This document shows positions 1 through 64,000 of a stretch of DNA of 64,000 nt, one piece after another. Positions within the stretch are counted from its first letter, which is position 1. Every line of letters begins with the position of its first letter. The notes beneath the pieces were generated by a model. It had not been told where the DNA came from. It did no database searches and saw only the letters and a program-made list of their open reading frames with translations. The stretch covers positions 1 through 64,000 of the forward strand of contig DKFD01000011.1 in the NCBI GenBank assembly GCA_002452735.1, read 5' to 3'. This stretch comes from Patescibacteria group bacterium UBA6805. Its GTDB lineage: Bacteria; Patescibacteriota; Minisyncoccia; Minisyncoccales; Minisyncoccaceae. Position numbers and translations under genes: made by a program.

Positions 1-134
1 TGAAAGATTGTTTGGGGGTTTTCATCGCTCTTCTAATTTATGTTTATGTTTATGTAATTATACCCCCCTTTGGCAGGGGCGTCAAGAAATTACTCGTGAT
101 TTCGTTTGGTGTTCGTTGTGTATATTATATCAAT

Positions 135-1370
135 TTAAGATTTCAAATGCAAGAGTTCGTCCTTGACGATTCTCCTGTCATCCCAGGCCATTTTTTCTCC
201 ATGAGCCAGGCATATCCACGGCTCGCAGCCCTTGCCCGTGATTATGACCACGTCCCCTGCCTGAGCCAGGGACAAGGCTTTTCTTATCGCCTCTCTCCTG
301 TCAAAAATCTTCATGGCCTTGGGAGAGCCCGAAGAAACATCGTCAATAATCTTCAAAGGGTCTTCGTCGTAAGGGTCTTCGTTGGTGACAATGACCACGT
401 CTCCGTATTTGTCGGCAATACTTCCCAGAACCGGCCTCTTCCATTTATCTCTTCCTCCGCCGCAAGCTCCCAGAACGCAAATAAGCTTTCCGTTCTCCGG
501 CTTCAAGAACTTGTAAACTTTTTCCAAAGCAACCGGAGTAAAAGCATAATCCACGAAAATCCGGAAAGGAGAGGAAACAACCTCTTCCAATCTTCCCGGT
601 ATCTGCTCCACTTTTTTAACGGCTAATTGGCATGTTTCCAAATCAATTCCCTCGGACAACCCTAAAGCGATTCCGGCCAGAAGATTGTAAACATTGAATT
701 CGCATAAAAGCTTTGATTGAAACTCGATTCCCTTGACCTTGAACCTGGAGCCGGAAGAAGAAACAAAAACATCTTCGGCTCTGACGTCCGCCTGAAGATT
801 GTCGATTCCGTAGCCGATGATTCTTTTAGCTTTAAAAGAGTTGAAATAAACGGCGTGCTGGTCGTCCAGATTCAGAATATGGGTATCTTTAACGGCCTTG
901 AACAACTTTCCTTTTTCTTTCTTGTAATTCTCGAAACCGCCGTGCGCCTCGATGTGCTCGGGATTGAGATTGGTGAACAAAGCTGTCTTGAAATCAATAA
1001 ACCGGTGGCGGTGCTGTTTTATGCCTTCAGAGGTAACCTCGATTATGGCGTAATCGCATTTTTCCCTGACCGCTTTTCTCAAAAACCCCTGGATGATAAA
1101 CCGGCCCGGCATGGTCATCTTCAGCTTGTTTTCTTCGAGCCTGTCTCCTATCTTGAAAACAATCGAAGACAGGGCCGCCACTTTGTATCCCGCCTCTTCT
1201 AAAATTTTGCCCGATATGTTGACCACCGTGGACTTGCCGTTGGTTCCGGTAACGGCAATCACTTTGATTTTCTTGGAAGGAAATCCGTAAAAAAAAGCGC
1301 CCCAAAAAGAAATGGTTAAATGATAAAAACTGACGACAAAATCAGGAATGTATTTTCTGATTGACTTCAT
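135..1370 (-). CDS. murE: Mur ligase, most like UDP-N-acetylmuramoyl-L-alanyl-D-glutamate--diamino-acid ligase (MurE)
   Basis: 411-aa ORF; Mur-ligase P-loop 'VTGTNGKST', 'TNLNPEHIEAHGGFENY' and C-terminal 'VDYAFTP...GGGRDKWKRP' motifs typical of MurE; N-terminal domain unusually short. Confidence 0.65.
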   Translation of the reverse strand: MKSIRKYIPDFVVSFYHLTISFWGAFFYGFPSKKIKVIAVTGTNGKSTVVNISGKILEEAGYKVAALSSIVFKIGDRLEENKLKMTMPGRFIIQGFLRKAVREKCDYAIIEVTSEGIKQHRHRFIDFKTALFTNLNPEHIEAHGGFENYKKEKGKLFKAVKDTHILNLDDQHAVYFNSFKAKRIIGYGIDNLQADVRAEDVFVSSSGSRFKVKGIEFQSKLLCEFNVYNLLAGIALGLSEGIDLETCQLAVKKVEQIPGRLEEVVSSPFRIFVDYAFTPVALEKVYKFLKPENGKLICVLGACGGGRDKWKRPVLGSIADKYGDVVIVTNEDPYDEDPLKIIDDVSSGSPKAMKIFDRREAIRKALSLAQAGDVVIITGKGCEPWICLAHGEKMAWDDRRIVKDELLHLKS

Positions 1371-1921
1371 CTTCCTAAAAACTTTAAGGCCTGTTTTATT
1401 CTTTCTTCCACGTCTTCAACGTCTTTGGGAATCTTTAAAACGGCTGCGGTGATTTCTTCTTTGGAAAATCCCAAAGAAGAAAGAGCCTGATAAACTTCGT
1501 CTTTCTTTTTCGGCTTGTTGTTTTTCATTTCCTTGATTTGTCCCGAAATTTCTAAAAGAATTTTCTGAAGTTTCTTTTTCCCAACGCCCTTCACTTCCGG
1601 AGGCATTTCTCCTTTTTCCAAAATTTCCTTGAGTTTTTCCAAAGACCCGCAAACAACCAGACTCATCGCCGTTTTCGGCCCGATCCCGGGAACATGCTTC
1701 AGAGCCTTAAAAAGCTCCAATTCTTCGAAAGATAAAAATCCGTAGAGCTCCAGGCTTTTCTCGCCCACGAAAAGAAAAGTGTAGAAATCCCTTTCTTCTC
1801 CCACCTTAATCTTTTCCAGGGCCGGCGCGGACAAAAAAACATCAAAGCCCAAGCCCTGCCTTTCCACCATCGCTCTTTTTTCATCCTTGTAGATTATTCT
1901 CCCCGACAAAAAGCTTATCAT
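1367..1921 (-). CDS. ruvA: Holliday junction DNA helicase RuvA
   Basis: 184 aa; N-terminal OB-fold region, HhH motif 'LKHVPGIGPKTA', C-terminal RuvB-interaction domain; 4-bp overlap with upstream gene. Confidence 0.9.
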   Translation of the reverse strand: MISFLSGRIIYKDEKRAMVERQGLGFDVFLSAPALEKIKVGEERDFYTFLFVGEKSLELYGFLSFEELELFKALKHVPGIGPKTAMSLVVCGSLEKLKEILEKGEMPPEVKGVGKKKLQKILLEISGQIKEMKNNKPKKKDEVYQALSSLGFSKEEITAAVLKIPKDVEDVEERIKQALKFLGR

Positions 1922-1969
1922 ATCCTTGTTAACATATTATTACTTTAATAATGCAAAATCAACAACACA

Positions 1970-2941
1970 TTAAACCTCGCTGATTACATCAAAACCCTTA
2001 AAGCTGCCAGTTATTGCCAATCCCACTATCTTATTCTTGCAAATCTTTTTTTGCCTTATTTTCCTTGCCATTTCATTAAGGGTGGCTCCGGACCCGACAG
2101 CGTCGTCAATCAGAAGAATGTTTGAAAAAACAGCGCTTTCTTCCACGGCCATGGTTTTTTGAGCGTTTTCTATCCTGTCTTCTTTTTTGCTTAATGTTTT
2201 TTGCGGAACAATGATATCTGTTTTTATTTTTGATATTTTAATGATTCTGGTTTTCAGCTTCAGGTTTTTTTCGATTTCTTTCATCAGCTGAACTTCCCTC
2301 TTCACCGTCGGCGGAATAAAACCGACACCGTCGATATTGAATTTTTTAATCAGTTTTTCGATTTTCGGCTTTATCTCCGCAACCAACCCTTTAATCATTT
2401 TTTTGTTTTGGCTGGTTTTGGCGTAAAGCAAAAGCTGGCCGAGCCTGGTCTTCCCGAACCTCTCGATGCTGTAAAAATCCAAATAGAACACCTTGTCCAC
2501 GAAAACCTCCTTGAATGTTTTAAAAAACTTGTCCGTACCGTCGATATATCCGTCTTTCTTGTATTTATCGTACTTTTCTAAAGTTTTAACATATTCTTTG
2601 GCTGTTTTTTCTATCGGCAAATTGTTCTTTTTGCACCAATAAACAAAACCTTCTGATCCTTGTTTTTCTTCCCCGGCCGAGGTTATTATCAAAAACCTGT
2701 TTTCTATTATCGGAATTGCCTCTTCGGAAATCGAATACTTTTCTTCGGTTTCTTTTTTTTCTTTCAGAGAATAAAAAACCTTGGGGGGCCGTCCTTCTTT
2801 CTTTAAAATATCGCTCTCGACCAAAATCCTTAACTGTTTTCTTACCGCCCTGTCCGTTATCTCTAGATAGTCCGAAAGCTCTGCGCCAGAGGCCTGGCCT
2901 TTTTTCCTGACATATTCGATGATTTTTTCCGATGTTTTCAT
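1970..2941 (-). CDS. winged-helix (HTH) domain fused to ComF-like phosphoribosyltransferase domain
   Basis: 323 aa; N-terminal HTH-like segment 'ASGAELSDYLEITDRAVRKQLRIL'; C-terminal PRTase signature 'ILLIDDAVGSGATLNEMARKIR' as in ComFC/amidophosphoribosyltransferase-like proteins; no Zn-finger seen. Confidence 0.55.
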   Translation of the reverse strand: MKTSEKIIEYVRKKGQASGAELSDYLEITDRAVRKQLRILVESDILKKEGRPPKVFYSLKEKKETEEKYSISEEAIPIIENRFLIITSAGEEKQGSEGFVYWCKKNNLPIEKTAKEYVKTLEKYDKYKKDGYIDGTDKFFKTFKEVFVDKVFYLDFYSIERFGKTRLGQLLLYAKTSQNKKMIKGLVAEIKPKIEKLIKKFNIDGVGFIPPTVKREVQLMKEIEKNLKLKTRIIKISKIKTDIIVPQKTLSKKEDRIENAQKTMAVEESAVFSNILLIDDAVGSGATLNEMARKIRQKKICKNKIVGLAITGSFKGFDVISEV

Positions 2942-2944
2942 AAT

Positions 2945-2971
2945 GTTCCTAGTTCCTAGTATACTAGGAAC
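2945..2971. promoter_or_regulatory. perfect 20-bp palindrome GTTCCTAGTATACTAGGAAC preceded by a third GTTCCTAG half-site; candidate operator in the divergent HTH-ComF-like / rpsT promoter region
   Basis: read directly from the sequence at 2945-2971, immediately upstream of the start of the HTH-domain gene (2941, minus strand). Confidence 0.5.
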
Positions 2972-3039
2972 TTTCTATCCTGTCAACAATTCCCCCTAGG
3001 CCTTGCACAAATTCAAGAATTAATGTATATATTTATTAT

Positions 3040-3315
3040 ATGCCAATTAAAAAATCCGCCCAAAAACAGCTTCGTCAAAACCTCAAAAGAAAGCGCGGAA
3101 ACGATGCCAAAAAAAGAGAAACAAAAGGGCTTTTAAAGAAAGTTTCTGTTTTGATTGAGCAAGGGAAAAAACAGGAGGCGGAACAAATGCTTTCCAAGGT
3201 TTACAAAAGCATAGACAAAATGGCCAAAGCCGGGCTTTTAAAGAAAAACACCGCCAGCCGAAAAAAATCTGTTTTTGCCAAAAGGATAAACAAATCCTCA
3301 AATATCAAAAATTAA
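3040..3315 (+). CDS. rpsT: 30S ribosomal protein S20
   Basis: 91 aa, basic, 'MPIKKSAQKQLRQ...' N-terminus and 'KAGLLKKNTASRKKS' typical of bS20. Confidence 0.9.
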   Translation: MPIKKSAQKQLRQNLKRKRGNDAKKRETKGLLKKVSVLIEQGKKQEAEQMLSKVYKSIDKMAKAGLLKKNTASRKKSVFAKRINKSSNIKN

Positions 3316-4212
3316 AAGATCCAGGGCCACTTCGGGGCCTATCCTCCCTGTTTTTATATCCGCATCCAAATTAAGAATTTTTTGGTAGAGATTTTTCAGC
3401 TCCTCCAAAGAAAATTGCTTGGCCTGAGCCACCGACTGCCTGAAAACAAAGGGACGCATTTCCAATTGGCCGGCGGTCTTTTCTTTCGCATCTTTCACGC
3501 TGATAATATTCCTCAACTGGTAAGAAACCATGGAAAGGAGGTAGGGAACCGAATCCCCGTTCTCCAAATGGCGCTTTATCAGTCCGGCTGCTTTTTTCTT
3601 TTCTTTCTTGGCAATGGCGTCGATGGTGGCGAAAATGTTGGAATCAAAGACGGGAAAAACCAGGGACTCCACATCTTTCTCCCTCACTTCTTTGCCCTGA
3701 ACGTAGCTGACCAGCTTGTCTATTTCTTTTTTCATTCTCCACAAATCATTGCCGACGAATTCCGCTAATTTGTTCAGGGCCGCGTTGTCGATTTCCGTTC
3801 CGGCCGAACTGAACTCTTTTTTCGCCCAGCGCTTGGTCTGCTCCAGGGTTAAGGGCTCGAAATGCTCGGTTTTAGCCCTGTCTTTCAGAAAGTTGAAAAG
3901 TTTGTCTTTTAAAGAAACCTCCTCTTCGCAAAAAACAAGGATGTTTTGGGAATCGACAAAAACGCTTCCCCGCCCGATGAAATCTTCTTTGAATTTGGAA
4001 TTGGAAAAAGAATTAAGCAGAACGAAGAGCTTTTTTTCCTTGAACATGGAAATGCTCGAAAATTCATTTTTCAAATCTTCGAAATTGATTTCTTTCCCCT
4101 CCGAAACCTTAAAATTAAGACCGCTTTTGTGCTTCTTTTTGTATTCTTCGGCTATCTCTTTAAGCTTCTGCTTCAACCTGTATGTATCTTTTCCGTAAAG
4201 AAAAATTATCAT
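3298..4212 (-). CDS. holA: DNA polymerase III delta subunit
   Basis: ORF 3298-4290; likely start at internal Met 'MIIFLYGKDTYRLKQ' (4212), which gives an ATGA overlap with the fpg stop; delta-subunit-like N-terminus and length. Confidence 0.75.
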   Translation of the reverse strand: MIIFLYGKDTYRLKQKLKEIAEEYKKKHKSGLNFKVSEGKEINFEDLKNEFSSISMFKEKKLFVLLNSFSNSKFKEDFIGRGSVFVDSQNILVFCEEEVSLKDKLFNFLKDRAKTEHFEPLTLEQTKRWAKKEFSSAGTEIDNAALNKLAEFVGNDLWRMKKEIDKLVSYVQGKEVREKDVESLVFPVFDSNIFATIDAIAKKEKKKAAGLIKRHLENGDSVPYLLSMVSYQLRNIISVKDAKEKTAGQLEMRPFVFRQSVAQAKQFSLEELKNLYQKILNLDADIKTGRIGPEVALDLLIFDI

Positions 4213-5069
4213 TTCTGGCACGAAGGACAGAAGAAAGAGCTCCTGCCTCCCTGTTTTATTCTTTTTATCTTGCCCCCGCATTCGGGGCATTGTTCTCCTT
4301 CTTTTTGATAAACTTTGGCAAAATTCTGATAACGACCCTTTTGGCCAGAGATTGTCCTGAAGTCGGAGAAGCTGTCTCCCTGAAGCTTAATTGCTTTTTT
4401 CAGTATTTTTTTGATGGCAGAATATATTCTTTTCAGTTCTTCCTGCTTTATCTTTCCTGCATCCCTGAACGGACTGATTTTCGCTTCCCAGAGAATTTCG
4501 CTGGCATAAATGTTGCCGATGCCGACGATGAATCTCTGGTCCATCAAAATCTGCTTGATTTTTCCCTTTTTAGAAGAAAAAAGCTTCTTAAACTCTTCGA
4601 AAGCGATGGTTAAAGGTTCGGGACCGAAGCTTTTAAAATATTCTTCCAAGTCCTCTCCTTCCCACAACTCAATTTTAGCAAACTTTCTTAAATCGGACAA
4701 AGCCATGTCCAGGCCTCCGGACAAAAAGAAAATCACGCGCAGAAATCGGTTCGCAGGGTCAAGAGACAACGCTCCTTTTGTTTTTGAAGCCCATTCTTTT
4801 CCCTGCTTCTGCCATTTTCCCAAAAGCAGGTGCCCGGTTATCTTCTGGTGGATTAACAAAACACTGCTGTCCGATAAGTCAAAAAGAATGTTTTTTCCTC
4901 TCCGCCTGATTCCTTTGATTTTTTTTCCTTTAATTTTTTCCCTTAAACCCTCAAAAGAAATGTTTTTAAAAAGCGTCTTGGAATCGGTCCAGGCATCAAG
5001 AAAGGTCCTCCCCCGGACCCCCTCTTCCAAGCCCCTGATAATTGTTTCTACTTCCGGAAGTTCGGGCAT
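4209..5069 (-). CDS. mutM: formamidopyrimidine-DNA glycosylase (Fpg/MutM)
   Basis: 286 aa; N-terminal catalytic 'MPELPEVE', C-terminal zinc finger 'CPECGGKIKRIKQGGRSSFFCPSCQ'. Confidence 0.9.
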   Translation of the reverse strand: MPELPEVETIIRGLEEGVRGRTFLDAWTDSKTLFKNISFEGLREKIKGKKIKGIRRRGKNILFDLSDSSVLLIHQKITGHLLLGKWQKQGKEWASKTKGALSLDPANRFLRVIFFLSGGLDMALSDLRKFAKIELWEGEDLEEYFKSFGPEPLTIAFEEFKKLFSSKKGKIKQILMDQRFIVGIGNIYASEILWEAKISPFRDAGKIKQEELKRIYSAIKKILKKAIKLQGDSFSDFRTISGQKGRYQNFAKVYQKEGEQCPECGGKIKRIKQGGRSSFFCPSCQK

Positions 5070-5070
5070 T

Positions 5071-5439
5071 TTAACCTAAAACCATTTGCAATTTATTAAC
5101 AATCTCCTGGGGAGTAAAATGAGCCTTGACCAAAAAGTCCTTGGCGCCGAGCTTCAATCCCTTCTCGATGTCCTCGCTTTGTCCCAAGTTGGAAAGAATA
5201 ATTACTGGCACACTGCTGATGCTCGAATCTTCTTTATGTTTTTCCAAAACCTCGAAACCGTTAATCCCGGGCAATATCAAATCCAGCAAAATGATGTCCG
5301 GCTTTTCTTTTTTTATCTTTTCCAGCCCCTCTTCTCCGTCAACCGCCAAAATCGCGGTATACCCGACATTAGACAGTTTTTTTCCCAAAAGCTCTCTCAG
5401 AAATTTATCGTCTTCAATGATTAAAACTTTCTTGCTCAT
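5071..5439 (-). CDS. stand-alone response-regulator receiver domain (CheY-like)
   Basis: 122 aa; 'VLIIEDD', phospho-acceptor context 'IILLDLILPGINGFEV', conserved Lys 'DFLVKAH'; no output domain. Confidence 0.85.
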   Translation of the reverse strand: MSKKVLIIEDDKFLRELLGKKLSNVGYTAILAVDGEEGLEKIKKEKPDIILLDLILPGINGFEVLEKHKEDSSISSVPVIILSNLGQSEDIEKGLKLGAKDFLVKAHFTPQEIVNKLQMVLG

Positions 5440-5473
5440 GTTTTTCTATTTTACACCCAAATAAAAATATTGT

Positions 5474-6637
5474 CTACGAGCGGGAAGGGACGGAGAAATA
5501 AAAAGTTGAGCCCTTGCCCTCCTCCGACTCAAACCAAATCTTTCCTTCGTGCAGTTCAATGATGTTTTTGGTTGTATAAAGACCAAGGCCCGACCCTTCG
5601 GTTTCCATTTTAATTACATTGCTCCCCCTGAAGAATTTTGAAAAAATTCTGGATTGCTGGTCTTTGGGAATGCCCACTCCACTGTCGGTGATTTTAAAAA
5701 TCACTTCTTTGTCTTTCTTTTCCAGGGAAATCACCACCGCCCCTTTTTCAGGCGTGTACTTCAGGGAGTTTTCCAGAAGATTTTGGATGGCAATTATCAT
5801 TTTTTCCTTATCAATCATCACTAAGGGTAAAAGCTCTTTGGGTCTTTCCGTCTTTATTTTAATCTTTTTAATATCGGCTGTTTCCTTCGAATCACTGACA
5901 ACCTGGTCCACAATATCCTCTATCTGCATTAGCTCCGGCCTGTAAAGGAAGCGCCCCTCCTCGATTCTCGTCACGTTCAATAAATCATTAATCAACGCTA
6001 TCATTCTTTCATTGCTTTGATAGGTTTTTTCCAGAAGGTCTCTTTGCTCGCCGTTTATTTCCCCCACGTCCCCGTCCAAAATCATTCTCAATGTCCATTT
6101 AACCGCGGACAACGGTGTTCTCAGCTGATGAGCGGAAATGGAAACAAACTCCGTTTTCATCCTTTCCACCAGTTTATCCCTGGAAACGTCGTGAAGAATA
6201 ACCAAAGACCCCTTCTTTTCGCCGGACCTGAAATGAGAAACGGTAATCTCTAAAAACAATTCTTCGCCGAGGCGTATTTCTTTTCGAAAAATGCTTTTTA
6301 TCTCTTTGTTCTTTCTTTTTTTTAAAACTTCTGTCAATGGCTTGAGGTCTGCCTTTTCCAAAGAGAGCTTAAAAATGTCCTTTCCCAAAATCTCGTCTTC
6401 GGCTTGTTTTAAAAAACCCTCAACCAAAGGACTGATTATTTCTATTTTATTATCCTCGCTCAAAACCAAAAGTCCGTCGGTAAAATTTTGAATAACGGCC
6501 AGGGTTTTATTCTTTTCCTCAATGGCCTGCATTTTCGCCTCTTCCGTATCCTCTAAGATGTTCAAAAAAGCCATCCTGATTTTACGCAATTCTTCTTCTT
6601 TGTTTTCCAGCTCTCTTTCTTGGTTTGAGTGGCTCAT
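5474..6637 (-). CDS. sensor histidine kinase (coiled-coil + PAS-like + HisKA + HATPase_c)
   Basis: 387 aa; H-box 'ISAHQLRTPLSAVKW', G-boxes 'DSGVGIP' and 'GSGLGLYTTKNIIELHEG'; no transmembrane segment, so it is cytoplasmic. Confidence 0.85.
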   Translation of the reverse strand: MSHSNQERELENKEEELRKIRMAFLNILEDTEEAKMQAIEEKNKTLAVIQNFTDGLLVLSEDNKIEIISPLVEGFLKQAEDEILGKDIFKLSLEKADLKPLTEVLKKRKNKEIKSIFRKEIRLGEELFLEITVSHFRSGEKKGSLVILHDVSRDKLVERMKTEFVSISAHQLRTPLSAVKWTLRMILDGDVGEINGEQRDLLEKTYQSNERMIALINDLLNVTRIEEGRFLYRPELMQIEDIVDQVVSDSKETADIKKIKIKTERPKELLPLVMIDKEKMIIAIQNLLENSLKYTPEKGAVVISLEKKDKEVIFKITDSGVGIPKDQQSRIFSKFFRGSNVIKMETEGSGLGLYTTKNIIELHEGKIWFESEEGKGSTFYFSVPSRS

Positions 6638-6646
6638 AAATATATT

Positions 6647-7564
6647 TTACCACAATTTCAAATTTTCGCCAGACCTTTTTTCTTCCTCGTCCATGCCGGG
6701 TATCCGCTTAATCAGACTCTTGAAATCAAGCTCTTCCAAAGCGCTTTTCACCTGGCGAGGGTCGTATCCCCCCCACCGGTATTTATTCAAAGAAAGCTCC
6801 ATAGGAACATCTCTTTTGATTTTTGACAGTTCCTTGCTCAAAAAAGCCGCGGCCTTGTCCGCTAAAAGCCTGACTCTCGTTTTTTCTTCTATTTTCTTGC
6901 TTTCAATGTTCTTGTAAAGATTTTCAATGGTCTTAAAATCCTTAATCAACCGAAGGGCCGTTTTTTCTCCGACACCCTTGACCCCTGGAATATTGTCCGA
7001 CAAATCTCCTCTCAGGGCCTTGAAATCAATCAGCTCGTCTCCGCTCAATCCTTCGTATCTTTTTTGAACCAGATTCTTGTTGTAAATAATTGCTTCTTTG
7101 ACCCCCCTGCTCAGAAAATAGACGCTGGTGTTTTCGTCAACCAGCTGCAAGGTGTCCAGGTCCCCGGAAACGATGATGTTCTTTGCTTCGGCACGAGAAG
7201 AAGACAAGGTTCCGACAAGGTCGTCGCCTTCAAAGCCCGGCTTCTCGCAAACGGAAATATTGAAAACTTTCAAGACTTCCTTTAATTTGGGAATTTGGTC
7301 GTAAAATTCCTGTGGAGCTTTCTTTCTTTTGGCCTTATATTGGTCATAGGCCTTTTTTCTGAAAGTCGGCTCGCCCAAATCAAAACAAGCGGCCAGATAT
7401 TTGGGATTGAATTCTTTGGTTATTTTCAATAAGACCAGCAAAAAACCGTAAACCGCGTTCACCAGCTCCCCTTTTTTATTCTTCAGGGACGGCAGGGCGT
7501 GAAAAGCGCGGTGAATGACCGAGTTGGCGTCGACAATGACGAAGTTTTCTTTTTTTTCTTCCAT
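6647..7564 (-). CDS. 5'-3' exonuclease (FEN-like, stand-alone PolA N-terminal domain homolog)
   Basis: 305 aa; 'VIVDANSVIHRAFHALP', acidic metal-binding clusters, HhH2 region 'GVKGVGEKTALRLI'. Confidence 0.85.
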   Translation of the reverse strand: MEEKKENFVIVDANSVIHRAFHALPSLKNKKGELVNAVYGFLLVLLKITKEFNPKYLAACFDLGEPTFRKKAYDQYKAKRKKAPQEFYDQIPKLKEVLKVFNISVCEKPGFEGDDLVGTLSSSRAEAKNIIVSGDLDTLQLVDENTSVYFLSRGVKEAIIYNKNLVQKRYEGLSGDELIDFKALRGDLSDNIPGVKGVGEKTALRLIKDFKTIENLYKNIESKKIEEKTRVRLLADKAAAFLSKELSKIKRDVPMELSLNKYRWGGYDPRQVKSALEELDFKSLIKRIPGMDEEEKRSGENLKLW

Positions 7565-7566
7565 AA

Positions 7567-8001
7567 TCAGTCAATAATTATTTTTCTCTTGTCATTTTCA
7601 AGAATCTTGAATTTTAACTCGATAATTCTTTTGGGAAGAATCTTTCTGATTTTTTCCGGCCACTCAACGGCTATTATGTTTCCGGGGCTGGAAATAATTT
7701 CCCTGAAGCCCAGAATTTCCATTTCTTTAAAGCTTTCTATCCGATAACAGTCGAAATGATAGAAATTTTCGAAACAAGGGGACTTCAGCTTGAACCTGTT
7801 GAAAATAACGAAGGTCGGACTTAAAACCCTCTTCTTCACGCCAAGTCCTTTGGCAAAACCCTGAAGAAAGGTTGTTTTACCCGCTCCCAAGCCCCCCTTC
7901 AGGGCCAGAATCCTTCCCTTTTGGGGCGAAGACAAAATTTTCAAAGCCAGCTCTTCCCCGGCTCGCTTGGTCTCCGAAGAATTATAAGAAATGATTTCCA
8001 T
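7567..8001 (-). CDS. tsaE: tRNA threonylcarbamoyladenosine biosynthesis protein TsaE
   Basis: 144 aa; P-loop 'LKGGLGAGKTTFLQG', 'SPTFVI' motif. Confidence 0.8.
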   Translation of the reverse strand: MEIISYNSSETKRAGEELALKILSSPQKGRILALKGGLGAGKTTFLQGFAKGLGVKKRVLSPTFVIFNRFKLKSPCFENFYHFDCYRIESFKEMEILGFREIISSPGNIIAVEWPEKIRKILPKRIIELKFKILENDKRKIIID

Positions 8002-8082
8002 TATTCTGGATTATATCCAATTTAAAAAATAAAAACAATACTGATTGACTTTTCCCCTGAAATAAAGTAATTTGAAGAAAAT

Positions 8083-9171
8083 ATGGACGATTTCTCCAAA
8101 ATAAAAAACATCGTAGATAACGCCAAAAATATTGTCGTTGTGGCCGATAAAAACGCCGACCAGGACGCGACCGGAGCGGCCTTGGCCATGTTTTTCGCCT
8201 TAAAAGACAAAAAGAGCGTTTTTGTTCCCCGGGACAAAAACCCCAAAGAAATAGCCAGTCTTCTGACCGAAAGCTTTGAACGCAAAAAATTCGTAATTTC
8301 TTTTAAAAACGCGGTTTCCGAGATTTCTTACGAAAAGAAAAACGACGGCGTCGACCTTTATTTGACTCCCAAAAACATTGAAGACGCGACCCCGGAAAAT
8401 TTTTCCTGCAGAATAATTTCCGACAAAGAAAAAAACTTCCTCTCTTCCCCTTCTTTCTTTGATTTGGTGATAGCGTTTAACGTGGCCTCTTTTAAGGAGC
8501 TGGAAGAATCTTTCAATGAAAACATTGACTCCATTTATCAATGCGCCGTAATCAACATCAGCAACGACCCGAAAAACGAGCATTACGGAGAAGTCAATTT
8601 GATTGAAAAAGATGTTTCCCTTTCGGAAAAAACGGCCCTGCTTCTGGAAGCGACGCAGAAAAACATCAACGAAAAAACCGCGGGCTTTCTTTTGTGGGGA
8701 CTGACGTCTTCTCTTGATAAATTAAAAACCGGCCAGACCCTGCCCGTCATCAAAAGGCTGGTTCAAAAAGGAGGAGAGTTTTATTTCAGCCATACCGGAC
8801 CCGACACCAAAAGAAAACTTATTCTTCTGGAAAAAACCGTTAAAAACCTCAACTTTCTGGAAAAAGAAAACATTTATATTTCTTCGCTTTCCGAAGAAGA
8901 CCTTAAAAACAACGACTCCACTTCATCCGACCTGGGCTTTGTGGTTGAAAAAATGAAAAATCTGTTTTTTCTCCCTTCTTTCATGCTGCTTTGGGAAGGC
9001 AAATCCTCTCCCCTGACCGTCAAGGGCGTATTCTATTCCGACAAAGAAGAAGTCGTTGCCAAGGTTAAAAACGCTTATCAGGGTTCGTACAAAAACCGGG
9101 GAGGAATTTTTCTCACCCGAAAAGAAAATTTGGATTCGGCGAAAAAAGAAATAATCACTTTGTTAATTTAA
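8083..9171 (+). CDS. DHH-superfamily-like phosphoesterase (NrnA-like, degenerate motifs)
   Basis: 362 aa; N-terminal 'IVVVADKNADQDATGAALAM' resembles DHH motif I/II but no clear DHH triad was found; assignment tentative. Confidence 0.35.
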   Translation: MDDFSKIKNIVDNAKNIVVVADKNADQDATGAALAMFFALKDKKSVFVPRDKNPKEIASLLTESFERKKFVISFKNAVSEISYEKKNDGVDLYLTPKNIEDATPENFSCRIISDKEKNFLSSPSFFDLVIAFNVASFKELEESFNENIDSIYQCAVINISNDPKNEHYGEVNLIEKDVSLSEKTALLLEATQKNINEKTAGFLLWGLTSSLDKLKTGQTLPVIKRLVQKGGEFYFSHTGPDTKRKLILLEKTVKNLNFLEKENIYISSLSEEDLKNNDSTSSDLGFVVEKMKNLFFLPSFMLLWEGKSSPLTVKGVFYSDKEEVVAKVKNAYQGSYKNRGGIFLTRKENLDSAKKEIITLLI

Positions 9172-9174
9172 TTT

Positions 9175-10479
9175 ATGGAAAAAATAACGGGAAAAATCGA
9201 GCTGGACTTGGGGTTTCTTTTCCAAGCGGAAAGGAGTTTTAAAAACCTGACCAGTTTTTTTCAAGCCATAGAAGAAGCATCGGTCCAGGAAACGAGCGTC
9301 CTCTTAAAAACAATCATGGGCGGGGCCGTTTATCTAGACGCTTCTGACTTGCATCTGGAGGCGGAAGAAGACGGAGGGACCCTAAGGATGAGAATCGACG
9401 GTCTCCTGCAGAAAGTGTATTTTTTCAGCTCTCTTGGATATAAATCCCTCGTTTCCAGGATAAAACTTCTCTCCCAGATGAAATTGAATGTTGAAAAAAA
9501 ACCGCAGGACGGAAGGTTCACCGTTGTTCTGGAAAAGAACGAAAGTCAGGAAAAAATAGAAATCAGGGTTTCCACCCTTCCCTCCGAACACGGAGAAACG
9601 GTGGTGATGAGAGTGCTTAACCCAAAAAGCTTGATCAGCCTGGAAGAGCTGGGGCTAAGAAAAGACCTTTATCGGGTTTTTATCGAACAATCGCAGAAGC
9701 CCAACGGCATGATTATAGTTACCGGGCCCACCGGCTCCGGCAAGACAACCACCCTTTATGCCTTTTTAAAAAAAATAAAGAATCCGGAGATTAAAATCGT
9801 AACCATTGAAGACCCCATAGAGTATCACCTGGCAGGTATCTCCCAGACCCAGGTTGACCAAAAACGCGGTTATGATTTCGCTTCGGGACTGAAATCAATA
9901 GTTCGTCAGGACCCGGACGTGATACTGGTGGGCGAAGTCAGAGACCTGGAAACGGCCAGCATCGCTCTTCAGGCAGCCCTGACCGGACACCTGGTCTTCA
10001 GCACCCTTCATACCAATGATGCTGCCGGAACAATTGCCAGACTCCAAGCCCTGGGAGAAAAACCAGTCAACATCGCTCCGGCTCTAACCATGATTGTGGC
10101 TCAAAGACTGATAAGAAAAATCTGCCCCGAGTGCGCCGAGGCCAAAACAATCCCTGCGCAAACATATAAAGAAATGCAGGAGACCTTGAAAAATCTGCCC
10201 GAAGGGGTGGACGCTCTCAACCTTGACCCGAAAATGAAAATTCTTTTCCCCAGAGGATGCGATGCCTGCAACAATACCGGCTATAAAGGACGGGTGGGAA
10301 TTTTCGAGGCTTTTGTCGTTGACAGCGAAACCGAGGACTTCATCTTAACCTCTCCTTCTTCCTCGGCCATAGAAAAATTCGCCATCAACAAAGGAATGAC
10401 CACGATGAAACAGGACGGCTATATTAAAATTTTGAACAACGTAACGACGATGGAAGAAGTCAAAAAAGCCACGGGATAA
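9175..10479 (+). CDS. GspE/PilB-family secretion/pilus-assembly ATPase
   Basis: 434 aa; Walker A 'GPTGSGKTTT', Asp box, Walker B 'DPDVILVGEVRD', His box, C-terminal tetracysteine 'CPECAE...CDACNNTGYKGR'. Confidence 0.85.
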   Translation: MEKITGKIELDLGFLFQAERSFKNLTSFFQAIEEASVQETSVLLKTIMGGAVYLDASDLHLEAEEDGGTLRMRIDGLLQKVYFFSSLGYKSLVSRIKLLSQMKLNVEKKPQDGRFTVVLEKNESQEKIEIRVSTLPSEHGETVVMRVLNPKSLISLEELGLRKDLYRVFIEQSQKPNGMIIVTGPTGSGKTTTLYAFLKKIKNPEIKIVTIEDPIEYHLAGISQTQVDQKRGYDFASGLKSIVRQDPDVILVGEVRDLETASIALQAALTGHLVFSTLHTNDAAGTIARLQALGEKPVNIAPALTMIVAQRLIRKICPECAEAKTIPAQTYKEMQETLKNLPEGVDALNLDPKMKILFPRGCDACNNTGYKGRVGIFEAFVVDSETEDFILTSPSSSAIEKFAINKGMTTMKQDGYIKILNNVTTMEEVKKATG

Positions 10480-10672
10480 ATAAAAACTGCATTGACGAAC
10501 AATGCAGGAAATAATTCCTGAACTGGGGGCTAACTTTAGCATTCGGGCTGAAAGTCAAGAATTCCCCTGAGGAATAGTCCAGTATAAACCAAACAATCCG
10601 TTAACTACAGAAAATCCCTACCCCCAGTTCAAGAATCATTTTATGTTATTAGAATAACACACTTTTAAAAAA

Positions 10673-11674
10673 TTGTCAAGTGGTATGGACAATAACGAAG
10701 AAATAATCGAATCAACCTTGAGGCCCAAAAATTGGGGTGATTACATCGGCCAAGAAAGAATAAAAAAGCATTTGAAAGTAATGATCGGGGCGGCCAAAGA
10801 AAGAGGCGAGATGCCCGACCATATTCTTTTCTACGGACCGGCCGGACTGGGCAAAACAACCCTCGCCTACCTCGTCGCCCAGGAATCAAAAGCGAACATC
10901 AAGACCACTTCCGGACCCATAATCGAAAAATCCGGAGATCTGGTGGCCATTCTGACCAACTTAAACGAGGGCGATTTTCTTTTCATTGACGAATGCCACC
11001 GCATCAACCGGTTCGTGGAAGAATATCTTTATTCGGCCATGGAGGATTTCAAGCTTAACCTCATTTTGGGCCGGGGACCCATGGCCAGAAGCATTGACTT
11101 AAAGCTCCCTCGCTTTACTTTGATCGGAGCAACCACGAGAATCGACCTTCTTTCCGCTCCTTTAAGAAGCAGGTTCGGAGCAATCCTCCAGTTAAGCTTT
11201 TACGACCAGAAAGAGATTGAAGAAATCGTTAAAAAATCCGCCCAAATTCTAAACGCCAAAATAGACGAAGAAGCGGTCAAGGAAATCGCCCAGCGCTCCA
11301 GATTCACTCCCCGAACAGCCAATAAACTTTTAAAAAGGGTGAGGGATTTCGCCCAAATAGAGGGCCGGGGGGTCATAACTAAAGACCTGGCCGACAAGGC
11401 CTTGGACTTTTTGGAAATCGACGAGCTGGGGCTCGAACCCGGAGACAAAAGAATATTGGAAACCATAATCAAGAAGTTTGACGGAGGGCCGGCCGGACTG
11501 CAGGCCTTATCGGCCTCCACCTCGGAAGAAAAAAACACCATCTTGGAAATATATGAGCCATATCTAATCCAGCTGGGCCTGATCAGGAGAACCTCGAAAG
11601 GAAGAGTGGCCACTGAATCGGCCTACAAGCATTTGGGAATAAGATGCAAAAACAATCAAAAAAACTTGCTCTAA
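10673..11674 (+). CDS. ruvB: Holliday junction DNA helicase RuvB
   Basis: 333 aa; 'LRPKNWGDYIGQE', Walker A 'GPAGLGKTTLA', sensor motifs. Confidence 0.9.
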   Translation: MSSGMDNNEEIIESTLRPKNWGDYIGQERIKKHLKVMIGAAKERGEMPDHILFYGPAGLGKTTLAYLVAQESKANIKTTSGPIIEKSGDLVAILTNLNEGDFLFIDECHRINRFVEEYLYSAMEDFKLNLILGRGPMARSIDLKLPRFTLIGATTRIDLLSAPLRSRFGAILQLSFYDQKEIEEIVKKSAQILNAKIDEEAVKEIAQRSRFTPRTANKLLKRVRDFAQIEGRGVITKDLADKALDFLEIDELGLEPGDKRILETIIKKFDGGPAGLQALSASTSEEKNTILEIYEPYLIQLGLIRRTSKGRVATESAYKHLGIRCKNNQKNLL

Positions 11675-12270
11675 TCATTTTTCTCTTATTGATATTCCGA
11701 ACCGTTAAAGCGGAAACTGTTTTGATAAACGAAATCTGCTGGATGGGAAGCCAGGAATCAAGCTCCAACGAATGGATAGAATTGTACAACACAACCAATC
11801 AAAACATTATTGTCGATGACTGGGAAATCATTATTTCTGAAACAAAAACAATCAATCTTAAAGGAATTATTCCGGCCAACGGCTTTTATCTCTTGGGACG
11901 CAATAAAAACCAGGCAGAGCTGGACTTGATTCACAACAAAGCATTGAATAACAAGGGAGAGATTATAAAATTAATCGATTTCAACAACAATATTGTTGAT
12001 TCGATTGACTGCTCCCGGGGCTGGGACTACGGAAGCAATGAAACCAAAAAGACGATGGAAAGGTCTCTTGATTTGAAATCCTGGCAGACGAGCTTGAGCA
12101 CGGGAGGAACGCCCAAGCAAACCAACAGCTTAATAGAAAAAACCGTCAAACAAAAAATTCCTTTAAATGAAAAAGAAAACAGCGTTCCTGCTGTTTTTCT
12201 TTCCTTGGTGCTTTCTTTCGCTTCGGGCGGAATCTCTGTCTGGCTTAAGAAACTGTTAAATCGGTATTGA
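11644..12270 (+). CDS. secreted lamin-tail-domain (LTD) protein with C-terminal membrane anchor
   Basis: 208 aa; signal peptide, LTD signature 'LINEICWMGS...NEWIELYN', C-terminal hydrophobic segment. Confidence 0.55.
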   Translation: MQKQSKKLALIIFLLLIFRTVKAETVLINEICWMGSQESSSNEWIELYNTTNQNIIVDDWEIIISETKTINLKGIIPANGFYLLGRNKNQAELDLIHNKALNNKGEIIKLIDFNNNIVDSIDCSRGWDYGSNETKKTMERSLDLKSWQTSLSTGGTPKQTNSLIEKTVKQKIPLNEKENSVPAVFLSLVLSFASGGISVWLKKLLNRY

Positions 12271-12365
12271 GCCAGACCAAGAATTCTTGATTGAAGCTCC
12301 TCTTAACATTTTTATCCGTCAAATATATTGTTGCAACTTTGCTCTTTTTGGGGTATATATAAAGC

Positions 12366-13088
12366 ATGAGCGGACATTCTCATTGGCACTCCATAAGGTT
12401 TAAGAAAGGAGTGGCTGATGCCAAAAAAAGCAAAATATTCTCCAAGATAGCAAGAGAAATATCAATTGCGGCCAGGGAAGGGGGCGCTGATTTGACTTTT
12501 AATCCGAAGCTGAGAACCATTATTGATAAAGCCAAGTCGGTAAACATGACCTCGGACAGCATTGATAGGGCCATGAAGAAAGGCGCTGGCGAGCTGGGAG
12601 GACGCAGCTTTGAAGAATTCGTTTTCGAGGCCTACGGACCACAGGGCACGGCCTTAATAATTGAAGGAGCGACCGACAATAAAAACAGGGCCTTGGGAGA
12701 ATTAAAATTAATCTTAAATCAAAATGGAGGGAAAATGGTCGAGGAGGGAGCAATCAGGTGGATGTTCGATAAAAAGGGCGTGATATATATCAACAAAGAG
12801 AATCTTAAAGAGAAAGAAGATGCGGAGCTTTTGGCCATAGAATCGGGCGCGGAAAATTTTGAATGGCAGGATGACGGCCTTGTTGTTTACACCAAACCGG
12901 AAGAATTGGACAAAATAAAGAATTTTTTTGAAGAAAACAAGACAAAAACCGAGTCCAGCGCTCTGGAATGGGTGCCCAAAGAAAACGTGGAAGTAAGCGA
13001 AGAAACAAAAGAAAAAAACCGGAAGCTTTTTGACGCTTTGGACGACCACGACGATGTTCAAAACATATATTCTAATTTTAATCTATGA
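12366..13088 (+). CDS. yebC: YebC/PmpR-family transcriptional regulator
   Basis: 240 aa; 'MSGHSHWHSIRFKKG' N-terminus diagnostic of the YebC family. Confidence 0.9.
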   Translation: MSGHSHWHSIRFKKGVADAKKSKIFSKIAREISIAAREGGADLTFNPKLRTIIDKAKSVNMTSDSIDRAMKKGAGELGGRSFEEFVFEAYGPQGTALIIEGATDNKNRALGELKLILNQNGGKMVEEGAIRWMFDKKGVIYINKENLKEKEDAELLAIESGAENFEWQDDGLVVYTKPEELDKIKNFFEENKTKTESSALEWVPKENVEVSEETKEKNRKLFDALDDHDDVQNIYSNFNL

Positions 13089-13576
13089 TAATTTTGGGCA
13101 TTGACCCCGGAACAGCGACAACCGGATTCGGAGTAATCGAATCTCACCAAAAGAAACTGGTTTGTGTGGATTATGGTGTGATTAAAACTCCTTCTAATAT
13201 GGACATGGGAGAAAGACTGGTATTGCTAAACAAAGACTTGGGGAAAATCATCAAAGCCCATAACCCGAAAATGGCGGCCGTGGAGACCTTGTACTTTTTT
13301 AAAAACCTGAAAACCGCCATTCCCGTCAGCCAGGCCAGAGGAGTTGTTCTTCTCGCCTTCTCCAGCAAAAAAGTCCCGATAAAGGAATTCACTCCCCTTC
13401 AAGCCAAGACCGCCGTGACCGGTTACGGCCGGGCGAGCAAAGACCAGGTCCAGAAGATGATAAGGCACATTTTAAATCTGGACGAAATACCAAAACCGGA
13501 CGATGCCGCCGATGCTTTGGCCGTCGCCGTCTGCTGCGCCCAATACTTAGAAGGCTACAAAATTAAAATTTCTTGA
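13085..13576 (+). CDS. ruvC: crossover junction endodeoxyribonuclease RuvC
   Basis: 163 aa; 'IILGIDPGTATTGFGV', catalytic acidic residues; 4-bp overlap with yebC. Confidence 0.9.
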   Translation: MIILGIDPGTATTGFGVIESHQKKLVCVDYGVIKTPSNMDMGERLVLLNKDLGKIIKAHNPKMAAVETLYFFKNLKTAIPVSQARGVVLLAFSSKKVPIKEFTPLQAKTAVTGYGRASKDQVQKMIRHILNLDEIPKPDDAADALAVAVCCAQYLEGYKIKIS

Positions 13577-14774
13577 TTTTCCTGAAATTTCTCTTGCCTG
13601 ATTGAAGCACCATATTCTCAATGGTGATTATTTTTTTCCAATCTCTTTCCGTAATTGACTCTTTTCCTTTAATGATTTTTACTCCTCCTTGCTCAATAAT
13701 CCTTTTTGCTTCGGCTTTTGATTTGACCAATTTGGCTGAAACCAGCAAGTCCAAGATGCTCAGCTTCTTTTCTTTGATTTTTGTTTCTTTGATTTCCGAG
13801 GGCAATCCTTTTTCCTCAAAAATCTTTTCGAATTCTTTCTCCGCCTCTTGAGCTTCTTTTTTTGAATGAAAATTAGCGACTATCTCTCTGGCCAGTGTTT
13901 TCTTAACATCCTTGGGATTGACTGATTTCACGTTTAAAAAGTTCTTTATCTCCGCCAAAGGAACGCGAGTGCAGGATTCGAAATATCCGACGATCAATTC
14001 GTCCCTTAGGGACATTATCTTGCCGAACATATCCTTGGGGTTGTCCAAAATATTAATAACGTTGCCCCAGGAAGTCGACATCTTTCTCCCGTCCAGGCCG
14101 TAAATCATTTTCAAGGTCATAATGTCCTGCGGTTTCTGGCCGAATATTCTTTGAAGCTCCCGGCCCGCTTTCAAGTTGAAAAGTTGGTCGAATCCGCCCA
14201 CTTCCAAATCCGCCTTTATGGCCACGGAATCATAGCCTTGGAAAATCGGGTACAATAATTCGTGAAGGCCGATTTCTTTGCCGTTTTCCCATCTTTCTTT
14301 GAAGTTCCTTCTTTGAATCATTTGCTGGGCGGTAAAATTCATGCAAATCCCGACCAGGTCTTTTACTTTCAGCTTGCTCAGCCACTCGCTGTTGTAGCGC
14401 ACGTCTATTTTTTTCAAATCAAGAATTCTTCCGATCTGAGGAAGATAGTCTTTCATGTTTTCTTTTATCTCCTCCGGGCTTAAAGACCTTCTCATGGCCG
14501 TTTTGTCCGAAGCATCTCCGACCATGGCCGTAAAATCCCCGATAATCAAAGTGATTTTATGTCCCAGTTCCTGAAAATCCCTTAACTTCATCAATTGAGT
14601 GGCCCGCCCCAAATGAATTCTCGGCCCGGTGGGGTCGATTCCGAATTTGACGTTAAGCTTTTTGCCCGACAAAAGCTCTTGTTTTAAGTGTTTTTTGTCG
14701 ATTATATCTTCCGCCCCCCTGCTCAATATTTCTTCTATTTTTCCGGGGTTGATGTTGATTTTCATATTTATCAT
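13563..14774 (-). CDS. tyrS: tyrosine--tRNA ligase
   Basis: 403 aa; class I HIGH-like 'PRIHLGRA', KMSKS 'KMSTS', C-terminal S4-like domain. Confidence 0.85.
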   Translation of the reverse strand: MINMKININPGKIEEILSRGAEDIIDKKHLKQELLSGKKLNVKFGIDPTGPRIHLGRATQLMKLRDFQELGHKITLIIGDFTAMVGDASDKTAMRRSLSPEEIKENMKDYLPQIGRILDLKKIDVRYNSEWLSKLKVKDLVGICMNFTAQQMIQRRNFKERWENGKEIGLHELLYPIFQGYDSVAIKADLEVGGFDQLFNLKAGRELQRIFGQKPQDIMTLKMIYGLDGRKMSTSWGNVINILDNPKDMFGKIMSLRDELIVGYFESCTRVPLAEIKNFLNVKSVNPKDVKKTLAREIVANFHSKKEAQEAEKEFEKIFEEKGLPSEIKETKIKEKKLSILDLLVSAKLVKSKAEAKRIIEQGGVKIIKGKESITERDWKKIITIENMVLQSGKRNFRKIKKF

Positions 14775-14782
14775 TGTATAAT
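14754..14782 (+). promoter_or_regulatory. candidate sigma70 promoter (TTGATT-17-TGtTATAAT extended -10) for PBP1A gene
   Basis: sequence motif abutting the tyrS start codon, about 55 nt upstream of the 14839 ATG. Confidence 0.35.
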
Positions 14783-14838
14783 TTTACCGCTCCCCAGTCA
14801 AGCATTGCAAAAAACATAAAAAATGGTAGCATTGAAAC

Positions 14839-16725
14839 ATGAAAAACAAAACAAAAAAAACCCCCTCCTCTCCCATCGGGATAGCGTCCACGGTAATCGT
14901 TTTTTCCTTATTGGCCGGACTGGTTTTGTTTTTGTATTTCATTAAAGATCTGCCCCGGCCGGAAATTTTTACCGAAAGCGAAATAAGCCAGGTCACCAAA
15001 ATTTACGACCGAAAGGGTGAAATCGTTTTATCCAGTGTTTATGGAGAAGAAAAGAGGACTTATGTCCCCCTGTCCGATATTCCCGACCACCTGAAAAAAG
15101 CCGTAATCGCCACCGAAGACGCCAATTTTTACAATCATTGGGGGGTGGACATTGCCGGTGTTTTAAGGTCGGTCAGAAACAACTTCGTTTCCAGGGGCCT
15201 TTATCAGGGAGGATCAACCATTACCCAACAATTAATCCGCTCCACCTTTCTCACTTTGGAAAAATCAATTGAAAGAAAAGTTAAAGAACTGGTCCTTTCC
15301 GTCGAGCTGGACAGGCGATATTCAAAAGACCAAATTCTCGAGTGGTATTTCAATCAAGTTCCTTTCGGCATCAATATTTACGGAGCTCAGGAAGCTTCTT
15401 TGACTTACTTCCAAAAGCCGGTTAAAGAAGTTTCCCTGGCCGAGGCCGCCCTCATAGCCGCCATTATTCAGGCTCCCAGCTATTACTCTCCCTACGGAAG
15501 CCATCTTGATGATTTGCTGGCCAGAAAAGATTATGTCCTGGAAAGAATGGAAAAAGAAGGATTTATCTCCCAAGAAGAGAAAGGGACGGCTCAAAAAGAA
15601 GAATTAAAATTCAACAAGCTTCCCAAGACCCAGGCCGTTCATTTTGTTGAATTTGTAAAAAAACAACTGGAGGACATTTACGGCTCTGACTTTCTGGAGA
15701 TAAAAGGACTTAAAATATATACAACCCTTGACTGGGAATTACAACAGTTCGCGGAAACGACCCTGAAAGAACAGGTTAACATGAATAGGATTAATTTTAA
15801 CGCCTACAATTCCGCCCTCGTAGCCATTGACCCCAAAACCGGAGAAATATTGGCCATGATTGGTTCAGCAGACCCTTGGGCAGATTCGCTGCCCAAAGGA
15901 TGCGACCCGACGACGAATTGCAAATTCGTCCCGAGCTATAACGTGGCCGTCCAGGGAGAAAGGATGCCCGGTTCTTCTTTTAAGCCTTTTGTTTACGCTG
16001 AAGCATTCAGAAAAGGGTATGACGATTTGACCATAGTGGTTGACGAAATGACAAACTTCGGCACGCCCCAAGACCCGTACATTCCCCGTAATTATGACGG
16101 CCTCTTCCGCGGACCGGTGACCCTGAGAAGCGCTTTGGCCCAATCCTTGAATATCCCTTCGGTAAAAGTTTTAAGGGACCTGGCTGGCCCGGGAGACAGC
16201 ATCGCCTTGGCCAAAAAAATGGGCATCACCACCATAGACAGAGGATTAAGCTTTTACGGACTGTCATTGGTTTTAGGCGGCGGGAACGTTAAATTGCTGG
16301 ACATGGTCTCCGCCTACGGGGTTTTTGCCAACGGCGGCTACACAATAGAGCCGTCGCCGATTTTAAGAATAGAAGACAGCCGGGGAAACATAATTTACCA
16401 GAACAAAAAAACTCCGAGAAAGGTCCTGGAAAAAAATGTTTGCGATTTGATAACGGACATTCTTTCCGACAACGCCGCCCGGGCTCCGATTTTCGGATGG
16501 AATTCCAACCTAAGATTCGACAACCCTAAAGTAGCGGCAAAAACAGGAACCACCAACGACAATATCGACGGCTGGACAATAGGGTATACTTCTGACGTCT
16601 GCGTCGGGGTCTGGAGTGGAAACAACAACAATGCGCCCATGACCGGAGCAGTGGGCGAATCATCGGCCGGACCCATTTGGAGAAAAGTAATGGAAAAAAC
16701 TATTGAAATATATTCAAACAACTAA
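14839..16725 (+). CDS. mrcA: bifunctional class A penicillin-binding protein (transglycosylase/transpeptidase)
   Basis: 628 aa; N-terminal membrane anchor, GT51 motifs 'EDANFYNHWGVD' and 'GGSTITQQL', transpeptidase 'SSFKPF' (SxxK) and 'KTGTT'. Confidence 0.85.
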   Translation: MKNKTKKTPSSPIGIASTVIVFSLLAGLVLFLYFIKDLPRPEIFTESEISQVTKIYDRKGEIVLSSVYGEEKRTYVPLSDIPDHLKKAVIATEDANFYNHWGVDIAGVLRSVRNNFVSRGLYQGGSTITQQLIRSTFLTLEKSIERKVKELVLSVELDRRYSKDQILEWYFNQVPFGINIYGAQEASLTYFQKPVKEVSLAEAALIAAIIQAPSYYSPYGSHLDDLLARKDYVLERMEKEGFISQEEKGTAQKEELKFNKLPKTQAVHFVEFVKKQLEDIYGSDFLEIKGLKIYTTLDWELQQFAETTLKEQVNMNRINFNAYNSALVAIDPKTGEILAMIGSADPWADSLPKGCDPTTNCKFVPSYNVAVQGERMPGSSFKPFVYAEAFRKGYDDLTIVVDEMTNFGTPQDPYIPRNYDGLFRGPVTLRSALAQSLNIPSVKVLRDLAGPGDSIALAKKMGITTIDRGLSFYGLSLVLGGGNVKLLDMVSAYGVFANGGYTIEPSPILRIEDSRGNIIYQNKKTPRKVLEKNVCDLITDILSDNAARAPIFGWNSNLRFDNPKVAAKTGTTNDNIDGWTIGYTSDVCVGVWSGNNNNAPMTGAVGESSAGPIWRKVMEKTIEIYSNN

Positions 16726-17861
16726 AGCTTGATGGGCATTACCACGTATAAATAACTGGCGTCCCCTATCGGCCTTATCGCCGCCGGTCCGTCGTCGCCC
16801 TGGAATTCAAATAAGATTTCCGAGCTCTTAATGGTGGTCAGCCCGTCAATCAGGAATTTCCAGTTAAAAGACACCTTAAGAGAACTTCCTTCTATTTTGG
16901 CGGGAATATTCAAATTGGCCTCTCCGACGTCCGCATCTTGGCTGAAAATCTCCACCTCTTTTTCTTTGGCCGCTATCTTCAAAACCACCTCATTGGTTCT
17001 GCCGCCGAAGATACCGGCTGTTTTTATTTGCCTCAAAAATTCTTCCTTATTCACCGTAATCTTGGTTTTGCCTTCTCTGGGAATAATTTCCTGATAAGAA
17101 GGGTACTCGCCTTCAATTTGCCTGGAAATCAAATTTATTTCCGGATGATTGACTGTTGACAGAAAGGTTTCAAATAAAACTTGGGATTCGGAAAAATAAA
17201 TTCTCAGGGTTTTTTCTTCGTCGCTGACTATATTAATCAACTCCTTGGCCGCTCTCTGGGGAAGAATGAAACTGACCCTCTCTTTGAACATGTTTTTGTA
17301 TCCCTGTTTATTGGAAAAAGTTATCACCTTCTCTGACAACCTGAAGCTGTCCGTGGCCACCAGCCTGACTAGGTCTTTTTCAAACAAGAAATACACGCCC
17401 GATATTTCCGGTTTTATTTGGGACAAGCTAACCATGTCAACCACACTCATCAACCCGTCTTTTATTTTCCTTGCATCAATCTCGATGAAAACGTCTTTGG
17501 AAAAAGAGGGAATAATGGGAAACTCATCGGCGGTAAACCCCTTAATTTGGGTTTTGTAATTTTTCCCCTCCAGCACCAGGGTATTTCCCTTTTCTTTGAT
17601 ATTAACCTTTTCGTCGGACAAAGACCCTGTTATCTGACCCAAAAGCTTGGCTGGTATCGTAATTTTACCTTCTTTCTCGGTCTTGCACATTCCCCACCAC
17701 TGAACACCCAACTCAAGGTCGGTGGCCGATATTTTCAAAAAATTGGACAGAGCCTCTATTAAAACATTGTCCAGAATCGGCAGGGTTAAATTTTTACCCG
17801 TCACTCTTTCCGTGATACTTACCCCTTTTTTTAGTTCTTTGGTTAAAATTGTAAGGTTCAT
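16722..17861 (-). CDS. dnaN: DNA polymerase III beta subunit (sliding clamp)
   Basis: 379 aa; three-domain clamp layout, position directly downstream of dnaA. Confidence 0.9.
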   Translation of the reverse strand: MNLTILTKELKKGVSITERVTGKNLTLPILDNVLIEALSNFLKISATDLELGVQWWGMCKTEKEGKITIPAKLLGQITGSLSDEKVNIKEKGNTLVLEGKNYKTQIKGFTADEFPIIPSFSKDVFIEIDARKIKDGLMSVVDMVSLSQIKPEISGVYFLFEKDLVRLVATDSFRLSEKVITFSNKQGYKNMFKERVSFILPQRAAKELINIVSDEEKTLRIYFSESQVLFETFLSTVNHPEINLISRQIEGEYPSYQEIIPREGKTKITVNKEEFLRQIKTAGIFGGRTNEVVLKIAAKEKEVEIFSQDADVGEANLNIPAKIEGSSLKVSFNWKFLIDGLTTIKSSEILFEFQGDDGPAAIRPIGDASYLYVVMPIKL

Positions 17862-18083
17862 ATTATTATTAATTTATATTTTTATTTAAAACTTATTTAT
17901 TATTGATTTTGGTCTTTGGGTGGACAAATTCTTTTTCCCCAGTTTTTAAAATGAATTTTTGCATGATTTCCTCTGGAATAATTGTGGAGAAAAAGAGGGG
18001 TTTTTATGAAATAATTTTTGGTATTTTTTTCCGACAAATTTATTCGATGTTTTCCCCCCTTTGTTTCCCCGGCTTATTAACAA
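17862..18083. other. candidate oriC part 1: AT-rich unwinding element (17862-17915) plus DnaA-box-like sites (GGGTGGACAAA, TTGTGGAGAAA) in the dnaA-dnaN spacer
   Basis: seen in sequence; a bipartite origin around dnaA is the classical arrangement. Confidence 0.45.
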
Positions 18084-19445
18084 TTAATTACTATATACTC
18101 TTTGTAAAATCAGTTCTATTTCTTGGTGTGTTTTTTCGTCTTCTTCCGCCGTTTTTTCAATTAATTGGCAGGCGTGGATGACCGTGGTGTGGTCTTTTCC
18201 TCCGAATTTTCTCCCTATCTCGGAATAAGAAAGCTTCAATTCTTTTTTAAGGAGAAACATGGCAACTTGCCGGGGCCGGGAAAATTCCTTTTTTCTGGAA
18301 ACGAAAAACATGTTTCCGTTGGGGATGTCGTAAAACTCGGTGACGGACTGGATTATCTTCTTGGAATTGGTTATTTTTGAAGGAGAAACAATAATGGTTT
18401 TTAACAGCTTTTTCGCATCTTCCAGGCTCGGGCTTTTATTGTTGGCCTTTTTGAAGATTATTAAGCGGTTCAGGGCGCTTTCCAGTTCCCTGATGTTTCT
18501 TTGGATGTTGTTGGCCATAAAATCAAGAATGTCTTTCGGCAAATCAACGTTTTTCTCCTCAGCTTTTTGTTTTAAAATAGCCGCTCTTGTCTCAAAATCC
18601 GGAGAAGAAATATCGGCGATCATTCCTCCTTTAAACCGCGACTTCAGCCTTTCGGTGATGGCCGGAATAGTGCTGGGGTGCCTATCCGAAGACAAGATAA
18701 TTTGTTTGTTCTTTTGATATAAAGAATTAAAGGTGTGGAAGAATTCTTCCTGGGTTTTGTCTTTGCCAGCGATGAATTGGATGTCGTCTACGATTAAAAC
18801 GTCCAACTCCCTTAAATTTTTTTTTAATTCCTCGACGTTGTGGTTCTTAATTGAATTTATGATAATGGAAATCATTTTTTCGGCCGGAAGATATTTTACT
18901 CTTTTTTCGGGAGCATCTTCCTTTATCTTGTTGCCGACGGCCTGGACCAAATGGGTTTTGCCCAGTCCCACTCCCCCGTAAACGAATAAGGGGTTGTAAT
19001 TTTTGCCCGGCTCTTCCACCACGGCCATGGCCGCGGCGAAAGCCATTTCGTTAAAGGGCCCGACAATGAAGTTTTCAAAAACATAACGGGGGTTTAGGTT
19101 GGTTTCTTTGTTGACTTCCAATTCTTTAAAGCCCAACTGTTCGGTCAAAACATCCTCCTTGTTGACAGACTTCTTGCCGCCCATCGTCTTTTTCGTTTTC
19201 TTGGGGTCAACGACGAAGGAGATATTTTTAATGTTCTCGTCGGTGGAATGGAGTATTTTTAAAATGTCTTTTCCGTATTTTTGTTCCAGCCATTCCTTGG
19301 AAAAAGAATTGGAAACAGAGACAATAACGGTATCGTTTTCCAGAGACAATATTTTGGTGTTGGCAAACCAGGTGGCGAAATTAGCCGGAGAGATGTTTAG
19401 TTGTATTTGGGCCAGCACGGACTGCCAAAGGTTTTCTAAATCCAT
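18084..19445 (-). CDS. dnaA: chromosomal replication initiator DnaA
   Basis: 453 aa; AAA+ Walker A 'GGVGLGKTHL', C-terminal DNA-binding domain 'SYSEIGRKFGGKDHTTVIHA'. Confidence 0.95.
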   Translation of the reverse strand: MDLENLWQSVLAQIQLNISPANFATWFANTKILSLENDTVIVSVSNSFSKEWLEQKYGKDILKILHSTDENIKNISFVVDPKKTKKTMGGKKSVNKEDVLTEQLGFKELEVNKETNLNPRYVFENFIVGPFNEMAFAAAMAVVEEPGKNYNPLFVYGGVGLGKTHLVQAVGNKIKEDAPEKRVKYLPAEKMISIIINSIKNHNVEELKKNLRELDVLIVDDIQFIAGKDKTQEEFFHTFNSLYQKNKQIILSSDRHPSTIPAITERLKSRFKGGMIADISSPDFETRAAILKQKAEEKNVDLPKDILDFMANNIQRNIRELESALNRLIIFKKANNKSPSLEDAKKLLKTIIVSPSKITNSKKIIQSVTEFYDIPNGNMFFVSRKKEFSRPRQVAMFLLKKELKLSYSEIGRKFGGKDHTTVIHACQLIEKTAEEDEKTHQEIELILQRVYSN

Positions 19446-19639
19446 AATCGTATTTTTATTAATGCCTATTCATTATATTAGATAAAGTCAAGAAAGGCAA
19501 AGGTCCTTGAATAATAAGGGATTTTTCAGAGAGTGTGGAAAAAGGGTGGACAAAACGTTAATAAGGCGGAAATGTTTGTTTTGTTGACCATAAGGATTTT
19601 TTCTGTTATATTTAAAGCATTAAATTAAAGTTTTAAATT
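19446..19639. other. candidate oriC part 2 / divergent promoter region with DnaA-box-like TGTGGAAAA and a second GGGTGGACAAA copy
   Basis: motif GGGTGGACAAA occurs at about 17918 and about 19545, on either side of dnaA. Confidence 0.4.
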
Positions 19640-19777
19640 ATGAGAGTTACAACGTACAGGCCGAAAAAGAAGAAAAGAAAAAGAACGCACGGTTTTATTA
19701 AGCGTTCAAAGACTGTAAGCGGAAAGAAGGTTTTAAAAAGGAGAAGAGCCAAGAAAAGAGCAAAGCTTACGGTTTAA
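19640..19777 (+). CDS. rpmH: 50S ribosomal protein L34
   Basis: 45-aa ORF not in the ORF track: [45 protein letters not shown]; canonical rpmH-rnpA order. Confidence 0.85.
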
Positions 19778-19783
19778 TTTATA

Positions 19784-20122
19784 ATGCTGCCTAAAAAAAA
19801 CAGGCTGAGAAAAAAAAAGGATTTTGAAAGGGTTTTCAAAGAAGGAAAAAATGCCAGAGGGACTGTTCTTTATTTTAAAATCTTGGAAACCAAAGAGCCG
19901 TCGTCAAGGATAGGATTTATCGTCAGCAAGAAAATTTCCCCGAAGGCCACGGAAAGGAACAAAATAAGAAGAAGAATGAAAGAGTCTGTCAGGGCGGCGC
20001 TGGACATGTTAAAAAACAGCTGGGATATAATCATTATCGCTTCGCCGCAGATTAAAAAAAGCAGTTTTGAGGAAATCAGGCGAGATACAGAAAAAACTTT
20101 TAAAAATATAAACAATGTTTGA
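19784..20122 (+). CDS. rnpA: ribonuclease P protein component
   Basis: 112 aa, basic; 'RLRKKKDF', 'IGFIVSKKISPKATERNKIRRRMKE'. Confidence 0.85.
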   Translation: MLPKKNRLRKKKDFERVFKEGKNARGTVLYFKILETKEPSSRIGFIVSKKISPKATERNKIRRRMKESVRAALDMLKNSWDIIIIASPQIKKSSFEEIRRDTEKTFKNINNV

Positions 20123-20831
20123 GTTTTTTTCAACAACCTTCAATATTGTGCTTTATCGGCCCATACTGAATCTTTTAATTTGGCTTTACGGCGCCATCGG
20201 AAATTTCGGCTGGGCCATAATCGTTCTGACGTTGATCGTCAAGATTCTTTTGAATCCCTTAAACAAAAGGGCCCTGGAATCGCAAAAGACGATGATGAAA
20301 ATACAGCCCAAGATAAAAGAAATACAAAGCAAATTCAAAGACAAAGAGCAGCAGGGCAGGGAAATGTTGAAACTTTACCAGGAAACAAAGTTTAATCCGT
20401 TCTCCGGGATATTTCTTCTTTTTCTTCAGTTGCCCGTTCTTTGGGCGCTTTTCAGGGTTTTTCAAAGCGGGCTGGATTTTGAAAAGACAAACGGGATGCT
20501 TTATTCTTTTATTTCCCTGCCCCAGGCGATAAACCCATATTTTTTAACGATTAATCTGGCCGAGCCGAGCATTTTTTTGGCCGCGATTACAGCCGTTGCC
20601 CAGTACATACAGGTAAAAACAGCAGCGCCTCCCCGGGAGGAAGCCAAGGAAAAAAGCAAAGACCAGGCGGAGAGGATTTCCCAAATGGTTCAGAAGCAGA
20701 CGATGCTTTTTATTCCGGCTTTTACCTTTTTCGTTCTTTTTAATCTGCCGGCAGCCATTGCTCTTTATTGGTCGCTGACCACGGTTTTAAATATTATTCA
20801 GCAAAAGAAAATATTTGAAAAACATGAATGA
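20115..20831 (+). CDS. yidC: membrane protein insertase YidC (short form)
   Basis: 238 aa; 'GWAIIVLTLIVKILLNPL', multi-TM, position after rnpA. Confidence 0.85.
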   Translation: MFEFFSTTFNIVLYRPILNLLIWLYGAIGNFGWAIIVLTLIVKILLNPLNKRALESQKTMMKIQPKIKEIQSKFKDKEQQGREMLKLYQETKFNPFSGIFLLFLQLPVLWALFRVFQSGLDFEKTNGMLYSFISLPQAINPYFLTINLAEPSIFLAAITAVAQYIQVKTAAPPREEAKEKSKDQAERISQMVQKQTMLFIPAFTFFVLFNLPAAIALYWSLTTVLNIIQQKKIFEKHE

Positions 20832-21297
20832 AAAAGAATTATCAGAATCCATAGAGGAGATAGTCAAGGATTTTTTCCGCCGAGCCGGTTCAGAGGCGGA
20901 GATTAAAAAGATATCTCTGGAAGAATCGGACGGCCGGGAAGTTTTAATGTTGAATTTGAAAACCAAAGAAGCCAACATTTTCATCGGCAAACAAGGACTG
21001 GTTTTGTCCGACATCCAACTTCTTTTGCGAAAGATGATAAAGAAAAAAACAGACAAGGATTTTTTCTTGAATCTGGACATAGATGATTACAAAAGATATA
21101 AAGAAGATTATTTGAGAGAAATGGCTCAGGGCGCCGCTGATGAAGCAATCGGCCAAAAAGAAAAAAAAGAGCTGCCCTTGGCTTCTGCTTTTGACAGGAG
21201 GATAGTGCACCTGGAGCTTTCAAAAAGAAAAGACGTTAAAGTGGAAAGCGAGGGAGAGGGAGAGGAAAGAAAAATAATAATTACGCCTTTGGACTAA
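20815..21297 (+). CDS. Jag/KhpB-like RNA-binding protein (KH + R3H)
   Basis: 160 aa; C-terminal R3H-like 'FDRRIVHLEL'; canonical position after yidC. Confidence 0.65.
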   Translation: MKNMNEKELSESIEEIVKDFFRRAGSEAEIKKISLEESDGREVLMLNLKTKEANIFIGKQGLVLSDIQLLLRKMIKKKTDKDFFLNLDIDDYKRYKEDYLREMAQGAADEAIGQKEKKELPLASAFDRRIVHLELSKRKDVKVESEGEGEERKIIITPLD

Positions 21298-23075
21298 ACA
21301 ACTTCCTGGTTGTATTGCTTGGCTTCCCTTATTTTAATTACCTCTTCCGGAGAAGTGGTGATTATTTGGTCTTCAGTGTACGAGGCGACTACGCTGATGG
21401 CTACGTGTTTCTGGCCGGCGAAGAAAATGCCCTCGCCCACCGGGCTTTCCAGAAGAAGGTATTTTTCCTGGTCGGTTAAATTGAAAGTTTTCTGGACCAG
21501 GTCTATGGCTGCCGGGCTTTGCTTTAGAAGAAGCTGAAGAGAGGAGTTGGTGATAATGGGCTTGCCGTATTCGGAGCCGATAAAATCGGAAACGTCCTGG
21601 GTGATGGTGGTTACCCCCAGCCAGTACTTTCTTGCTCTTTTGCAGATGCCATACAAGAAAGATGCTCCGTCCGCTTCTTTCATCATCCACCATGCTTCGT
21701 CAACAACAAGAATTCTTTTCTTCATGCTGACCCTGATGGCGTTCCAGATGTAGCGCATAACAATAAACATGGCAATGGGTCTTAGCTCGTCTTCCATGTC
21801 TCTTATCCCGAAAACAGCCAGGGATTTGTTCATGGAAATATTGGATTGGTTGTTGAAGAAGGCCGAGAAAGTTCCCTTGGTGAACTTTCTCAGTCTTTCC
21901 ACCAGAGACTCTGCTCCCTGCATCGTGTCCAGAACAGATTCCAGGTCGGAAAGGGTGGGAATGTTTTCTTTCCATTTTTTGGGGTCGGAATACGGAGTAA
22001 TGTCTTTGGCGGCGTAGGTTTCCATAATCGCTCGGTCCATAATGGCGTCTTCTTCCGGCGTCAGTCCCCCGAGCATTATTCTGGTTAAGCCGACCAAGTT
22101 GATAATGTTGCTTCTCAATACGTCTTCCGGGGTTTCGTCTTCCCTCGGTTCCGGCAAGTCAAAAGGATTGATGTGGTTATCGGAGCTCAGGGATATTTTA
22201 AAAAAAGAACCATCCACGGCATCGGCCAGGGGCTTGTACTCGTTTTCCGGGTCGATGATTATACATTCGGCTCCCAACATCAAAGACCTTAATATTTCCA
22301 GCTTTACGGCATAGGATTTGCCCGAGCCGGATTTGGCGAAGATGACCATATTGGCGTTTTCCAAGCTGAAGCGGTCGAATAAAATCAGGGAGCTGTTGTG
22401 CTTGTTGACACCGAAGAGAATGCCTTCGTTGGAGCTTAAATCAAAAGAGATGAAAGGAAACAAGCTGGACAGGGGGCCGGTATTCAGTGTGCTATGGACT
22501 TGTAACAAATCCATTCCGTAGGGGAAGCAGGACAATAAGCCCTCTTTTTGCTGGAGCAGGGCTGGTTTTATATATATCAGTCTTGATTCCAGCATTGACC
22601 TTAAGGACGTTTCCACGGTCTCCAAATCTTTTTTATTGTCAGCGTAAATGGTGATATACAGTCCGAATTTGAACATTTTTTCCTGGGCGGTCTGGAGCTT
22701 GTCTCTTAAATCTTCGAGGTCCTGATAAGCGGTTTCCAAGGACGGGTCCCTGATCAGCCCCTTTTCCTGCCTTTCGATTATTTCCGACTGCACCTCGGTT
22801 ACGCTTTTTCTTAATTGCCTTAAAATGGTCCCGGTTTCAATGGGGTGGAAGAAGAAAGACAAATCAAAGGGTACGTCCATATTAATGATAGGAGACAGCC
22901 ATCCCATTGTCAGATAACGGGGATAAGAAAAAACAAAATAGGTTTTGGAGAATTTTTCTTCAATCCTTACGTAGTTCTGATCAACCTCAATGGCAGGCGA
23001 AGCAATAATGTCTTTGGCGCCGGTGACTTCTTTTTCAAAAAGTTTGCCGGGCTTTGGTTTGTTGAATAATGCCAT
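21294..23075 (-). CDS. VirB4/TrbE-family type IV secretion ATPase, C-terminal ATPase portion
   Basis: ORF 21294-23153; Walker A 'FAKSGSGKSYAVK', Walker B 'ILVVDEAWWMM'; probable start at internal Met 'MALFNKPKPGKL' (23075). Confidence 0.75.
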   Translation of the reverse strand: MALFNKPKPGKLFEKEVTGAKDIIASPAIEVDQNYVRIEEKFSKTYFVFSYPRYLTMGWLSPIINMDVPFDLSFFFHPIETGTILRQLRKSVTEVQSEIIERQEKGLIRDPSLETAYQDLEDLRDKLQTAQEKMFKFGLYITIYADNKKDLETVETSLRSMLESRLIYIKPALLQQKEGLLSCFPYGMDLLQVHSTLNTGPLSSLFPFISFDLSSNEGILFGVNKHNSSLILFDRFSLENANMVIFAKSGSGKSYAVKLEILRSLMLGAECIIIDPENEYKPLADAVDGSFFKISLSSDNHINPFDLPEPREDETPEDVLRSNIINLVGLTRIMLGGLTPEEDAIMDRAIMETYAAKDITPYSDPKKWKENIPTLSDLESVLDTMQGAESLVERLRKFTKGTFSAFFNNQSNISMNKSLAVFGIRDMEDELRPIAMFIVMRYIWNAIRVSMKKRILVVDEAWWMMKEADGASFLYGICKRARKYWLGVTTITQDVSDFIGSEYGKPIITNSSLQLLLKQSPAAIDLVQKTFNLTDQEKYLLLESPVGEGIFFAGQKHVAISVVASYTEDQIITTSPEEVIKIREAKQYNQEVV

Positions 23076-23080
23076 ATTGT

Positions 23081-23722
23081 TTATGTTATAATTTCCGGCG
23101 GCAGTTCGGGATAATATCCCAATTCGGCCTGCTTCGGATGGTGCAAGCTCCACAAAAGCTCAATTAATTCTTCCGTCCCCAGGGGCACTGATTTCAAGCC
23201 GCATCTTCTCAGTCCCAAAGAAATATATTCCATTCTTTGCCAGAGCTGGTATTTTCCGGTCTGGAAGCCCTGCTCGGTCAGAGTGGAGCGGGTGGTTTGT
23301 TTCTTTCCCTCTCCCCCACTGGTCAGGCTCGGGAGCTCAACCAAAGGATAGTAAGGGACGACGATATAGAAATTTTTATTCATGATTGACCCGCCGGCCA
23401 CCAACTCTTCAACGAACCGTCTGTAATCAGAGGTTTGGATTTTCAAGAGTTCGTTTTTTTGCTCGTCTTCCAGTTTTTTGATTTTTTCCACATAGCCGGT
23501 GATGTTCACTTTCCTTGAGCTCACGATTATCTGGCAGGAGAAGTCTAAAGAATTCAAGAAGTTTTGAAAATTGAAAATGATGGCGCCCTGCTCTTCTTCC
23601 GATTTCAAGGCGAAATTAATTGAGGAAATAAGAAGAATCCCTTTTAATGATTTGTCTTTCATGATCATCACTCCTTCGCGGATTTGCTCAACCGGTATAA
23701 ATTGTTGGGAAGATATGGCCAT
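23081..23722 (-). CDS. VirB4-family N-terminal domain as a separate ORF (split gene, frameshift or genuinely bipartite)
   Basis: 213 aa; 'GILLISSINFALKSEEEQ' region resembles the N-terminus of Gram-positive-type VirB4 proteins; ends 5 nt before the ATPase ORF in a different frame; the combined length of about 806 aa is normal for VirB4. Confidence 0.55.
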   Translation of the reverse strand: MAISSQQFIPVEQIREGVMIMKDKSLKGILLISSINFALKSEEEQGAIIFNFQNFLNSLDFSCQIIVSSRKVNITGYVEKIKKLEDEQKNELLKIQTSDYRRFVEELVAGGSIMNKNFYIVVPYYPLVELPSLTSGGEGKKQTTRSTLTEQGFQTGKYQLWQRMEYISLGLRRCGLKSVPLGTEELIELLWSLHHPKQAELGYYPELPPEIIT

Positions 23723-24141
23723 TATTTTTCAAAAAATATTTTTTTACTTAAGGATTCGATTTTTCCACTCGGCCTGAGACTAAGCTTTGTTTTCTCTTCT
23801 TTTTTCGGCTCAACGGATTTTTTGGACGTTCTGGTGGGGAGAAAAACCGGCGATGCCTTTCTGTCCCACCTATATATCTTACTGCCTACGGTGAAGTTGA
23901 AGAAATTCTTGGAGACAACGGCGATTCCCAGTCCCTCGACTTTCAAAAAGGCCAGAGCCAGAGAAGAGCCGAAAAGCGCGCCGCAAACCAAGATGTATAA
24001 AAAAAAGTTTGATTTCCCCAGGGAAAAATACAGAAAAAAGCACAGTCCCAGAGCCATGCCGATATACACGCTCTGTTTTAAAGTAAAGGGACCCAGAATT
24101 TTAGGATCGTGCTCTATGAATTGGGGAACTTGAAACTGCAT
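23722..24141 (-). CDS. PrgI-like (VirB3-like) small two-TM T4SS protein
   Basis: 139 aa; 'MQFQVPQFIEHDPKILGPFTLKQSVYIGMALGLCFFLYF' matches the PrgI-family start pattern (VPQ...f.gLTlrQ) followed by two TM helices; located directly upstream of VirB4. Confidence 0.5.
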   Translation of the reverse strand: MQFQVPQFIEHDPKILGPFTLKQSVYIGMALGLCFFLYFSLGKSNFFLYILVCGALFGSSLALAFLKVEGLGIAVVSKNFFNFTVGSKIYRWDRKASPVFLPTRTSKKSVEPKKEEKTKLSLRPSGKIESLSKKIFFEK

Positions 24142-24143
24142 AA

Positions 24144-24581
24144 TTAAAAGGTTTCTCTATAAGGATCTTTGGGAGAGTCGCCCGTCTCCTTCTTTTCCTT
24201 CTTTATTATATCATCTTTTTTGATTTTTGCATCTTCTTTCGGGATATTTCCTTCTTTTTCTTCATGAAGCTTGTCCAAAGAAACTCTTAAATACTTGAAA
24301 ATGGCCAGGTTTAGCTCTCTGGCTATCTTATTGGCAGTCTGTTCGTCAACGTTCAGTTCCAGTTCCAGAGTAATGGGGAATTCTTTCAGGGGCAAAAGAC
24401 CCATCAAAACTCTGCCCGTGTATTTGGCGGCGATGGATATCTTTTCTTCATCCAGTCCCATATCAGCGCATATTTTTTCAACCAGCTTGTTGTTTTTTTC
24501 GGAGAACACGGCTTCTTTCAAGTCTTCGGGCAGTTTTTCATATGTTTTCCAAAAGAATTCTTTGGTATATTCTTGTTCCAT
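24144..24581 (-). CDS. hypothetical protein
   Basis: ORF 24144-24659, likely start 'MEQEYTKEFF'; no recognisable motifs. Confidence 0.35.
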   Translation of the reverse strand: MEQEYTKEFFWKTYEKLPEDLKEAVFSEKNNKLVEKICADMGLDEEKISIAAKYTGRVLMGLLPLKEFPITLELELNVDEQTANKIARELNLAIFKYLRVSLDKLHEEKEGNIPKEDAKIKKDDIIKKEKKETGDSPKDPYRETF

Positions 24582-24708
24582 AAAATTACTATATTTTACC
24601 ACAAACAGCGGGGAGGTTTCAAGGCGTGGGGAGCGAGATGTTGACAAAAACCAGCACATTGTTTATTATTATATCAGTCCTTTGACAGGATGATACGGAG
24701 ACTTAACC

Positions 24709-25107
24709 ATGAGAAAGCAGAAAATCTGGATGGTCCTGGGTCTTGCTGTTGTCCTAATAGCAGCCCTGGTTGTGTGCGGATGTATGAACATGAGCGCCTC
24801 GTTCGCTCCCCCTGTTTCCCACTCCAATGAAGGGGTAATGTTTAAGGGGGTTGTTTCTTCAGTGACAATTTCTCCCCATAGCGCCCTGAACCGTATCCCA
24901 GCATATGTGGTGAGCGGTGGCGAGGCAGGCGGAACCGATTTTGCTATAGGGAACCTGGGAGATGCGAGGATCGTAATAAGAGACCCGCTTCTCATAGAGA
25001 AGATGGAAGATCTCAGGAAAAATCCAGGCCGCTATTGCGAAATAATGGCCGGACAAGTGACAGGAACCGAATATTGGGAAATAACCGATATTACGGTAAG
25101 TGCATAA
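24709..25107 (+). CDS. putative lipoprotein
   Basis: 132 aa; signal peptide with lipobox 'LVVCGC'; locally elevated GC. Confidence 0.45.
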   Translation: MRKQKIWMVLGLAVVLIAALVVCGCMNMSASFAPPVSHSNEGVMFKGVVSSVTISPHSALNRIPAYVVSGGEAGGTDFAIGNLGDARIVIRDPLLIEKMEDLRKNPGRYCEIMAGQVTGTEYWEITDITVSA

Positions 25108-25133
25108 CTTTATGTTTATGCACCTTTTTCTTT

Positions 25134-25162
25134 TACAAAAGATTGACAAAATAAGAGATTTA
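25134..25162 (+). promoter_or_regulatory. candidate sigma70 promoter TTGACA-17-TATCAT, followed by strong RBS AAAGGAGG before the 25238 ATG
   Basis: sequence motifs. Confidence 0.45.
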
Positions 25163-25237
25163 GTTTATCATTAAACAGCCTTTATTAAAGGCATTAATGT
25201 AACTTGAAAACCGAAAAAAAGAAAGGAGGAAAATTGT

Positions 25238-26614
25238 ATGAAGGATTTTGAGAAAACAGGAAAAACCGGAAAGAATGTTGAGCAAAAAGAAAACGAATTC
25301 GCCGTTTTTTCTAAGGGGATTATCGTTATTCTTGCCCCTATTTTAATTGCGTTTATGGCCTACGCGCTTGGACAGTGGAGTCCGTGGGCTTGGTTCTCTG
25401 TTATTTTTTCGTATATTTACATCCCATCTTATATCCTTGCTTTAGTGCTTGTTCCCCTTGTTCTTTATTTCTATTGGGCCAAACACAACGTCATAGGATA
25501 TTTCATTGAAGAAGGATACTGCATAATTTTCGCATGGAGCGGAGAAAATTTCGCCGGGGCAGACCTGCGATACGGCAAGGCGCGCTTTAATGAAAATTGG
25601 GACGTCGAGACGCCCGAAACTTCCGAAGAAAAAAAACCAATGTGGCAAAGAGGGAAAAAGATACGCATCGGAGGAATGGGTTTTTATCTCTGGCCTTTTA
25701 AAAGAATATACGAATATAATATGACTTGGGCCAAAAAGACGGAAAAGGGGGAAAGAGTTTCCAAAACCGAAAAACTTTCCCGCGTTCTTCTGAAGCCGTA
25801 CGTTTATTCTCTCGAGTATCAAAACATGGAAGATGCGGACAGAATGCCCATCAATATTGAGATAGCGGCTGAAATGCAAATAATAAACCCCATTAAAGCC
25901 CTATTCGGAGTGGAAAGATGGTATAGAGCCATCTTAAACATGACAGAGGGCGAGGTAAGGAAGTATATCGGGGAAAACCTTTATATAAAACTGATTAACC
26001 GTAAAAGTCAGGAAGAAGTGGGCGAAAAAATTAAGGAACAAATGAAAAACGTCTTGCAAGATTTTAATGCAGAGTATGGTGTCAATGTAAAGAGAATAAA
26101 AGTAATGCAAGTGGTTCCTTCAAGAAAAGAAGATGTTGAGGCAACTCTTAAAGCAATGCAGGCTGAAAGAGAAAGGGAGCGAGTAATAATCACAGCCCAG
26201 GCCGAAGCGGTTAAAATAGGGCAAGAACTTACGGGTGCCGTCATGCAGGCGCTGAGCTTGATGACCGGCATAAAAACAACCGAGCTCCAAGCGGAATTCA
26301 TCGCTGCTCCCGAGGCGTTTGAAAAAAAATACGGGGTAGCGTACAGGGAGGCCTATGACTTTGCGAAAAGAAGGATGGGCTTCGTCCAAAAAGGACGCAT
26401 TGAAATCATAACAGCCGATGGCTGCGACAAAGAAGGAAGTGCTTGTCCCAACAGCGGCGGCATAAATACGGACAAGTTGATAGAGGTTATAGCGGCGGTT
26501 GAGATGACGAAACAGGCGCTTTCCCAAAGGCCCGGGAGTCCTGCCCGGGAAGGAAGCGAAAAGAATCCTTTGTCTCTGGAAGAGAAAAAAAATAAGCTCG
26601 GACTAAAATATTAG
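25238..26614 (+). CDS. SPFH/band-7 (stomatin/prohibitin/HflK-like) membrane protein
   Basis: 458 aa; N-terminal TM helices, SPFH-like core 'VNVKRIKVMQVVPSRKEDVEATLKAMQAERERERVIITAQAEA'. Confidence 0.55.
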   Translation: MKDFEKTGKTGKNVEQKENEFAVFSKGIIVILAPILIAFMAYALGQWSPWAWFSVIFSYIYIPSYILALVLVPLVLYFYWAKHNVIGYFIEEGYCIIFAWSGENFAGADLRYGKARFNENWDVETPETSEEKKPMWQRGKKIRIGGMGFYLWPFKRIYEYNMTWAKKTEKGERVSKTEKLSRVLLKPYVYSLEYQNMEDADRMPINIEIAAEMQIINPIKALFGVERWYRAILNMTEGEVRKYIGENLYIKLINRKSQEEVGEKIKEQMKNVLQDFNAEYGVNVKRIKVMQVVPSRKEDVEATLKAMQAERERERVIITAQAEAVKIGQELTGAVMQALSLMTGIKTTELQAEFIAAPEAFEKKYGVAYREAYDFAKRRMGFVQKGRIEIITADGCDKEGSACPNSGGINTDKLIEVIAAVEMTKQALSQRPGSPAREGSEKNPLSLEEKKNKLGLKY

Positions 26615-26623
26615 TCCGATTTT

Positions 26624-27109
26624 TTATAACAATTCTTGGCTTATTCCCTCGGGAATTTTTCCTTTCTGCTCTAACGAAGAAGAATTTTCTTCCGCAGAAT
26701 AATCTTCATTGCCGTCTTCTTTCGTAAAGTCCCAAATTATCTCCTCGTTGTTTTTTATGGCTTGCGACACTTCCTCAATTATTTTTGGGTCTATATTTAA
26801 TTTTTCCAAAGCGGACTTTAAGATTTCGCCCAAATCATTAAAAGTTATTTCTTTATTGATTAGTTTTTCTATTATTTTTACAATCGCCACGGAGGCGGAT
26901 ACTTCTTCAATGGGCCTTTTAAGAGCAAGACACTCTTTAATCTTTTGGCTATGTAAAAATTTTGCCACCCTTCTTTCTTCCGGGCTTTCAGCCGATTGCA
27001 AGTTCTTCTCCAAAACAGGGTCATTCTCAACGAGGTCTTTTTCCAGGCCATGCCGAACAACAATGTTTTCTATAAAGTTTAATGTTTCTGTCGAGGGTTT
27101 TTTTCTCAT
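26624..27109 (-). CDS. hypothetical acidic protein
   Basis: 161 aa, no motifs; lies between the VirB6-like gene and the rest of the T4SS-like cluster. Confidence 0.35.
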   Translation of the reverse strand: MRKKPSTETLNFIENIVVRHGLEKDLVENDPVLEKNLQSAESPEERRVAKFLHSQKIKECLALKRPIEEVSASVAIVKIIEKLINKEITFNDLGEILKSALEKLNIDPKIIEEVSQAIKNNEEIIWDFTKEDGNEDYSAEENSSSLEQKGKIPEGISQELL

Positions 27110-27125
27110 ATTTGTTGATATAGAA

Positions 27126-29159
27126 TTAGGATATGGAGTTGGTAATAATGTCCAGTTTTTTGGTTATTTCTTTTTTCATGTTTTTTGCCTCTGTCGTCGT
27201 TAAATTATTAAGTTCTTGAATTTTAGCATTGGCCTGAGCCGTCCATATCTTATTGCTTTTTACGGCTTCTTTTTGTTCTTCGCTTAGGTTCTTGAAAAGA
27301 TTATAGATTTGCCTTTGGTTGAGGCCCGTTACATGCTTTTCAAAATCAAAACCGTCAAAAGTCGAGGGGTTTTGTAGCGCGTCTCTTTGCTGTTGCGTCC
27401 CGCGTTCATCAAAATATTTTCGGTCTTTTTCTGTTAGATTTGCCGCAACGAAAATATTCGTCAGAGAATCTGTCCTTATTTTTTCCTGTTTTTCTTTGGC
27501 ACTCATTTTTGACATAATGTCTGCCGTGGTTTGTTTTCCGTCCGTCAGCTTTTCAGCCTCTTGGGGAACAAACTTGGCAAACTCTTTTTTGCTAAACCCG
27601 TAGTTTCCGGCCGTCTTAATGTTTTTCGTTAAATAATCTATTTCTCCGTCATTAAGGTCTTTTTTCTCCATTAGTATTTGCAATGCCATGTGCTTTTTTA
27701 TGTTATCTTCTCTTGTCATGGGGGTAATGCCGCTAATTCTGCGCAATCCGTCGGTTGTTAAATTTTCCATCGGCTCTTTAAACTGTTTGAATTCTTTTTC
27801 TTCCATTCCTGCCGCAGTTCCCGGTTTTTCAAGGCCGATATCTTCTTTTCTCCTTGTTACCCATTGTTTTGCTCCTTCTGTTCGCTCCAGCGGAGATTTT
27901 ATCATCCCAGTCAAGCCGGCCGTGCTTGCAACCCTGCTTTTCTCGTCCACTTTGGCGGTCAGGGCTTCCTTAACACCGGTTTTTGTTCCGCCATACAGTC
28001 CCCCGCCCAAAACATAGGCGGCTCTTTTGGCCAGTCCATCGTCTTTAGTAAGAGCAGCCTGGGTTTTTGCTCCGGCATAGGCTCCGGTGGCGAATCCTGC
28101 TCCGGCAGCAGTCAGTCTTCCGAAGGCCTGCCTTCCATATCCGGTTGCCATTTCCGCTATTTGTCCGCCCGAAGAAACTGTTATGAAAAACCCGACAACA
28201 AGGAAGGCAAGGGGGACAATAAGACCAAGTAAACCACCAAGTCCAACAAGTCTTCCTCCTGGCTCTGAAACAAGCGGACTAATGGCCATCGTGGCCATTG
28301 TTTTATTTGACAGGTAGAGAGAGAAGCTGGCCGGAATACCGATAACCGTCCATTGAAGGAAATTGTTCCACCATTCATCCCAATAAGTGATGCTGGGAAA
28401 TATTTTTTGGAGATATTTTCCTTCGGGAAAAACCTTGCTGGCAAAGGCGATGGGAGAAACTATGACCAAAATCCACAATACAATGTGCCTGGCCAAGAAT
28501 ATGAAAGCGTAAAGGAAATATATGACAGTGGCGAATATGGCGAAAAGAAGGTAAGCGATAGGAAAAATGGGATCGTCAAAAGTAAAAGATTTGGACCGTA
28601 GTCCTTCGAGAATTATCTTTGCCATGTCGTAATTAATTCCACTGGTTAAAAATAAACCCATTAATTTGTTGGCAAAATCAATCATCACGCCGGCGATTAC
28701 CGGGGTGAAATTAATCAAAAGAGCTATGCCGACGAAATTAATCAATGCTTTTTTGGCTTTTGTTTCCTGAAAGCCGAGAATGATACTGATGGCAACGGCC
28801 ACCAAGCCGAAGACAAGAGCAACGTTGGCCAGGTTTCTTACCGTTTCCCATCCCATTTTGACGACGGGATTGTCTTGAATGGTGGTTCCCATGAAATCAG
28901 GACTGATAACCCAGGCCAACAAATCGTTGCCAACCTGCAATATTCCTTGGGCTATGCCAGAAAGCGTAAGGGTAAAGACAGCAAGAATCGCAGACCCTAT
29001 ATTAACAGAGTCTTCGTTTCCGCCAACAAATTGCGCTATCTTACTAATCATGGTGGCCCCGGCTATAATCTCAAACAGTTGAGCCCGGGCCAGAATAGGA
29101 GTAAGGATGAATAATAGAGAAAGGAAAATTATAAAAAATGTTTTGATTGAATGTTTCAT
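27126..29159 (-). CDS. VirB6/TrbL-like polytopic membrane protein with long K/E-rich C-terminal tail
   Basis: 677 aa; signal peptide, at least 6 predicted TM helices in the first 330 aa, Gly/Ala-rich linker, hydrophilic coiled-coil-like C-terminus; genomic association with VirB4. Confidence 0.5.
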   Translation of the reverse strand: MKHSIKTFFIIFLSLLFILTPILARAQLFEIIAGATMISKIAQFVGGNEDSVNIGSAILAVFTLTLSGIAQGILQVGNDLLAWVISPDFMGTTIQDNPVVKMGWETVRNLANVALVFGLVAVAISIILGFQETKAKKALINFVGIALLINFTPVIAGVMIDFANKLMGLFLTSGINYDMAKIILEGLRSKSFTFDDPIFPIAYLLFAIFATVIYFLYAFIFLARHIVLWILVIVSPIAFASKVFPEGKYLQKIFPSITYWDEWWNNFLQWTVIGIPASFSLYLSNKTMATMAISPLVSEPGGRLVGLGGLLGLIVPLAFLVVGFFITVSSGGQIAEMATGYGRQAFGRLTAAGAGFATGAYAGAKTQAALTKDDGLAKRAAYVLGGGLYGGTKTGVKEALTAKVDEKSRVASTAGLTGMIKSPLERTEGAKQWVTRRKEDIGLEKPGTAAGMEEKEFKQFKEPMENLTTDGLRRISGITPMTREDNIKKHMALQILMEKKDLNDGEIDYLTKNIKTAGNYGFSKKEFAKFVPQEAEKLTDGKQTTADIMSKMSAKEKQEKIRTDSLTNIFVAANLTEKDRKYFDERGTQQQRDALQNPSTFDGFDFEKHVTGLNQRQIYNLFKNLSEEQKEAVKSNKIWTAQANAKIQELNNLTTTEAKNMKKEITKKLDIITNSIS

Positions 29160-29229
29160 GGCTTGCCCTTATTGTTTTTTTTATGGTATAATTATTATAC
29201 CATTACTTTATTTTACGTTCAATATCCGC

Positions 29230-29529
29230 ATGTTAAATCTTAAATTCAGTCCGGAAACAGTGATTATGCTGACCTTCGCCGTTATCATAGACCTAATCGG
29301 GATAATCCTTATCTGTTTCGCCCTGGATGATTTCGGGGTTCTGGACATAGTGAGTGGCGTTATAATAGGTGGCTGGATGCTTTTCAGAAGGGGCCGGGTG
29401 GTGAATATCAAGACTCAAAAAAAGCAAATAGTGCGCTTCCTGGCGGGAATGGGGATAGAGATAACCCCCTATCTCGGCGCTCTTCCGGCCGTGACAGTCA
29501 TTACGCTTTTAACTTTAAGGGAAAAATAA
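29230..29529 (+). CDS. small 3-TM membrane protein, first gene of the pilin-fusion operon
   Basis: ORF 29107-29529; an internal start 'MLNLKFSPETVIMLTFAVII' avoids overlap with VirB6; candidate extended -10 TGGTATAAT at about 29187. Confidence 0.35.
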   Translation: MLNLKFSPETVIMLTFAVIIDLIGIILICFALDDFGVLDIVSGVIIGGWMLFRRGRVVNIKTQKKQIVRFLAGMGIEITPYLGALPAVTVITLLTLREK

Positions 29530-29530
29530 A

Positions 29531-32500
29531 ATGGACAAAAAGAAAATTATTTTTATTTTAATCCTTCTCGTTCTTCCTTTTTTTGTTATGGCTCAAGCCG
29601 GCCTGGAGAACGATTATCCGGCTATTGGCGGGACCCAACCCACGGACAGTTCTTCCCCGGCCGAATTCTTAAAATACATTTTCAACCTGGGAATTCTTTT
29701 CGGCGTCATTGCCGCTGTTTTCGTTTTGATTTCCCAGGGCGCGACCATGCTCATGGCCAAAGGAGAAATGGCCCTGGTCATTCTGGCTCAAGAAAAAATC
29801 AAAAGGGTTTTTGTCGGCCTCCTGATTCTTTTAGGCTCTTACATCATTTTAACAGCCATTAATCCCGATTTGAAGGTTATAAAATTCAGTCCCTTGGAAG
29901 TTTTTGAAAACATAATAAACAAGCCCGGAACCGAAGAAGAAACCTACCCTCTGTCGGAATTCGAGGAAATCCCCCTGGGCTCCATTCTGGAAAGCATTCT
30001 AGCCGCCAATTCTTCGGAAAGAATCTACAACGACAGAACCGAAGAGCTTTGCTACGCTTACGATGAAAACGGAGATACGATTGATAGAAATGACGACAAG
30101 AAGATAGACGAGAACGACCTGCTAAAAGGAATGGATATGTATTATTGCCTGTCGGAACTGAACAAAGCCATAATCAAGAAGATAAGAGATTTGAACGGAG
30201 GCAACTCTTTGTGTAACAGTCCCTCCAAAGGCGGGCCGATTGAAGAAATGAAAACTTTGATTGCCAGCGGCTGCAGCTGTCAGGCTTGTGATGTCTGGAA
30301 ACCAAATTATTATTGTCCGGGCTCCGAATGTTATCAGTGTATGACCTATGCCTGCGGGGAATGCAGTACTTGCTGTAAGGACCACTGCTCTTGTTGCGGC
30401 CGGGCTTATTACGCCCCGGATTTGGGTTGCCAACAGGTTAACGATAAATCAAGAGACCCTTGCGCGGCGGTCAGGGACGGCATAGATTGCGCCAGAAACG
30501 AAATCAAGCTGCGAGTTGACGGAAACGGATACGGCGTTCCAGGAGCGGCCGAGGATAAATGCGCTTTTACCAGATATTTCAACGAGAATGAATATAAGTT
30601 TTTAACAATCAGCGAGGGAAGGGAAAGGTTGGAATCGTTCAGAAACTATTTTCAGAACCATTTGACGGACTTGATAAAAGCGGAATCAATGATGAAATCT
30701 CCTTATGGGGAGAGAATATCGTTGGCCGAGTTTGAGGCCATTCGGTCCAAAGACCAATACAAAAAGACGGTGGCCAAAGAATTCCAAAACACCAACAGCG
30801 ATTATTCTTATAATCCGGTAAAATACTGTCGCGATTTCAATTGTACGGAATACAAAAACGGAGACGAAAAAAATCTTTGCGTGTCCGGAGGGAGAGTTGA
30901 TTTGACCCAGGAACTGATGGAAAAAGAAAAACTGATAGACCCCTTGTATGATAAGGAGCCCGAGATTTTTGACAAGAGAGTCTGCCAAGTAAATCAAATA
31001 CAAAACGGAAACGATACAGAGAGTTATTATTACGACGGCGACGGAGCGACCTTCTATTTCCAGGCGGGGTACAAGACAAAAAAAACAAGCAATCAAGAAA
31101 AATGCTCAATTGATTCCGCCATTGAGAAAGAAACCATCAAGAGCTTGATTCCTATTGGAGAAACGGTTGATGCTACGGAAAAATTCGCTGAAGACGTTTT
31201 GGTTTTAATAAATCAAATTATGTCGGAAACCCGGGAGACTATTGAGAAAGCAATTCAGTTAAGTGCCCTGCCAGAGAAGTGTGATTGTTCTCAGGGCTGC
31301 AGCAACAGATCTGACTGCAGATGTTCTACCAGCGAAGAAGGATGCACCAGCTGTTCTTGTGGTTCGTGTCTGGCCTGCGATGCCAGATCCCAAACGCTGT
31401 GCACTTGCTGTAAAGACTGCGAAGAGGTGGAGGTCGTTGATGAGAATATTCCCAGTCCTTGGGACGATATGACCAGTTTTGGCTATTGCCCGTCTTGCCC
31501 GTCCCTTTATTCGACCGGAGACGTGAACGAGTACTGGACCTATTGCCCTTGTAGCGGAATCCTGCTTTTTCCCAATATATCGCTTATTAACGACCCTAAA
31601 ACCCAGTTTTGTTATTTGGGAGAAGAGCTTGGTTCTTATTGTTCTTTAAGTTTTCAAGAAGAAAAATGCCAAACAGCATTTAGAAGATTGCCTTTAATGT
31701 GCATGCTTTCAAGAGTAAGCGCTCCCAGATTTGTAAATTATACCATAGAAAGCTGTCAAGCAGTCAGCCAGAACCCAACCGTGGCTCCCATTCTTTGCGG
31801 AAGCGGTTTGAATACTTATTACACTCAAAAAAACATTTTAACGTTAAAACCCAAGTCAGAAATAATCGTTGTTTGCGAAGGACAGCAGCCGGTTAATCAA
31901 GAAGCAATAAATAATTTAAACGTCCACTGCAGCACGAGTTGCAAGGGTGAACCGGGATGTCAAGGACGTCTTGATTGGATAAGCGCCGATGAATTTATCT
32001 TAACAAATTATTTCTGCAAAGGCCCCATGGCTCCGAAAGACCCCAAGGGCCTAATAGGGAGAGACAGTACGCCTTATAATAATTCCATGTCCATTTTTTT
32101 ACCCGGCGGCCATGAAATAGTCAGCATCGAGGCCATTCCTTTGACCACCGGCGCGAGGTCTGTCAAGTATTATCATCTCGGGGGTTGCTCCACGGAGTAT
32201 ACCGACGATGGACCGGTGGAGCATTGCACAGAAGCGGGCTACAACACCTATCATTTTTGGGACGGCGGTTATGCTTTGAAAATCAAGGTTGTCAATACGA
32301 TAAGAATAAAACGGGGAGAGATTGACAATCAGGCTTATTACGTCTGTCCCTATAATGACATAAAAGACAGGCAGTGCCGGATATTCAAATACAGCGACGA
32401 TGTAGAGCCGAATTATCCGGAAAACATTGATACGGATTACGACTGCCGGGATGAAAATTCTTCCGGCGCGGGATATCTTCAGAAGATAGAGCTTTTGAAC

Positions 32501-32902
32501 GACCGCCTGAACAATTTAATCCAAGGCAAAAACTTAAGGGAGGGCGATGTCAATCGCTGGACGATTCTGGAAAAGCTCTCTTTGACAAGAAAGAGGGCGG
32601 AATCCTGCGTCCGGGGCTATGGCTTTCCCCACAAAGAGGACTTGACCGAGCAAAGGATATTTTCCTGCCAGGAAGGGATTGATGCCACAATTTTGAATTC
32701 TTTGGTCGTTTTGCCCGACTTCCCCTACCCCCAAACCGGAAATTACTGGAATTGCTATCCTTTGAACAGCAGTTTTCTGACCAATGACCAGAAAGAATCT
32801 TGCTATATCAACAAAGATGCCGAGGGAACCGAAGCAGACCCGAAATGCCAAAGATTAATCAAGGGCATGATGGATAATTATTATTGCTGCCAGGGAGAAT
32901 AA
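29531..32902 (+). CDS. secreted VirB2/TrbC-like pilin domain fused to a very large Cys-rich ectodomain
   Basis: 1123 aa; signal peptide '...FFVMAQA', then two hydrophobic helices separated by a short 'AKGE' loop and ending 'ILTAINP' (T4SS-pilin-like); the remainder is dense with CxxC/CC clusters, e.g. 'CSCQACDVWKPNYYCPGSECYQCMTYACGECSTCCKDHCSCCG'. Confidence 0.6.
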   Translation: MDKKKIIFILILLVLPFFVMAQAGLENDYPAIGGTQPTDSSSPAEFLKYIFNLGILFGVIAAVFVLISQGATMLMAKGEMALVILAQEKIKRVFVGLLILLGSYIILTAINPDLKVIKFSPLEVFENIINKPGTEEETYPLSEFEEIPLGSILESILAANSSERIYNDRTEELCYAYDENGDTIDRNDDKKIDENDLLKGMDMYYCLSELNKAIIKKIRDLNGGNSLCNSPSKGGPIEEMKTLIASGCSCQACDVWKPNYYCPGSECYQCMTYACGECSTCCKDHCSCCGRAYYAPDLGCQQVNDKSRDPCAAVRDGIDCARNEIKLRVDGNGYGVPGAAEDKCAFTRYFNENEYKFLTISEGRERLESFRNYFQNHLTDLIKAESMMKSPYGERISLAEFEAIRSKDQYKKTVAKEFQNTNSDYSYNPVKYCRDFNCTEYKNGDEKNLCVSGGRVDLTQELMEKEKLIDPLYDKEPEIFDKRVCQVNQIQNGNDTESYYYDGDGATFYFQAGYKTKKTSNQEKCSIDSAIEKETIKSLIPIGETVDATEKFAEDVLVLINQIMSETRETIEKAIQLSALPEKCDCSQGCSNRSDCRCSTSEEGCTSCSCGSCLACDARSQTLCTCCKDCEEVEVVDENIPSPWDDMTSFGYCPSCPSLYSTGDVNEYWTYCPCSGILLFPNISLINDPKTQFCYLGEELGSYCSLSFQEEKCQTAFRRLPLMCMLSRVSAPRFVNYTIESCQAVSQNPTVAPILCGSGLNTYYTQKNILTLKPKSEIIVVCEGQQPVNQEAINNLNVHCSTSCKGEPGCQGRLDWISADEFILTNYFCKGPMAPKDPKGLIGRDSTPYNNSMSIFLPGGHEIVSIEAIPLTTGARSVKYYHLGGCSTEYTDDGPVEHCTEAGYNTYHFWDGGYALKIKVVNTIRIKRGEIDNQAYYVCPYNDIKDRQCRIFKYSDDVEPNYPENIDTDYDCRDENSSGAGYLQKIELLNDRLNNLIQGKNLREGDVNRWTILEKLSLTRKRAESCVRGYGFPHKEDLTEQRIFSCQEGIDATILNSLVVLPDFPYPQTGNYWNCYPLNSSFLTNDQKESCYINKDAEGTEADPKCQRLIKGMMDNYYCCQGE

Positions 32903-32921
32903 TAAATTAATTGAATCAAGC

Positions 32922-34247
32922 ATGAAGAAAAAAATATTATTTCTGTTCCTTCTGCTCTCTCTTGTTTTGGTTTCCAATGTTTATGCCTTGGAAGCGCAGT
33001 ATCCTGAAATTCTGGGTAAAACCATAACCGATGAAACCACGCCGGCTGGTTACGTGGTATATTTCTTCTATCTGGCCATGTCCTTGGGAAGCGTTCTGGT
33101 TTTCATAATCTTGGTCATGGCCGGAATTGATTTTATCACCGCAGGAGGAGAGCCGGCGAAAATAAGCGAAGGGAGAAAAAAGATAATCAGCGCCATTGTC
33201 GGCTTGATAGTTCTTTTCAGCTCTTTCCTGATTCTTAACAGTATCAATCCCGCCTTGCTGAAGATAGAGCTGGAAAAATTGGAATGTCCGGGAGGAATTT
33301 CAATCGTGAAGCAGAAAGCTGACGGGAAGAAAGTTGATGACTGCATAACCGGCAGCGTAAGCAACATCGAAGGAGACGTTATTGAGACAAAGGGATGGGT
33401 TTTTTCGGGTTGTCTCGTAAAAGAGGTCTATCTTTGCACTCAGCCGGGCTTCAAAGGAACCTGCACTAAAGTTTCTGACCCCAAAAGTCAGAATTTTACC
33501 TGCCAACCCAATTACCAGTTCACAAACGGTACCAGCTTAAGCGGAGTCAAATCAGTAAAATTCGTCTGGCGCTCACCCGGAGTATATTTGTACGACAACA
33601 TCAACTTTGAACCAAACGACCTCAGCAAAAGCCCGAAGCATCTCGGCAGCAACATTAAAAATATGAACGACGTCGGTTTTGACAATATGGCTCAATCATA
33701 CCAGTTAATTTTCCCGGAAACGGAAACAGCCGAAGAGATTCCGATATATTACGGTGCGGTTTTTTTTGACAGCTTCAATTATTCGGGCAAATGCAGTCTG
33801 GAAATAATGAACCAAAAGGACTTGGGAGTTCCCACTTCCATCGGAAGGAACACCTTGTCTTCGGCCATTGTTTTCACCCAAAAAGAGACCGATACCCTCA
33901 AGGATTTGGGCGACATTGTTTTGTACAATAACATAGATTGCGGACAAAGTACCAGCGAGGAAGTAAAGAAATGCTCCCTGAATATTTACAATTACATAAC
34001 AGTCGGAAAGATTAAAGACGATTGTCCCGAATTCGAGGACGGAGACTACGTGCTTTCTTTCAGCATCAACGGACCCGGAGGCATGATTTTAAAAGGAAGC
34101 CAGAACGCGCTTTGCGAATATTTTGATTCCAAGAGCATGGTTTCCGGCAGTTGTTATCCGAGCTTAAAAACCAAATCAACAATTTACGTCCAGGGGCCTG
34201 GAGGAACCAAGCCTGAGTCTTATATAATCTTCCCGGTGGACAATTAA
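32922..34247 (+). CDS. secreted VirB2/TrbC-like pilin domain fused to beta/gamma-crystallin-like repeats
   Basis: 441 aa; signal peptide, pilin-like helices '...VLVFIILVMAGIDFITAGGEPAKISEGRKKIISAIVGLIVLFSSFLILNSINP'; C-terminal repeats with Greek-key-like 'GVYLYDNINFEPND...SYQLIFPE' and 'AVFFDSFNYSGKCSLEI...LSSAIVF'. Confidence 0.6.
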   Translation: MKKKILFLFLLLSLVLVSNVYALEAQYPEILGKTITDETTPAGYVVYFFYLAMSLGSVLVFIILVMAGIDFITAGGEPAKISEGRKKIISAIVGLIVLFSSFLILNSINPALLKIELEKLECPGGISIVKQKADGKKVDDCITGSVSNIEGDVIETKGWVFSGCLVKEVYLCTQPGFKGTCTKVSDPKSQNFTCQPNYQFTNGTSLSGVKSVKFVWRSPGVYLYDNINFEPNDLSKSPKHLGSNIKNMNDVGFDNMAQSYQLIFPETETAEEIPIYYGAVFFDSFNYSGKCSLEIMNQKDLGVPTSIGRNTLSSAIVFTQKETDTLKDLGDIVLYNNIDCGQSTSEEVKKCSLNIYNYITVGKIKDDCPEFEDGDYVLSFSINGPGGMILKGSQNALCEYFDSKSMVSGSCYPSLKTKSTIYVQGPGGTKPESYIIFPVDN

Positions 34248-34252
34248 TAAAT

Positions 34253-35467
34253 ATGAAAAAACTATTTACAATAATTTTGGCCTTTTCCCCTGCCGTCGTT
34301 CTGGCCCAGTATCCGATTATCAGCGGAAGAGCCATAACCGACAAATCCACTTTTTCCGAATATGTTCTTTACTATTTCAGCTTGGCCCTGGTTGTCGGGA
34401 TTGTGGCCGCGGTTCTCGTCTTGATAACCGCCGGCATCAATTTTCTGATTTCCCGGGGGGATTTGTACAGAAGGAACAACGCCAAAAGAATGATAACCGG
34501 CGCTTTTGTCGGCTTGGTCGTTCTTTTCGGTTCTTTTGTAATTTTGAACGCATTAAATCCTTCATCTACGGGCTCGATTCTCGATCCGGAGCCGATTGTC
34601 GCTAACGGCATTTATCTAATCAAAGAAGACGGGGAAAAACTTTTAATCTACCAGAATATCGGCAACACCGAAAAGAATTTTAACGGCATAGAATGGATTT
34701 CCAGCCAGGAAGATTTACCGGCGATATACGTTTACGCCGATAAAGGCTTCAAGGGCGTGCCCGTTGAAATCAAGAACGGAGAATCTCTCCCCATTTCCCA
34801 GGGCTCTTCAATCGCCTTTTTATGGAAAACCGTCGGAGTTTATCTTTACGACAAGACGGATTACCAATTAAACGAAAAGAGCATTCCTTTGCCGGTCAAG
34901 TTCGACCAGCCGTCTCTGGGAAGCAGTTCTTTTGATAATATAGTGCAATCAATTAAGATAAATCAGCCCGAGGATGGTTCGGTTTTGGGCGTTGTTCTTT
35001 TTTCAGAGCCCGACTACAGGGGAACCTGCTCCTGGGTTTTGGGAGACATGCCAGATTTGAGTCAGACAAGGAGCGAAGAAAACAACCCGGCCTTGGGCAA
35101 CGGCATCCTTTCTTCTTTGATTGTTTTGAACACGGCTTCGGGCTCGCCTACGGCCACTTTTTACAATAGAGCCGATTGCCAGCATGTTGAACAAGACCCG
35201 AGAAGCAAGAAATGCAGCATCTCTGTGATAAATAAAACAGAAACCTTCAAGGAATCCTGCCCCGACTTTGAGGGAGATATTTTGTCTTTTGCCTTAAGCC
35301 AAGGGACAGCCGTACTTTTGAAAACGGAAAACGGCCAGTGCCAGTTTTTCAAAAGGCAAAAACCCCAAGAATGCGTCAGTTTGATTAAATACAGCTATAT
35401 TTACAGTCCCGACCCCGAAAAATCCCTTACGCCCTATTCTTTCACTATATTTTCTTTGGAGAAATAA
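34253..35467 (+). CDS. secreted VirB2/TrbC-like pilin domain fused to beta/gamma-crystallin-like repeats (paralogue of the preceding gene)
   Basis: 404 aa; same N-terminal architecture ('...VLITAGINFLISRGDLYRRNNAKRMITGAFVGLVVLFGSFVILNALNP'); 'GVYLYDKTDYQLNE...VQSIKINQPE', 'VVLFSEPDYRGTCSWVL...LSSLIVLN'. Confidence 0.6.
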   Translation: MKKLFTIILAFSPAVVLAQYPIISGRAITDKSTFSEYVLYYFSLALVVGIVAAVLVLITAGINFLISRGDLYRRNNAKRMITGAFVGLVVLFGSFVILNALNPSSTGSILDPEPIVANGIYLIKEDGEKLLIYQNIGNTEKNFNGIEWISSQEDLPAIYVYADKGFKGVPVEIKNGESLPISQGSSIAFLWKTVGVYLYDKTDYQLNEKSIPLPVKFDQPSLGSSSFDNIVQSIKINQPEDGSVLGVVLFSEPDYRGTCSWVLGDMPDLSQTRSEENNPALGNGILSSLIVLNTASGSPTATFYNRADCQHVEQDPRSKKCSISVINKTETFKESCPDFEGDILSFALSQGTAVLLKTENGQCQFFKRQKPQECVSLIKYSYIYSPDPEKSLTPYSFTIFSLEK

Positions 35468-36240
35468 AGAGAAAGCTTAATCCAGTCGTCAACGCTTAGT
35501 TCCTGTGCTCTTGCTTTTGAATTAAGCCCGTTCTTCTCGAGAGCATCTTCGATTCTTTCTTTTTTTATATTTAGACCGACAGAAAGGTTGTTAGCCAGTT
35601 GCTTGCGGGGATGGGAAAATCCGGTCCTGACCAAAGCGAAAAATAAATCGCTCCTCTTTCTTTTAATGGGAGTGATTCTAATGATTGCGCTGTCAACTTT
35701 GGGCTTGGGCCAAAAACAATTCTTGGAAACGAAAGCCGCTACCTCGGGCTTGGCATAGTAATTGACGGCAACAGCCAGAAGATTCATTCCTTTTGGTCGG
35801 GCACATATCCTTTGAGCCACCTCTTTCTGGATTAAAAGCACTATTTCCCTTGGCTTATTTTCCATTTCCAGAAATTTCCTTATCAGAAAAGAAGTCAAGT
35901 AATAAGGGATATTGGCCACTACTTTGTATTCTTTTTTCATTTCCGGAAAACACTTAAGAGCGTCTCCGGTCACGATCTCTACGTTTTTCATCCCTTCTTC
36001 TTTTAAAAGCGCCGCCAACCCCTCGTCTTTTTCAATAGTTATCACTTTTTTTGCTTTTTTTGCCAATTCCCTGGTCAATATTCCTGTCCCGGGCCCGATT
36101 TCCAAGACGATATCATTTTTGTCGACGCCAGCCGTCCTGACGATTTTCTTGACAATGTTTTCATCAATTAAAAAGTTCTGACCCAATGATTTTTTGGGCT
36201 TTATCCCCTGTGTTTTAATTGTGGAAAACGGGCTTGACAT
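35434..36240 (-). CDS. rsmA: 16S rRNA (adenine1518/1519-N6)-dimethyltransferase
   Basis: 268 aa; 'LGQNFL', SAM motif 'VLEIGPGTGILT', 'NIPY'. Confidence 0.9.
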   Translation of the reverse strand: MSSPFSTIKTQGIKPKKSLGQNFLIDENIVKKIVRTAGVDKNDIVLEIGPGTGILTRELAKKAKKVITIEKDEGLAALLKEEGMKNVEIVTGDALKCFPEMKKEYKVVANIPYYLTSFLIRKFLEMENKPREIVLLIQKEVAQRICARPKGMNLLAVAVNYYAKPEVAAFVSKNCFWPKPKVDSAIIRITPIKRKRSDLFFALVRTGFSHPRKQLANNLSVGLNIKKERIEDALEKNGLNSKARAQELSVDDWIKLSLYFSKENIVKE

Positions 36241-36364
36241 ATGTGCTGGAAGGTCTAAAATGTATTTAAACCGTTAAGGTTGTTTTTAAATAATTTTAAG
36301 GCTTATTCTTAACAGAACCACAATCTTAAATTGTCTGAAAAGCCATAAAAAGCTAGTTTTTTGC

Positions 36365-37336
36365 TTGGTTCTGTCTGCTGCCTTAACCGTCTTCTTTTCC
36401 GCCGACAAAGATTCAAACAAGGTGGTTGCCGCGAATCAAGCTAATCTTATCAACATTGAATCAAGTTTGCAACCAGTGACAAGTATTATTACAGGGGAGA
36501 ATAATGTTTTAATAGCCATTTACTCTCCTCTTTTTGTTTCTTCCCAGGCCTTGGGCTCTATATTTGAAGACGGAAAAGACAATTCTATTATTAAATATAC
36601 GGTGAAAAAAGGGGAAACCGTGAATCAAATAGCGGAAAAATTTGACATTTCCGTGGAAACCATACTTTTGGTCAACGAACTGGGTTCCACCAAAATAAGA
36701 GAGGGCGACGAACTGATGATTCTGCCCGTAGACGGGCTTCTTCACATGGTGGAAAGCGGAGAAACGATTGAAAAGATAGCCAAAAAATACAGCGTCCAAT
36801 CAGGAGAAATAATCGATTTCAACGGATTATCGGATAAAGGAGAGGTTTTTGTGGGGGATATTTTAATCGTTCCCGAAGGAAAAATGCCCAAATCGTCTCC
36901 GATGGCCAGCGCTCCCGTGGCTCAGGTTACTCTGCCCGACTCGTATTTCATTTCCCCTGCCACCGGCATAATCACTCAGGGGGCTCACTTTTCCCATATT
37001 GTCAATGGATACAGGCAGTATAATGCGGCAGATATCGCCAATGCTCTGGGAACGCCCATTGTGGCCGTGGCTGGCGGACAAATTCAGATCGTAAAGACGG
37101 TCTGGCCCTACGGCAATTATATAACAATTCTTCATCCCAATGGCGTGGTTACTTTGTACGGCCATTTGAATTCTTTTGCCAAAGACATCTATTCGGGAAA
37201 AAATGTTTCCCAGGGCGAGATTATCGGATACATGGGAAGCACCGGCTACTCCACCGGTTCCCATCTTCATTTTGAAGTCAGAGGAGCGGCTAATCCCCTT
37301 TTGAAGTACGGGGTGGGAACAAAAATCGTCTATTAA
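36365..37336 (+). CDS. LysM-domain M23 family metallopeptidase
   Basis: 323 aa; two LysM repeats ('YTVKKGETVNQIAEKF', 'HMVESGETIEKIAKKY'), M23 motifs 'HFSHIVNGY...AADIA' and 'GSTGYSTGSHLHFEV'; begins with TTG, no in-frame upstream ATG. Confidence 0.8.
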   Translation: MVLSAALTVFFSADKDSNKVVAANQANLINIESSLQPVTSIITGENNVLIAIYSPLFVSSQALGSIFEDGKDNSIIKYTVKKGETVNQIAEKFDISVETILLVNELGSTKIREGDELMILPVDGLLHMVESGETIEKIAKKYSVQSGEIIDFNGLSDKGEVFVGDILIVPEGKMPKSSPMASAPVAQVTLPDSYFISPATGIITQGAHFSHIVNGYRQYNAADIANALGTPIVAVAGGQIQIVKTVWPYGNYITILHPNGVVTLYGHLNSFAKDIYSGKNVSQGEIIGYMGSTGYSTGSHLHFEVRGAANPLLKYGVGTKIVY

Positions 37337-37344
37337 AAAACGCC

Positions 37345-37710
37345 CTAAGGGGCGATTTTTTTGTTGCATTCGTTGCAGGTTCTGGCTTCGGGAAAGATTT
37401 TTAACCTGTCCAGGAGTATTTCTTTATCGCAATTTTCGCACATGCCGTAAGTTCCCTTCTCCATTTTTTCCAAAGCCAAACCAATGTCTTTTAATTTCGT
37501 TTCTAGGGCGTATTCCACGGGCAGGAGATTTTCATATTCCTCCACCTCGTCGGCCTCTTCTTCCAGGCCTTCCCCGGGATTATTGGGGTAGCGTGTCTGC
37601 CAGTCGTTATCAGTGCTTTTCTGGGCGAACCTTTCCAGCTCTTTTTCTGTCTCTTTTTTACTTAACTCCAATTGATTTTTTAGTTTATCTAAGATATTTT
37701 TTTCCATCAT
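37345..37710 (-). CDS. DksA/TraR-family C4 zinc-finger protein
   Basis: 121 aa; coiled-coil N-terminus, 'CENCDKEI...CNECN' zinc finger. Confidence 0.65.
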   Translation of the reverse strand: MMEKNILDKLKNQLELSKKETEKELERFAQKSTDNDWQTRYPNNPGEGLEEEADEVEEYENLLPVEYALETKLKDIGLALEKMEKGTYGMCENCDKEILLDRLKIFPEARTCNECNKKIAP

Positions 37711-37784
37711 ATTATTAAAATCTGCAGATAATAATATAGCCGATTATTGTCAAAATCCCCAAAACGATTATTCTTATTGTTAGC

Positions 37785-39176
37785 TTAGAGATCAAGCTGG
37801 GTTTTTGGTTCATTGTTTTGCTCCGTTTTTATTTCTAATTTGTCCAAGTCGATGTTTGTCGCCTCTTCTTCCAGTTTGTCGATTTTTAAATCTATTTTAA
37901 AAATCTCATTTTTAATGTTTTTGGCCCTTGAAGATACCAGTTGATATTTTTCTCTGAATTCGGCTCTTTGTTTTTCTACTTTATTCAGGGCGTCTTCGGC
38001 CTCCCACCTTTCTTCCTCGGTTGCCCTTCTTTTGTTTTCCGCCTGTCTTCTTTCTTCTTCTATTTTTCTGATTTCCGTCGGATTTTCAATAACAACACTT
38101 CCTCTTTTTTCCGTAATTTTTATTTCTTCCTCGACGGATTTTTCCTTAAGCATTATGTCGGTGAGCTTTTTTTCCAGCCGGTCTTTTTCTTTGGTGTTTT
38201 CTATCATTTTTTCCTTAATTTCAAATCCCTCCTTGCCGATATTTTCCAGTTCGACAAACAGCCCTTGCCTTTTTTCTTTTAAAAGGATTTTTTCCCTGTC
38301 CCCTCTCAGCATTTCCAGTTCCAGGTTAAGTTGTTTTTCTTTGGACAGAACTTTTTCAAAGGTTAGAACGCATTCTTTGAGCTGCGATCTCAGCGATTTG
38401 ATTTCATCTTCTTTTTTGTTTCCCTCTGCTTCAATTACGTTTCTTTCGTCTTCAATCTTCCATCTTTCTTTTTCCATTTTCCTTTTTTCTTCGGGGTCCC
38501 TGGAAGAAGATTCTTTCATCTCTATGCTTTTTTTGATTTCCTCTATCCTCTTTTTTCTTTCAGTAATGAGTTCAAGTTTTTTCTTGGACCTTTCTACCTC
38601 TCTTTCAATCTCCTGCTTTCTTTCTTCAAAAGGCATTTTTTCTTCCAGAACCTTTCTTAGATTTTCTTCTATTTCAAAAGTAAGGTCTGTAATTTTTCTC
38701 AGCTTTTCTTCGGCATTTTCCTCAACCTCTCTTTCTTTGATGTTCTCCATGGAAATTTCTTCTTCGGGTCCTTCTTTTGCCTGGGGCGCTTCTTCGGCCG
38801 GCTCTTCTTTGACAACAAGAGGCTCTGGTTCTGTGACGGGCTCTTTTTCAACAACAGGCTCTTTTTCCATGACGGGAATTTCCGGAGGAGCAGGCAGAGG
38901 AATCTCTTCTTTTTCCTCCGGAGTCCCTATTTTTTCATTTTGCAACGCCAATTCTTCCGAAGAAAAGTATCCTTCAGTTTCTTTGGGAGGGGCGGGAGGA
39001 AGGATTTCTTCTGTGGACTCTATTTCGGCGGTTTCATATTCTCCTTCAATAAGGGTTTCGTCTAAAAATTTTTCCTGGGCCTCCTCTGTTTCTCCTTGTT
39101 CTGCTTTGGCTAAATCTTTCTTCATGGTTCGTATCTTGTCGCGATTTAGCCTGAAAACATTTTTTTCCTCAACCAT
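37785..39176 (-). CDS. hypothetical Glu/Lys-rich coiled-coil protein
   Basis: 463 aa; low complexity, heptad-like E/K repeats, Pro/Glu-rich central linker. Confidence 0.4.
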   Translation of the reverse strand: MVEEKNVFRLNRDKIRTMKKDLAKAEQGETEEAQEKFLDETLIEGEYETAEIESTEEILPPAPPKETEGYFSSEELALQNEKIGTPEEKEEIPLPAPPEIPVMEKEPVVEKEPVTEPEPLVVKEEPAEEAPQAKEGPEEEISMENIKEREVEENAEEKLRKITDLTFEIEENLRKVLEEKMPFEERKQEIEREVERSKKKLELITERKKRIEEIKKSIEMKESSSRDPEEKRKMEKERWKIEDERNVIEAEGNKKEDEIKSLRSQLKECVLTFEKVLSKEKQLNLELEMLRGDREKILLKEKRQGLFVELENIGKEGFEIKEKMIENTKEKDRLEKKLTDIMLKEKSVEEEIKITEKRGSVVIENPTEIRKIEEERRQAENKRRATEEERWEAEDALNKVEKQRAEFREKYQLVSSRAKNIKNEIFKIDLKIDKLEEEATNIDLDKLEIKTEQNNEPKTQLDL

Positions 39177-39185
39177 ATTGTGTGT

Positions 39186-41288
39186 TTATTTTCTTGCTTC
39201 TTTTAATGATAGATTAATTCTGCCCTGTTCGTCAATAGAGACGACTTTCACGGGAACAATATCCCCAATTTTCACCACGTCGCTTACCTTGTTTACCCTT
39301 TTTTCCGATAATTGAGAAATATGAACCAGGCCTTCCTGCCCCGGAAGCATTTCCACAAAGGCCCCGAAGTCAAGGATTCTTTTGACCTTGCCTTGGAAGG
39401 TTTCTCCCACCACGACTTCTCTGGTGATGTTGTTAATCCATTCCAGGGCTTTTTGGGCCGATTCTTCTTTTTCCGCGGTTACGAATATTTCGCCCGTTTC
39501 TTCAATGTCAATGGAAACGTTGCAAGCGTCGATTATTTCATTGATAATTTTTCCTCCCGGGCCGATGACCTCGCCGATTTTCTCGGGATTGATTTTGATA
39601 ATGAATATTCTCGGCGCATAAGAAGACAGTTGTTTCCTCGGTTCAGGGAGAACCGCCCTCATTTTTTCCAGGATTTCCAGTCTGGCTTTTTTTGATTGTT
39701 CCAGCGCCTCTTTTATTATCTTCCCCGTAATACCCCTGACCTTTACGTCCATTTGCAGGGCATTGATTCCGTCTTTTGTCCCGGCCACCTTTAAATCCAT
39801 GTCTCCGTAGTGGTCTTCCTGTCCCTGGACATCGGTAAGAATCTTGTATTTTTTTTCTTCCGTGTTTTTGTTTTTGTCCATTTCCATCATCATTCCCATG
39901 GCAATACCCGAAACAGGATTTTTAATGGGAACTCCTCCGTCCATCATGGCCAGACAAGCAGCGCAAGTTGAGGCCATCGAACTTGAACCATTTGAACACA
40001 AAACTTCGGAAACCAGCCTAATGGTATAGGGAAAGATTTGAGCATCGGGGATAACCTGCCTTAAGGCCTTTTCTGCCAGCATGCCGTGTCCGATTTCTCT
40101 TCTTCCCGGACCCCTCAGAGCGCCGATTTCTCCGACGCAGGAAGGAGGAAAGTTATAGTGGTGCATGAATCTTTTTTTCCCCTCGACTTCCATTTCTTCC
40201 ATTATTTTTTGCTCTCCCGGAGAACCCAAAGTCAGAAAAGAAAGAACCTTGGTTTGGCCTCGGCAGAATAATCCCGAGCCGTGGACTCTTTCAAAAAGTC
40301 CGGCCCGGCAGTTAATTTCCCTGATTTCGTTGAGGCCCCGGCCGTCAATTCTTAAATTGCGGTCAATGACCATCTGATGTATTGTTTTTTCTCCTTCTTG
40401 CTCCAAAAGATGAAGGCCGTGGCTTACCTTCTCCGCTTCCTCATATTTGTTTCTTAAGTGTTCTTTTAATTCTTCTCGGAAAGAATCAAAGTCTATGAGG
40501 GATTTTTCCATCTTCCCTTCGGCGAATTCTTTTATTTCCTTTTCCAGCTCCTCGTCCTCTTTTTTTTCTCCAAGTAATATTTTTTCTTTTCCCATTTTTT
40601 GGGCGATTTCTTCCCCGAAAATCAGCAGCTTTTCCTGAAGAGGCCTGGTTTTTTCAATGGCCTTGTTGATTTCTTCTTCTTGGGCTCCGTCAAATTCTCC
40701 CTCAATCATATTGACCAAAATTTCTTTTTTTGATTCTGAATAAAGAGCCGAAAAGAACAAATCAAAGCTTCCTGCCTCCCGTTCCTCTTTGGCGGGGAAG
40801 GCCACAAGTTCTCCGTTCTTTTTTCCCATTCTTAAGGGGGCAACCGGTCCGTTCCAGGGTATATCCGAGACGAGAAGAGCCAGAGAAGAGGCAAAAAGGC
40901 CTAAAACCGCCGGGTCATTTTCTTTGTCCCAGGAAATACAGGTGGCGATGATTTGAACTTCCCGCTTGAAATTATCCGGGAAAAGAGGCCTGATTGCCCT
41001 GTCAATCAGCCTGGAATTAAGAATGGCTTTTTCACTCGGCCTCGACTCTCTTTTTAAAAATCTTGAGCCCAGGATTTTGCCCACGGCGTAATATTTTTCC
41101 TCGTAAGTCACGGTTAAAGGAAAAAAATCGCTTCCCTCGATTTCTTTCTTGGCCATTACGGCCGTTGCCATTATTATCGTGTTGCCGAGCTTTATCCAAA
41201 CCGAACCATTGGCCCTTTCGGCCAGATCGTTTATCTCCACCTCCAAAGTTTTGCCGTCAACGTCTAATTTAAAGATTTCGGATTTCAT
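39186..41288 (-). CDS. pnp: polyribonucleotide nucleotidyltransferase (PNPase)
   Basis: 700 aa; two RNase PH domains, KH and C-terminal S1 domain 'GETFQGKVKRILDFGAFVEM'. Confidence 0.95.
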   Translation of the reverse strand: MKSEIFKLDVDGKTLEVEINDLAERANGSVWIKLGNTIIMATAVMAKKEIEGSDFFPLTVTYEEKYYAVGKILGSRFLKRESRPSEKAILNSRLIDRAIRPLFPDNFKREVQIIATCISWDKENDPAVLGLFASSLALLVSDIPWNGPVAPLRMGKKNGELVAFPAKEEREAGSFDLFFSALYSESKKEILVNMIEGEFDGAQEEEINKAIEKTRPLQEKLLIFGEEIAQKMGKEKILLGEKKEDEELEKEIKEFAEGKMEKSLIDFDSFREELKEHLRNKYEEAEKVSHGLHLLEQEGEKTIHQMVIDRNLRIDGRGLNEIREINCRAGLFERVHGSGLFCRGQTKVLSFLTLGSPGEQKIMEEMEVEGKKRFMHHYNFPPSCVGEIGALRGPGRREIGHGMLAEKALRQVIPDAQIFPYTIRLVSEVLCSNGSSSMASTCAACLAMMDGGVPIKNPVSGIAMGMMMEMDKNKNTEEKKYKILTDVQGQEDHYGDMDLKVAGTKDGINALQMDVKVRGITGKIIKEALEQSKKARLEILEKMRAVLPEPRKQLSSYAPRIFIIKINPEKIGEVIGPGGKIINEIIDACNVSIDIEETGEIFVTAEKEESAQKALEWINNITREVVVGETFQGKVKRILDFGAFVEMLPGQEGLVHISQLSEKRVNKVSDVVKIGDIVPVKVVSIDEQGRINLSLKEARK

Positions 41289-41551
41289 GATTTGAGTCCG
41301 ATTTTTTTAACCAGCTCTTTGTATTTTTTTTCGTTGGTTTTTTCCAAATACTTTAAAAGTTTTCTTCTTTTGGCCACCATTTTAAGCAGGCCTTTTTTGG
41401 AATGAAGGTCCTTTTTGTGCTTTTGCAAATGATTGAGAAGTTTTTCTATTTCTTCCGACAAAAGAGCGATCTGGACTTCGGCCGAGCCAGTGTCTTTTTC
41501 GTGCAATTTGAACTTGTTGATGACTTTTTCCTTTTCCGTTGTTGAAATCAT
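41285..41551 (-). CDS. rpsO: 30S ribosomal protein S15
   Basis: 88 aa; 'HEKDTGSAEVQIALLSEEI...LQKHKKDLHSKKGLL'. Confidence 0.9.
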   Translation of the reverse strand: MISTTEKEKVINKFKLHEKDTGSAEVQIALLSEEIEKLLNHLQKHKKDLHSKKGLLKMVAKRRKLLKYLEKTNEKKYKELVKKIGLKS

Positions 41552-41577
41552 ATTTTTATTATTTATCTTTTTCTTGT

Positions 41578-41650
41578 GCCCCGTGAAGGACTCGAACCTA
41601 CAACCTTGAAGTTAAGAGCTTCCTGCTCTGCCAATTGAGCTAACGGGGCT
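41578..41650 (-). tRNA. tRNA-Lys (anticodon CTT)
   Basis: manual fold: acceptor GCCCCGT/ACGGGGC, D-arm GCTC..GAGC, anticodon loop CTCTTAA, T-loop TTCGAGT; one G-A at 27-43 and one T-T in the T-stem; no encoded CCA. Confidence 0.65.
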
Positions 41651-42042
41651 TAAGGATTTTTCTGGAAGAAGTAAAGGGGCCATTCCATCTGTCCCTTGGT
41701 TATGAAAGTTACGAATTCGTAAACGATAATCCAGGCGGAATAAATCAACAATATGCCGACGACGCCGTAAGTCAATATTTTTCTTCCCTGCTCCACTTTG
41801 CCCGGGTCGCCGCCGGCCGTCATGATGGTAATTCCGCCCCAGGCGAAGAAAAGAACGGCTAAAGGAGGAACCAGGTTGAAAAGGATGAAATTAACAACAT
41901 TGTTGATTAAAACAAAAAAGTCGCTAAAGGTGCAAGAATTCTGTCCTTCTCCGCCGCAGGGAACGAGTCCTTGTCCCAGAACCGGCGTGGCGAAAAACAA
42001 AAAAAGAGCGAAGAAAAGCAGATATTGTTTGATTTTTGACAT
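41650..42042 (-). CDS. short stand-alone VirB2/TrbC-like (T4SS-type) pilin
   Basis: 130 aa; signal peptide, then '...LAVLFFAWGGITIMTAGGDPGKVEQGRKILTYGVVGILLIYSAWII', the same two-helix plus basic-loop architecture as the N-termini of the three fusion proteins; its stop codon touches the tRNA-Lys 5' end. Confidence 0.55.
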   Translation of the reverse strand: MSKIKQYLLFFALFLFFATPVLGQGLVPCGGEGQNSCTFSDFFVLINNVVNFILFNLVPPLAVLFFAWGGITIMTAGGDPGKVEQGRKILTYGVVGILLIYSAWIIVYEFVTFITKGQMEWPLYFFQKNP

Positions 42043-42084
42043 AAGCTTTTTTGAGTATAGCGGTTTTAAGTAAAAAAATCAAGG

Positions 42085-42156
42085 TGCCCCCGGCAAGATT
42101 CGAACTCGCACCACTGGTTCCGAAGACCAGTACTCTATCCATTGAGCTACGGGGGC
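42085..42156 (-). tRNA. tRNA-Arg (anticodon TCG)
   Basis: manual fold: acceptor GCCCCCG/CGGGGGC, anticodon stem CTGGT/ACCAG with loop CTTCGGA, T-loop TTCGAAT; CC but no full CCA encoded. Confidence 0.7.
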
Positions 42157-42158
42157 AT

Positions 42159-42836
42159 TTAATCTTTTTTAAAGAGCTTTTTCAGGGACTTGATTCTGAA
42201 GGGAGGAACAGTATCCTGGTCAAAGATGAGCCGGTTTTCCATCAACTCGTTTCTTTTGTCCGATTCCAAAACTTCCTTAATGGGGCTCATCCTTTTTAAG
42301 AAAATGGGAATAAGGGAAAGAAGAATGAGATAGCCGATGGGCTCAAAATTTAATCCGCCCTTGAAAGTGATGAAAATGCCGGTAACCAGAGAAAGAATGG
42401 TGCCGACCGAAGCGGTCCAGATAATGGCGAAGACAATGGTGGGAACCAATATGATGATCAGGGTGGCGGGAGAAAACACCAGCATGGCTCCCATCAGGGC
42501 GCCCAATCCCCGGCCCCCCTTGAATCCCAGAAAAAGAGACCAATTGTGACCGATGACTGACATGACGCCGCAGAAAATCTGAACGGAAACAGGCAGGCCG
42601 TATTCTTTGGCCAGAAAGACCGCCAGGAAACCTTTACCAATATCCAGGGCGGCTGTCAATATTCCCTGCCATAAACCCACGTTTTTGGCCACGTTTGAGC
42701 CCGAGCTTTTTTTCCAGCCCATTTCAAGAATGTTTTTGCCGGAAGTAACCCTGGTGATTATATAGGCGAAAGGAATGGAGCCCAGGACATAGGCCAGGGC
42801 CATAAAAGCAAGACAAACAAGATATTGGTTAATCAT
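42159..42836 (-). CDS. plsY: PlsY-family glycerol-3-phosphate acyltransferase (paralogue 1)
   Basis: 225 aa; 'AYVLGSIPFAYIITRV', 'SSGSNVAKNVG', multi-TM; the family G-S-G-N-x-G-A-T-N motif is degenerate here. Confidence 0.65.
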   Translation of the reverse strand: MINQYLVCLAFMALAYVLGSIPFAYIITRVTSGKNILEMGWKKSSGSNVAKNVGLWQGILTAALDIGKGFLAVFLAKEYGLPVSVQIFCGVMSVIGHNWSLFLGFKGGRGLGALMGAMLVFSPATLIIILVPTIVFAIIWTASVGTILSLVTGIFITFKGGLNFEPIGYLILLSLIPIFLKRMSPIKEVLESDKRNELMENRLIFDQDTVPPFRIKSLKKLFKKD

Positions 42837-43500
42837 TTAAGTATGTTTTATTTTTTATTTTTTTAATCTGTTCGGACAGGCGGTCTTTATGGGCTATTAA
42901 AATCAAAGGAGTAGCGGCCAAAGCGGGATAGAACAATAATATATTATATGTATAAAGCCAGAAAAGAGCAAATACTTCTCCGCTTAATCTTCCCGTGATT
43001 TGGTCGGAAACGGCGTATTTCAGGAATTTTTTATTCACCTTTCTCCCCATTAATACTTCAAACAGAATCATAAAACAGACAACCAGAACGAGCCAGCCGA
43101 GGAAAGCCTTCCAATCAAGATAAAGCAATATGCCCAGGAAGCTGGCCGCTCCCCGTCCTCCTTTGAGCTTAAGGAAAACGGAATAATTGTGTCCCAAGAC
43201 CGCGAAGAAAGCAGCCAGAGAAACGGCCAGGGGGCTGTTTCCGGCAGTCATGGTTTGGGCCAGATAAACGGAAAGGACTGCTTTGCCGGCATCCAAAAGA
43301 AAAACAAGAAGAAAAGACAATATTCCCGCTATTCCTCCTTTTTCTTTGCTGGCGATTCTTAAAGTATTCAGGGCTCCGATATTTTTCGAACCCGATTCCC
43401 TCGGGTCCTTTTTAAAGAGAAGTTTATTGATAATCAGGCCGAAAGGAATAGAGCCCAGGACATAGGAGATTAAAGCGATAAGAATATATTTTTCCAGCAT
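42829..43500 (-). CDS. plsY: PlsY-family glycerol-3-phosphate acyltransferase (paralogue 2)
   Basis: 223 aa; 'SYVLGSIPFGLIINKL', 'SGSKNIGALNTLR'. Confidence 0.75.
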   Translation of the reverse strand: MLEKYILIALISYVLGSIPFGLIINKLLFKKDPRESGSKNIGALNTLRIASKEKGGIAGILSFLLVFLLDAGKAVLSVYLAQTMTAGNSPLAVSLAAFFAVLGHNYSVFLKLKGGRGAASFLGILLYLDWKAFLGWLVLVVCFMILFEVLMGRKVNKKFLKYAVSDQITGRLSGEVFALFWLYTYNILLFYPALAATPLILIAHKDRLSEQIKKIKNKTYLND

Positions 43501-43518
43501 ATATTTTTATTTTTAAAA

Positions 43519-44388
43519 TTAATCTTGCAACAAGCAAACGAGTACGGTGCCCGGGCCGACATGGGCGCCGATGACGAAGCTGGTCATGTTGACGAATTCC
43601 ATTTTCGTTCCCGGGAATTTGTCTTCTATCATTTTTTCCAACCGTATCGCTTCGTTGATATTGTCGGCATGGCTTATGGCCGCGTAATATTTTCCGGGTA
43701 TTTTTTTAATCAGGGCCCCTATTTCTTTGAACAGGGCGCCGGCCGTGTCTTTGGCCTGCATTTTCAAGGTAAACGGCTTGACAACGCCGTCCTTGATGCC
43801 CAAAACCGGTCTCATGCCCAGGCCCTGCATCTTTTCCAGGACTCCGGCCACGGCGCCGCTGATTCTTCCTCCGGCCTCCAGCCATCTGGGGTCTTCAACC
43901 ATTCCGAAAAGATGAACCTTTGGAACAAGTTCTTCTAAAACCTTGAAAGCGTTTTCCGCGCTGCTTCCCCGTTCAATCAATTCCGCGGCCCTGATGGCCA
44001 AAAGTCCCTCGCCAATATCAACGTTCAGGCTGTCCAGAACGAAGATTTTCTTTTGCGCTTCTTCGTTGAGCATTTTTTTAGCCTGCATGGCGGAGTTGTA
44101 GGTTCCGGATATTTTTGAACTGACGGTGATGCAAATGATATCTTGGTTTTGGGACAGAAGCTCGTCATAGGCTTTTTTATAAACTCCGATTGCCGGCTGG
44201 GACGTTTTGGGGGTGGTTTTCAGTCCTTGTCTCTGGGCATTTCTCATTTTTTCATAGATGTTTTCTCCCGAGATGGCGTTTTCGCCGCTCCAGTCAATTA
44301 TAAAAGGAACCGTTTTTATTCCATATTTTTGGATTATTTCCTGAGGCAGCGGTGCGCTTTCCCCGGCAATTATTGTTGTGTTTTTCAT
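43519..44388 (-). CDS. DegV-family fatty-acid-binding protein (FakB-like)
   Basis: 289 aa; DegV fold hallmarks 'CITVSSKISGTYNSA', 'FVLDSLNVDIGEGL'. Confidence 0.8.
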   Translation of the reverse strand: MKNTTIIAGESAPLPQEIIQKYGIKTVPFIIDWSGENAISGENIYEKMRNAQRQGLKTTPKTSQPAIGVYKKAYDELLSQNQDIICITVSSKISGTYNSAMQAKKMLNEEAQKKIFVLDSLNVDIGEGLLAIRAAELIERGSSAENAFKVLEELVPKVHLFGMVEDPRWLEAGGRISGAVAGVLEKMQGLGMRPVLGIKDGVVKPFTLKMQAKDTAGALFKEIGALIKKIPGKYYAAISHADNINEAIRLEKMIEDKFPGTKMEFVNMTSFVIGAHVGPGTVLVCLLQD

Positions 44389-44403
44389 ATATAAAAATTA
44401 TTA

Positions 44404-45264
44404 TTAATGCCAGCCGAGAACCAAAGTTCCCGGGCCGAGATGTCCGCCCAGAGGAATGCAGACAGGGCTTAAAAAGGCCGTGTCCACGTTTATCCCCGAA
44501 AGCAACGCCTTCAGTTTATTGGCTTGTTCTTCGTTGTTGGCGTGGGTGATGCTGGCCGTTATTTTTTTGCCGGACTCCCTGACTTTTCTCGTGCTTTTTT
44601 CAAACTCTTCAAACAGGGCCTGGGACAGGTTTTTAATATTCATTTTTATCCCGACAATGGTCAGTTTTCCGTCTTTGAATCCAAATATGGGTTTGAGGTG
44701 CATTCTTTCCGCGCCCCTCTGAACAAAGCGGGGTATCCGTCCGCTGGCTTCAAGCCATTTGCCATCCTGATAAGCGCCCAGCAGCTTGAAGTTCTTTAAG
44801 TCGGCGTTTAATCTGTCCACTATTTCCTGCGCGTTCAATCCTTGTTTTATGTGCTTTATGGCCTCAAGGACGATAAGGCCTTCTCCTGCGCTGCCGTTAA
44901 GCGTATCCAAAACATGAACCCGGCTTCTCATTTCCGCACTTAAGAATTTCTGGGCCTGGGTGGCCGAATTATACGTTCCGGAAATCTTGGAAGAGATGGT
45001 AAAGCACAATAATTCTTTAAAGTGTTTCAGTTTTTCCTCGAAAACCCTGGCGAAATCGTTTATTGAGGGCTGGGAGGTTTTGACAAAACCGATTATCCCC
45101 TGTTTATCCGACTGCACCATTTTTTCATAAATGGTTCCCGGGAATTGCGCCAATTGCTGCAAGTCGATTTTGAACCGGACAAGGGAAATGTCGTTTTCTT
45201 TTATTATTTCTTCGGGCACATCGACTGCTTCGTCAGCGACAATGCCTATTTGTTTTTCTTCCAT
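44404..45264 (-). CDS. DegV-family fatty-acid-binding protein (FakB-like, second copy)
   Basis: 286 aa; 'CFTISSKISGTYNSA', 'HVLDTLNGSAGEGL'. Confidence 0.8.
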   Translation of the reverse strand: MEEKQIGIVADEAVDVPEEIIKENDISLVRFKIDLQQLAQFPGTIYEKMVQSDKQGIIGFVKTSQPSINDFARVFEEKLKHFKELLCFTISSKISGTYNSATQAQKFLSAEMRSRVHVLDTLNGSAGEGLIVLEAIKHIKQGLNAQEIVDRLNADLKNFKLLGAYQDGKWLEASGRIPRFVQRGAERMHLKPIFGFKDGKLTIVGIKMNIKNLSQALFEEFEKSTRKVRESGKKITASITHANNEEQANKLKALLSGINVDTAFLSPVCIPLGGHLGPGTLVLGWH

Positions 45265-45268
45265 TTTT

Positions 45269-47056
45269 TTATTTCACTATCCAGCCCGCAATCAAGCTTT
45301 CTGGGCAAGCATTGATGCTGGTCACCGGATCGGTGATGGTTACAAAAGAGATATCCGCTCTTTTGAATTTTTTAAGGCTGCTCTTGAGCTGTTCGGCCTG
45401 CTCCGGGTTGTCGCCGTGAGCGATAACAGCTCTGATTCTTTTTCCTCTTTTAATGTCTTTACTGGTGTGGCGGTCTATTTTTTTAAAGAGAATGTCGGCG
45501 AAATCCCTGGTCTTCACTTTTCCTCCGGGCGTCATTTTTCCGTCCTTCATCTGGGTTAAAAGAAACTCCTGGTTGTCTTTTTTTCTGAACCAGCGGCCGC
45601 TGAAAGAGTCTTTTTTCCACCAGCGGACGTTTTCCAAAACAGCGTAAACGTTGACCGTAGGCACGATGTTTTCCAGTCTTGATTTTATCTCCCCGAAGTC
45701 CCGGTGCTCTTTTATCAGTTCAATCGCTTCCAGGATTAACAGTGATTGTCCGGCGCTGATGTTTTTGGAATCAATCACCAAAACCTTCTCCCGTTCTTCC
45801 GGCAGCAGTAAGCCCTTTGCCTTAAGGGCGGAGCGGTAATTGTCCGAAAGCTTTGAGCTGGAAACGATGCATAAAACATGCTCGAAATCCCTTAATTGAT
45901 TTTTGTAGGCCTCAAGGAAAAAGTCGGGAGCAATCGATTCTATTTTTGGCTTTTGGGTCAGTCCCTGCTTCTTGGCTTCTTTGATTTTTTCGCAAATCGT
46001 GTTGCCGGCCAGGCTTTCCCCTCCGGGCCAACTGATTTTGAAGGGAACAACCTCAATGTTATAGTGATTGATTATTTTTGAAGTCAGGCCGGCTCTTTCA
46101 TCAACAACCAGGCCGATGGACACGCTCTCAATGGATTTTTCTCCAACAACCTCTCTGGCCATGTCTTGAATCTTAAGGTTTTCAATGTCCCCCAATTCTT
46201 TTACCGAGTCCCTTACTTCGTAAGGACTGTCAGTGTGAATGTGTATTTTGGTCCTGTCCCCTATCTGAATAATATCCAGACAGTCGCCCAAGTGTTTGAG
46301 CCTGTCTTTGATTTTTTTATCGGTCTCTTCAACGTTTTTTATCAAGGCCACCACCTCATAGCGGTTGGAGATTATTTGAATGAATCTTCTGGGCCTTGTT
46401 TTTTCTCTTTCCGAAGCGAATTCTTTGGGCGAAGAAAGGTCCCCCTGTTCTTTTAAAATGTCCAGATATGTTTCCAATATCATCAAAAAACCGAGGCCGC
46501 CCGCATCGACTACCCCGGCCTTTTTCAATAATTCCATTTTATTCGGGGTTTCTTTCAACGCTTCGTCGGCTTTTTCCAGGGATTTATAGAAGATTTTTAC
46601 AATGTCTTTTTCATTCTTTGATTCTTCCTCAAAAGTCAGGGCAAAGGCCTCAATAACATCCAAAATTGTTCCCTCCCTGGGATTCTGGATGGAATCTTTC
46701 GCTCTTTCCATGCCTTTGTTGAAAGCCGTGGCCATCTCTTCGGCGTTAACGGATTTTTCTTTGCCCAAAGCGGGGAAAAAACCGGCCAAGAAACCGGTAT
46801 AAATAATGCCGGCATTGCCCTGGGCGCCGGTCAAAGCTCCCTCCAAAACGCTGTTGGACAATTCTTCAATGGAGGAGAAATCTTTTTCTTCTATCTGTTC
46901 TTTAATGCCTTTGAGCGTGGCACTTAAGTTGTTGCCCGTGTCCTGGTCGGGCACGGGAAAAACGTTAATTTTGTTTATTTGTTCTTTGTCTCTCTCTATC
47001 CTTTCACAGGAAAAGAGTATCATTTTTTTCAGTTCGTTTTGGGTTACTTCTTGCAT
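45269..47056 (-). CDS. fakA: fatty acid kinase FakA-like (Dak2/DhaL N-domain + DegV-like C-domain)
   Basis: 595 aa; Dak2 motif 'PDQDTGNNLSATLKG', C-terminal DegV-like 'CIVSSSKLSDNYRSA'. Confidence 0.7.
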   Translation of the reverse strand: MQEVTQNELKKMILFSCERIERDKEQINKINVFPVPDQDTGNNLSATLKGIKEQIEEKDFSSIEELSNSVLEGALTGAQGNAGIIYTGFLAGFFPALGKEKSVNAEEMATAFNKGMERAKDSIQNPREGTILDVIEAFALTFEEESKNEKDIVKIFYKSLEKADEALKETPNKMELLKKAGVVDAGGLGFLMILETYLDILKEQGDLSSPKEFASEREKTRPRRFIQIISNRYEVVALIKNVEETDKKIKDRLKHLGDCLDIIQIGDRTKIHIHTDSPYEVRDSVKELGDIENLKIQDMAREVVGEKSIESVSIGLVVDERAGLTSKIINHYNIEVVPFKISWPGGESLAGNTICEKIKEAKKQGLTQKPKIESIAPDFFLEAYKNQLRDFEHVLCIVSSSKLSDNYRSALKAKGLLLPEEREKVLVIDSKNISAGQSLLILEAIELIKEHRDFGEIKSRLENIVPTVNVYAVLENVRWWKKDSFSGRWFRKKDNQEFLLTQMKDGKMTPGGKVKTRDFADILFKKIDRHTSKDIKRGKRIRAVIAHGDNPEQAEQLKSSLKKFKRADISFVTITDPVTSINACPESLIAGWIVK

Positions 47057-47096
47057 AAAGAAAAAAGAAATACGGGATATTTCTTTAATAACGTGT

Positions 47097-47747
47097 TTAT
47101 TTTATCTTTTTCTCCAAGCCGTCAAGGATTTTTTTGGCAAAATCTTTTCCTCCCAGACCGAAAGCCAGGCCAAAGACCAAGACAATGAAGGTCACGAATC
47201 CGATGAATATGGTCAAAATCAAATCAGGCACTATTTTTAACTGGTAAAGAATGGCCAGGCCGGCCAGAATCCAGGCCACTGAAGAAATAATGTCGCCCAA
47301 GATGCTCGAATATGCTATTTTCTCGTTTTCCAGACTGACCACCAGTATTTTTTTGGAAAAATCGGCTAAAAATACGGCAAAAATGAAGATGATTATGGCG
47401 ACAAAAATGTTGGGGAAATAATCAATGATTTTTTGGATAAAAGCGTTAAACTGCTCCAGTCCTATAATATCGAAAGAAATGGTCAGGAAAAGAAGCAGGA
47501 AGAATATGTTGACCAATTCGCTAAAGAATCCGGAAACGTTGATTTGGGCGTTGCGACGGGTGAAAAATTCTTCCCAACCCAATGATTTCAGCATCTGGTT
47601 CAGGCGGAATTTTTTTAAAAATTCATCTGCATATTCCTTAATTTTGTTTGCGACAAATACCCCGATAAAGAAAACTAAAAAAGCCCAAATCAGATTTGGC
47701 AGGTTAAGGATTACGTTTTCCATAAACACATTTAATATGTCCTGCAT
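47097..47747 (-). CDS. hypothetical polytopic membrane protein
   Basis: 216 aa; 4-5 TM helices, no catalytic motifs recognised. Confidence 0.35.
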   Translation of the reverse strand: MQDILNVFMENVILNLPNLIWAFLVFFIGVFVANKIKEYADEFLKKFRLNQMLKSLGWEEFFTRRNAQINVSGFFSELVNIFFLLLFLTISFDIIGLEQFNAFIQKIIDYFPNIFVAIIIFIFAVFLADFSKKILVVSLENEKIAYSSILGDIISSVAWILAGLAILYQLKIVPDLILTIFIGFVTFIVLVFGLAFGLGGKDFAKKILDGLEKKIK

Positions 47748-47782
47748 AATTTTATGCGTTATTCTTACGGATTCATTCTACC

Positions 47783-48343
47783 CTACCATTTGGCATTGTG
47801 CAAGCCCAAATTATACCCAATTCGGTTGAATAAAATATGAGTAAAAAATGTCAAGACAAAAAGCCAAAACCAGAACTTAATTTCAAGATGAAACAAGGGC
47901 TGAAGAATTATAAAGCTGCCTATCACATAGTTTGTCTGGTCAAAAGGAATGAATTTTGCACCGGACTTGAGTTTTAGTCGTCTTTTAATAAAAGCAAAGG
48001 ACAAATCACCAAAAACAATGCCAATTGATAGTAAAAATCCCAATATAAAGCCGTTTATTTGGTTATATGCATAAAAACCAATAGTTTCATAGTGCGTAAG
48101 GCCGAGAAAATTATGTACCCAGATGAATGCAGGCATTAACGAGGTGCAGACAATGATTTCAGAAATAACGCCTCGCCAGGTTTTATGGTCTCCAAGCACG
48201 GGATCGTTGTTCAATTTCGCTCCCCCGTCAACCGGACCTGCCAGTCCTTTAAGTATTTTTATTTTGTACGCCAAAGGTGGCGAAGCATTGGCAAAGTATG
48301 CCGGTCCAAAGAAAAACATGCAGGATAATAGATAATAAAACAT
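47783..48343 (-). CDS. CarS-like (DUF46) CDP-alcohol/CDP-archaeol synthase-family CTP-transferase
   Basis: 186 aa; 'GPVDGGAKLNNDPVLGDHKTWRG' matches the P-x-D-x-G...G-x-x-KTW-R-G signature of the CarS/DUF46 family; multi-TM. Confidence 0.5.
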   Translation of the reverse strand: MFYYLLSCMFFFGPAYFANASPPLAYKIKILKGLAGPVDGGAKLNNDPVLGDHKTWRGVISEIIVCTSLMPAFIWVHNFLGLTHYETIGFYAYNQINGFILGFLLSIGIVFGDLSFAFIKRRLKLKSGAKFIPFDQTNYVIGSFIILQPLFHLEIKFWFWLFVLTFFTHILFNRIGYNLGLHNAKW

Positions 48344-48347
48344 TGTT

Positions 48348-48947
48348 TTATTTTATTATTCTGGACTCAGTGCCCTGCCGCAGCCTTTTGATATTTTCTC
48401 TGTGCGTCCACCATATTAATAATATATAGACAAAAGCAAGAACAACATAAGCAGAAGATTTTGTTTCTATCCAGAACAATATGGGCAGAAACAAGGCAAT
48501 GATTAAATTGGTTAAACTCATTATTTTTATAACAAACAAGGAAAGAGCCCAAATAGTTAGGAATATCAAAGAGTAATTTAGTCCTAAAATCATGAAAATC
48601 GTGGCAGCCACGGTAGCCACGCCTTTTCCTCCCTTAAACTTGAGCCAAATCGGGAATATATGGCCAAGCACGGGAGAAATGGATACCAAGGCCATTTGCC
48701 AGTCCTGGGTTAGATAGTGGCCAGCCACATATATTGGTATAATGGCTTTAAGTATATCAAGAACACTGACCAGAGTCCCGTATTTGAAGCCAAGGGTTCT
48801 GCCAACGTTTGTTCCGCCAATATTGCCACTCCCCTGTTTTCTGATGTCGATTTTTTTAAGCTTGGCAATCAAATAGCCAAAAGGTATTGAGCCTGATAAA
48901 TATCCTATAATAACGAAGAAGATTAATAAAATTGTTTGATTTTCCAT
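48348..48947 (-). CDS. plsY: PlsY-family glycerol-3-phosphate acyltransferase (paralogue 3, most canonical)
   Basis: 199 aa; 'GYLSGSIPFGYLIAKL', 'GSGNIGGTNVGR'. Confidence 0.8.
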   Translation of the reverse strand: MENQTILLIFFVIIGYLSGSIPFGYLIAKLKKIDIRKQGSGNIGGTNVGRTLGFKYGTLVSVLDILKAIIPIYVAGHYLTQDWQMALVSISPVLGHIFPIWLKFKGGKGVATVAATIFMILGLNYSLIFLTIWALSLFVIKIMSLTNLIIALFLPILFWIETKSSAYVVLAFVYILLIWWTHRENIKRLRQGTESRIIK

Positions 48948-48971
48948 GTTTTTATGATTATTCTTATACTG

Positions 48972-49042
48972 TGGGCTTGATGAGAGTCGAACTCATATTG
49001 CTACTGTGTGAAAGTAGTATTCTGCCGCTGAATTACAAGCCC
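48972..49042 (-). tRNA. tRNA-Val (anticodon CAC)
   Basis: manual fold: acceptor GGGCTTG/CAAGCCC, D-stem ATTC/GAAT, anticodon stem CTACT/AGTAG with loop TTCACAC, T-stem ATGAG/CTCAT; no CCA. Confidence 0.7.
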
Positions 49043-49047
49043 AGGGT

Positions 49048-49061
49048 GTTTCACGTGAAAC
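49048..49061. promoter_or_regulatory. 14-bp perfect palindrome GTTTCACGTGAAAC 5 nt upstream of the tRNA-Val 5' end (copy 1)
   Basis: identical element with identical flanks (CCCAGG..TGTTTCACGTGAAACTTT) precedes tRNA-Ala at 49302-49315. Confidence 0.4.
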
Positions 49062-49146
49062 TTTTGTCGGGATGCTGGGAATTGAACCCAGATGACAGAC
49101 TCCCGAAGCCTGCATAATGCCGTTATATTACATCCCGAAATTATTT

Positions 49147-49222
49147 GGCCGGATTCGTGTCCGGATTCGTGTCCGCATTGGCCGGATTCGTGTCCGCATT
49201 CGGATTCCGGCCAATGCGGACA
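49147..49222. repeat. GC-rich composite repeat: three direct GGATTCGTGTCCG(CATT) units plus inverted repeat GTCCGCATTGGCCGG/CCGGCCAATGCGGAC in the tRNA-Ala/tRNA-Val spacer
   Basis: seen in sequence; strongly GC-shifted relative to its surroundings; can form a 15-bp stem. Confidence 0.6.
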
Positions 49223-49226
49223 TTTG

Positions 49227-49297
49227 TGGACCTGACGAGAATCGAACTCATATCTCTACTATGCGAAAGTAGTGTTCTGCCATTAAACTACAGGCCC
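49227..49297 (-). tRNA. tRNA-Ala (anticodon CGC)
   Basis: manual fold: acceptor GGGCCTG/CAGGTCC with G3:U70 alanine identity pair, anticodon stem CTACT/AGTAG with loop TTCGCAT, T-loop TTCGATT; no CCA. Confidence 0.7.
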
Positions 49298-49301
49298 AGG
49301 T

Positions 49302-49315
49302 GTTTCACGTGAAAC
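49302..49315. promoter_or_regulatory. 14-bp perfect palindrome GTTTCACGTGAAAC upstream of tRNA-Ala (copy 2)
   Basis: see copy 1; it lies between the cca stop (49317) and the tRNA. Confidence 0.4.
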
Positions 49316-49316
49316 T

Positions 49317-50807
49317 TTACGTAACCCAATACCTTTCTTTTGTCATTTGGTCTTGTTTTACCTCAATCTTGTCAATTTCCTTTTTTGCTTTATGGGTTAA
49401 TTTAATTAATTCCTCGTTGTTTAGTCTGCTTAATTCCAGCAGCTTTTCAGTCAAATACTTTTTCGTATTGTTCTTCGGGTCTTTTAGCACTTCTTCAAGC
49501 AGGATGTCAAGAAATTGGCCGATTTTGGGCCCAGGCTCTGTTTTCAGTATCTGCATAATGTCATTACCGTTGATTTTAAGCATTTTGACCGAAATCGGGT
49601 CCTTGGAAACCTTTTCAATCATGTATTTAAGGTGTCTAAGCTTGTATGGTTCTGCTTTTGGGCAGCCTGATCCAATTCTGTCTGCCATTCTCAATTGCAG
49701 CAAATCTTCCATGTTTTCAGTGCCGGCTTTTCTAATCAGCCTCCTAACAGAAGATTCTCCCACTTCATCAACATTATAGTAAAATAAATGGTATCTTACC
49801 AGGTTTACTATTTTATCAACGTCTTTTTTAGGGAATTTCAAGCGATTAAGCATTTTTTCAGCCATTTTTGCCCCAACTATTTCATGATTGTAAAAAGTGG
49901 CGTTTTCGCCTGCTCCTTTCTTGGTTGTTGGTTTTCCGACGTCATGAAGCAAGGCAGCCATTTTTATGTGGAAATTAAGGTCTTTTTTAGCCGTATAATT
50001 CAGGCATTCCAAATTGTGCTTGTAGCAATCATATATGTGGTGTTTGTTTTGTTTTACGCCGAATCCTTTTTCCAGTTCAGGCATAATATGGTTTAAAAGT
50101 CCTGTTTTCCTCAAAGTTTCAATGCCTTGAGCCGCGTTTTCGCTCATGATTATCTTTGTTAATTCATCCCTGATTCTTTCTTTTGACGATTTTTCCAACA
50201 AATGACTGTATTTGATTATGGCTTTTTCAGTATTTTCCTCTATTTTCCAGCCCTTTCCCAAAGTATTCTCAAAACGGACAGCCCTCATCATTCTAAGAAA
50301 GTCCTCTGAAAATCTTTCTTCTGGTTTTCCAACCGTTCTGATAATCCTGTTTTTAATGTCTGCCAGGCCGTTAAACAAATCGATTATCTCAAACTTGTCC
50401 TTGCTTATTGGACTGATGGCAATGGCATTAATGGTAAAATCCCTTCTCTTCAAGTCCTCCTCAATATGCTTGGACCAGACAACTTTGTCCGGGTGGCGAT
50501 AGTCGGAATAGGTTGATTCTGAGCGGTAAGTAGTTATCTCCACTATATTATTTTTGGGAAAAACGACGCCCACGGTGCCAAAGTCGTTTTCATAGAAGGT
50601 TTTAACGTTTTGTTCTTTGAAAACAGCCTGGGTTTGTTCGGGCCTGGCATCGGTGGCAATGTCCCAATCAGAGGGTTCTTTTCCCATGAACAAATCTCTG
50701 GTGCAGCCGCCGACAATGTAGGCCTCGAATCCTTTTTCCTTGATTTTTTTCAGGGCGAAAAGAGCGTATTTCGGGATGACGAATTTCAGCTTTTTTGTTT
50801 GTTTCAT
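49317..50807 (-). CDS. cca: CCA-adding tRNA nucleotidyltransferase with HD domain
   Basis: 496 aa; polymerase-beta-type head 'GGCTRDLFMG...DWDIAT', HD motif 'LLHDVGK'. Confidence 0.85.
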   Translation of the reverse strand: MKQTKKLKFVIPKYALFALKKIKEKGFEAYIVGGCTRDLFMGKEPSDWDIATDARPEQTQAVFKEQNVKTFYENDFGTVGVVFPKNNIVEITTYRSESTYSDYRHPDKVVWSKHIEEDLKRRDFTINAIAISPISKDKFEIIDLFNGLADIKNRIIRTVGKPEERFSEDFLRMMRAVRFENTLGKGWKIEENTEKAIIKYSHLLEKSSKERIRDELTKIIMSENAAQGIETLRKTGLLNHIMPELEKGFGVKQNKHHIYDCYKHNLECLNYTAKKDLNFHIKMAALLHDVGKPTTKKGAGENATFYNHEIVGAKMAEKMLNRLKFPKKDVDKIVNLVRYHLFYYNVDEVGESSVRRLIRKAGTENMEDLLQLRMADRIGSGCPKAEPYKLRHLKYMIEKVSKDPISVKMLKINGNDIMQILKTEPGPKIGQFLDILLEEVLKDPKNNTKKYLTEKLLELSRLNNEELIKLTHKAKKEIDKIEVKQDQMTKERYWVT

Positions 50808-50943
50808 TTTCTCCTGTATTTTATCTTAAAATCGCTCTCTTGACAACTCCTCTTATTGGGAATAGAATGAAAACACAAAGGTATGATTTCAAAAATGTCG
50901 GATTGATTCCGACTTTTTTATAACAATTTTAATAAAAAAATTT

Positions 50944-52161
50944 ATGGACATGCAAGGATTTTTATCAGCCATCAGCCAGTTGGCAGAGGAAAAAGGTCTT
51001 TCCCGGGAAAAGGTTTTTGAAACCGTGGAGCACGCGCTGGCTTCGGCCTACAAAAAAGAATACGGCAAAAGGGGACAGATTATCAAGGCAAAAATAAATC
51101 CCAAAACAGGGGAGACGGATTTTTGGAGGGAGAAAATAGTGGTTGACGACGCCACGGTCTACATTCCCGAAAATACGGAAAATGAAGAGGAGGAAGAGCT
51201 AGAAATCAAGCAAAGCTATCGTCCCATGGAAGACGAGCTGAATGTGGAAGAGGGCGTCGAAGAAGAAGGGGCGAGAAGGATTAAATACAATCCGGAAAGG
51301 CATGTTTTAATCGAGGAAATCAAGAAGACCAATCCCGAATTGGAGCCCGGACAGGAATTGATAATCCCCTTGGAGCAGAAAGAGGGATTCGGCAGGATTG
51401 CCGCTCAGACCGCCAAGCAGGTTGTTCTGCAGAAAATCAGGGAGGCGGAAAAAGAAACGATTCTGGCGGAATACAAATCAAAAGAAGGGGAGATTGTTTC
51501 AGGAATCGTTCAGAGAATCGAAGGCGTAAACGTTTATTTTGATATTGGCAAGAGTTTGGGAATATTGCCCAAGGAAGAACAAATCAGGGGCGAGTTTTAC
51601 AAGGAAGGACAGAGGCTGAAGCTCTATGTTTTAAAGGTTGATACCACGCCCAAGGGTCCGATTATCATTCTTTCCCGGGCTTATCCCAAATTAATATCCA
51701 AGCTTTTTGAATTGGAGGTTCCGGAAATCGGCTCTGGCCAGATAGAAATCAAATCAATTGCCAGAGAGCCGGGCTCAAGAACCAAAATAGCCGCTGTTTC
51801 TTTGGCCGAGGGCGTTGACCCTATCGGAGCCATGGTGGGGCAGAGGGGAGTGAGGGTGGCGGCGGTGATTTCCGAGTTGGGCGGTGAAAAAATCGATGTT
51901 ATTGAATATTCTGACGACCCGGTAAAATACATTACCAATTCATTGTCTCCAGCCAGAGTGATAGAAGTCAAGATAATGCCCAAGAATACAGCCCTGGTTA
52001 TTGTTCCGTCCGACCAATTGTCTTTGGCAATCGGCAAAGAAGGGCAGAATGTAAGATTGTCAGCCAAGCTGACCGGCTGGAAAATAGACGTTAAGAGCGA
52101 CGAACAGATAAAAGAAGATGACGAAGAGCTGAATATTGAGGAAGAAGATGATAAAGAATAA
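50944..52161 (+). CDS. nusA: transcription termination/antitermination factor NusA
   Basis: 405 aa; NusA N-domain, S1 and two KH domains; acidic insertion and acidic C-terminal tail. Confidence 0.9.
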   Translation: MDMQGFLSAISQLAEEKGLSREKVFETVEHALASAYKKEYGKRGQIIKAKINPKTGETDFWREKIVVDDATVYIPENTENEEEEELEIKQSYRPMEDELNVEEGVEEEGARRIKYNPERHVLIEEIKKTNPELEPGQELIIPLEQKEGFGRIAAQTAKQVVLQKIREAEKETILAEYKSKEGEIVSGIVQRIEGVNVYFDIGKSLGILPKEEQIRGEFYKEGQRLKLYVLKVDTTPKGPIIILSRAYPKLISKLFELEVPEIGSGQIEIKSIAREPGSRTKIAAVSLAEGVDPIGAMVGQRGVRVAAVISELGGEKIDVIEYSDDPVKYITNSLSPARVIEVKIMPKNTALVIVPSDQLSLAIGKEGQNVRLSAKLTGWKIDVKSDEQIKEDDEELNIEEEDDKE

Positions 52162-52168
52162 ACACAAC

Positions 52169-53377
52169 ATGAAAAGCGAGATAAAAGATATTTCTCCAAC
52201 AAGAAAAAGCATTGAAATAGAAATTCCTGCCGAAGAATTTGATTCTTTTTTCAACCAGGCCCTGAAAGAACTGATTAAAGAAATGGAATTGCCCGGGTTT
52301 AGGAAAGGCATGGTTCCGGAATCAATTGCCAGGGAAAAAATCAGCGAAAACCACGTTTTGTCCCATGCTTCTGAAATGGCCATCAAACAGGGCTGGACTG
52401 ATTTTCTCAAACAAACAGACTTGGAAGTCGTATCCCAGCCCATAATAAATATTCTCAAGATGGCCAAGGGAAATCCGTTTGTTTTTTCAGCCGAAACGGA
52501 TGTTTTAAAGGAAATCAAGCTGTCCGACATCGGGGCTATTGCCAAGAGTATTAAAAAAGAAGAAATAAGCGTGGAAGCAAAAGACATTGACGAAGCCATT
52601 CTCTGGCTCCAACAATCAAGAGCCAAGCTGGAAGACAAGGAAGGGGCGGCCGAGAAAGGGGATTTTGCGGAAATAACCCTGGACAATAAAAGCAAGGACG
52701 GATTTATTCTGGGCAAAGGACACCACATTAAAAACCTGGAAGAGAATTTGCTGGGAATGGAGAAAAACCAGGAAAAGGAGCTTGATTCAGAGGGAGGCAA
52801 GATTAAAGTAAGGCTGGATTCCTTGAAAAAAGTCCAATTGCCGGAAATTAACGACGAGTGGGCAAAGACCCTGGGCGACTTCAAAGATCTTGAGGATTTG
52901 CGCAAGAGCGCCGAGCAAGGAATAAGGCAGGAAAAAGATATTGCTTTAAGGCAAAAGAAAAGAATTGAGTTTTTGGAAAAGATTGGGGCCAAAACAAAGG
53001 TTGAAATACCGGAAACATTGATTAAAAAAGAGGTTGAAGGCATGATGGACAACCTTAAAGCCAGGGTAAGCAGGGAACTGGGCATTGGTTTTGAAGATTA
53101 TCTGGCCCAAGTAAAGAAAAACAAAGACCATATTGGCAAGGAATTTGAGAAAATGGCCGAAGAAAGGATAAGGAACTTCCTGATTATAAGGCAAATCATA
53201 AAAGATGAGAAAATAGAGGCTGCGGAAGAGGAAATAAACCAAAGAATCGAGGAAATGCTTAAGGATTATCCCGATTCCGAGCAAGCCGGCAAGGAAATTG
53301 ACTTAAATAAAATTAGACTATATATTGAAGACGAGATTAAAACCGAGAAAGCTTTTAATCTCTTCGGTCTTAATTAA
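52169..53377 (+). CDS. tig: trigger factor
   Basis: ORF 52136-53377; likely start 'MKSEIKDISPTRKSIEIEIP'; ribosome-binding 'GFRKGMVP' motif. Confidence 0.85.
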   Translation: MKSEIKDISPTRKSIEIEIPAEEFDSFFNQALKELIKEMELPGFRKGMVPESIAREKISENHVLSHASEMAIKQGWTDFLKQTDLEVVSQPIINILKMAKGNPFVFSAETDVLKEIKLSDIGAIAKSIKKEEISVEAKDIDEAILWLQQSRAKLEDKEGAAEKGDFAEITLDNKSKDGFILGKGHHIKNLEENLLGMEKNQEKELDSEGGKIKVRLDSLKKVQLPEINDEWAKTLGDFKDLEDLRKSAEQGIRQEKDIALRQKKRIEFLEKIGAKTKVEIPETLIKKEVEGMMDNLKARVSRELGIGFEDYLAQVKKNKDHIGKEFEKMAEERIRNFLIIRQIIKDEKIEAAEEEINQRIEEMLKDYPDSEQAGKEIDLNKIRLYIEDEIKTEKAFNLFGLN

Positions 53378-53391
53378 TAATTTAAAAAAAC

Positions 53392-53976
53392 ATGAACCTG
53401 ATACCAACGGTAATCGAGAAGTCGCAACACGGGGAAAGAGCTTACGACATTTATTCCAGGCTTTTAAAAGAGAGGATTATCCTTTTGGCCGGGGTTTTTG
53501 ACGACAACATAGCCAATTCCATAGTGGCTCAGCTCCTGTTTCTGTCTTCAAAAGACCCGAAAAAGGATATTCAGCTGTATATTAACAGCCCGGGAGGGTC
53601 GGTTACGGCCGGTTTGGCGATTTACGACACCATGCAGTACATAAAACCGGACGTTTCCACTGTTTCCATAGGCATGTCTGCTTCAATGGGCGCTCTGATA
53701 CTGGCTGCCGGAGCCAAAGGCAAGCGATATTCTTTGCCCAATTCCGAGATTTTACTCCACCAGGTGGCCGGAGGAGCAAGGGGGCAGGCAACGGAAATAG
53801 AGATTACGGCCAAGCAGATACTGAAAATCAAAGAAACTCTCAATAAAATACTGGCTAAGCATACCGGCCAGCCGTTATCCAAAATTTCCAAAGACACGGA
53901 TAGGGATTTTTATCTCACTGCCCAGGAAGCGAAGGAATACGGAATCATCGACGAGGTGTTCGGAGGGAAAAAATAG
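53392..53976 (+). CDS. clpP: ATP-dependent Clp protease proteolytic subunit
   Basis: 194 aa; catalytic Ser context '[11 protein letters not shown]', His 'LLHQVAGG', Asp 'DTDRDFYL'. Confidence 0.9.
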
Positions 53977-53995
53977 GGGACAGCCCCTGTTTTTT
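53976..53995 (+). terminator. rho-independent terminator after clpP (GGGG-ACAG-CCCC + TGTTTTTT)
   Basis: hairpin followed by a T-tract, read from the sequence. Confidence 0.6.
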
Positions 53996-53996
53996 C

Positions 53997-54026
53997 TTGA
54001 CAAGAAATTAGGCCATAGAGTATAAT
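53997..54026 (+). promoter_or_regulatory. sigma70-like promoter TTGACA-18-TATAAT driving the Kelch/FISUMP gene through an approximately 160-nt AT-rich leader
   Basis: consensus hexamers at 53997-54002 and 54021-54026. Confidence 0.55.
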
Positions 54027-54190
54027 GGATTAAAGTTAATCATAAAAGGTGAAGTGTTTATGAAAAAACTTTTTATTTGTAGGAATTTTTCCGATTGTTT
54101 AATTATAAATTTTTTAATTAATAAAAGATATTCTTTAGCATGTGCTAAAGAATTTTTAATAAATAAAAATATAATAAAAAAATAAATAAT

Positions 54191-57100
54191 ATGGAAAACA
54201 AAATTTTCAAAACAATATTTTTTCTTTCAATAATATCAATGATTTTTATTGGAGGAGATGTTTGGGCAGATACTTGTAATGTGTGGACGTCTAAAACTAG
54301 TATGTCTATTAGTAGGGGTCACATGGGTTCGGCAGTAGTTAACAATAAAATTTATGTAATAAGTGGTTATTTAGGCAACTATGTAAGAACAAACAAAGTT
54401 GAAGAATATGACCCAGCCACTAACACATGGACAACTAAGGCCGACATACCTACAGCTAGAGAAATGTTTGGGGCCGCAGCTGTAAACAATAAAATTTATG
54501 CAATTGGAGGAGGAACTCCAAACACAACAGGTATAGTTGAAGAATATGACCCAGCCACTAACACATGGACAACCAAGGCTAACATGCCTACAGATAGAGC
54601 TGATTTTGGTATTGCAACTGTAAATAATAAGATTTATGTAATTGGAGGGATAAGAAATGACGGTGGCGCTGGTAATAAAGTTGAAGAATATGACCCAGCC
54701 ACTAACACATGGACAACCAAGGCCAACATGCCTACTGCAAGAGTGTCTCTTACTGCCGCAGCTGTAAACAATAAAATTTATGCAATTGGAGGGATAAGTG
54801 ATGGTGGCTACACAGATCTAAAAATAGTTGAAGAATATGACCCAGCCACTAACACATGGACAACTAAGGCTAACATGCCTACTGCAAGGAGTTATCTTAG
54901 TTCAAACTCACCAGCTATCAATGGTAAAATTTATGTCATTGGAGGGACTTCTGGAGGATCTTCTACAAACAAAGTTGAAGAATATGACCCAGCCACTAAC
55001 ACATGGACAACTAAGGCTAATATGATTACAGGTAGAGTTGGTCTTGTTACGGATGCAGTAAACAATAAAATTTATGCGATAGGTGGTTATGATAATAGTT
55101 CTTATGTATCAATTAATGAAGAATATGCTCCTTGTAACAACGGTTCTTGTGGAACAGCTAACGGTCACGGGTACTATTCAACATCATATATTGATACTTC
55201 TTCTGAAAGATGTTATGCAGGAACATTTGGCGGTTCGTTTGTCGACAATGGTTCTTCTTGGGGCTGGAGTTGTATAGGAACTGATGGTGGGACAACAGCA
55301 TCTTGTAGTGCCAATAAAGTTTTGGCAGGAAACTCAAACGGTCAGACACTGAAAAATCCACCGATAAACAACCTCTGCATGTATGGAGAACCGACGACAC
55401 CGATACTGACTGAAGATGTTTGGTATTGGTTTTGTAGAGATAATCCTGGAGTAGACGCAGTCGGTTACACATATAAAACCGCTTGTGGCTATTCTGACGG
55501 AGGAAGCTCATCTTATCCTCCCGAGACAGATCTTTGCAAGCATGGAGAACCCTCTTCAGTGATAACGGGCGAAACATATACATGGACCTGTACTGGGAAT
55601 GATTCCCTTTCGGTTAGTTGTTCTACAGACATTAATAGTAAATGCGGAACAGCTGATAGACATGGATACTCGGCGACTTCATACATAGATCTTAGTGAAG
55701 AAAGATGTCAGTCAGGATCAGCATTCGGCGGTGTATTTATCGACAGCGGTTCTTTTTGGAATTGGACCTGTGGCGTTAGTTCTTCGTCTTGGACGATAAA
55801 TGCATCTATGCCGGTTAGCGGTGAAGATATTAGGCCTCACACGGCGGTTATCAATGGAAAAATTTATATCATCAAAACATCGGCCCCTAGTGTTCATGAA
55901 TATAATCCAAGTACTAATACTTGGGTAGCAAAGGCCAGCATGCCCACTGCGAGAGAGGATCTTTCTAAGGCGTCTAAGGCGATAGTTATTAATAACAAAA
56001 TATATGTATTAGGAGGAAGGATTTTAGGTGTTAATTTAAAAAACAATGAAATGTATGATCCGGCTACTAATACTTGGACGATAAAAGCGCAAATGCCCAC
56101 AACTGCTTATGAATCGGGCATAGTAGCTGTTAATGGAAAAATATATCTAATCGGTATGAATGGTGCTTCTAGAACAGTCTATGAATATAATCCAAATACC
56201 GACACATGGACAAACAAAGGATCAGCCATTCCCAACGAAAGGACTGCTAATACTGGAGGGATGACAGCGGTTGTCGATGGCAAAATTTATGTCATTGGAG
56301 GTAATTCTACGGGTTCTACTGACGAATACGATCTAGTCACTAACACCTGGACGACCAAAGCCAATATGGTTTTTCCGATACAAGATGGAGTAGTAGCGGT
56401 CGTCGATAAAAAAATATATATTCTGGGGGGCAGAGATATGGACTGGATACCCAAAATGTGGAACCAACAATACGATCCGACCACTAACACATGGAATAGT
56501 TTAGCTAATGTCCCTTATAATACATCCAATGTGGTCCCCGGATTGGCTGTTCTCGACAACAAAATATATCTGATGGGACTTAGTGGTAGTTCTACTACAA
56601 GAAATTTTTATGAATTCAATCCAATCACTAATATTTGGTATTATAAAACACCAATGAACTTCGAAAAAGAACGTTTTGGGGTAGCGGTCGTCGACAATGT
56701 AATTTATACCATCGGGGGATGGAATCGCAACGAAAACGAATCATACGGGTTTTCGAGTACCTGCTTTGCCAACAAGGTTGCGACTGGAAATGCTGACGGT
56801 CAAATACTGAAAAACGAGCCTTTAGTCGATCTTTGCGAATACGGAGAAACAACAACACCGATCCTGGCTGACGATGTTTGGAATTGGACCTGTACCAATA
56901 ATCCCGGAGTGGACGCATTCGGCCTTGCTTATAAAACAACTTGTGGTTCTTCCCATGGAGGATTTTCTTCAGAGCCACCAACTGATTTATGTAAACACGG
57001 AACGCCTTCTGAGGTTATAGATAATCCTTTAACCTATGATTGGACCTGTATGGGAGATGATTCATTGGCAGTTACTTGTCAGGCTCCAAAAGAGTTTTCT

Positions 57101-58597
57101 TGCGGTAATAATTTTATAGATTCTCGTGATAGTCAAACATATTCTACTGTTCAAATAGGAGACCAATGCTGGATGAAAGAGAATTTAAATTATACAACAG
57201 GAAATAGTTGGTGTTATGATGATAATCCTGCTAATTGTGATATTTACGGAAGATTATACAATGCAAGCACCGCTCAAACTGCTTGTCCTTCGGGGTGGTA
57301 TTTGCCAAGCGACGCCGAGTTTGGTGTTTTATTTAGTTTTGCTAGTCAGAGCATGAATAAGCTTCGAGCTTCCCCTCCTGCTTGGGACGGACAAGACAGT
57401 TATGGATTTAATGTACTTCCCTCTGGAGGGCGAGTTAGTGGCGCATACGAGCATCTTGGTTCGATGAGTGGTTTTTGGGATTCTGGTACGGTATTAGGAT
57501 ATCATATTGTCAAGCAGTTTTTTTCAGGCATGGATGTGGCGATTGCATACGCAGGAGAACCTTACGAGCCCAATGGTTATGCGGTTCGATGCCTTAAAGG
57601 TCCTGTTGATGGCGCTTGCGGTGCCAGCCAGGGCGGACTTTCGTCCACTCCTCCCGAGGCAGGTCTTTGCAGCGCCGGCAATCCTTCTTTTGTGACAACC
57701 AATGCCACGACATATACCTGGACCTGTAACAGTCCCGGAGGCGGGAGCGATGCTAATTGTTCGTCCAATAGGATATCATTCAACAATCCTTATGACATTA
57801 ACAGCGATGAATCGTGCTGGTTCTGCGAATATTACTATGACACGGGTGGAATCCTGAGAGAAGGAAAACTAAACAACGGCATAGCGGATTTGGAATTTAA
57901 GTTTACCACCAACGCTTCCGATTACAACTCTTATAAATTTGCCATAGGTACAATTAATGACGTGAGCCAGGCAATGCAAACCGACGGATGGCTTTCCGTT
58001 TCTTCTTCTGAAACATTATTCAGCGGAGCAAAAGTAAGAAGGTCGGGAGCAGACCAGAAAGAGGGGAGCAACGGTTTCTTGCTTACTTATACCAAGACAT
58101 ACTATTGGTGGGTGAAATTAAGGAAGCCGGACTTGACGGAAACAGAATGGATGGCGGGAGGAACATTAATCACTCCCGAGAAAGCGTTCCCGATAGTAAG
58201 GATAGCGGCCGACAAGGCAATCGTGACCGTGGGAACGAACATTCAGTATTGTGCCAACGCAGAGGGTGATTGCGCCCCGGTCTGCTGGACCGGAACGGGT
58301 GCCCCAGTGGTTGACCCTGATAATTATAACTGGCATTGCAGTGTTTGCTTTAATTCAAGCAATCAGCCCGTGGCTTGTACTAGCGGAAACGCATCTTTCT
58401 CATGGGTTTTGCCTACGGACAGCGGTGCCTACATGAATTCAACAACCGAACTAAGCGCCAATCCGGTATTCAGATTCAACCAGGTAATCCAGACATTTAA
58501 ACCGGGATTGGCCATAACAGGGTCCGAGTGCGCCGCCGAGGGAGAAACAGGAACAAAGGCGCCGTTGCCCAAATGGAGGGAGGTTTCACCGTTTTAA
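54191..58597 (+). CDS. giant secreted Kelch beta-propeller / FISUMP-domain protein
   Basis: 1468 aa; signal peptide; five near-identical Kelch blades 'NKIYxIGG...VEEYDPATNTWTTKANMPTAR' followed by a second, diverged propeller; two copies of an approximately 105-aa Cys module ('CxANKV..G..G..LKN.P...LC.YGE.TTPIL..DVW.W.C..NPGVDA.G..YKT.CG.S.GG.SS.PP.DLCKHG.PS.V.....Y.WTC.G.DSL.V.C'); a Fibrobacter-succinogenes-paralogous (FISUMP, TIGR02145-like) domain 'DSRDSQTYSTVQIGDQCWMKENLNY...CYDDNPANCDIYGRLYN...CPSGWYLPSD'. Confidence 0.7.
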   Translation: MENKIFKTIFFLSIISMIFIGGDVWADTCNVWTSKTSMSISRGHMGSAVVNNKIYVISGYLGNYVRTNKVEEYDPATNTWTTKADIPTAREMFGAAAVNNKIYAIGGGTPNTTGIVEEYDPATNTWTTKANMPTDRADFGIATVNNKIYVIGGIRNDGGAGNKVEEYDPATNTWTTKANMPTARVSLTAAAVNNKIYAIGGISDGGYTDLKIVEEYDPATNTWTTKANMPTARSYLSSNSPAINGKIYVIGGTSGGSSTNKVEEYDPATNTWTTKANMITGRVGLVTDAVNNKIYAIGGYDNSSYVSINEEYAPCNNGSCGTANGHGYYSTSYIDTSSERCYAGTFGGSFVDNGSSWGWSCIGTDGGTTASCSANKVLAGNSNGQTLKNPPINNLCMYGEPTTPILTEDVWYWFCRDNPGVDAVGYTYKTACGYSDGGSSSYPPETDLCKHGEPSSVITGETYTWTCTGNDSLSVSCSTDINSKCGTADRHGYSATSYIDLSEERCQSGSAFGGVFIDSGSFWNWTCGVSSSSWTINASMPVSGEDIRPHTAVINGKIYIIKTSAPSVHEYNPSTNTWVAKASMPTAREDLSKASKAIVINNKIYVLGGRILGVNLKNNEMYDPATNTWTIKAQMPTTAYESGIVAVNGKIYLIGMNGASRTVYEYNPNTDTWTNKGSAIPNERTANTGGMTAVVDGKIYVIGGNSTGSTDEYDLVTNTWTTKANMVFPIQDGVVAVVDKKIYILGGRDMDWIPKMWNQQYDPTTNTWNSLANVPYNTSNVVPGLAVLDNKIYLMGLSGSSTTRNFYEFNPITNIWYYKTPMNFEKERFGVAVVDNVIYTIGGWNRNENESYGFSSTCFANKVATGNADGQILKNEPLVDLCEYGETTTPILADDVWNWTCTNNPGVDAFGLAYKTTCGSSHGGFSSEPPTDLCKHGTPSEVIDNPLTYDWTCMGDDSLAVTCQAPKEFSCGNNFIDSRDSQTYSTVQIGDQCWMKENLNYTTGNSWCYDDNPANCDIYGRLYNASTAQTACPSGWYLPSDAEFGVLFSFASQSMNKLRASPPAWDGQDSYGFNVLPSGGRVSGAYEHLGSMSGFWDSGTVLGYHIVKQFFSGMDVAIAYAGEPYEPNGYAVRCLKGPVDGACGASQGGLSSTPPEAGLCSAGNPSFVTTNATTYTWTCNSPGGGSDANCSSNRISFNNPYDINSDESCWFCEYYYDTGGILREGKLNNGIADLEFKFTTNASDYNSYKFAIGTINDVSQAMQTDGWLSVSSSETLFSGAKVRRSGADQKEGSNGFLLTYTKTYYWWVKLRKPDLTETEWMAGGTLITPEKAFPIVRIAADKAIVTVGTNIQYCANAEGDCAPVCWTGTGAPVVDPDNYNWHCSVCFNSSNQPVACTSGNASFSWVLPTDSGAYMNSTTELSANPVFRFNQVIQTFKPGLAITGSECAAEGETGTKAPLPKWREVSPF
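54390..55120 (+). repeat. about five tandem DNA-level repeats (period about 145 bp) sharing a near-identical 50-60-nt core GTTGAAGAATATGACCCAGCCACTAACACATGGACAAC(T/C)AAGGC inside the Kelch gene
   Basis: cores at about 54399, 54536, 54683, 54827 and 54976. Confidence 0.8.
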
Positions 58598-58734
58598 TAA
58601 AACAGAGCGATAGGCTTTATGCTTAATCTGCCGGCTCTTCTGTTTGCACGGGGAGCAGGAAGGGGCGACACAGGAACCAATGCCTGGTCGCCCCCCTCAA
58701 ATGGAAAGAATGGCGTCATGGTTAAAGAAATTTT

Positions 58735-58764
58735 AAAACCCCTTGTCTTTACAGGGGTTTTTTG
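58735..58764 (+). terminator. rho-independent terminator after the Kelch/FISUMP gene (AAAACCCCT-tgtctttac-AGGGGTTTTTT)
   Basis: 7-9-bp stem plus T-tract. Confidence 0.6.
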
Positions 58765-58904
58765 ATATAATGAAATCGTAGATTATTAGATTAATTTGAA
58801 TCTTTGGTAACAATTTAAGATTTAACTCAATGAAGTCAAGAAGATTATCTTAAAGAATGACAAAAGCATAGGTATTTTTATGTGCCAAATTTTCAACTAC
58901 ATGT

Positions 58905-60437
58905 ATGATGGAAACCTTAACACCCTTTGCCATGGTTACGATTGCTGTGGCCACTGGAGCCGTAATCGGCTATTATGTCCGCCAATCGATTGCCAGGAAA
59001 CGGGCGGGAACAATAGAAGCAGAGCTTCAAAAAAAGATAATTCAAACCAAGCAAGCGGCTGAAGAAATCGTTTCCAAGGCCAAAGAAAGAGCAGAGACCT
59101 TGGAGAAAAAAACATACGCTGACCTGGAAGAAAGACAAAAAGTATTAGTCAGGGCGGAAAACCGCATTTTGAAAAAAGAAGAAGACTTTGAGAACAAGGA
59201 AAAAGAAATTGTTGTCAAAGAGAAAGAGGTTTTTTCAAAAGTGGAGAAGCTGAAAGAAATCAAAAAAGACCTGGACGTTCTGAAGGAAGAGACCCTGAAG
59301 AATCTGGAAAAGATATCGGGACTGAGCAAAGACCAGGCCAAAGAAGAACTCTTGGCCAAAGCAGAAAGAGAATATCAGGCGGAGATTCTGGACAGGATAA
59401 GAAAAATGGAAGAGAGGGGAACAGAGCAATACGAAAGAAAAGCCAAGGAGATTTTAAGCAACGCCATCCAATCATACGCCTTGTCTCAGGCCCAGGAGCT
59501 TACCACCTCCTCGGTTGACATTCCTTCGGACGAGATAAAAGGAAGGATTATCGGGAAAGAGGGAAGGAATATCAGGGCCTTTGAAAAGGCGACCGGCGTG
59601 GAATTGATTGTTGACGAAACTCCGGGAGTGGTTATTCTTTCAAGTTTTAACCCCATAAGAAGAGAAATCGCCAAGATTGCCCTGGAAAGGCTTTTGAGAG
59701 ACGGGAGAATCCAGCCGGCCAGGGTGGAGCAGGAAATTGAAAAAGCGGAAGAGGAGGTGAACAAAAAGACGAAAGAGGCGGGCGAGGCAGCGGTTTACGA
59801 AGCAGGGGTTCTGGATTTGCCGGAGAAGCTGACGCAGATTCTGGGAAGATTGCAATATAGAACAAGTTACGGCCAGAATGTATTGAATCATTCGATAGAA
59901 GTGTCGCTCTTGGCTGGCGTCATCGCCTCGGAACTGGGCCTTGATGTGCCGTTGTGCAGGAAAGCCGGGCTTCTTCACGATATAGGGAAAGCCCTTGACT
60001 ATAAGGCAGAAGGGTCGCATACTGATATCGGAGGCAAGATTTTGGAGAAATTTGACATAGACCCGAGAATAATCATAGCCATCAAATCCCACCACGAAGA
60101 ATATCCTTATGAAAGCGTAGAAGCGAGGATTATCCAGGCCGCTGACCAGGTATCGGGTGCAAGGCCCGGAGCCAGGAAGGATTCGCTGGAGAATTACTTG
60201 AAGAGATTGGGAGACCTGGAAGATATTGCTTTGTCCTTCCCGGGAGTGGAAAAGGCTTATGCCATTCAGGGCGGGAGGGAAATCAGGATTTTTGTTAAGC
60301 CCGGAGACATTGATGATTTGACGGCTCACAAGCTGGCCAGGGACATTGCCAAAAAAATTCAGGAAGAGCTGAGATATCCGGGAGAAATCAAAGTCAATTT
60401 GATACGCGAAATGAGAGTGGTTGAATATGCGAAATAA
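58905..60437 (+). CDS. rny: ribonuclease Y
   Basis: 510 aa; N-terminal membrane anchor, coiled-coil, KH domain 'GRIIGKEGRNIRAFE', HD domain 'LLHDIGKA'. Confidence 0.9.
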   Translation: MMETLTPFAMVTIAVATGAVIGYYVRQSIARKRAGTIEAELQKKIIQTKQAAEEIVSKAKERAETLEKKTYADLEERQKVLVRAENRILKKEEDFENKEKEIVVKEKEVFSKVEKLKEIKKDLDVLKEETLKNLEKISGLSKDQAKEELLAKAEREYQAEILDRIRKMEERGTEQYERKAKEILSNAIQSYALSQAQELTTSSVDIPSDEIKGRIIGKEGRNIRAFEKATGVELIVDETPGVVILSSFNPIRREIAKIALERLLRDGRIQPARVEQEIEKAEEEVNKKTKEAGEAAVYEAGVLDLPEKLTQILGRLQYRTSYGQNVLNHSIEVSLLAGVIASELGLDVPLCRKAGLLHDIGKALDYKAEGSHTDIGGKILEKFDIDPRIIIAIKSHHEEYPYESVEARIIQAADQVSGARPGARKDSLENYLKRLGDLEDIALSFPGVEKAYAIQGGREIRIFVKPGDIDDLTAHKLARDIAKKIQEELRYPGEIKVNLIREMRVVEYAK

Positions 60438-60526
60438 TAAAATAAAAGGTCGATGCAAATTCTAACAGGTTTGATTTTGGAAATTAATCAGACAATTGAT
60501 TTTCAAGCCCCAAACCTTAAACAAAA

Positions 60527-60799
60527 ATGACAAAAGAAGATATCGTCGAAGCAATCGTTAAAAAGACAGCGATGTCCAAGAAAGACGCGGTTGAAGCTTT
60601 GAATACCATTATTGAAGAAATCACCAAGGTTCTTTCCAAAGGAGGTCAAGTCGTTTTGACAGGCTTTGGAACGTTTAGAGTGGGAGCCAGGGCAGCGAGA
60701 GAGGGAAGAAATCCCAAGACAGGAGAAAAGATTAAGATTCCGGCAATGAAGAGCCCTAAGTTTAAAGCAGGAAAAGCTTTAAAGGACGCTGTAAGATAG
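60527..60799 (+). CDS. hup: DNA-binding protein HU
   Basis: 90 aa; 'GFGTFRVGARAAREGRNPKTGEKIKIPA' arm motif. Confidence 0.9.
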   Translation: MTKEDIVEAIVKKTAMSKKDAVEALNTIIEEITKVLSKGGQVVLTGFGTFRVGARAAREGRNPKTGEKIKIPAMKSPKFKAGKALKDAVR

Positions 60800-60811
60800 T
60801 TTCAAAATAAA

Positions 60812-60842
60812 GAATCGCCCGTTAATGCGGGCGATTTTCTTT
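60812..60842. terminator. bidirectional rho-independent terminator (AATCGCCCG-ttaatg-CGGGCGATT flanked by T-rich runs on both strands) between hup and the convergent tRNA-Ala
   Basis: 9-bp perfect stem. Confidence 0.6.
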
Positions 60843-60843
60843 A

Positions 60844-60917
60844 TGGTGGACCCGCGGGGAATTGAACCCCGGACTCGTCGATGCCATCGACGTGTGTTAC
60901 CTCTATACTACGGGCCC
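60844..60917 (-). tRNA. tRNA-Ala (anticodon GGC) with encoded CCA
   Basis: manual fold: acceptor GGGCCCG/CGGGTCC with G3:U70, anticodon stem CGTCG/CGACG with loop ATGGCAT, T-stem CGGGG/CCCCG with loop TTCAATT, 3' ACCA. Confidence 0.75.
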
Positions 60918-60991
60918 GTTCTTTTATTATATGGTTTTTAAATAAAAAAACAAGCTTGCTATTTGGTTAAAATTGATATATTGTATATATA

Positions 60992-61729
60992 ATGGTGGGA
61001 AAAGAGGATTTGCATGAAAAGGCAGTAGCTTTAAGAAACAGAGGTTTTACATATGGCGAAATACTGGAAAAGATTAATTTCAAAGTCAGCAACAGCACTA
61101 TCTCTTGCTGGTGTTCTGGAATAGAGCTTACGCCGTCCCAGAAAGACAGAATTAAAGAGAAGCAAAGAAATTTTAAGCTTATCAAGCACCTAATAAGCAA
61201 GTCCATTAAGGATGAAGAAGGGGCAAGGGCTTGGGCGAAGGAAAAAGCTGAGTTAATCGCGAGTAATAATCTTAAAAATTTGATACTATCCGGAACAATG
61301 CTTTATTGGGCAGAAGGGTATGGTTCAACAGGAAAAAGTGCCGGATTCACAAACACAGACCCCCAAATGATAAAGATAATGATGAAGTTTTTCAGGGAGG
61401 TGTTGGGAGTAGAGGATAGAAAAATCAAAATAATGGTAAGAATTGATAAAAGAAACGATATTGGAAGAGCTGTAAATTATTGGTCAAAAATTGTTAAATT
61501 GCCATTATCCAATTTTCATAAAACGGAAATTTTAGAAACTAAAAACAATAAATATCCGAATGGCATATGCAGGATTACGGTTTATGATGTTTCTGTAAGA
61601 AGAAAGATTGACAATCTTCTTAAATTAATAAAAGATAAGTGGGCCCCTGTAGCTCAGAGGATAGAGCAGCACACTCCTAAGGTGAAGGCCGTAGGTTCGA
61701 TTCCTACCGGGGGCACAATTAAAATATGA
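60992..61729 (+). CDS. hypothetical protein with N-terminal HTH-like segment and a LAGLIDADG-like 'LYWAEGYGS' motif; the reading frame runs through the downstream tRNA
   Basis: 245-aa ORF; its last roughly 29 codons are the translation of the tRNA-Arg(CCT) gene, so the true 3' end is uncertain. Confidence 0.3.
   Translation: MVGKEDLHEKAVALRNRGFTYGEILEKINFKVSNSTISCWCSGIELTPSQKDRIKEKQRNFKLIKHLISKSIKDEEGARAWAKEKAELIASNNLKNLILSGTMLYWAEGYGSTGKSAGFTNTDPQMIKIMMKFFREVLGVEDRKIKIMVRIDKRNDIGRAVNYWSKIVKLPLSNFHKTEILETKNNKYPNGICRITVYDVSVRRKIDNLLKLIKDKWAPVAQRIEQHTPKVKAVGSIPTGGTIKI
61643..61715 (+). tRNA. tRNA-Arg (anticodon CCT) with a weakened anticodon stem
   Basis: acceptor GCCCCTG/CGGGGGC, canonical D-arm GTAGCTCAGAGGATAGAGCA and T-arm GTAGGTTCGATTCCTAC, loop CTCCTAA; the stem GCACA/GGTGA has only 3 Watson-Crick pairs; no CCA. 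Confidence 0.55.
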
Positions 61730-62748
61730 AAAAATCACCCATTGTTTCCATCGCCAAAAAGGTCTGCCCGGCCGTGATAACCATCGTGGCCTCGAGAGAT
61801 TTGCCGGAGATAGAAGAATTCTACTTCCTTCCTTTCAGGGGGGAGAAGATTGCTTTTCCCAAGAAATTGAAGGAGAACCAGAAGACCAAGATAGGGGGAG
61901 GGTCTGGTTTTATCGTTTCCAAAGACGGATATGTCCTTACCTGTAATCACGTAGTTGAGGACAAAGAGGCTGATTTTACCGTCATCGTCGACCCTGACCA
62001 CAAATATCAGGCCAAGGTTCTGGACAAAGACCCTTTGATTGATATGGCCATATTGAAAATACAAGGGAATAATTTTTCTTGCTTGAATCTGGGAGATTCA
62101 GACAAGCTGGAGCTGGGAGAATCGGTAATGGCCGTGGGCAATCCTTTGGGAGAGTTTGAAGACACCCTTTCCTTTGGAATCGTTTCCGGCCTGAGCAGGA
62201 AAATCAATGCTTCCAGCGGCTTCGGCTCCAACGTCACCCCCTTAAGAGGCTTGATTCAGACCGATGCGGCCATTAACCCCGGCAATTCAGGAGGTCCCTT
62301 GGTGGACATGAAGGGAGAAGTGGTGGGTATAAACACAGCCATGATTATGGGAGCGGAAAACATCGGCTTTGCCCTGCCCATCAACTATATCAAAGAAGAC
62401 TTGAAAGAAGTTAAGAAAAAAGGAAAAATCAAAAGACCTTATCTCGGAGTTAAATATATAATCTTAAACAAAGAAATATCCAAGACGAACAAGATGGGGG
62501 TTGATTACGGAGCGCTGATTGTCAGGGAAATGTTCGGTGAATCGGCCGTGGCCAAAGATTCAAGCGCCGACCTGGCCGGGCTCAAAGAATACGACATTAT
62601 TTTGGAAATAAACAAGGGAAAAATCACTCAGGACAATTCTTTGGCCGACGCAGTGGCCAAGTACAAGACAGGAGATAGGATTGTTCTCAAGGTTTTAAGA
62701 GAAGGAAAAGAAATCCAGCTGGAAACAGAGCTCAAGGAGAGGAAATAA
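61726..62748 (+). CDS. htrA: HtrA/DegP-family serine protease with PDZ domain
   Basis: 340 aa; catalytic His 'TCNHVV', Asp 'DMAILKI', Ser 'GNSGGPLVD'; C-terminal PDZ. Confidence 0.85.
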   Translation: MKKSPIVSIAKKVCPAVITIVASRDLPEIEEFYFLPFRGEKIAFPKKLKENQKTKIGGGSGFIVSKDGYVLTCNHVVEDKEADFTVIVDPDHKYQAKVLDKDPLIDMAILKIQGNNFSCLNLGDSDKLELGESVMAVGNPLGEFEDTLSFGIVSGLSRKINASSGFGSNVTPLRGLIQTDAAINPGNSGGPLVDMKGEVVGINTAMIMGAENIGFALPINYIKEDLKEVKKKGKIKRPYLGVKYIILNKEISKTNKMGVDYGALIVREMFGESAVAKDSSADLAGLKEYDIILEINKGKITQDNSLADAVAKYKTGDRIVLKVLREGKEIQLETELKERK

Positions 62749-62767
62749 AAAAGGGCTTAGAAAAAAT

Positions 62768-63226
62768 CTAAACCCCGTTTTCGGATATTATCTCCCTTAT
62801 TCTTTGAAGGATGGTTTCTGTAGCCACCCGGTCATTGAAATCAAGTCGCTCGTGAATTTCAATCAGCTGGGAAAGCGTCTCAGCGGTTTTGGCCATCATC
62901 TGGAGGCAGGTGCTTTTCAAGCGCCAGTCTCCGCTAAAACCGCCTAAGTTTATTTGTTCGTAAAGTTCGCTCCACCAGTTCCAGTCTTTTTCAAGACCGG
63001 ACAGCGTCTGACAAACGAGGTCTCTCTCCGTCAGATTTTGCTTAGCCAGAACTTTTTGATAAATATCTGCCCATTGCCTGGGTGATAATTTCGACAGCGA
63101 ATCTCTGGCCCCTGGTGCAGGGAGCATTACCATAACGGCTATGCTTAAGTTGAATTTTGCGGTCAGTTGGTTAAAAATCCTTGCGGCCTGCTCAGAAGTT
63201 AAGTTTTTAAGGTCCATCACAACCAC
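62768..63226 (-). CDS. hypothetical protein
   Basis: 152 aa; no motifs recognised. Confidence 0.35.
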   Translation of the reverse strand: MVVMDLKNLTSEQAARIFNQLTAKFNLSIAVMVMLPAPGARDSLSKLSPRQWADIYQKVLAKQNLTERDLVCQTLSGLEKDWNWWSELYEQINLGGFSGDWRLKSTCLQMMAKTAETLSQLIEIHERLDFNDRVATETILQRIREIISENGV

Positions 63227-63403
63227 CTCTTTGTGGTCGACTGAAGTGTATTACAAAAGAAGATTCTTGTAAACAAGGCCGATTTTCCGGGAACCGTTTT
63301 GATGTGGTCTTTATGTGACATATTATGTTTCAATTTTAAGTCTTTCAGAATCTTTGTCAAATAAATATTTGTAAATTATTTTAAAATTTGTTAATGTTGG
63401 CTA

Positions 63404-64000
63404 ATGAAAGATATGAAAGATAATGAATTCACATTTTGGCGATTTTTTAAAAAGCTTAAAGAAGTTTATAGGCCCTTTTTGGGCGCGATCGTTGCTATTT
63501 TCCTGTTGATGTTTTTGCAGGAAGCTCTGGCCTTGGTATCCCCGTACATTTACGGAAAGATAGTTGATGGCATCTTGCAGGGCCGGGCAATGGTCGAGGT
63601 GATAAAGCTTTGTTTCCTTTCTTTGGCCCTTCTTCTTTTTAACGACATGGTAGTCAATTATATCAGAGAAACGATTGAGGTCCAGAAATTCGAGTTTGAT
63701 GTTCCTCGGAAAGTAGCCGAGAGAACCTTGAGCGGGGTTTTTGAATTTTCCATCGGCCAGCACGAAAACCAGAATTCGGGAATCAAGAAAAGCATCATTG
63801 ACAGGGGGCAAAACGCCTTGATTGAGCTGGCGAACATTTTGCTTTACCAGATTTTTCCCGCTTTCCTGCAAATCGGCGTTACGGTCGTGGCTCTGTTCGT
63901 CGTATCTCCTCCTCTGGGCGCGGTTATTTTAATCGGCGCTTCGGCTTTTCTCGTCGTCAGCTTCTATGCCAACTACGTCCTGAGAGACGACTTGAAAAAA
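63404..64000 (+). CDS. ABC exporter (transmembrane domain, MsbA-like), 5' partial: runs off the window
   Basis: open frame from the ATG at 63404 to the window end (199 codons): 'MKDMKDNEFTFWRFFKKLKEVYRPFLGAIVAIFLLMFLQEALALVSPYIYGKIVDGIL...'; typical ABC type-I exporter TM1-TM3 pattern; this frame is not listed in the ORF track because it has no stop inside the window. Confidence 0.65.
   Translation, partial: MKDMKDNEFTFWRFFKKLKEVYRPFLGAIVAIFLLMFLQEALALVSPYIYGKIVDGILQGRAMVEVIKLCFLSLALLLFNDMVVNYIRETIEVQKFEFDVPRKVAERTLSGVFEFSIGQHENQNSGIKKSIIDRGQNALIELANILLYQIFPAFLQIGVTVVALFVVSPPLGAVILIGASAFLVVSFYANYVLRDDLKK

Follow-up and report, generated by a model that had tools for sequence, protein, structure and literature searches.

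Is the virB4 gene of this genome broken, or is its product really made as two polypeptides? In the window, i.e. the whole 64,000-nucleotide stretch of contig DKFD01000011.1 that was analysed, a VirB4 homologue is encoded by two successive ORFs on the minus strand. The upstream ORF (23081-23722) runs from ATG 23722 to a TAA stop codon at 23083-23081 and encodes 213 residues. The junction (23076-23083) consists of this stop codon and a 5-nt spacer, ACAAT (23080-23076). The second ORF starts immediately after, at ATG 23075, and ends at 21294, giving a protein of 593 residues. The ORFs lie in different frames (offset 2). Together they encode 806 residues, an ordinary length for VirB4. Upstream of ATG 23075, 26 further codons of the downstream frame are free of stops. 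Mechanical ORF calling therefore extends it to GTG 23153 (619 aa), with a 73-nt overlap with the upstream ORF. The original prediction described this two-ORF VirB4 and its coordinates accurately, and we verified both the minus-strand anatomy and the relatedness of each half to VirB4. Three explanations had been offered: a sequencing or assembly indel, a recent inactivating frameshift, or a real two-polypeptide VirB4. The same split is found in relatives, and only the third explanation stands. The locus very probably carries a genuine and anciently fixed two-gene VirB4, within a chromosomal, origin-proximal type IV secretion system (T4SS) locus of a Paceibacteria-type (Patescibacteria/CPR) bacterium.

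The product of the downstream ORF (21294-23075) comprises the C-terminal ATPase domain of VirB4, preceded by the distal part of its N-terminal domain. It matches the NCBIfam model of CD1110-family VirB4 (NF045971) with 361.9 bits (E 6.7e-108), above the curated cut-off of 325. Residues 16-559 align with positions 183-733 of the 752-position model, and the first ca 180 positions are not covered by this ORF. Pfam matches are P-loop_TraG, AAA_10 and DUF87. Residues 215-573 match the structure of the VirB4 C-terminal domain (4AG5; E 1.6e-39). The Walker A motif AKSGSGKS (residues 247-254, positions 22314-22337) aligns with the P-loop of 4AG5. The Walker B motif ILVVDEAW (residues 455-462, positions 21690-21713) was located from the motif itself and from the alignment with 4AG5. 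Both motifs are intact. The protein is not a single-chain VirB4, its N-proximal ca 200 residues being located in the separate upstream gene.

The 213-aa protein resembles TrsD. Its NCBIfam matches are confined to the N-terminal parts of full-length VirB4 models, namely positions 2-118 of 752 in the CD1110 family model, 104-233 of 894 in Mbov_0397, 7-124 of 792 in TIGR00929 and 14-177 of 789 in PRK13853. The TrsD/TraD model NF041427 gives 22.5 bits (E 8.5e-5), for a curated cut-off of 200. The protein thus appears to be a remote homologue and positional equivalent of TrsD/TraD, without being a member by the NCBI threshold. Precomputed Pfam annotation assigns PF26593 (TraC-like) to the identical protein and to all of its 120 best homologues; a local Pfam scan of the 213 residues returned no family. 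A sequence search of the PDB returned only noise (E at least 0.36). The AlphaFold model of the protein has a pLDDT of 77. Compared with the PDB, its top matches are 14 chains of TrwK, the VirB4 of R388 (probability 0.94-1.00), after which only noise is observed. The fold match is specific but moderate, with TM values of 0.44-0.50 and E ~5e-3. The 213-aa protein is a stand-alone counterpart of the N-proximal ca 200 residues of VirB4.

On full-length VirB4 profiles, the two products are colinear and do not overlap. The upstream product covers positions ~2-118 (up to 177) and the ATPase ~183-733. A natural fusion provides a direct view of this complementarity. P0229, a fused relative of 797 residues, can be aligned over its whole length with the two halves. 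The 213-aa protein matches residues 4-213 of P0229 (38% identity), and residues 16-587 of the ATPase align with residues 226-796 (56% identity). The comparison with an intact VirB4 proposed in the original prediction thus reveals no missing junction residues. The synteny of P0229 is the same as here (PrgI ... jag-yidC-rnpA-dnaA), and its upstream neighbour is a clear PrgI match. Three observations, namely the complementary coverage of VirB4 profiles, a natural fusion with shared synteny and a fold resembling that of TrwK, lead us to argue that TrsD-like proteins are a detached N-terminal subdomain of VirB4.

The split is widely conserved. A homologue search gave 7683 proteins with E<=0.001 among 8000 candidates scored. 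Homologues of both halves number in the thousands and, as shown below, both evolve under strong purifying selection, which excludes a chance pair of ORFs. The best 120 homologue clusters of the 213-aa protein are all short stand-alone proteins (190-271 aa, 58-100% identity). In an exhaustive search with the same ORF, 149 of the 150 best representatives of 50%-identity clusters have 125-443 residues and one has 797 residues. Single-chain forms are therefore very rare among close relatives (1/150). The related loci of 74 species-level genomes were compared, the closest being MAGs named Candidatus Paceibacterota, Minisyncoccales, Parcubacteria and Ca. Microsyncoccus archaeolyticus. Both genes are present in 72 of these loci. 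In all 72, a TrsD homologue is paired with virB4 and a stop codon separates the two genes. The position of the upstream stop itself is fixed. In 119 of the 120 closest homologue clusters a tail motif G[YFW][YFW]Px(1-3)PP is found and the protein ends exactly 4 residues later. Here, the tail up to the stop codon is GYYPELPPEIIT (23084-23119). This motif is rare in more distant homologues (3/150) and is missing from the fused P0229.

How do these data bear on an artificial break of a single 806-aa gene by a sequencing or assembly indel? The 5-nt distance between ORFs in different frames and the 26 open codons upstream of ATG 23075 would fit such an error. However, 22 contigs from NCBI, JGI and Logan assemblies carry the same pair of 213 and 593 residues with identical proteins, and the identical genes are present in GCA_002421465.1. 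Moreover, the peptide encoded upstream of ATG 23075 in the ATPase frame (ELAPSEAGRIGILSRTAAGNYNINN) has no counterpart in P0229, whereas the tail in the upstream frame is conserved up to its stop. In two related loci (L005 and L012), a stop codon closes the ATPase frame directly before its ATG. Together with the split in 72 of 72 loci, these observations leave the indel a negligible probability; conservation in related genomes had been named beforehand as the finding that would speak against a sequencing error, and it is overwhelming. A recent frameshift that would have turned virB4 into a decaying pseudogene is just as improbable. Nothing but the two-ORF appearance suggests it. Against it, besides the intact Walker motifs, the split is common to Paceibacteria, Doudnabacteria, CPR2 and Saccharimonadales loci, down to 34% identity. 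In addition, comparison with locus L009 gives dN/dS values of 0.040 for the upstream gene and 0.028 for the ATPase gene at dS ~0.73, indicating strong purifying selection on both halves. Finally, a fused VirB4 could be made by programmed ribosomal frameshifting or stop read-through, since only a few nucleotides separate the stop from the start and, in this genome, the ATPase frame extends without a stop beyond its ATG on the upstream side. Met1 of the ATPase could be aligned unambiguously in 35 loci. In these, however, the spacer varies from 1 to 81 nt and frame offsets 0, 1 and 2 occur in 7, 19 and 9 cases, respectively. Hence, no single recoding event is conserved. Several relatives also have a stop in the ATPase frame a few nucleotides upstream of the ATG, an unrelated 138-aa gene lies between the two genes in locus L066, and reading of the junction sequence revealed no slippery heptamer. 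We consider recoding extremely unlikely. The split is therefore real, conserved and under selection, with two halves that are colinear with and complementary to full-length VirB4 and with intact ATPase motifs.

Less clear-cut is an alternative that accepts two genes and differs on the role of the first product. According to it, the TrsD-like protein originated from the VirB4 N-terminus and has since become an independent accessory or regulatory subunit, for instance an assembly factor or an adaptor present at another stoichiometry, rather than simply completing the domain. The TrsD-like half does evolve faster than the ATPase: its identity to P0229 is lower, and identities are lower for the upstream than for the downstream product in nearly all 72 loci. 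The lineage-specific conserved tail and the long low-complexity C-terminal extensions of many homologues point in the same direction. On the other hand, gene order and tight spacing are kept in most lineages, the natural fusion P0229 occurs in the same synteny, and the coverage of VirB4 profiles is complementary. We regard an independent subunit as rather unlikely.

In the preferred reading, that of a VirB4 completed by two gene products, the TrsD-like polypeptide corresponds to the first ca 200 residues of canonical VirB4 and the 593-aa product to the remainder of the N-terminal domain followed by the ATPase domain. The break falls in a variable, probably disordered linker. The gene preceding the TrsD-like gene encodes a small PrgI/VirB3-like membrane protein of 139 residues (23722-24141, minus strand; Pfam PrgI, E 9.8e-5, 23.3 bits, below the cut-off of 27), and its stop codon shares bases with the start codon of the TrsD-like gene (TAATG). 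As the PrgI/VirB3-like, TrsD-like and VirB4 genes are co-directional, with stops and starts that overlap in the first case and nearly abut in the second (5 nt), a common transcript and tandem translation are most likely. A Shine-Dalgarno sequence is missing before ATG 23075, but this says nothing on translational coupling because 33 of the 42 long ORFs in the window have no SD-like 4-mer. The TrsD-like polypeptide may bind the ATPase non-covalently, thereby reconstituting the VirB4 N-terminal domain, and may couple the ATPase to membrane components. This physical association, its stoichiometry and the membrane-docking role of the TrsD-like protein are inferred. As to annotation, virB4 should not be flagged here as frameshifted or as a pseudogene, and the ORFs should not be merged. 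For the 213-aa “hypothetical protein”, the appropriate annotation is TrsD-like N-terminal module of VirB4.

A name exists for the upstream gene (TrsD/TraD-like; Pfam PF26593 TraC-like), and the arrangement has been published for the ultra-small Patescibacteria, in which it is the normal one. In Patescibacteria T4SS loci near dnaA, a “TrsD” gene adjoins virB4, and TrsD is a remote homologue of the VirB4 N-terminus (Quinonero-Coronel et al. 2025, PMC12102498). The same study describes TrsD homologues adjoining virB4 as widespread in Patescibacteria and, within the phylum, ranks TrsD first in abundance among T4SS components. It also reports that one TrsD homologue is essential in Ca. Southlakia epibionticum ML1 (PMC12102498). 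A cultured Patescibacterium is reported to require this T4SS for its epibiotic lifestyle, and TrsD is listed in the literature with “no function assigned”. The chromosomal T4SS of Patescibacteria is related to MPF-FATA (PMC12102498; Wang et al. 2023, PMC10633639). VirB4 is not named in the main text of the latter paper. TrsD is not mentioned in the main text of Guglielmini et al. 2014 (PMC4027160), so that the statement on TrsD and the VirB4 N-terminus rests on the citation of that work by the 2025 paper. The present locus shows no essential difference from the Patescibacteria systems and is a further example of them. A TrsD homologue next to virB4 is accompanied by PrgI/VirB3-like and VirB6-like genes and by genes for VirB2-like pilins. 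The locus is close to the origin, with dnaA-rpmH-rnpA-yidC-jag as neighbours. In the window, dnaN is at 16722-17861 and dnaA at 18084-19445, with rpmH, rnpA, yidC and jag between dnaA and virB4. An explicit complementary gene fission, the fused exception, the variable spacer and the conserved C-terminal tail are not described in PMC12102498.

A similar layout is observed in the staphylococcal conjugative plasmids pGO1 and pSK41, where a TrsD/TraD of ca 220 residues is followed a few nucleotides later by the VirB4-type ATPase TrsE/TraE. In pSK41, the order is as here: a small upstream gene, trsD (227 aa), 14 nt and a 672-aa ATPase. Residue 33 of the present ATPase aligns with residue 47 of that of pSK41, showing that the break point is equivalent. 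The two ATPases share 22% identity (E 1e-32). The relationship between the 213-aa protein and pSK41 TrsD is very remote (165 aligned columns, hhalign E 0.0039, probability 8.6%). Unlike the present chromosomal locus, the plasmid pSK41 is conjugative and encodes both a relaxase and a coupling protein; here, a scan of 16 ORFs of at least 330 residues, out of 27 listed, revealed neither. A lack of both proteins is among the features of the Patescibacteria clusters (PMC12102498). Compared with single-chain VirB4 (TrwK of R388, A. tumefaciens VirB4 and the CD1110 family of Gram-positive ICEs), the two products jointly account for the entire profile, in colinear order, with a C-terminal domain homologous to 4AG5 and a TrwK-like predicted fold for the first half, but the chain is broken into two polypeptides ca 200 residues from the N-terminus. 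It is tempting, though doubtful at this stage, to imagine one ancient fission common to the pGO1/pSK41-type Gram-positive systems and the whole Patescibacteria T4SS clade, kept because a detachable N-terminal module is useful. GYYPxLPPE would then be a docking element in this Paceibacteria lineage, re-fusions such as P0229 would be secondary, and the module could tune VirB4 stoichiometry or its assembly on VirB3/PrgI.

Several other genes surround the split virB4. The co-directional block starts with a gene for a 171-aa protein of no assigned family (24144-24659, minus strand). Its position is conserved, the slot being occupied by a gene of 171 or 145 codons in loci L001-L004 and of 156 codons in L005 and L006. 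Further upstream, a 677-aa polytopic membrane protein (27126-29159, minus strand), with hydrophobic segments visible in its translation, is a candidate VirB6/TrbL-like component. A Pfam scan of this protein gave no match; the evidence for VirB6 comes solely from a weak precomputed PF19590 (TrbL_3) match of its L002 orthologue. On the plus strand, two tandem genes (32922-35467) carry an N-terminal T4SS_pilin domain (VirB2-like; PF18895). The first encodes 441 residues (32922-34247; E 5.4e-7, 30.0 bits for a cut-off of 26.6) and the second 404 residues (34253-35467; E 1.4e-4, 22.3 bits, below the cut-off).

The 213-aa TrsD-like ORF (N half) runs on the minus strand from ATG 23722 to TAA 23083-23081. 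It is followed, after a 5-nt spacer (ACAAT), by the 593-aa ATPase ORF (C half), also on the minus strand and counted from the Met codon at 23075 (ATG 23075 to 21294). Read mechanically, the latter ORF extends upstream of this ATG as far as GTG 23153. The two frames differ and the lengths total 806 aa; coordinates, gap, frames and total length are all as described in the original prediction.

Profile and structure matches identify the 593-aa product as a VirB4-type ATPase. It scores 361.9 bits against the NCBIfam CD1110-family VirB4 model (cut-off 325) and matches the Pfam families P-loop_TraG, AAA_10 and DUF87. The VirB4 C-terminal domain of known structure, 4AG5, is matched by residues 215-573 (E 1.6e-39), and Walker motifs A (AKSGSGKS) and B (ILVVDEAW) are both undamaged. 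Of the 752 positions of the VirB4 model, the product spans only ~183-733. The 213-aa product matches the N-terminal part of the CD1110 VirB4 model (positions 2-118) and other full-length VirB4 models (Mbov_0397, 104-233; TIGR00929, 7-124; PRK13853, 14-177). Because the model coverage of each product fills the gap left by the other, the two are colinear and complementary, not duplicates. The match of the 213-aa product to the stand-alone TrsD/TraD family is weak (E 8.5e-5), and its NCBIfam TrsD score, 22.5 bits against a cut-off of 200, is below the family threshold. By these profile matches, the N half is a remote TrsD homologue and positional equivalent, not a family member by the NCBIfam cut-off. 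For the 213-aa protein, AlphaFold2 gave a model from an alignment of 41 sequences (pLDDT 77, pTM 0.66). The top 14 PDB hits to this model are without exception TrwK/VirB4 chains from the R388 T4SS (probability 0.94-1.00, TM 0.44-0.50), after which the list falls steeply to noise.

The original prediction left three alternatives, namely a sequencing or assembly indel, an inactivating frameshift or a genuinely split ATPase, and set conservation of the split in related genomes as the test against sequencing error. This conservation was found. On 22 contigs (NCBI GCA_002421465.1, JGI and Logan assemblies), a protein identical to the 213-aa one is encoded 5 nt from the same 593-aa neighbour. We fetched 74 loci from different species of Paceibacterota, Minisyncoccales, Nealsonbacteria, Doudnabacteria, CPR2 and Saccharimonadales; a stop separates the two genes in all 72 loci that have both. 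Spacer and frame counts were limited to the 35 loci in which the ATPase Met1 could be aligned unambiguously. The spacers measure 1, 2, 3, 4, 5, 6, 8, 9, 13, 20-23, 74 or 81 nt, and the frame offset is 0 in 7 loci, 1 in 19 and 2 in 9. One indel or recoding event cannot account for this spread of spacers and frames. An exhaustive HMMER search with the N ORF covered 1.84 billion cluster representatives. Among the best 150 (E <= 1e-31, identity falling to ~35%), 149 are 125-443 aa long and one, P0229, is VirB4-sized (797 aa). The best 120 homologue clusters (58-100% identity) all have lengths of 190-271 aa, and in 119/120 of these close homologues the stop lies exactly four residues past a conserved GYYPx(1-3)PP. 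In a comparison with the related locus L009 (dS ~0.73), the N gene has a dN/dS of 0.040 and the C gene one of 0.028.

Contigs, homologue lengths, loci, stop position and selection together lead us to reject four alternatives to a true split. Assembly error is incompatible with a split that recurs on all these contigs and loci with variable spacers and frames and a fixed stop. Conservation of the split, the undamaged Walker motifs and purifying dN/dS in both genes argue against a recent frameshift and a pseudogene. Programmed frameshifting is rejected in view of the 1-81 nt spacers, the three frame offsets and the intervening gene of a Doudnabacteria MAG (L066, JAHFJK010000032.1). There, an unrelated 138-aa gene (4198-4614) is located between the TrsD-like (3459-4142) and ATPase (4611-6470) genes, which are thus not adjacent in this lineage. 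The split is real and ancient, and selection acts on it; of the three original alternatives, the genuinely split ATPase stands, and the indel and the inactivating frameshift do not.

The fused relative P0229 shows the same synteny as here: PrgI, then VirB4, then jag-yidC-rnpA-rpmH-dnaA. Residues 4-213 of P0229 align to the N half at 38% identity, and its residues 226-796 to C-half residues 16-587 at 56%. In this comparison with an intact VirB4 no residues are missing at the junction; the split version has more junction residues than the fused one. In many homologues of the N half the C-terminus is extended by low-complexity sequence, which brings total lengths up to 443 aa (e.g. P0159, 432 aa; P0181, 443 aa). 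The 213-aa protein itself ends with the tail GYYPELPPEIIT (window 23084-23119, minus strand), near-invariant in the close clade. The GYYPxLPPE tail is found in 119/120 close clusters versus 3/150 distant ones, and GYYPELPPEIIT is missing from P0229. From this distribution, the tail may be a peptide for docking or recognition that is specific to the lineage. Given such plasticity around the break, with extensions and a clade-limited tail, we place the break in a variable linker that joins two sub-domains.

The co-directional block encodes, in order, a 171-aa unknown protein, a PrgI/VirB3-like protein (139 aa), the TrsD-like protein and VirB4. The PrgI-like stop overlaps the TrsD-like start (TAATG). 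The ATPase start context, ataaacaatATG, resembles those of neighbouring genes, and starts in the window lie in A/T-rich contexts such as aataaacaATG. An SD-like 4-mer at -20..-4 is absent in 33/42 ORFs of at least 200 aa over the whole window; Shine-Dalgarno sequences are hardly used by this genome. In R388 structures, the VirB4 N-terminal domain is the part touching VirB3 and the membrane. On the reading we favour, the PrgI/VirB3-like, TrsD-like and VirB4 genes would be carried on one transcript and translated in tandem, and the TrsD-like polypeptide would bind the ATPase non-covalently, completing the VirB4 N-terminal domain.

The other flank of the pair carries jag, yidC, rnpA, rpmH, dnaA and dnaN. 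A 677-aa polytopic protein is encoded nearby; its orthologue shows a weak TrbL_3 match. On the plus strand, a 1123-aa protein without Pfam match (29531-32902) precedes two tandem proteins of 441 and 404 aa (32922-35467) with an N-terminal T4SS_pilin (VirB2-like) domain, unusually long for pilins. An SPFH/Band 7 protein (458 aa, 25238-26614, plus strand) is encoded on the opposite strand amid the T4SS genes; the near-identical contigs L001-L004 share its gene, and the related L005-L007 lack it. A scan of 16 of the 27 listed ORFs of at least 330 aa revealed neither a relaxase nor a coupling protein. Farther along, a 1468-aa protein (54191-58597, plus strand) combines a Fib_succ_major domain with numerous Kelch repeats and probably represents a large surface protein.

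The prototype of the arrangement is pGO1/pSK41: in pSK41, 14 nt lie between trsD (227 aa) and the gene for a 672-aa DUF87 ATPase downstream of it. Residue 33 of the present ATPase aligns with residue 47 of the pSK41 one (E 1e-32), so the break points are equivalent. pSK41 TrsD and the N half align weakly, over 165 columns (hhalign E 0.0039). The two-gene VirB4 arrangement is already described in the literature. A survey of Patescibacteria T4SS genes (Quinonero-Coronel et al. 2025, PMC12102498) counted 2,272 TrsD homologues, 1,664 of them virB4-associated, listed that of Ca. Southlakia epibionticum ML1 as essential and located Paceibacteria T4SS near dnaA, rnpA and rpmH; the window is a further example of exactly the same arrangement. 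Our additions are small: the explicit complementary VirB4-profile coverage, a naturally fused gene in matching synteny, spacers that vary across the three frames, the predicted TrwK-like fold of the N half and the clade-specific C-terminal tail.

The same split, with an N half 77% identical, occurs in Ca. Microsyncoccus archaeolyticus PMX.50 (L015, BTXY01000004.1). As an archaeon-associated member of the group, this organism could be of use as an experimental handle. In locus L071 (4147-7473), the ATPase gene product reaches 1108 aa, of which ~530 aa form an N-terminal extension of low complexity, rich in Pro, Glu and Ala. In a Patescibacteria MAG (L046:4148-7633, JAHITK010000003.1), the VirB4 ATPase has a ~640-aa in-frame insertion exactly in Walker A (...GGGK|SVLSFEP ... 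GGMFVHN|SYAVKLEVL). The insertion contains the LAGLIDADG-like motifs LKIIGFITSEGTV and LSAYFEGDGEV and has the look of an intein, homing endonuclease included, sited in the P-loop of VirB4.

Follow-up and report, generated by a model that had tools for sequence, protein, structure and literature searches.

T4SS_pilin modules joined to large predicted ectodomains in a chromosomal type IV secretion locus of Patescibacteria

Introduction

Ultra-small Patescibacteria parasites are thought to need a type IV secretion system (T4SS) for life on their hosts, and reviews describe its role in Patescibacteria as "completely unknown" (PMC11665869). Only one Patescibacterium, Southlakia, is genetically tractable, and there both the T4SS and its pilin array are essential (PMC10633639); the Patescibacteria T4SS so far has no known adhesin or VirB5-type tip protein (PMC12102498). 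The window analyzed here, a whole 64-kb stretch of DNA, contains three consecutive genes (P1, P2 and P3) for which the original prediction proposed VirB2/TrbC-type pilin N-termini followed by large ectodomains. What are these N-termini, and what would a pilin do with such an addition?

Results

P1 (29531-32902, 1123 aa in the ORF list), P2 (32922-34247, 441 aa) and P3 (34253-35467, 404 aa) lie one after another on the plus strand, as originally placed, with gaps of 19 nt between P1 and P2 and 5 nt between P2 and P3. They form a tight operon, divergent from a VirB6-like gene and near VirB3 and VirB4. A small ORF that is absent from the original prediction (29230-29529, plus strand) is separated from P1 by 1 nt, encodes a membrane protein of ~99 aa with three hydrophobic segments, and is probably the first gene of this operon. 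Its longest version starts at 29107 and would overlap the VirB6-like gene. ORFs of 102-118 aa occupy the same position in three related loci (L001, L004 and L005), none was found at that position in a fourth (L006), and searches of Pfam, NCBIfam and PHROG gave no match. The divergent intergenic region contains back-to-back promoter-like sites, at 29163-29192 on the plus strand (upstream of the 29230 ATG) and at 29222-29194 on the minus strand, which are consensus matches only, each with a TATAAT box and an extended -10 TG.

The VirB6-like gene (27126-29159, minus strand) encodes a polytopic, TrbL_3-related membrane protein that had no direct Pfam match and is 37% identical (E 2e-112) to a Microsyncoccus orthologue carrying PF19590 TrbL_3. 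VirB4 is split into two minus-strand ORFs, the ATPase (21294-23153) and a TraC-like/TrsD-like N-terminal part (23081-23722), with profile matches to P-loop_TraG, AAA_10 and CagE_TrbE_VirB and, in NCBIfam, to VirB4_plasma and, for the N-terminal ORF, TrsD; the split is also seen in relatives. A PrgI/VirB3-like gene (23722-24141, minus strand) scored 23.3 bits against PF12666 PrgI (E 9.8e-5, below cut-off), and its L005 orthologue gave a weak PrgI match. The remaining conserved cluster genes, in the same order in L001-L006, are two small unknown ORFs (24144-24659 and 24669-24995, minus strand), an SPFH/Band_7 gene (25238-26614, plus strand) and an unknown 161-aa ORF (26624-27109, minus strand). 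The proposed divergent transcription is correct for the VirB6-like gene; VirB4 lies further upstream with the plus-strand SPFH gene between. A LysM and Peptidase_M23 cell-wall hydrolase (36365-37336, plus strand), whose synteny is conserved, may be the functional equivalent of VirB1; in Paceibacteria, homologues of VirB1 that are associated with VirB4 have been reported to carry M23/LysM domains (PMC12102498). The same window holds dnaA (18084-19445) and rnpA with yidC (19784-20831), and no relaxase or VirD4 family was found among the ~45 of its ORFs that were scanned. We conclude that the locus is the known chromosomal, oriC-proximal Patescibacteria T4SS with a VirB2-like pilin array, which P1-P3 fit as three tandem genes 6-14 kb from virB4. 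The remark that the arrangement could not be mapped to a described system does not stand, because the locus is this dnaA-proximal T4SS and tandem VirB2 arrays have already been published.

We then consider the N-termini of P1-P3 together with P4, a stand-alone protein of 130 aa encoded at 41650-42042 on the minus strand. Each of the four begins with a signal-like hydrophobic segment and has small residues at -3/-1 (AQA/G, VYA/L, VLA/Q and VLG/Q); the signal peptides were read from these two features. Two more hydrophobic helices with a short K/R-bearing loop between them follow in the hydropathy profiles, and AF2 placed the hairpin helices at residues 43-75 and 80-110 of P1 and 41-73 and 78-108 of P2, in agreement with the architecture originally described. 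The loop Lys is near-invariant in the family alignments. The order of signal peptide, transmembrane helix, basic loop and transmembrane helix places the large C-terminal regions of P1-P3 outside the cell, as had been predicted. In the alignment of the four N-terminal segments, identity to P1 was 24-36%, and the modules of P1-P3 are 27-45% identical to each other. The ending given in the original prediction as ILNxxNP is present in P2 (ILNSINP) and P3 (ILNALNP), occurs as the variant ILTAINP in P1, and is missing from P4.

Profile searches support a pilin identity for this module. Against PF18895 T4SS_pilin (cut-off 26.6 bits), P4 scored 53.3 bits and P2 30.0 bits, P3 reached 22.3 bits (E 1.4e-4, below cut-off), and P1 had no direct match in the Pfam scan. 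Within the P1 family, 15 of the 34 members matched PF18895 (best E 6e-10) and one of the 34 matched TrbC. Aligned by hhalign with the family of stand-alone pilins, the N-termini of the P1 family gave 96.9% probability (E 1.8e-10), with conserved G, K and G-L positions. Matches to TrbC (PF04956) were weak, for P4 (22.4 bits) and one P1 homologue. P2 and P4 can thus be placed directly in PF18895, whose membership is a statement of homology, and P1 and P3 by way of their family. Judged from sequence, the N-termini of P1-P3 are T4SS_pilin (VirB2/TrbC-related) modules: residues 23-113 of P1 (29597-29869, plus strand; hhalign and family PF18895 matches), behind a signal peptide at 1-22, and residues 24-110 of P2. 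P1-P3 are too long for single-domain pilins (mature ~7-12 kDa), a size that only P4 fits; at 1123, 441 and 404 aa they contain a pilin domain and are not canonical pilins.

The architecture is not peculiar to this genome. The operon layout is kept in ~10 distinct related Paceibacteria/Minisyncoccales genomes, including Ca. Microsyncoccus archaeolyticus and Nealsonbacteria, as one protein of 800-1230 aa followed by one to three of 340-480 aa, plus a separate, more conserved stand-alone pilin. A survey of these loci, which the original prediction had called for, found VirB4, VirB3 and VirB6-like genes beside the fusions in every one examined, and an NCBI annotation already calls a P2 orthologue "pilin". 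In an exhaustive search, long C-terminal domains behind an N-terminal pilin proved common: of the 46 single-module proteins among the best 150 representatives, 43 had a length of at least 240 aa and the module in N-terminal position. PF18895 was matched by each of the 48 related long proteins that were scanned (down to E 9.5e-19), and many database proteins contain 2-11 pilin modules in one polypeptide. These results bear on the possibility that the N-terminal helices are ordinary signal-anchor or transmembrane segments, similar to pilins in hydrophobic composition only, of unrelated secreted proteins that lie beside the T4SS by chance. Hydrophobic helices do give spurious low scores, such as the weak Pfam matches of P3 to DUF2085 and Cyt_bd_oxida_II, and a search of the PDB with the module profile returned no solved VirB2-family pilin, only GPCR and designed helices (E>0.3). 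However, the PF18895 matches of P2, the P1 homologues and the long relatives, the hhalign result and the VirB4/VirB6 synteny disfavor this explanation, which we regard as highly improbable.

The original prediction also held that the same module makes up the whole of P4; the location and the PF18895 match bear this out, apart from the end motif. Of the four pilin proteins, P4 varies least between genomes, with 92% identity to L001 (74-89% for P1-P3) and 58% to L010 (23-47% for P1-P3). Its gene, downstream of rpsO-pnp, is immediately flanked by tRNA-Lys and tRNA-Arg, and this position is kept in relatives. This conservation and the tRNA/ribosomal-protein context fit a major subunit, for which P4 is the candidate.

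A short motif, INPxL, is strongly conserved exactly at the boundary between module and ectodomain. C-terminal processing is established for P-type pilins such as TrbC of RP4, and in both TrbC and VirB2 it precedes maturation. The junction, this processing and the polyprotein-like tandem polypeptides would suit a precursor role for P1-P3, in which a protease cuts at or near INPxL, the ectodomain is secreted or directed to the host, and an ordinary small pilin is left behind. On the other hand, no dedicated TraF-like peptidase was found among the cluster ORFs scanned, tandem modules are topologically consistent without cleavage, and INPxL also terminates short stand-alone pilins (for example P0152, P0157 and P0178), so that it may simply mark the end of the pilin fold. 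We consider such cleavage quite unlikely.

Behind its module, P1 consists of an ectodomain core (residues 114-590 and 941-1123) and an insert (residues 591-940; 31301-32350, plus strand) delimited by a drop in identity and low AF2 confidence. The core is helical, Cys-rich and conserved, while the insert is beta-rich and fast-evolving. Of the 66 Cys residues counted in P1, in line with the Cys-rich ectodomain originally described, many are invariant over 34 homologues. Identity to L001 is 51% in the insert and 79-85% in the flanking regions; for L010 the values are 23% and 44-47%. The insert evolves ~2x faster than the remainder of P1. The family falls into two length classes, 820-890 and 1090-1230 aa, and the insert is shortened or absent in the shorter one. 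The AF2 model has a mean pLDDT of 67.5, and fold comparison gave no informative match. P1 was single-copy in every locus examined.

The conservation of the core and its many invariant Cys residues seem less typical of a variable adhesin than of a structural or enzymatic component, and this counts against a display function. Together with the single copy per locus, they are compatible with a hairpin that serves as a mere membrane anchor and VirB6 dock. P1-P3 would then stay in their own membrane and never be polymerized, as fixed T4SS parts (for example, a wall-spanning stalk or cap replacing VirB5, VirB8 or VirB9-10) or as surface adhesins beside the machine. Large ectodomains are awkward in a VirB2 lattice, and Gram-positive-type T4SSs normally have no pilus (PMC12857230). 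Nevertheless, the module comprises an entire pilin domain, including the conserved loop Lys and the INPxL end motif, and is also found alone; a plain anchor need not keep it across such diverse ectodomains. An anchor role is possible, although we think it doubtful.

P3 is a modular pilin and a full-length paralogue of P2 (31% identity, E 1e-48). Structure comparison recognized the beta/gamma-crystallin fold in paired Greek-key domains of both ectodomains, which substantiates the beta/gamma-crystallin-like character suggested for them. In sequence searches, the Pfam Crystall profile (PF00030) gave P3 a non-significant E of 0.17 and P2 no match, and a search of the PDB with the family profile gave an E of about 0.8. 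The Ca2+-binding motif N/D-N/D-x-x-S/T-S is partly kept, as DNMAQS and RNTLSS. The C-terminal parts of related long pilins include Crystall (one match at 6.7e-5), Inhibitor_I36 (two matches), Dockerin and Big_5+TIG.

Discussion

Our proposal, to which we give about an even chance, is that P1-P3 are modular VirB2-type (PF18895) pilins whose host-binding domains are displayed on, or at the tip of, a T4SS filament composed mostly of P4. After export and signal-peptide cleavage, the hairpins would lie in the membrane as VirB2 does, and the VirB4/VirB6 machine would pull them out into a short filament or stalk, mainly of stand-alone P4. The modular pilins would enter sparsely or at the tip, on the assumption that a domain of 300-1000 residues per subunit misfits a VirB2-type helical lattice. 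In the subunits of F and T pili, the loop between the two helices borders the lumen and both termini point to the outside, which would leave a C-terminal fusion exposed on the surface. Outside the cell, the two paralogous beta/gamma-crystallin-like modules, possibly Ca2+-dependent, and the large Cys-rich helical protein with its fast-evolving insert may touch the host envelope. P1-P3 would take the adhesin and tip roles of VirB5 in diderms and of PrgB-type adhesins in Gram-positive bacteria, both missing here. No PrgB-like adhesin has been detected in Patescibacteria (PMC12102498), and Gram-positive-type T4SSs otherwise lack VirB2 and VirB5 (PMC12857230). We know of no T4SS pilus observed in any Patescibacterium.

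A broader version, which we think unlikely, is that filaments of the Patescibacteria T4SS work as modular display devices, with the VirB2-type module as a universal "plug" for extracting and presenting diverse cargo ectodomains. In Minisyncoccales, P1 would then stand in for VirB5 as a self-anchoring protein, both nucleating the filament and making contact with the archaeal or bacterial host. The cargo (crystallin-like, Cys-rich, dockerin and Ig-like domains, with pilin modules also as tandem polyproteins) would sit on or at the tip of the filament and may even go into the host envelope. If true, this reading would define a new class of T4SS subunit and give a direct handle on epibiont attachment and feeding.

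Pilin modules with large, lineage-specific ectodomains stand out as candidates for the missing host-contact parts. The crystallin-like domains and the conserved Cys-rich protein with its variable insert are concrete, clonable targets, and since Ca. Microsyncoccus archaeolyticus, which has the same operon, is named for archaeal parasitism, experiments may be possible. Furthermore, the tandem multi-module polypeptides suggest a greater flexibility in the VirB2 family than the textbook pilin of 7 kDa implies.

Comparison with known systems

Diderm VirB2/TrbC/TraA pilins (T-pilus, F-pilus, RP4) share with P1-P3 the signal peptide, the two-helix hairpin, the basic loop and the linkage to VirB3/VirB4/VirB6, but have ~70-130 aa and no extra domain; unlike diderm T4SSs, the bacterium here is monoderm-type, without an outer-membrane core complex or VirB5. 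The likeness to VirB5 (TraC/TrwJ) and PrgB lies in the proposed role only, a machine-associated contact with the target cell that may nucleate or cap a filament. Like VirB5, the ectodomain core of P1 forms a long bundle of helices; P1-P3 had no sequence or fold match to VirB5/TraC/TrwJ or PrgB, which lack a pilin module. Compared with microbial beta/gamma-crystallins (Protein S, spherulin 3a, clostrillin, M-crystallin-like), P2 and P3 have no significant Crystall match and only a partial Ca2+ motif, and we found no description of this fold joined to a T4SS pilin in the literature searched.

The modular type IV pilins PilB and PilC of S. sanguinis similarly combine a pilin module with a C-terminal adhesion module as minor subunits beside a major pilin (PMC8179133, PMC9934059). 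Type 4 pili are an unrelated filament superfamily with a class III signal peptide, a prepilin peptidase, one long N-terminal helix and PilB/PilC machinery; P1-P3 have none of these features and, with their Sec-type signal peptides and two-helix hairpin, are analogues only. Under our reading, the "modular pilin" concept, which to date has been established for type 4 pili only, would reach the unrelated VirB2 family as well.

The closest systems are the tandem "VirB2 arrays" of 2-11 divergent pilin genes in Patescibacteria T4SSs, including SEML1_0006-0019 of Ca. Southlakia epibionticum, the "array of small secreted proteins" of Nanosynbacter lyticus TM7x and those of a 3,035-genome survey (PMC10633639, PMC7427843, PMC12102498, PMC12857230). 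Array genes are defined as tandem or one gene apart, near virB4, and have a mean pairwise identity of 25% and a maximum of 54% (PMC12102498). Like them, P1-P3 are tandem, divergent PF18895/TrbC-type genes with Sec signal peptides, adjoining the VirB4, VirB3 (PrgI) and VirB6 of a chromosomal, MPF-FATA-like T4SS near dnaA, with no relaxase or coupling protein nearby in the scanned part of the window. In the portions of these reports available to us, array members are described as small proteins, and text searches found no mention of pilin-ectodomain fusions (PMC10633639, PMC7427843, PMC12102498, PMC12857230). Here, in contrast, three members carry ectodomains of 300-1000 residues and the sole small pilin lies 6 kb off. 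Pilin arrays are thus already known, and it is the large fused ectodomains that appear to be new.

Organization of the pilin operon

Three consecutive genes on the + strand, P1 (29531-32902, 1123 aa), P2 (32922-34247, 441 aa) and P3 (34253-35467, 404 aa), each encode a pilin module fused to a large ectodomain, and P4 (41650-42042, - strand, 130 aa) is a stand-alone pilin and the candidate major subunit. The ORF calls placed the three fusion genes exactly at the positions given in the original prediction. The intergenic gaps are 19 nt between P1 and P2 and 5 nt between P2 and P3. Because an ORF for a small membrane protein (29230-29529, +, ~99 aa, three hydrophobic segments) ends 1 nt before P1, the operon probably comprises four genes; the start of this small ORF is also the coordinate from which the operon had originally been counted. 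A longer form starting at 29107 was rejected, since it overlaps the start of the divergent VirB6-like gene and contains a promoter-like site (29163-29192). The small membrane protein showed no family match; it is conserved in three of the orthologous loci from related genomes (L001, L004 and L005) and absent from L006. A role in pilin insertion, like that of the TraQ chaperone of the F plasmid, would be pure speculation.

Identity of the pilin module

Each of the four proteins begins with a hydrophobic segment with small residues at -3/-1, followed by two further hydrophobic segments (~19 residues or more) separated by a short Lys/Arg loop. In alignment the N-termini show 24-36% identity to P1, and the end motif IL(N/T)xxNP is common to P1-P3 and absent from P4. 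Against the Pfam T4SS_pilin model (PF18895; cut-off 26.6 bits), P4 scored 53.3 bits and P2 30.0 bits, both above the cut-off; P3 scored 22.3 bits, below it, and P1 had no direct match. P4 also matched TrbC/VirB2 at 22.4 bits, below the cut-off of that model. Direct searches of P1 against Pfam, NCBIfam and PHROG yielded no annotation. Within the P1 family, PF18895 matched 15 of 34 homologues of 820-1230 aa (best E 6e-10) and TrbC matched one of the 34 (E 3.1e-7). Comparison by hhalign of the aligned P1-family N-termini with aligned stand-alone pilins of seven genomes gave a probability of 96.9% and an E-value of 1.8e-10 over 74 columns. AlphaFold2 predicted a hairpin formed by residues 41-73 and 78-108 in P2 and by residues 43-75 and 80-110 in P1. 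These results show that P1-P3 hold a genuine T4SS_pilin module; the proposal of pilin domains at their N-termini is thus upheld by PF18895, the family matches and the hhalign comparison. The C-terminal domains of P1-P3 must be extracytoplasmic. An HMM of the four modules detected no further copy among all 546 ORFs of at least 50 aa in the window. A search of the PDB with a sequence profile of the module found no VirB2-family pilin, and therefore the link to solved pili is made through Pfam alone.

In P1-P3 a conserved motif, IL(N/T)T-I-N-P-x-L-x-x-(I/L), lies after the second helix at residues ~105-125, outside the Pfam model. This INPxL motif marks the junction between module and ectodomain in P1-P3 and also forms the C-terminal end of short stand-alone pilins of this subfamily, including the database proteins P0152, P0157 and P0178, so that the ectodomains are additions to a complete pilin module. 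The motif could mark the end of the fold, mediate contact between subunits or serve for processing. In the stand-alone pilin family, two Cys residues of the mature N-terminal segment are invariant (VPCGG-x6-8-C-x-F; window 41653-41973, -); the fused modules lack them.

Genomic context and conservation of the locus

The region is chromosomal and near the replication origin (dnaN, dnaA, rnpA, yidC). The names of homologues assign the organism to Paceibacteria/Minisyncoccales. VirB4 is encoded by two ORFs (21294-23722, -), a TraC/TrsD-like N-terminal part of 213 aa and the ATPase, whose listed GTG start overlaps the upstream ORF by 73 nt. Relatives keep the split, and since their ATPases are 593-598 aa long and show no overlap, the true start is probably further downstream. 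Also upstream of the operon, on the - strand, are a PrgI/VirB3-like gene, two small genes and one further gene to which no function was assigned, and a polytopic protein of 677 aa, which we consider VirB6-like because it is 37% identical to an orthologue carrying PF19590 (TrbL_3). An SPFH/Band_7 gene (25238-26614, +) lies on the opposite strand within the T4SS cluster. It keeps this position in L001-L004 and L006, and in L005 an unannotated 418-aa gene is found there; to our knowledge, SPFH proteins are not standard T4SS components. The operon is followed on its 3' side by ksgA, a LysM-M23 peptidase, a DksA/TraR-type zinc-finger protein (37345-37710, -), a 463-aa coiled-coil protein extremely rich in Glu and Lys (37785-39176, -), pnp, rpsO and P4, in that order. 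All related loci have the zinc-finger and coiled-coil genes in this place, with the pilin operon on one side and pnp on the other. The opposite strand carries a 427-aa ORF (38032-39315) that resembles an artefact of low complexity. Derivation from a mobile element or phage was rejected in view of the housekeeping context (dnaA, dnaN, rnpA, yidC, ksgA, pnp, rpsO) and the flat GC content, and a scan of the region gave no PHROG matches. Two other features of the window were observed. A T2SSE-family ATPase (PilB/GspE-like, E 6e-115; 9175-10479, +), ~12 kb from virB4, points to a type 4 pilus or type II-like system encoded separately in this part of the origin-proximal region, and a 1468-aa protein with ~ten Kelch repeats and a Fib_succ_major domain (54191-58597, +) is another candidate large surface protein.

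The loci compared with the window came from both close and distant relatives, the distant ones (30-44% identity) including Ca. Microsyncoccus archaeolyticus, one Nealsonbacteria MAG and several Paceibacterota MAGs. Throughout these loci, dnaA, rnpA, yidC and jag are followed by VirB4, PrgI and the cluster up to TrbL_3, and divergent from TrbL_3 lie one protein of 800-1230 aa and then one to three of 340-480 aa, all bearing a pilin module at the N-terminus. A contig scan with a single peptide pattern found 9 loci, which is not a census. The original prediction linked the fusions to the T4SS and would have been contradicted by homologues that never co-occur with VirB4/VirB6; the fusions accompany VirB4 and VirB6-like genes in every examined locus. 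This shows that P1-P3 are part of a conserved T4SS locus.

Of the four proteins, P4 shows the highest conservation, with 92% identity to its counterpart in L001 and 58% to that in L010. On the - strand, tRNA-Arg (42083-42156) precedes P4 and tRNA-Lys (41576-41649) directly abuts it. The gene is just downstream of rpsO-pnp, and the stand-alone pilin adjoins rpsO wherever the retrieved locus extends to the rpsO region. The tRNA/rpsO-pnp context suggests that P4 is strongly expressed and possibly co-transcribed.

The ectodomains and their possible role

The middle region of P1 (residues 591-940) diverges about twice as fast between genomes as its flanks: identity is 51% to L001 (flanks 79-85%) and 23% to L010 (flanks 44-47%). 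This region is shortened or missing in family members of 820-890 aa. A second word-indexed search, seeded with the P1 alignment, brought in no further subfamilies. For P2 and P3, the proposed crystallin-like fold was upheld. The call depends on fold and motifs; the crystallin matches of the P2-family profile in the PDB were non-significant (E ~0.8).

A minor- or tip-pilin role of P1-P3 is plausible. The VirB4/VirB6 machine would extract the three proteins, which would be incorporated sparsely or at the tip of a filament made mainly of P4, and their ectodomains may contact the host. In VirB2-family pili such as F and T pili, the lumen is lined by the loop between the two helices, with the termini on the outside; therefore, a C-terminal domain would be exposed. 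A five-start lattice with a rise of ~13 Å would have no room for 35-110 kDa on each protomer, and this geometry would support sparse or terminal incorporation. The main rival, which we regard as less likely, is that the hairpin simply anchors P1-P3 beside VirB6 as parts of a fixed stalk, cap or adhesin. The P1 core is strongly conserved and Gram-positive-type systems usually lack pili, and both points favor this rival.

Distribution of the architecture

When an 85-position profile of the module was run exhaustively with HMMER over 1.84 billion cluster representatives, 43,899 proteins passed E<=1e-3 and 1,711 passed E<=1e-10. The best 150 representatives form a biased list, given that fusions make up three of the four query sequences. 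Of these 150, 46 carry one module and 104 carry 2-11 pilin modules per polypeptide; 43 of the 46 reach 240 aa or more and have the module at residues ~22-120. PF18895 matched all 48 long proteins scanned (best E 9.5e-19). Their C-terminal parts mostly have no Pfam match, the exceptions being Inhibitor_I36 in two and Crystall, Dockerin_1 and Big_5+TIG in one each. These data show that the pilin-plus-ectodomain architecture is widespread. The 2072-aa metagenomic protein P0208, which joins PF18895 to the Ig-like domains Big_5 and TIG, represents its adhesin-like extreme.

The multi-module database proteins include P0059, with six tandem modules of ~90 aa in 552 aa, P0106, with eleven modules and a Cys-rich tail, and P0064 and P0071, with repeated units of pilin module plus ectodomain. 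The metagenomic examples are predicted sequences, in which gene-calling or genetic-code artefacts are possible. Such polypeptides, together with the C-terminal maturation of P-type pilins, would fit a third option, quite improbable in our judgment, in which P1-P3 are processed at the conserved junction.

Comparison with known systems

P1-P3 are concrete candidates for the missing host-contact parts of an essential machine. The T4SS of Patescibacteria is described as monophyletic, MPF-FATA-like and often dnaA-proximal, and usually has no relaxase; 1,948 assemblies contain VirB2-like pilins and 383 contain "VirB2 arrays" of 2-11 divergent genes, and no PrgB-like adhesins were detected (PMC12102498). 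In Ca. Southlakia epibionticum, the T4SS and a series of predicted pilins are essential (PMC10633639), a 2025 review describes these systems as unique among monoderms in their potential for conjugative pili (PMC12857230), and the TM7x array consists of 4-6 small secreted proteins (PMC7427843). The original view that the arrangement maps to no described system did not stand: the P1-P3 operon belongs among the Patescibacteria VirB2-like arrays already on record, with subunits that carry large ectodomains. An orthologue of P2 is already named "pilin" in NCBI. The large ectodomains on array subunits appear to be undescribed. None of these four papers mentions pilins with large C-terminal domains, and literature searches, which were thin on subscription journals so that absence is no proof, turned up no account of VirB2/PF18895 pilins with large fused domains. 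The arrays in those papers consist of separate genes, whereas the multi-module database proteins are single polypeptides. The finding overturns nothing established. In concept it comes closest to the "modular pilin" known from type 4 pili, for example S. sanguinis PilB (PMC8179133), which belongs to an unrelated filament family, and the finding would extend the modular-pilin principle to VirB2-type filaments.

Follow-up and report, generated by a model that had tools for sequence, protein, structure and literature searches.

A conserved VirB2-like pilin gene between two tRNA genes, probably a structural subunit of an origin-proximal type IV secretion system in Minisyncoccaceae

Analysis of a 64-kb stretch of Patescibacteria DNA (the window) identified a VirB2-like protein of the Pfam family PF18895 that is probably the cargo-less structural subunit of a chromosomal, origin-proximal type IV secretion system (T4SS) of the monoderm type (VirB4 CD1110/MPF-FATA-like) in Minisyncoccaceae, a group parasitic on methanogens. 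We propose that this pilin is expressed from its own promoter, that its mRNA is released by RNase P, and that the product is built into a pilus or conduit. In itself, the protein is an unremarkable representative of a very large family already published for Patescibacteria; the conserved context of its gene, with tRNA-Arg, promoter, pilin and tRNA-Lys following one another, is new here. VirB2-like pilins occur widely among Patescibacteria and frequently lie apart from virB4 (Quinonero-Coronel et al. 2025, PMC12102498), as in 813 of 1,948 assemblies. The tRNA context of pilins goes without mention in that study (0 occurrences of 'tRNA'), and the IJSEM description of Minisyncoccus archaeiphilus contains no statement on pilins or T4SS.

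According to the ORF listing, the pilin ORF (41650–42042, minus strand) starts with ATG and encodes 130 aa. Comparison with five orthologues yielded dN/dS values of 0.05–0.16, demonstrating that the ORF is a real gene; an antisense ORF covering part of it (41798–42073, plus strand) was judged spurious. Directly upstream of the pilin unit lies tRNA-Arg(TCG) (42085–42156, minus strand; ARAGORN, Rfam RF00005 69.7 bits), and at the sequence junction 42 nt separate its discriminator base from the pilin ATG. At the other end, the TAA stop (41650–41652, minus strand) abuts the first base (41649) of tRNA-Lys(CTT) (41577–41649, minus strand; ARAGORN, Rfam 63 bits) with a gap of 0 nt. Downstream of tRNA-Lys follow the housekeeping genes rpsO (41285–41551, minus strand; Pfam Ribosomal_S15) and pnp (39186–41288, minus strand), which form the conserved right-hand flank of the pilin/tRNA-Lys unit. 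The initial annotation had described a stand-alone 130-aa T4SS-type pilin wedged between tRNA-Lys and tRNA-Arg, with a stop codon touching the tRNA 5′ end. Each of these points was borne out, by ORF size together with a PF18895 match above cut-off, by the placement of both tRNAs with two programs, and by the junction itself. The distance of about 12 kb from the apparatus given there also agrees with our measurements, as the VirB6-like gene is 12.5 kb, VirB4 18.5 kb and the last fusion gene 6.2 kb away.

The N-terminus carries a Sec-type signal peptide (codons 1–24, 41971–42042, minus strand) composed of MSKIKQ, a hydrophobic core and VLG↓QG, where the signal peptidase I site after Gly24 is predicted from the −3/−1 rule alone; AxA-type cleavage sites occupy the same alignment column in relatives. 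The predicted mature pilin of ~106 aa (41653–41970, minus strand) comprises an LVPCG...C loop with Cys29 and Cys37 invariant in the alignments of relatives, a hydrophobic helix (residues 39–74), the basic turn AGGDPGKVEQGRK, a second hydrophobic helix (80–115) and the tail WPLYFFQKNP. The AF2 model (mean pLDDT 73.5) placed helices at residues 3–23, 39–74 and 80–115. Against PF18895 (T4SS_pilin) the protein scored 53.3 bits (cut-off 26.6), with a match spanning residues 43–108 and profile positions 6–69 of 71, and the precomputed annotation of an identical protein likewise gives PF18895. Alignments and the AF2 model contain the architecture of this family, i.e., a signal peptide, two hydrophobic helices, a G-G-D/N-P turn and basic residues. 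Short stand-alone forms are in the majority among the 43,104 cluster representatives of the family. The score against PF04956 (TrbC/VirB2) was 22.4 bits (E = 1.5e-4), below the cut-off of 27.9; as judged from sequence, the kinship to VirB2/TrbC is one of remote homology only. In a Foldseek search of 350,542 PDB chains, the top three were the Agrobacterium T-pilus VirB2 structures 8fai, 8cue and 8exh, with non-significant E values of 0.4–0.65; such searches discriminate poorly among short helical hairpins, and the model reaches a pLDDT of 73.5. TM-scores normalised to these targets were 0.62–0.64 at 23–24% identity, and a PDB sequence search with the pilin family profile gave nothing but a chance match to PsaF (E = 2.4).

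The T4SS core of the window adjoins oriC, with dnaA/dnaN/rpmH/rnpA/yidC at 16.7–20.8 kb. Its VirB4-like ATPase (21294–23153, minus strand) matched NCBIfam conju_CD1110 with 361.8 bits (cut-off 325) as well as Pfam P-loop_TraG, and reached 270 bits against VirB4_plasma, below the cut-off of 590. Further components are a VirB4-N/TrsD/TraC-like protein (23081–23722, minus strand), a PrgI/VirB3-like protein (23722–24141, minus strand; Pfam PrgI, below cut-off) and a polytopic VirB6-like membrane protein of 677 aa (27126–29159, minus strand). The latter itself showed no Pfam match; its positional orthologue in Ca. Microsyncoccus archaeolyticus (PMX.50), of 638 aa, carries PF19590 (TrbL_3). VirB4, PrgI-like and VirB6/TrbL_3-type proteins thus co-occur with the PF18895 pilin, and the relatives are named Paceibacterota or Minisyncoccaceae.

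Three fusion proteins of 1123, 441 and 404 aa, encoded on the plus strand at 29531–35467 (29531–32902, 32922–34247 and 34253–35467), combine a pilin module with large Cys-rich C-terminal domains. Their N-termini align with the pilin through signal peptide, helix 1, AGGDP-type turn and helix 2. Among the 334 window ORFs of at least 45 aa, a profile of stand-alone homologues matched just these three (E = 1.1e-6, 1e-9 and 2.7e-8, respectively). PF18895 itself matched the 441-aa fusion above cut-off (30.0 bits) and the 404-aa fusion below it (22.3 bits); these two are full-length paralogues (31% identity, E = 1e-48). The pilin module that the initial annotation had assigned to all three fusions was hence recovered by N-terminal alignment and by profile, and its two helices are kept in the alignments. 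We regard the fusion proteins as candidate minor or tip subunits.

The position of the pilin gene turned out to be strongly conserved. Every close relative found has the order tRNA-Arg, promoter TTGATT-17-TATACT, pilin, a gap of 0–1 nt, tRNA-Lys, rpsO and pnp. The portion from tRNA-Arg to tRNA-Lys was present in all eight genome loci and all nine complete metagenome loci (52–92% identity), and both further Ca. Microsyncoccus assemblies keep the pilin/tRNA order, as read from gene order. In all 18 complete loci, window counted, the gap between stop codon and tRNA-Lys is 0 or 1 nt, and a Pro codon precedes the stop in the window as well as in 17 of 17 orthologues (50–92% identity) with the 3′ end read. 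M. archaeiphilus retains the slot at 41% identity, its pilin sitting in AP038758.1 (in the region of 1,501,900–1,502,600) between tRNA-Arg(TCG) and tRNA-Lys(CTT), with a 7-nt gap to the latter. A check of related genomes for a pilin kept next to tRNAs, as suggested initially, therefore returned the same two flanking tRNAs.

It is conceivable, with somewhat less than an even chance in our estimate, that the tRNA slot is a frozen accident of genome compaction without regulatory meaning and that the 0-nt junction is simply a lost spacer. Minimal intergenic spacers occur throughout, and coding sequences abut 3 of the 7 tRNAs in the window, which reflects a general habit of this compact genome. The stop of the plsY-like gene (42159–42836) lies 2 nt before the start of tRNA-Arg, a 245-aa ORF overlaps tRNA-Arg(CCT), and distant orthologues tolerate a gap of 7 nt, a gap of 128 nt or an inserted ORF. 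Such an accident is harder to reconcile with a promoter and an order of pilin, tRNA-Lys and rpsO that persist across orthologues whose protein identity ranges from 92% to 39%, and with the tRNAs that trail other pilin loci as well (tRNA-Leu(TAG) follows arrays at 42–65 nt, and tRNA-Trp follows locus L036 at 57 nt). A link through codon supply to the flanking tRNAs was rejected, the pilin gene using AAG 0–2 times and CGA/CGG 0–1 times.

The segment between tRNA-Arg and the pilin contains a sigma-70-type promoter-like element (42054–42082, minus strand) with a −35 hexamer TTGATT (42082–42077), a 17-nt spacer and a −10 hexamer TATACT (42059–42054). As only 11 nt lie between the end of the −10 hexamer and the ATG, the leader must be very short, and no Shine-Dalgarno sequence is present. 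All relatives at 50–92% identity share the −35 hexamer, the 17-nt spacing and a −10 hexamer TATACT or TATAGT, and the promoter of M. archaeiphilus reads TTGATT-16-TG-TATAAT. The promoter spacer differs at 1–2 of 40 nt, although dS amounts to 1.2–1.6. Scanning of the interval from the pilin start to tRNA-Lys revealed no terminator-like site, and no conserved internal promoter was found in the coding sequence. A promoter-like TTGACT-16-TATTGT (41775–41748) was dismissed as it lacks conservation at synonymous positions. Upstream, a terminator-like match at 42092–42080 was accounted for by the acceptor end of tRNA-Arg and the T-rich spacer of the promoter, and an A-rich/T-rich inverted repeat around tRNA-Arg (73% complementary) is likely due to chance.

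Coding sequence and tRNA thus lie on the same strand with no terminator or conserved promoter found between them, an arrangement of the E. coli secG-leuU type. From this layout, pilin and tRNA-Lys probably share one transcript, from which RNase P would free the tRNA; rnpA (19784–20122) is present in the window. Given the gap of 0–1 nt, the pilin mRNA would therefore end at its stop codon. In E. coli, the secG mRNA released by RNase P decays in <30 s (Mohanty & Kushner 2007, PMC2241853), indicating that linkage to a tRNA alone need not mean high expression. More speculatively, and at a probability we put low, pilin ORF and tRNA-Lys(CTT) might constitute one conserved RNase P processing unit, a bacterial parallel to mitochondrial 'tRNA punctuation'. 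The mRNA 3′ end would then be the stop codon. RNase P, the folding pre-tRNA and ribosomes terminating at the Pro-stop end would contend for a handful of shared nucleotides, which would mechanically couple pilin synthesis, mRNA lifetime and the supply of an essential tRNA. If this were true, the tRNA-Leu(TAG) and tRNA-Trp genes after other pilin loci would point to a strategy of T4SS pilin expression common to the minimal genomes of Patescibacteria.

The initial annotation had further proposed the protein as the major pilin and had called for a comparison of its expression with that of the fusion genes. For the orthologue in Ca. Microsyncoccus archaeolyticus, a 131-aa ORF between tRNA-Arg and tRNA-Lys, a gene count starting at the Table S4 anchors murE (00527), PilB (00537) and mrcA (00543) arrives exactly at PMX.50_00571, with the proviso that our own gene calls may differ from those of Prokka. 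For PMX.108_00341, such a count gave no position, the 22 kb of M. archaeiphilus sequence covered containing no Table S4 anchor. PMC10936435 identifies PMX.50_00571 as a T4SS pilin and ranks it in the top five of signal-peptide genes by expression, in a metatranscriptome with a depth of ~1,600–12,000 reads per sample for PMX.50. The same top five includes the pilin genes PMX.50_00607/00608 and does not name the fusion genes (presumptive tags PMX.50_00560–00563). The counterpart of the window pilin hence seems to rank with the secreted-protein genes of strongest expression, which lends indirect support to a role of the tRNA-flanked pilin as an abundant shaft pilin. The major-pilin claim gains from the rank of the presumed orthologue and from the unlisted fusions; it is weakened by the presence of 00607/00608 and by further arrays in relatives. 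As these arrays of short pilins lie outside the region matching the window, the tRNA-flanked pilin is not necessarily the only major one.

An alternative that we rate as rather unlikely holds that the tRNA-flanked gene encodes one of several interchangeable short pilins, serving as a constitutive 'basal' variant or priming subunit, with the main or host-specific shaft supplied by separate PF18895 arrays. Arrays of 2–5 short PF18895 genes do occur in relatives: the MAG STD2_195 possesses the tRNA-sandwiched pilin (L010) plus a four-gene array upstream of tRNA-Leu(TAG) (L018), and locus L023 holds five tandem pilins. The pilin genes PMX.50_00607/00608 rank alongside the presumed orthologue in expression, as mentioned, and arrays of 2–11 pilins were reported from 383 assemblies (PMC12102498). 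Members of such arrays, however, average 25% identity to one another (PMC12102498), whereas the sandwiched gene is single-copy, has a strong conserved promoter and evolves under strong purifying selection in different genera (dN/dS ≈ 0.1). It is the only cargo-less pilin of the 64-kb window, which contains the whole apparatus; this uniqueness is limited to the window, and relatives have further short PF18895 arrays elsewhere.

Less probable still is a function as a membrane-embedded component of the translocation channel, or as a short stub, in place of a subunit of an extended pilus. T4SSs of Gram-positive bacteria lack VirB2 pili, FATA-class monoderm systems normally come without a VirB2 pilus, the VirB4 of the window is of the CD1110/monoderm type, and there is weak similarity to the Mycoplasma ICE pilin-like family NF045849. 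On the other hand, the protein resembles polymerising VirB2/TraA pilins in its signal peptide, hairpin and basic turn, VirB2 was the best structural match, and high expression of the putative orthologue is more readily expected of a polymer subunit than of a channel component present in stoichiometric amounts. Finally, tRNA genes classically serve as integration sites, and mobile elements are the usual carriers of T4SS genes, but a pilin gene left behind by an integrative or conjugative element at such a site is effectively refuted, as neither an integrase nor a duplicated tRNA 3′ end nor an att-like repeat was found, the GC content of the gene equals that of its surroundings, housekeeping genes lie on both sides, and the synteny is identical across species and genera.

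We therefore favour a structural pilin and propose the following route. Transcription would start at the sigma-70-type promoter right after tRNA-Arg, as its conservation suggests, and yield an mRNA whose leader is a few nucleotides long and, as in most genes of the genome, lacks a Shine-Dalgarno sequence. With no terminator or spacer in between, the transcript would continue into tRNA-Lys(CTT) and probably further into rpsO-pnp. By cutting at the 5′ end of the tRNA, RNase P would leave a pilin mRNA ending at the stop codon, and the tie to an essential tRNA and a housekeeping unit would imply constitutive expression. The prepilin is predicted to enter the membrane via Sec/YidC and to be cut by signal peptidase I after Gly24. 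The mature protein, modelled as a membrane helical hairpin, would expose the AGGDPxKxxxGRK turn to the cytoplasm and the Cys29–Cys37 loop to the outside. By analogy to VirB2/TraA, the VirB4, VirB3-like and VirB6-like proteins may extract the pilin and polymerise it into a pilus or conduit, which the three fusions could join as minor or tip subunits displaying their C-terminal domains to the host.

No Patescibacterium has so far been seen to form a T4SS pilus, and reviews speak of the 'potential to elaborate conjugative pili'. In Southlakia epibionticum, both the T4SS and a pilin array are described as essential (Wang et al. 2023, cited in PMC12857230). With the system essential in the one species tested and many VirB2-like paralogues around, the present analysis picks out one concrete pilin candidate, an orthologue of which is carried by M. 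archaeiphilus, the cultivated type species of the phylum. Being single-copy, strongly conserved, apparently highly expressed and present in M. archaeiphilus, it lends itself to antibody work, pilus purification, cryo-ET labelling and knock-down in a system that parasitises an archaeon. The unit of promoter, pilin and tRNA would also be a compact test case for mRNA–tRNA co-processing in a genome largely without Shine-Dalgarno sequences.

Comparison with known systems helps to delimit the window pilin. Pilins of type IV pili (T4P) share the name 'pilin' and co-presence in genomes, a PilB-type ATPase being encoded in the window at 9175–10479. They possess a class III signal peptide and one N-terminal helix with a globular head, in contrast to the ordinary Sec signal peptide and two-helix hairpin found here, and a G↓(F/M)xxxE site for prepilin peptidase is missing from the N-terminus MSKIKQYLLFFALFLFFATPVLGQGLVPCG, so that a T4P pilin was rejected. 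The Mycoplasma ICE pilin-like proteins Mbov_0395 and MMCAP2_0565 (NCBIfam NF045849) are likewise small two-helix proteins of a monoderm T4SS with a related VirB4; at a cut-off of 40 bits, the pilin scores a marginal 11.8 and the fusion proteins 15–18, and the pilin does not belong to that family. E. coli secG-leuU resembles the window unit in that a small membrane-protein gene lies immediately upstream of a same-strand tRNA and RNase P is expected to set the mRNA 3′ end. It differs from the window, where the gap is 0–1 nt, a second tRNA lies upstream and the co-transcript is deduced from gene layout. With the VirB2/TrbC/TraA pilins (PF04956; 8FAI, 8CUE, 8EXH), the protein has in common a long signal peptide, two hydrophobic helices, a short basic turn and small size. 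Unlike them, it stays below the PF04956 gathering score, belongs to a monoderm host without outer membrane, contains a conserved N-terminal Cys-Cys loop and is encoded on the chromosome among housekeeping genes, away from virB4/virB6. VirB2/TrbC pilins polymerise into an extracellular pilus with bound phospholipid and have processed or cyclised termini; for the window pilin, nothing points to cyclisation or a bound lipid. The closest match is provided by the PF18895 pilins of Patescibacteria/CPR, which agree in length class, signal peptide, LVPCG...C motif, AGGDP turn, a score above threshold, host phylum and a relaxase-less, origin-proximal FATA-like T4SS. Compared with the array pilins of this family, the window pilin stands out in being a single-copy orthologue that has a conserved promoter of its own and a fixed place between tRNA-Arg(TCG) and tRNA-Lys(CTT); the window lineage has an archaeon and not a bacterium as its host.

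The 130-aa pilin ORF (41650–42042, minus strand), which opens with ATG, is flanked on its own strand by two tRNA genes on which ARAGORN and Rfam agreed. Upstream, the discriminator base of tRNA-Arg(TCG) (42085–42156, −) is 42 nt from the ATG; downstream, the pilin stop codon TAA (41652–41650) abuts the first base of tRNA-Lys(CTT) (41577–41649, −). These coordinates bear out the initial annotation, which had placed the gene between tRNA-Lys and tRNA-Arg with its stop codon touching a tRNA 5′ end. The N-terminal ~110 residues aligned with the N-termini of the products of 29531–32902, 32922–34247 and 34253–35467, and a profile built from stand-alone homologues matched exactly these three fusion proteins (E 1e-9, 2.7e-8 and 1.1e-6) and nothing else among 334 window ORFs of at least 45 aa. 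Alignment and profile thus agree that a signal peptide and two-helix module is common to all four proteins, as had been claimed, and the pilin is the sole cargo-less copy within the window. With dN/dS of 0.05–0.16 against five orthologues (dS up to 1.8), the ORF is a real gene, and the ORF, tRNA, alignment and profile checks found its earlier description right on every point.

The protein is a member of Pfam family PF18895 (T4SS_pilin; 53.3 bits, cut-off 26.6). TrbC/VirB2 (PF04956) scored below its cut-off (22.4 versus 27.9 bits), and NCBIfam gave only a marginal match to a Mycoplasma ICE pilin-like family. At E ≤ 1e-3 the family comprised 43,104 cluster representatives at 50% identity; the best matches were mostly short stand-alone proteins, the rest being fusions or multi-module proteins. 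The earlier interpretation is correct, and the pilin, as one more member of a family already described and very large, is no new kind. An AlphaFold2 model built with 14 homologues (pLDDT 73.5) predicted a signal-peptide helix (residues 3–23), a loop holding the invariant Cys29 and Cys37, and two helices (39–74 and 80–115) joined by the turn AGGDP. A sequence search of the PDB found nothing; the top three Foldseek matches among 350,542 PDB chains were all Agrobacterium T-pilus VirB2 (8fai, 8cue, 8exh; 23–24% identity), at E values (0.4–0.65) that are not significant for so small a hairpin. The protein begins with an ordinary Sec signal (VLG|QG, with AxA at the same column in relatives), and a type IV pilus prepilin leader was rejected. 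In one subgroup of orthologues (L010, L012, L014, L031, L033 and P0006) the signal peptide is followed by the insertion ADCPEYKxGDPIV (about columns 27–40 of the orthologue alignment), and helix 1 has an additional cysteine; with four cysteines instead of two, the exposed N-terminal loop may form another disulfide.

The question whether relatives keep the pilin beside tRNAs was answered clearly. The order tRNA-Arg(TCG)–pilin–tRNA-Lys(CTT) was present in all eight genome-representative loci (protein identity 52–92%) and in 9/9 complete metagenome loci, and two truncated metagenome loci had whichever flanking tRNA their contig reached. The gap between stop codon and tRNA-Lys was 0 or 1 nt in each of the 18 complete loci, window included. 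The complete genome of Minisyncoccus archaeiphilus (pilin identity 41%) keeps the sandwich with a gap of 7 nt, while in more distant orthologues tRNA-Lys(CTT)–rpsO still follows more loosely, with a 128-nt gap, an extra 118-aa ORF or an inserted homing-endonuclease-like ORF in one locus each. A mobile-element remnant was excluded, as no integrase, att-like repeat or compositional anomaly occurred at the pilin locus. The present analysis adds that conservation of the tRNA-Arg/promoter/pilin/tRNA-Lys unit spans Minisyncoccaceae and extends to the cultivated type species. The last pilin codon encodes Pro (CCT or CCC; window 41653–41655) in the window and in 17/17 orthologues of 50–92% identity whose 3′ end was read, and Asp in M. 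archaeiphilus. C-terminal Pro slows termination in E. coli.

Directly after tRNA-Arg lies a promoter-like TTGATT-17 nt-TATACT that ends 11 nt before the pilin ATG. In a second subgroup of relatives the element is TTGATT-17-TATAGT; it stops 9 nt short of the ATG, although its −35 hexamer is displaced 7 nt with respect to the tRNA. M. archaeiphilus carries TTGATT-16-TG-TATAAT. Although synonymous sites are saturated (dS 1.2–1.6) between the window and two relatives' loci (L008, L009), just 1–2 positions of the 40-nt spacer have changed. One promoter-like site inside the pilin CDS lacked conservation and was rejected. Even leniently defined, Shine-Dalgarno-like motifs precede just 13 of 59 likely window genes, and several genes following an intergenic gap (e.g., 5474–6637, 7567–8001, 13563–14774, 24144–24659) have TAnAAT or TGnTAnAAT boxes 6–8 nt before the ATG. 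These sequence features suggest widespread leaderless mRNAs, and a near-leaderless pilin mRNA would thus be normal for this genome.

To relate the gene to published expression data, a link added by the present analysis, we turned to the five most expressed signal-peptide genes reported by Kuroda et al. for Ca. Microsyncoccus archaeolyticus PMX.50 (PMC10936435). Locus tags were assigned by synteny, counting genes from the Table S4 anchors murE (00527), PilB (00537) and mrcA (00543) (PMC10936435). The window counterparts, a Mur ligase (135–1370), a PilB-type ATPase (9175–10479) and PBP1A (14839–16725), follow one another at exactly these intervals, +10 and +6 genes. Counting called genes from mrcA on the PMX.50 contig BTXY01000004.1, and on another assembly of this species, placed four fusion genes at 560–563 and the sandwiched pilin at 571, with pnp (568), rpsO (569) and tRNA-Lys (570) just before it. 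By this count PMX.50_00571 is very probably the orthologue (57% identity), provided that the Prokka gene calls equal those counted. PMX.50_00571 was highly expressed and the inferred fusion genes lay outside the top five, at low read depth (PMC10936435). Two other PMX.50 pilin genes were equally prominent.

The proposal that this is the best candidate for the major pilin gained indirect support. Single copy, slow evolution, its own promoter and its status as the only cargo-less window copy speak for it; short-pilin arrays elsewhere in relatives speak against its being necessarily the only one. Such arrays, already known from the literature (PMC12102498), form a second kind of pilin locus with 2–5 tandem short PF18895 genes of 103–223 aa (L018 2995–4942; L037, L040, L045, L043, L047–L050, L055; L023 6001–8297). 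The MAG with sandwiched orthologue L010 also holds such an array (L018: gyrA, methyltransferase, four pilins, tRNA-Leu(TAG)). Many arrays have a same-strand tRNA-Leu(TAG) 42–65 nt downstream, and a pilin in L036 lies 57 nt upstream of tRNA-Trp, so that a tRNA after a pilin locus may be a recurring theme. If there is a constitutive shaft subunit, the sandwiched gene is the best candidate to encode it, and alternative or host-specific subunits may come from the variable arrays.

The window also contains the replication-origin region (16.7–21.3 kb), with dnaN (16722–17861, −), dnaA (18084–19445, −), rpmH (19641–19776), rnpA, yidC and jag, at a local minimum of cumulative GC skew. The T4SS cluster begins right after jag (origin region 16722–21297), and the pilin lies ~22 kb from the origin. 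Besides a VirB4 ATPase, assigned to the monoderm CD1110 family at 361.8 bits (cut-off 325), the cluster encodes VirB4-N/TrsD-like, PrgI/VirB3-like and VirB6-like proteins (TrbL_3 being carried by the positional orthologue of the last) and the three fusion proteins. VirB4 (21294–23153) is 86% identical between the window organism and Ca. Microsyncoccus archaeolyticus (P0299, P0185, L011), above PNPase (75%) and far above the pilin (57%), so that the T4SS motor seems to be very strongly constrained. At the same place the window has three fusion proteins (1123, 441 and 404 aa; 29531–35467) and Ca. Microsyncoccus four (1087, 465, 442 and 416 aa; L059 15554–22115); since the 441- and 404-aa members are full-length paralogues (31% identity), the set grows and shrinks. 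The gene at 54191–58597 (+) encodes a 1468-aa protein combining numerous Kelch repeats with a Fib_succ_major domain, a putative large surface or adhesion protein that is unusual in so small a genome. The identical pilin sequence is shared by 19 public contigs from methanogenic habitats, and the nearest named relatives, Ca. Microsyncoccus archaeolyticus and Minisyncoccus archaeiphilus, parasitize methanogenic archaea.

No terminator-like site was found between pilin and tRNA-Lys. The simplest reading would be one transcription unit of promoter, pilin, tRNA-Lys and possibly rpsO–pnp, in which RNase P, whose rnpA is encoded in the window, would cleave the transcript so that the pilin mRNA ends with its stop codon. 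That the zero-spacer junction is itself a functional, RNase P-defined "punctuation" device seems unlikely. Coding sequences abutting tRNAs are common in this genome, with plsY ending 2 nt before tRNA-Arg and a 245-aa ORF overlapping tRNA-Arg(CCT). Around tRNA-Arg(TCG), an A-rich leader and a T-rich trailer make up a 22-nt inverted repeat (42071–42092/42150–42171; 73% complementary) by which the acceptor stem is prolonged. The Lys-rich C-terminus encoded by plsY and the T-rich spacer of the promoter probably account for this repeat. The 245-aa ORF (60992–61729, +) has an HTH-like N-terminus and an LYWAEG motif, gave no Pfam match and reads through a bona fide tRNA-Arg(CCT) (61643–61715). Its homologue in L056 (1559–2377; 30% identity, E 6e-24) is an insertion that separates the pilin orthologue from tRNA-Lys(CTT), and it likewise reads into that tRNA; such ORFs may be selfish, homing-endonuclease-like elements that target tRNA genes on their 5′ flank. 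A perfect 12-bp hairpin (TTAGCCATTGAC...GTCAATGGCTAA) lies between tRNA-Lys(CTT) and rpsO in M. archaeiphilus (L063 9581–9640), so that the pilin/tRNA-Lys unit may be separately terminated in the genus Minisyncoccus; the window contains nothing comparable.

The T4SS layout corresponds to the published arrangement for Patescibacteria, namely a FATA-like T4SS without relaxase, often near dnaA, with VirB2-like pilins; a pilin near virB4 was reported in just 1,135 of 1,948 assemblies (PMC12102498). For the proposed pilin–tRNA-Lys unit, the closest experimental precedent is E. coli secG–leuU, where RNase P parts mRNA from tRNA and the mRNA, once released, is degraded within 30 s (PMC2241853). By analogy with this rapid decay, the tRNA link would imply coupling, and not automatically pilin abundance.
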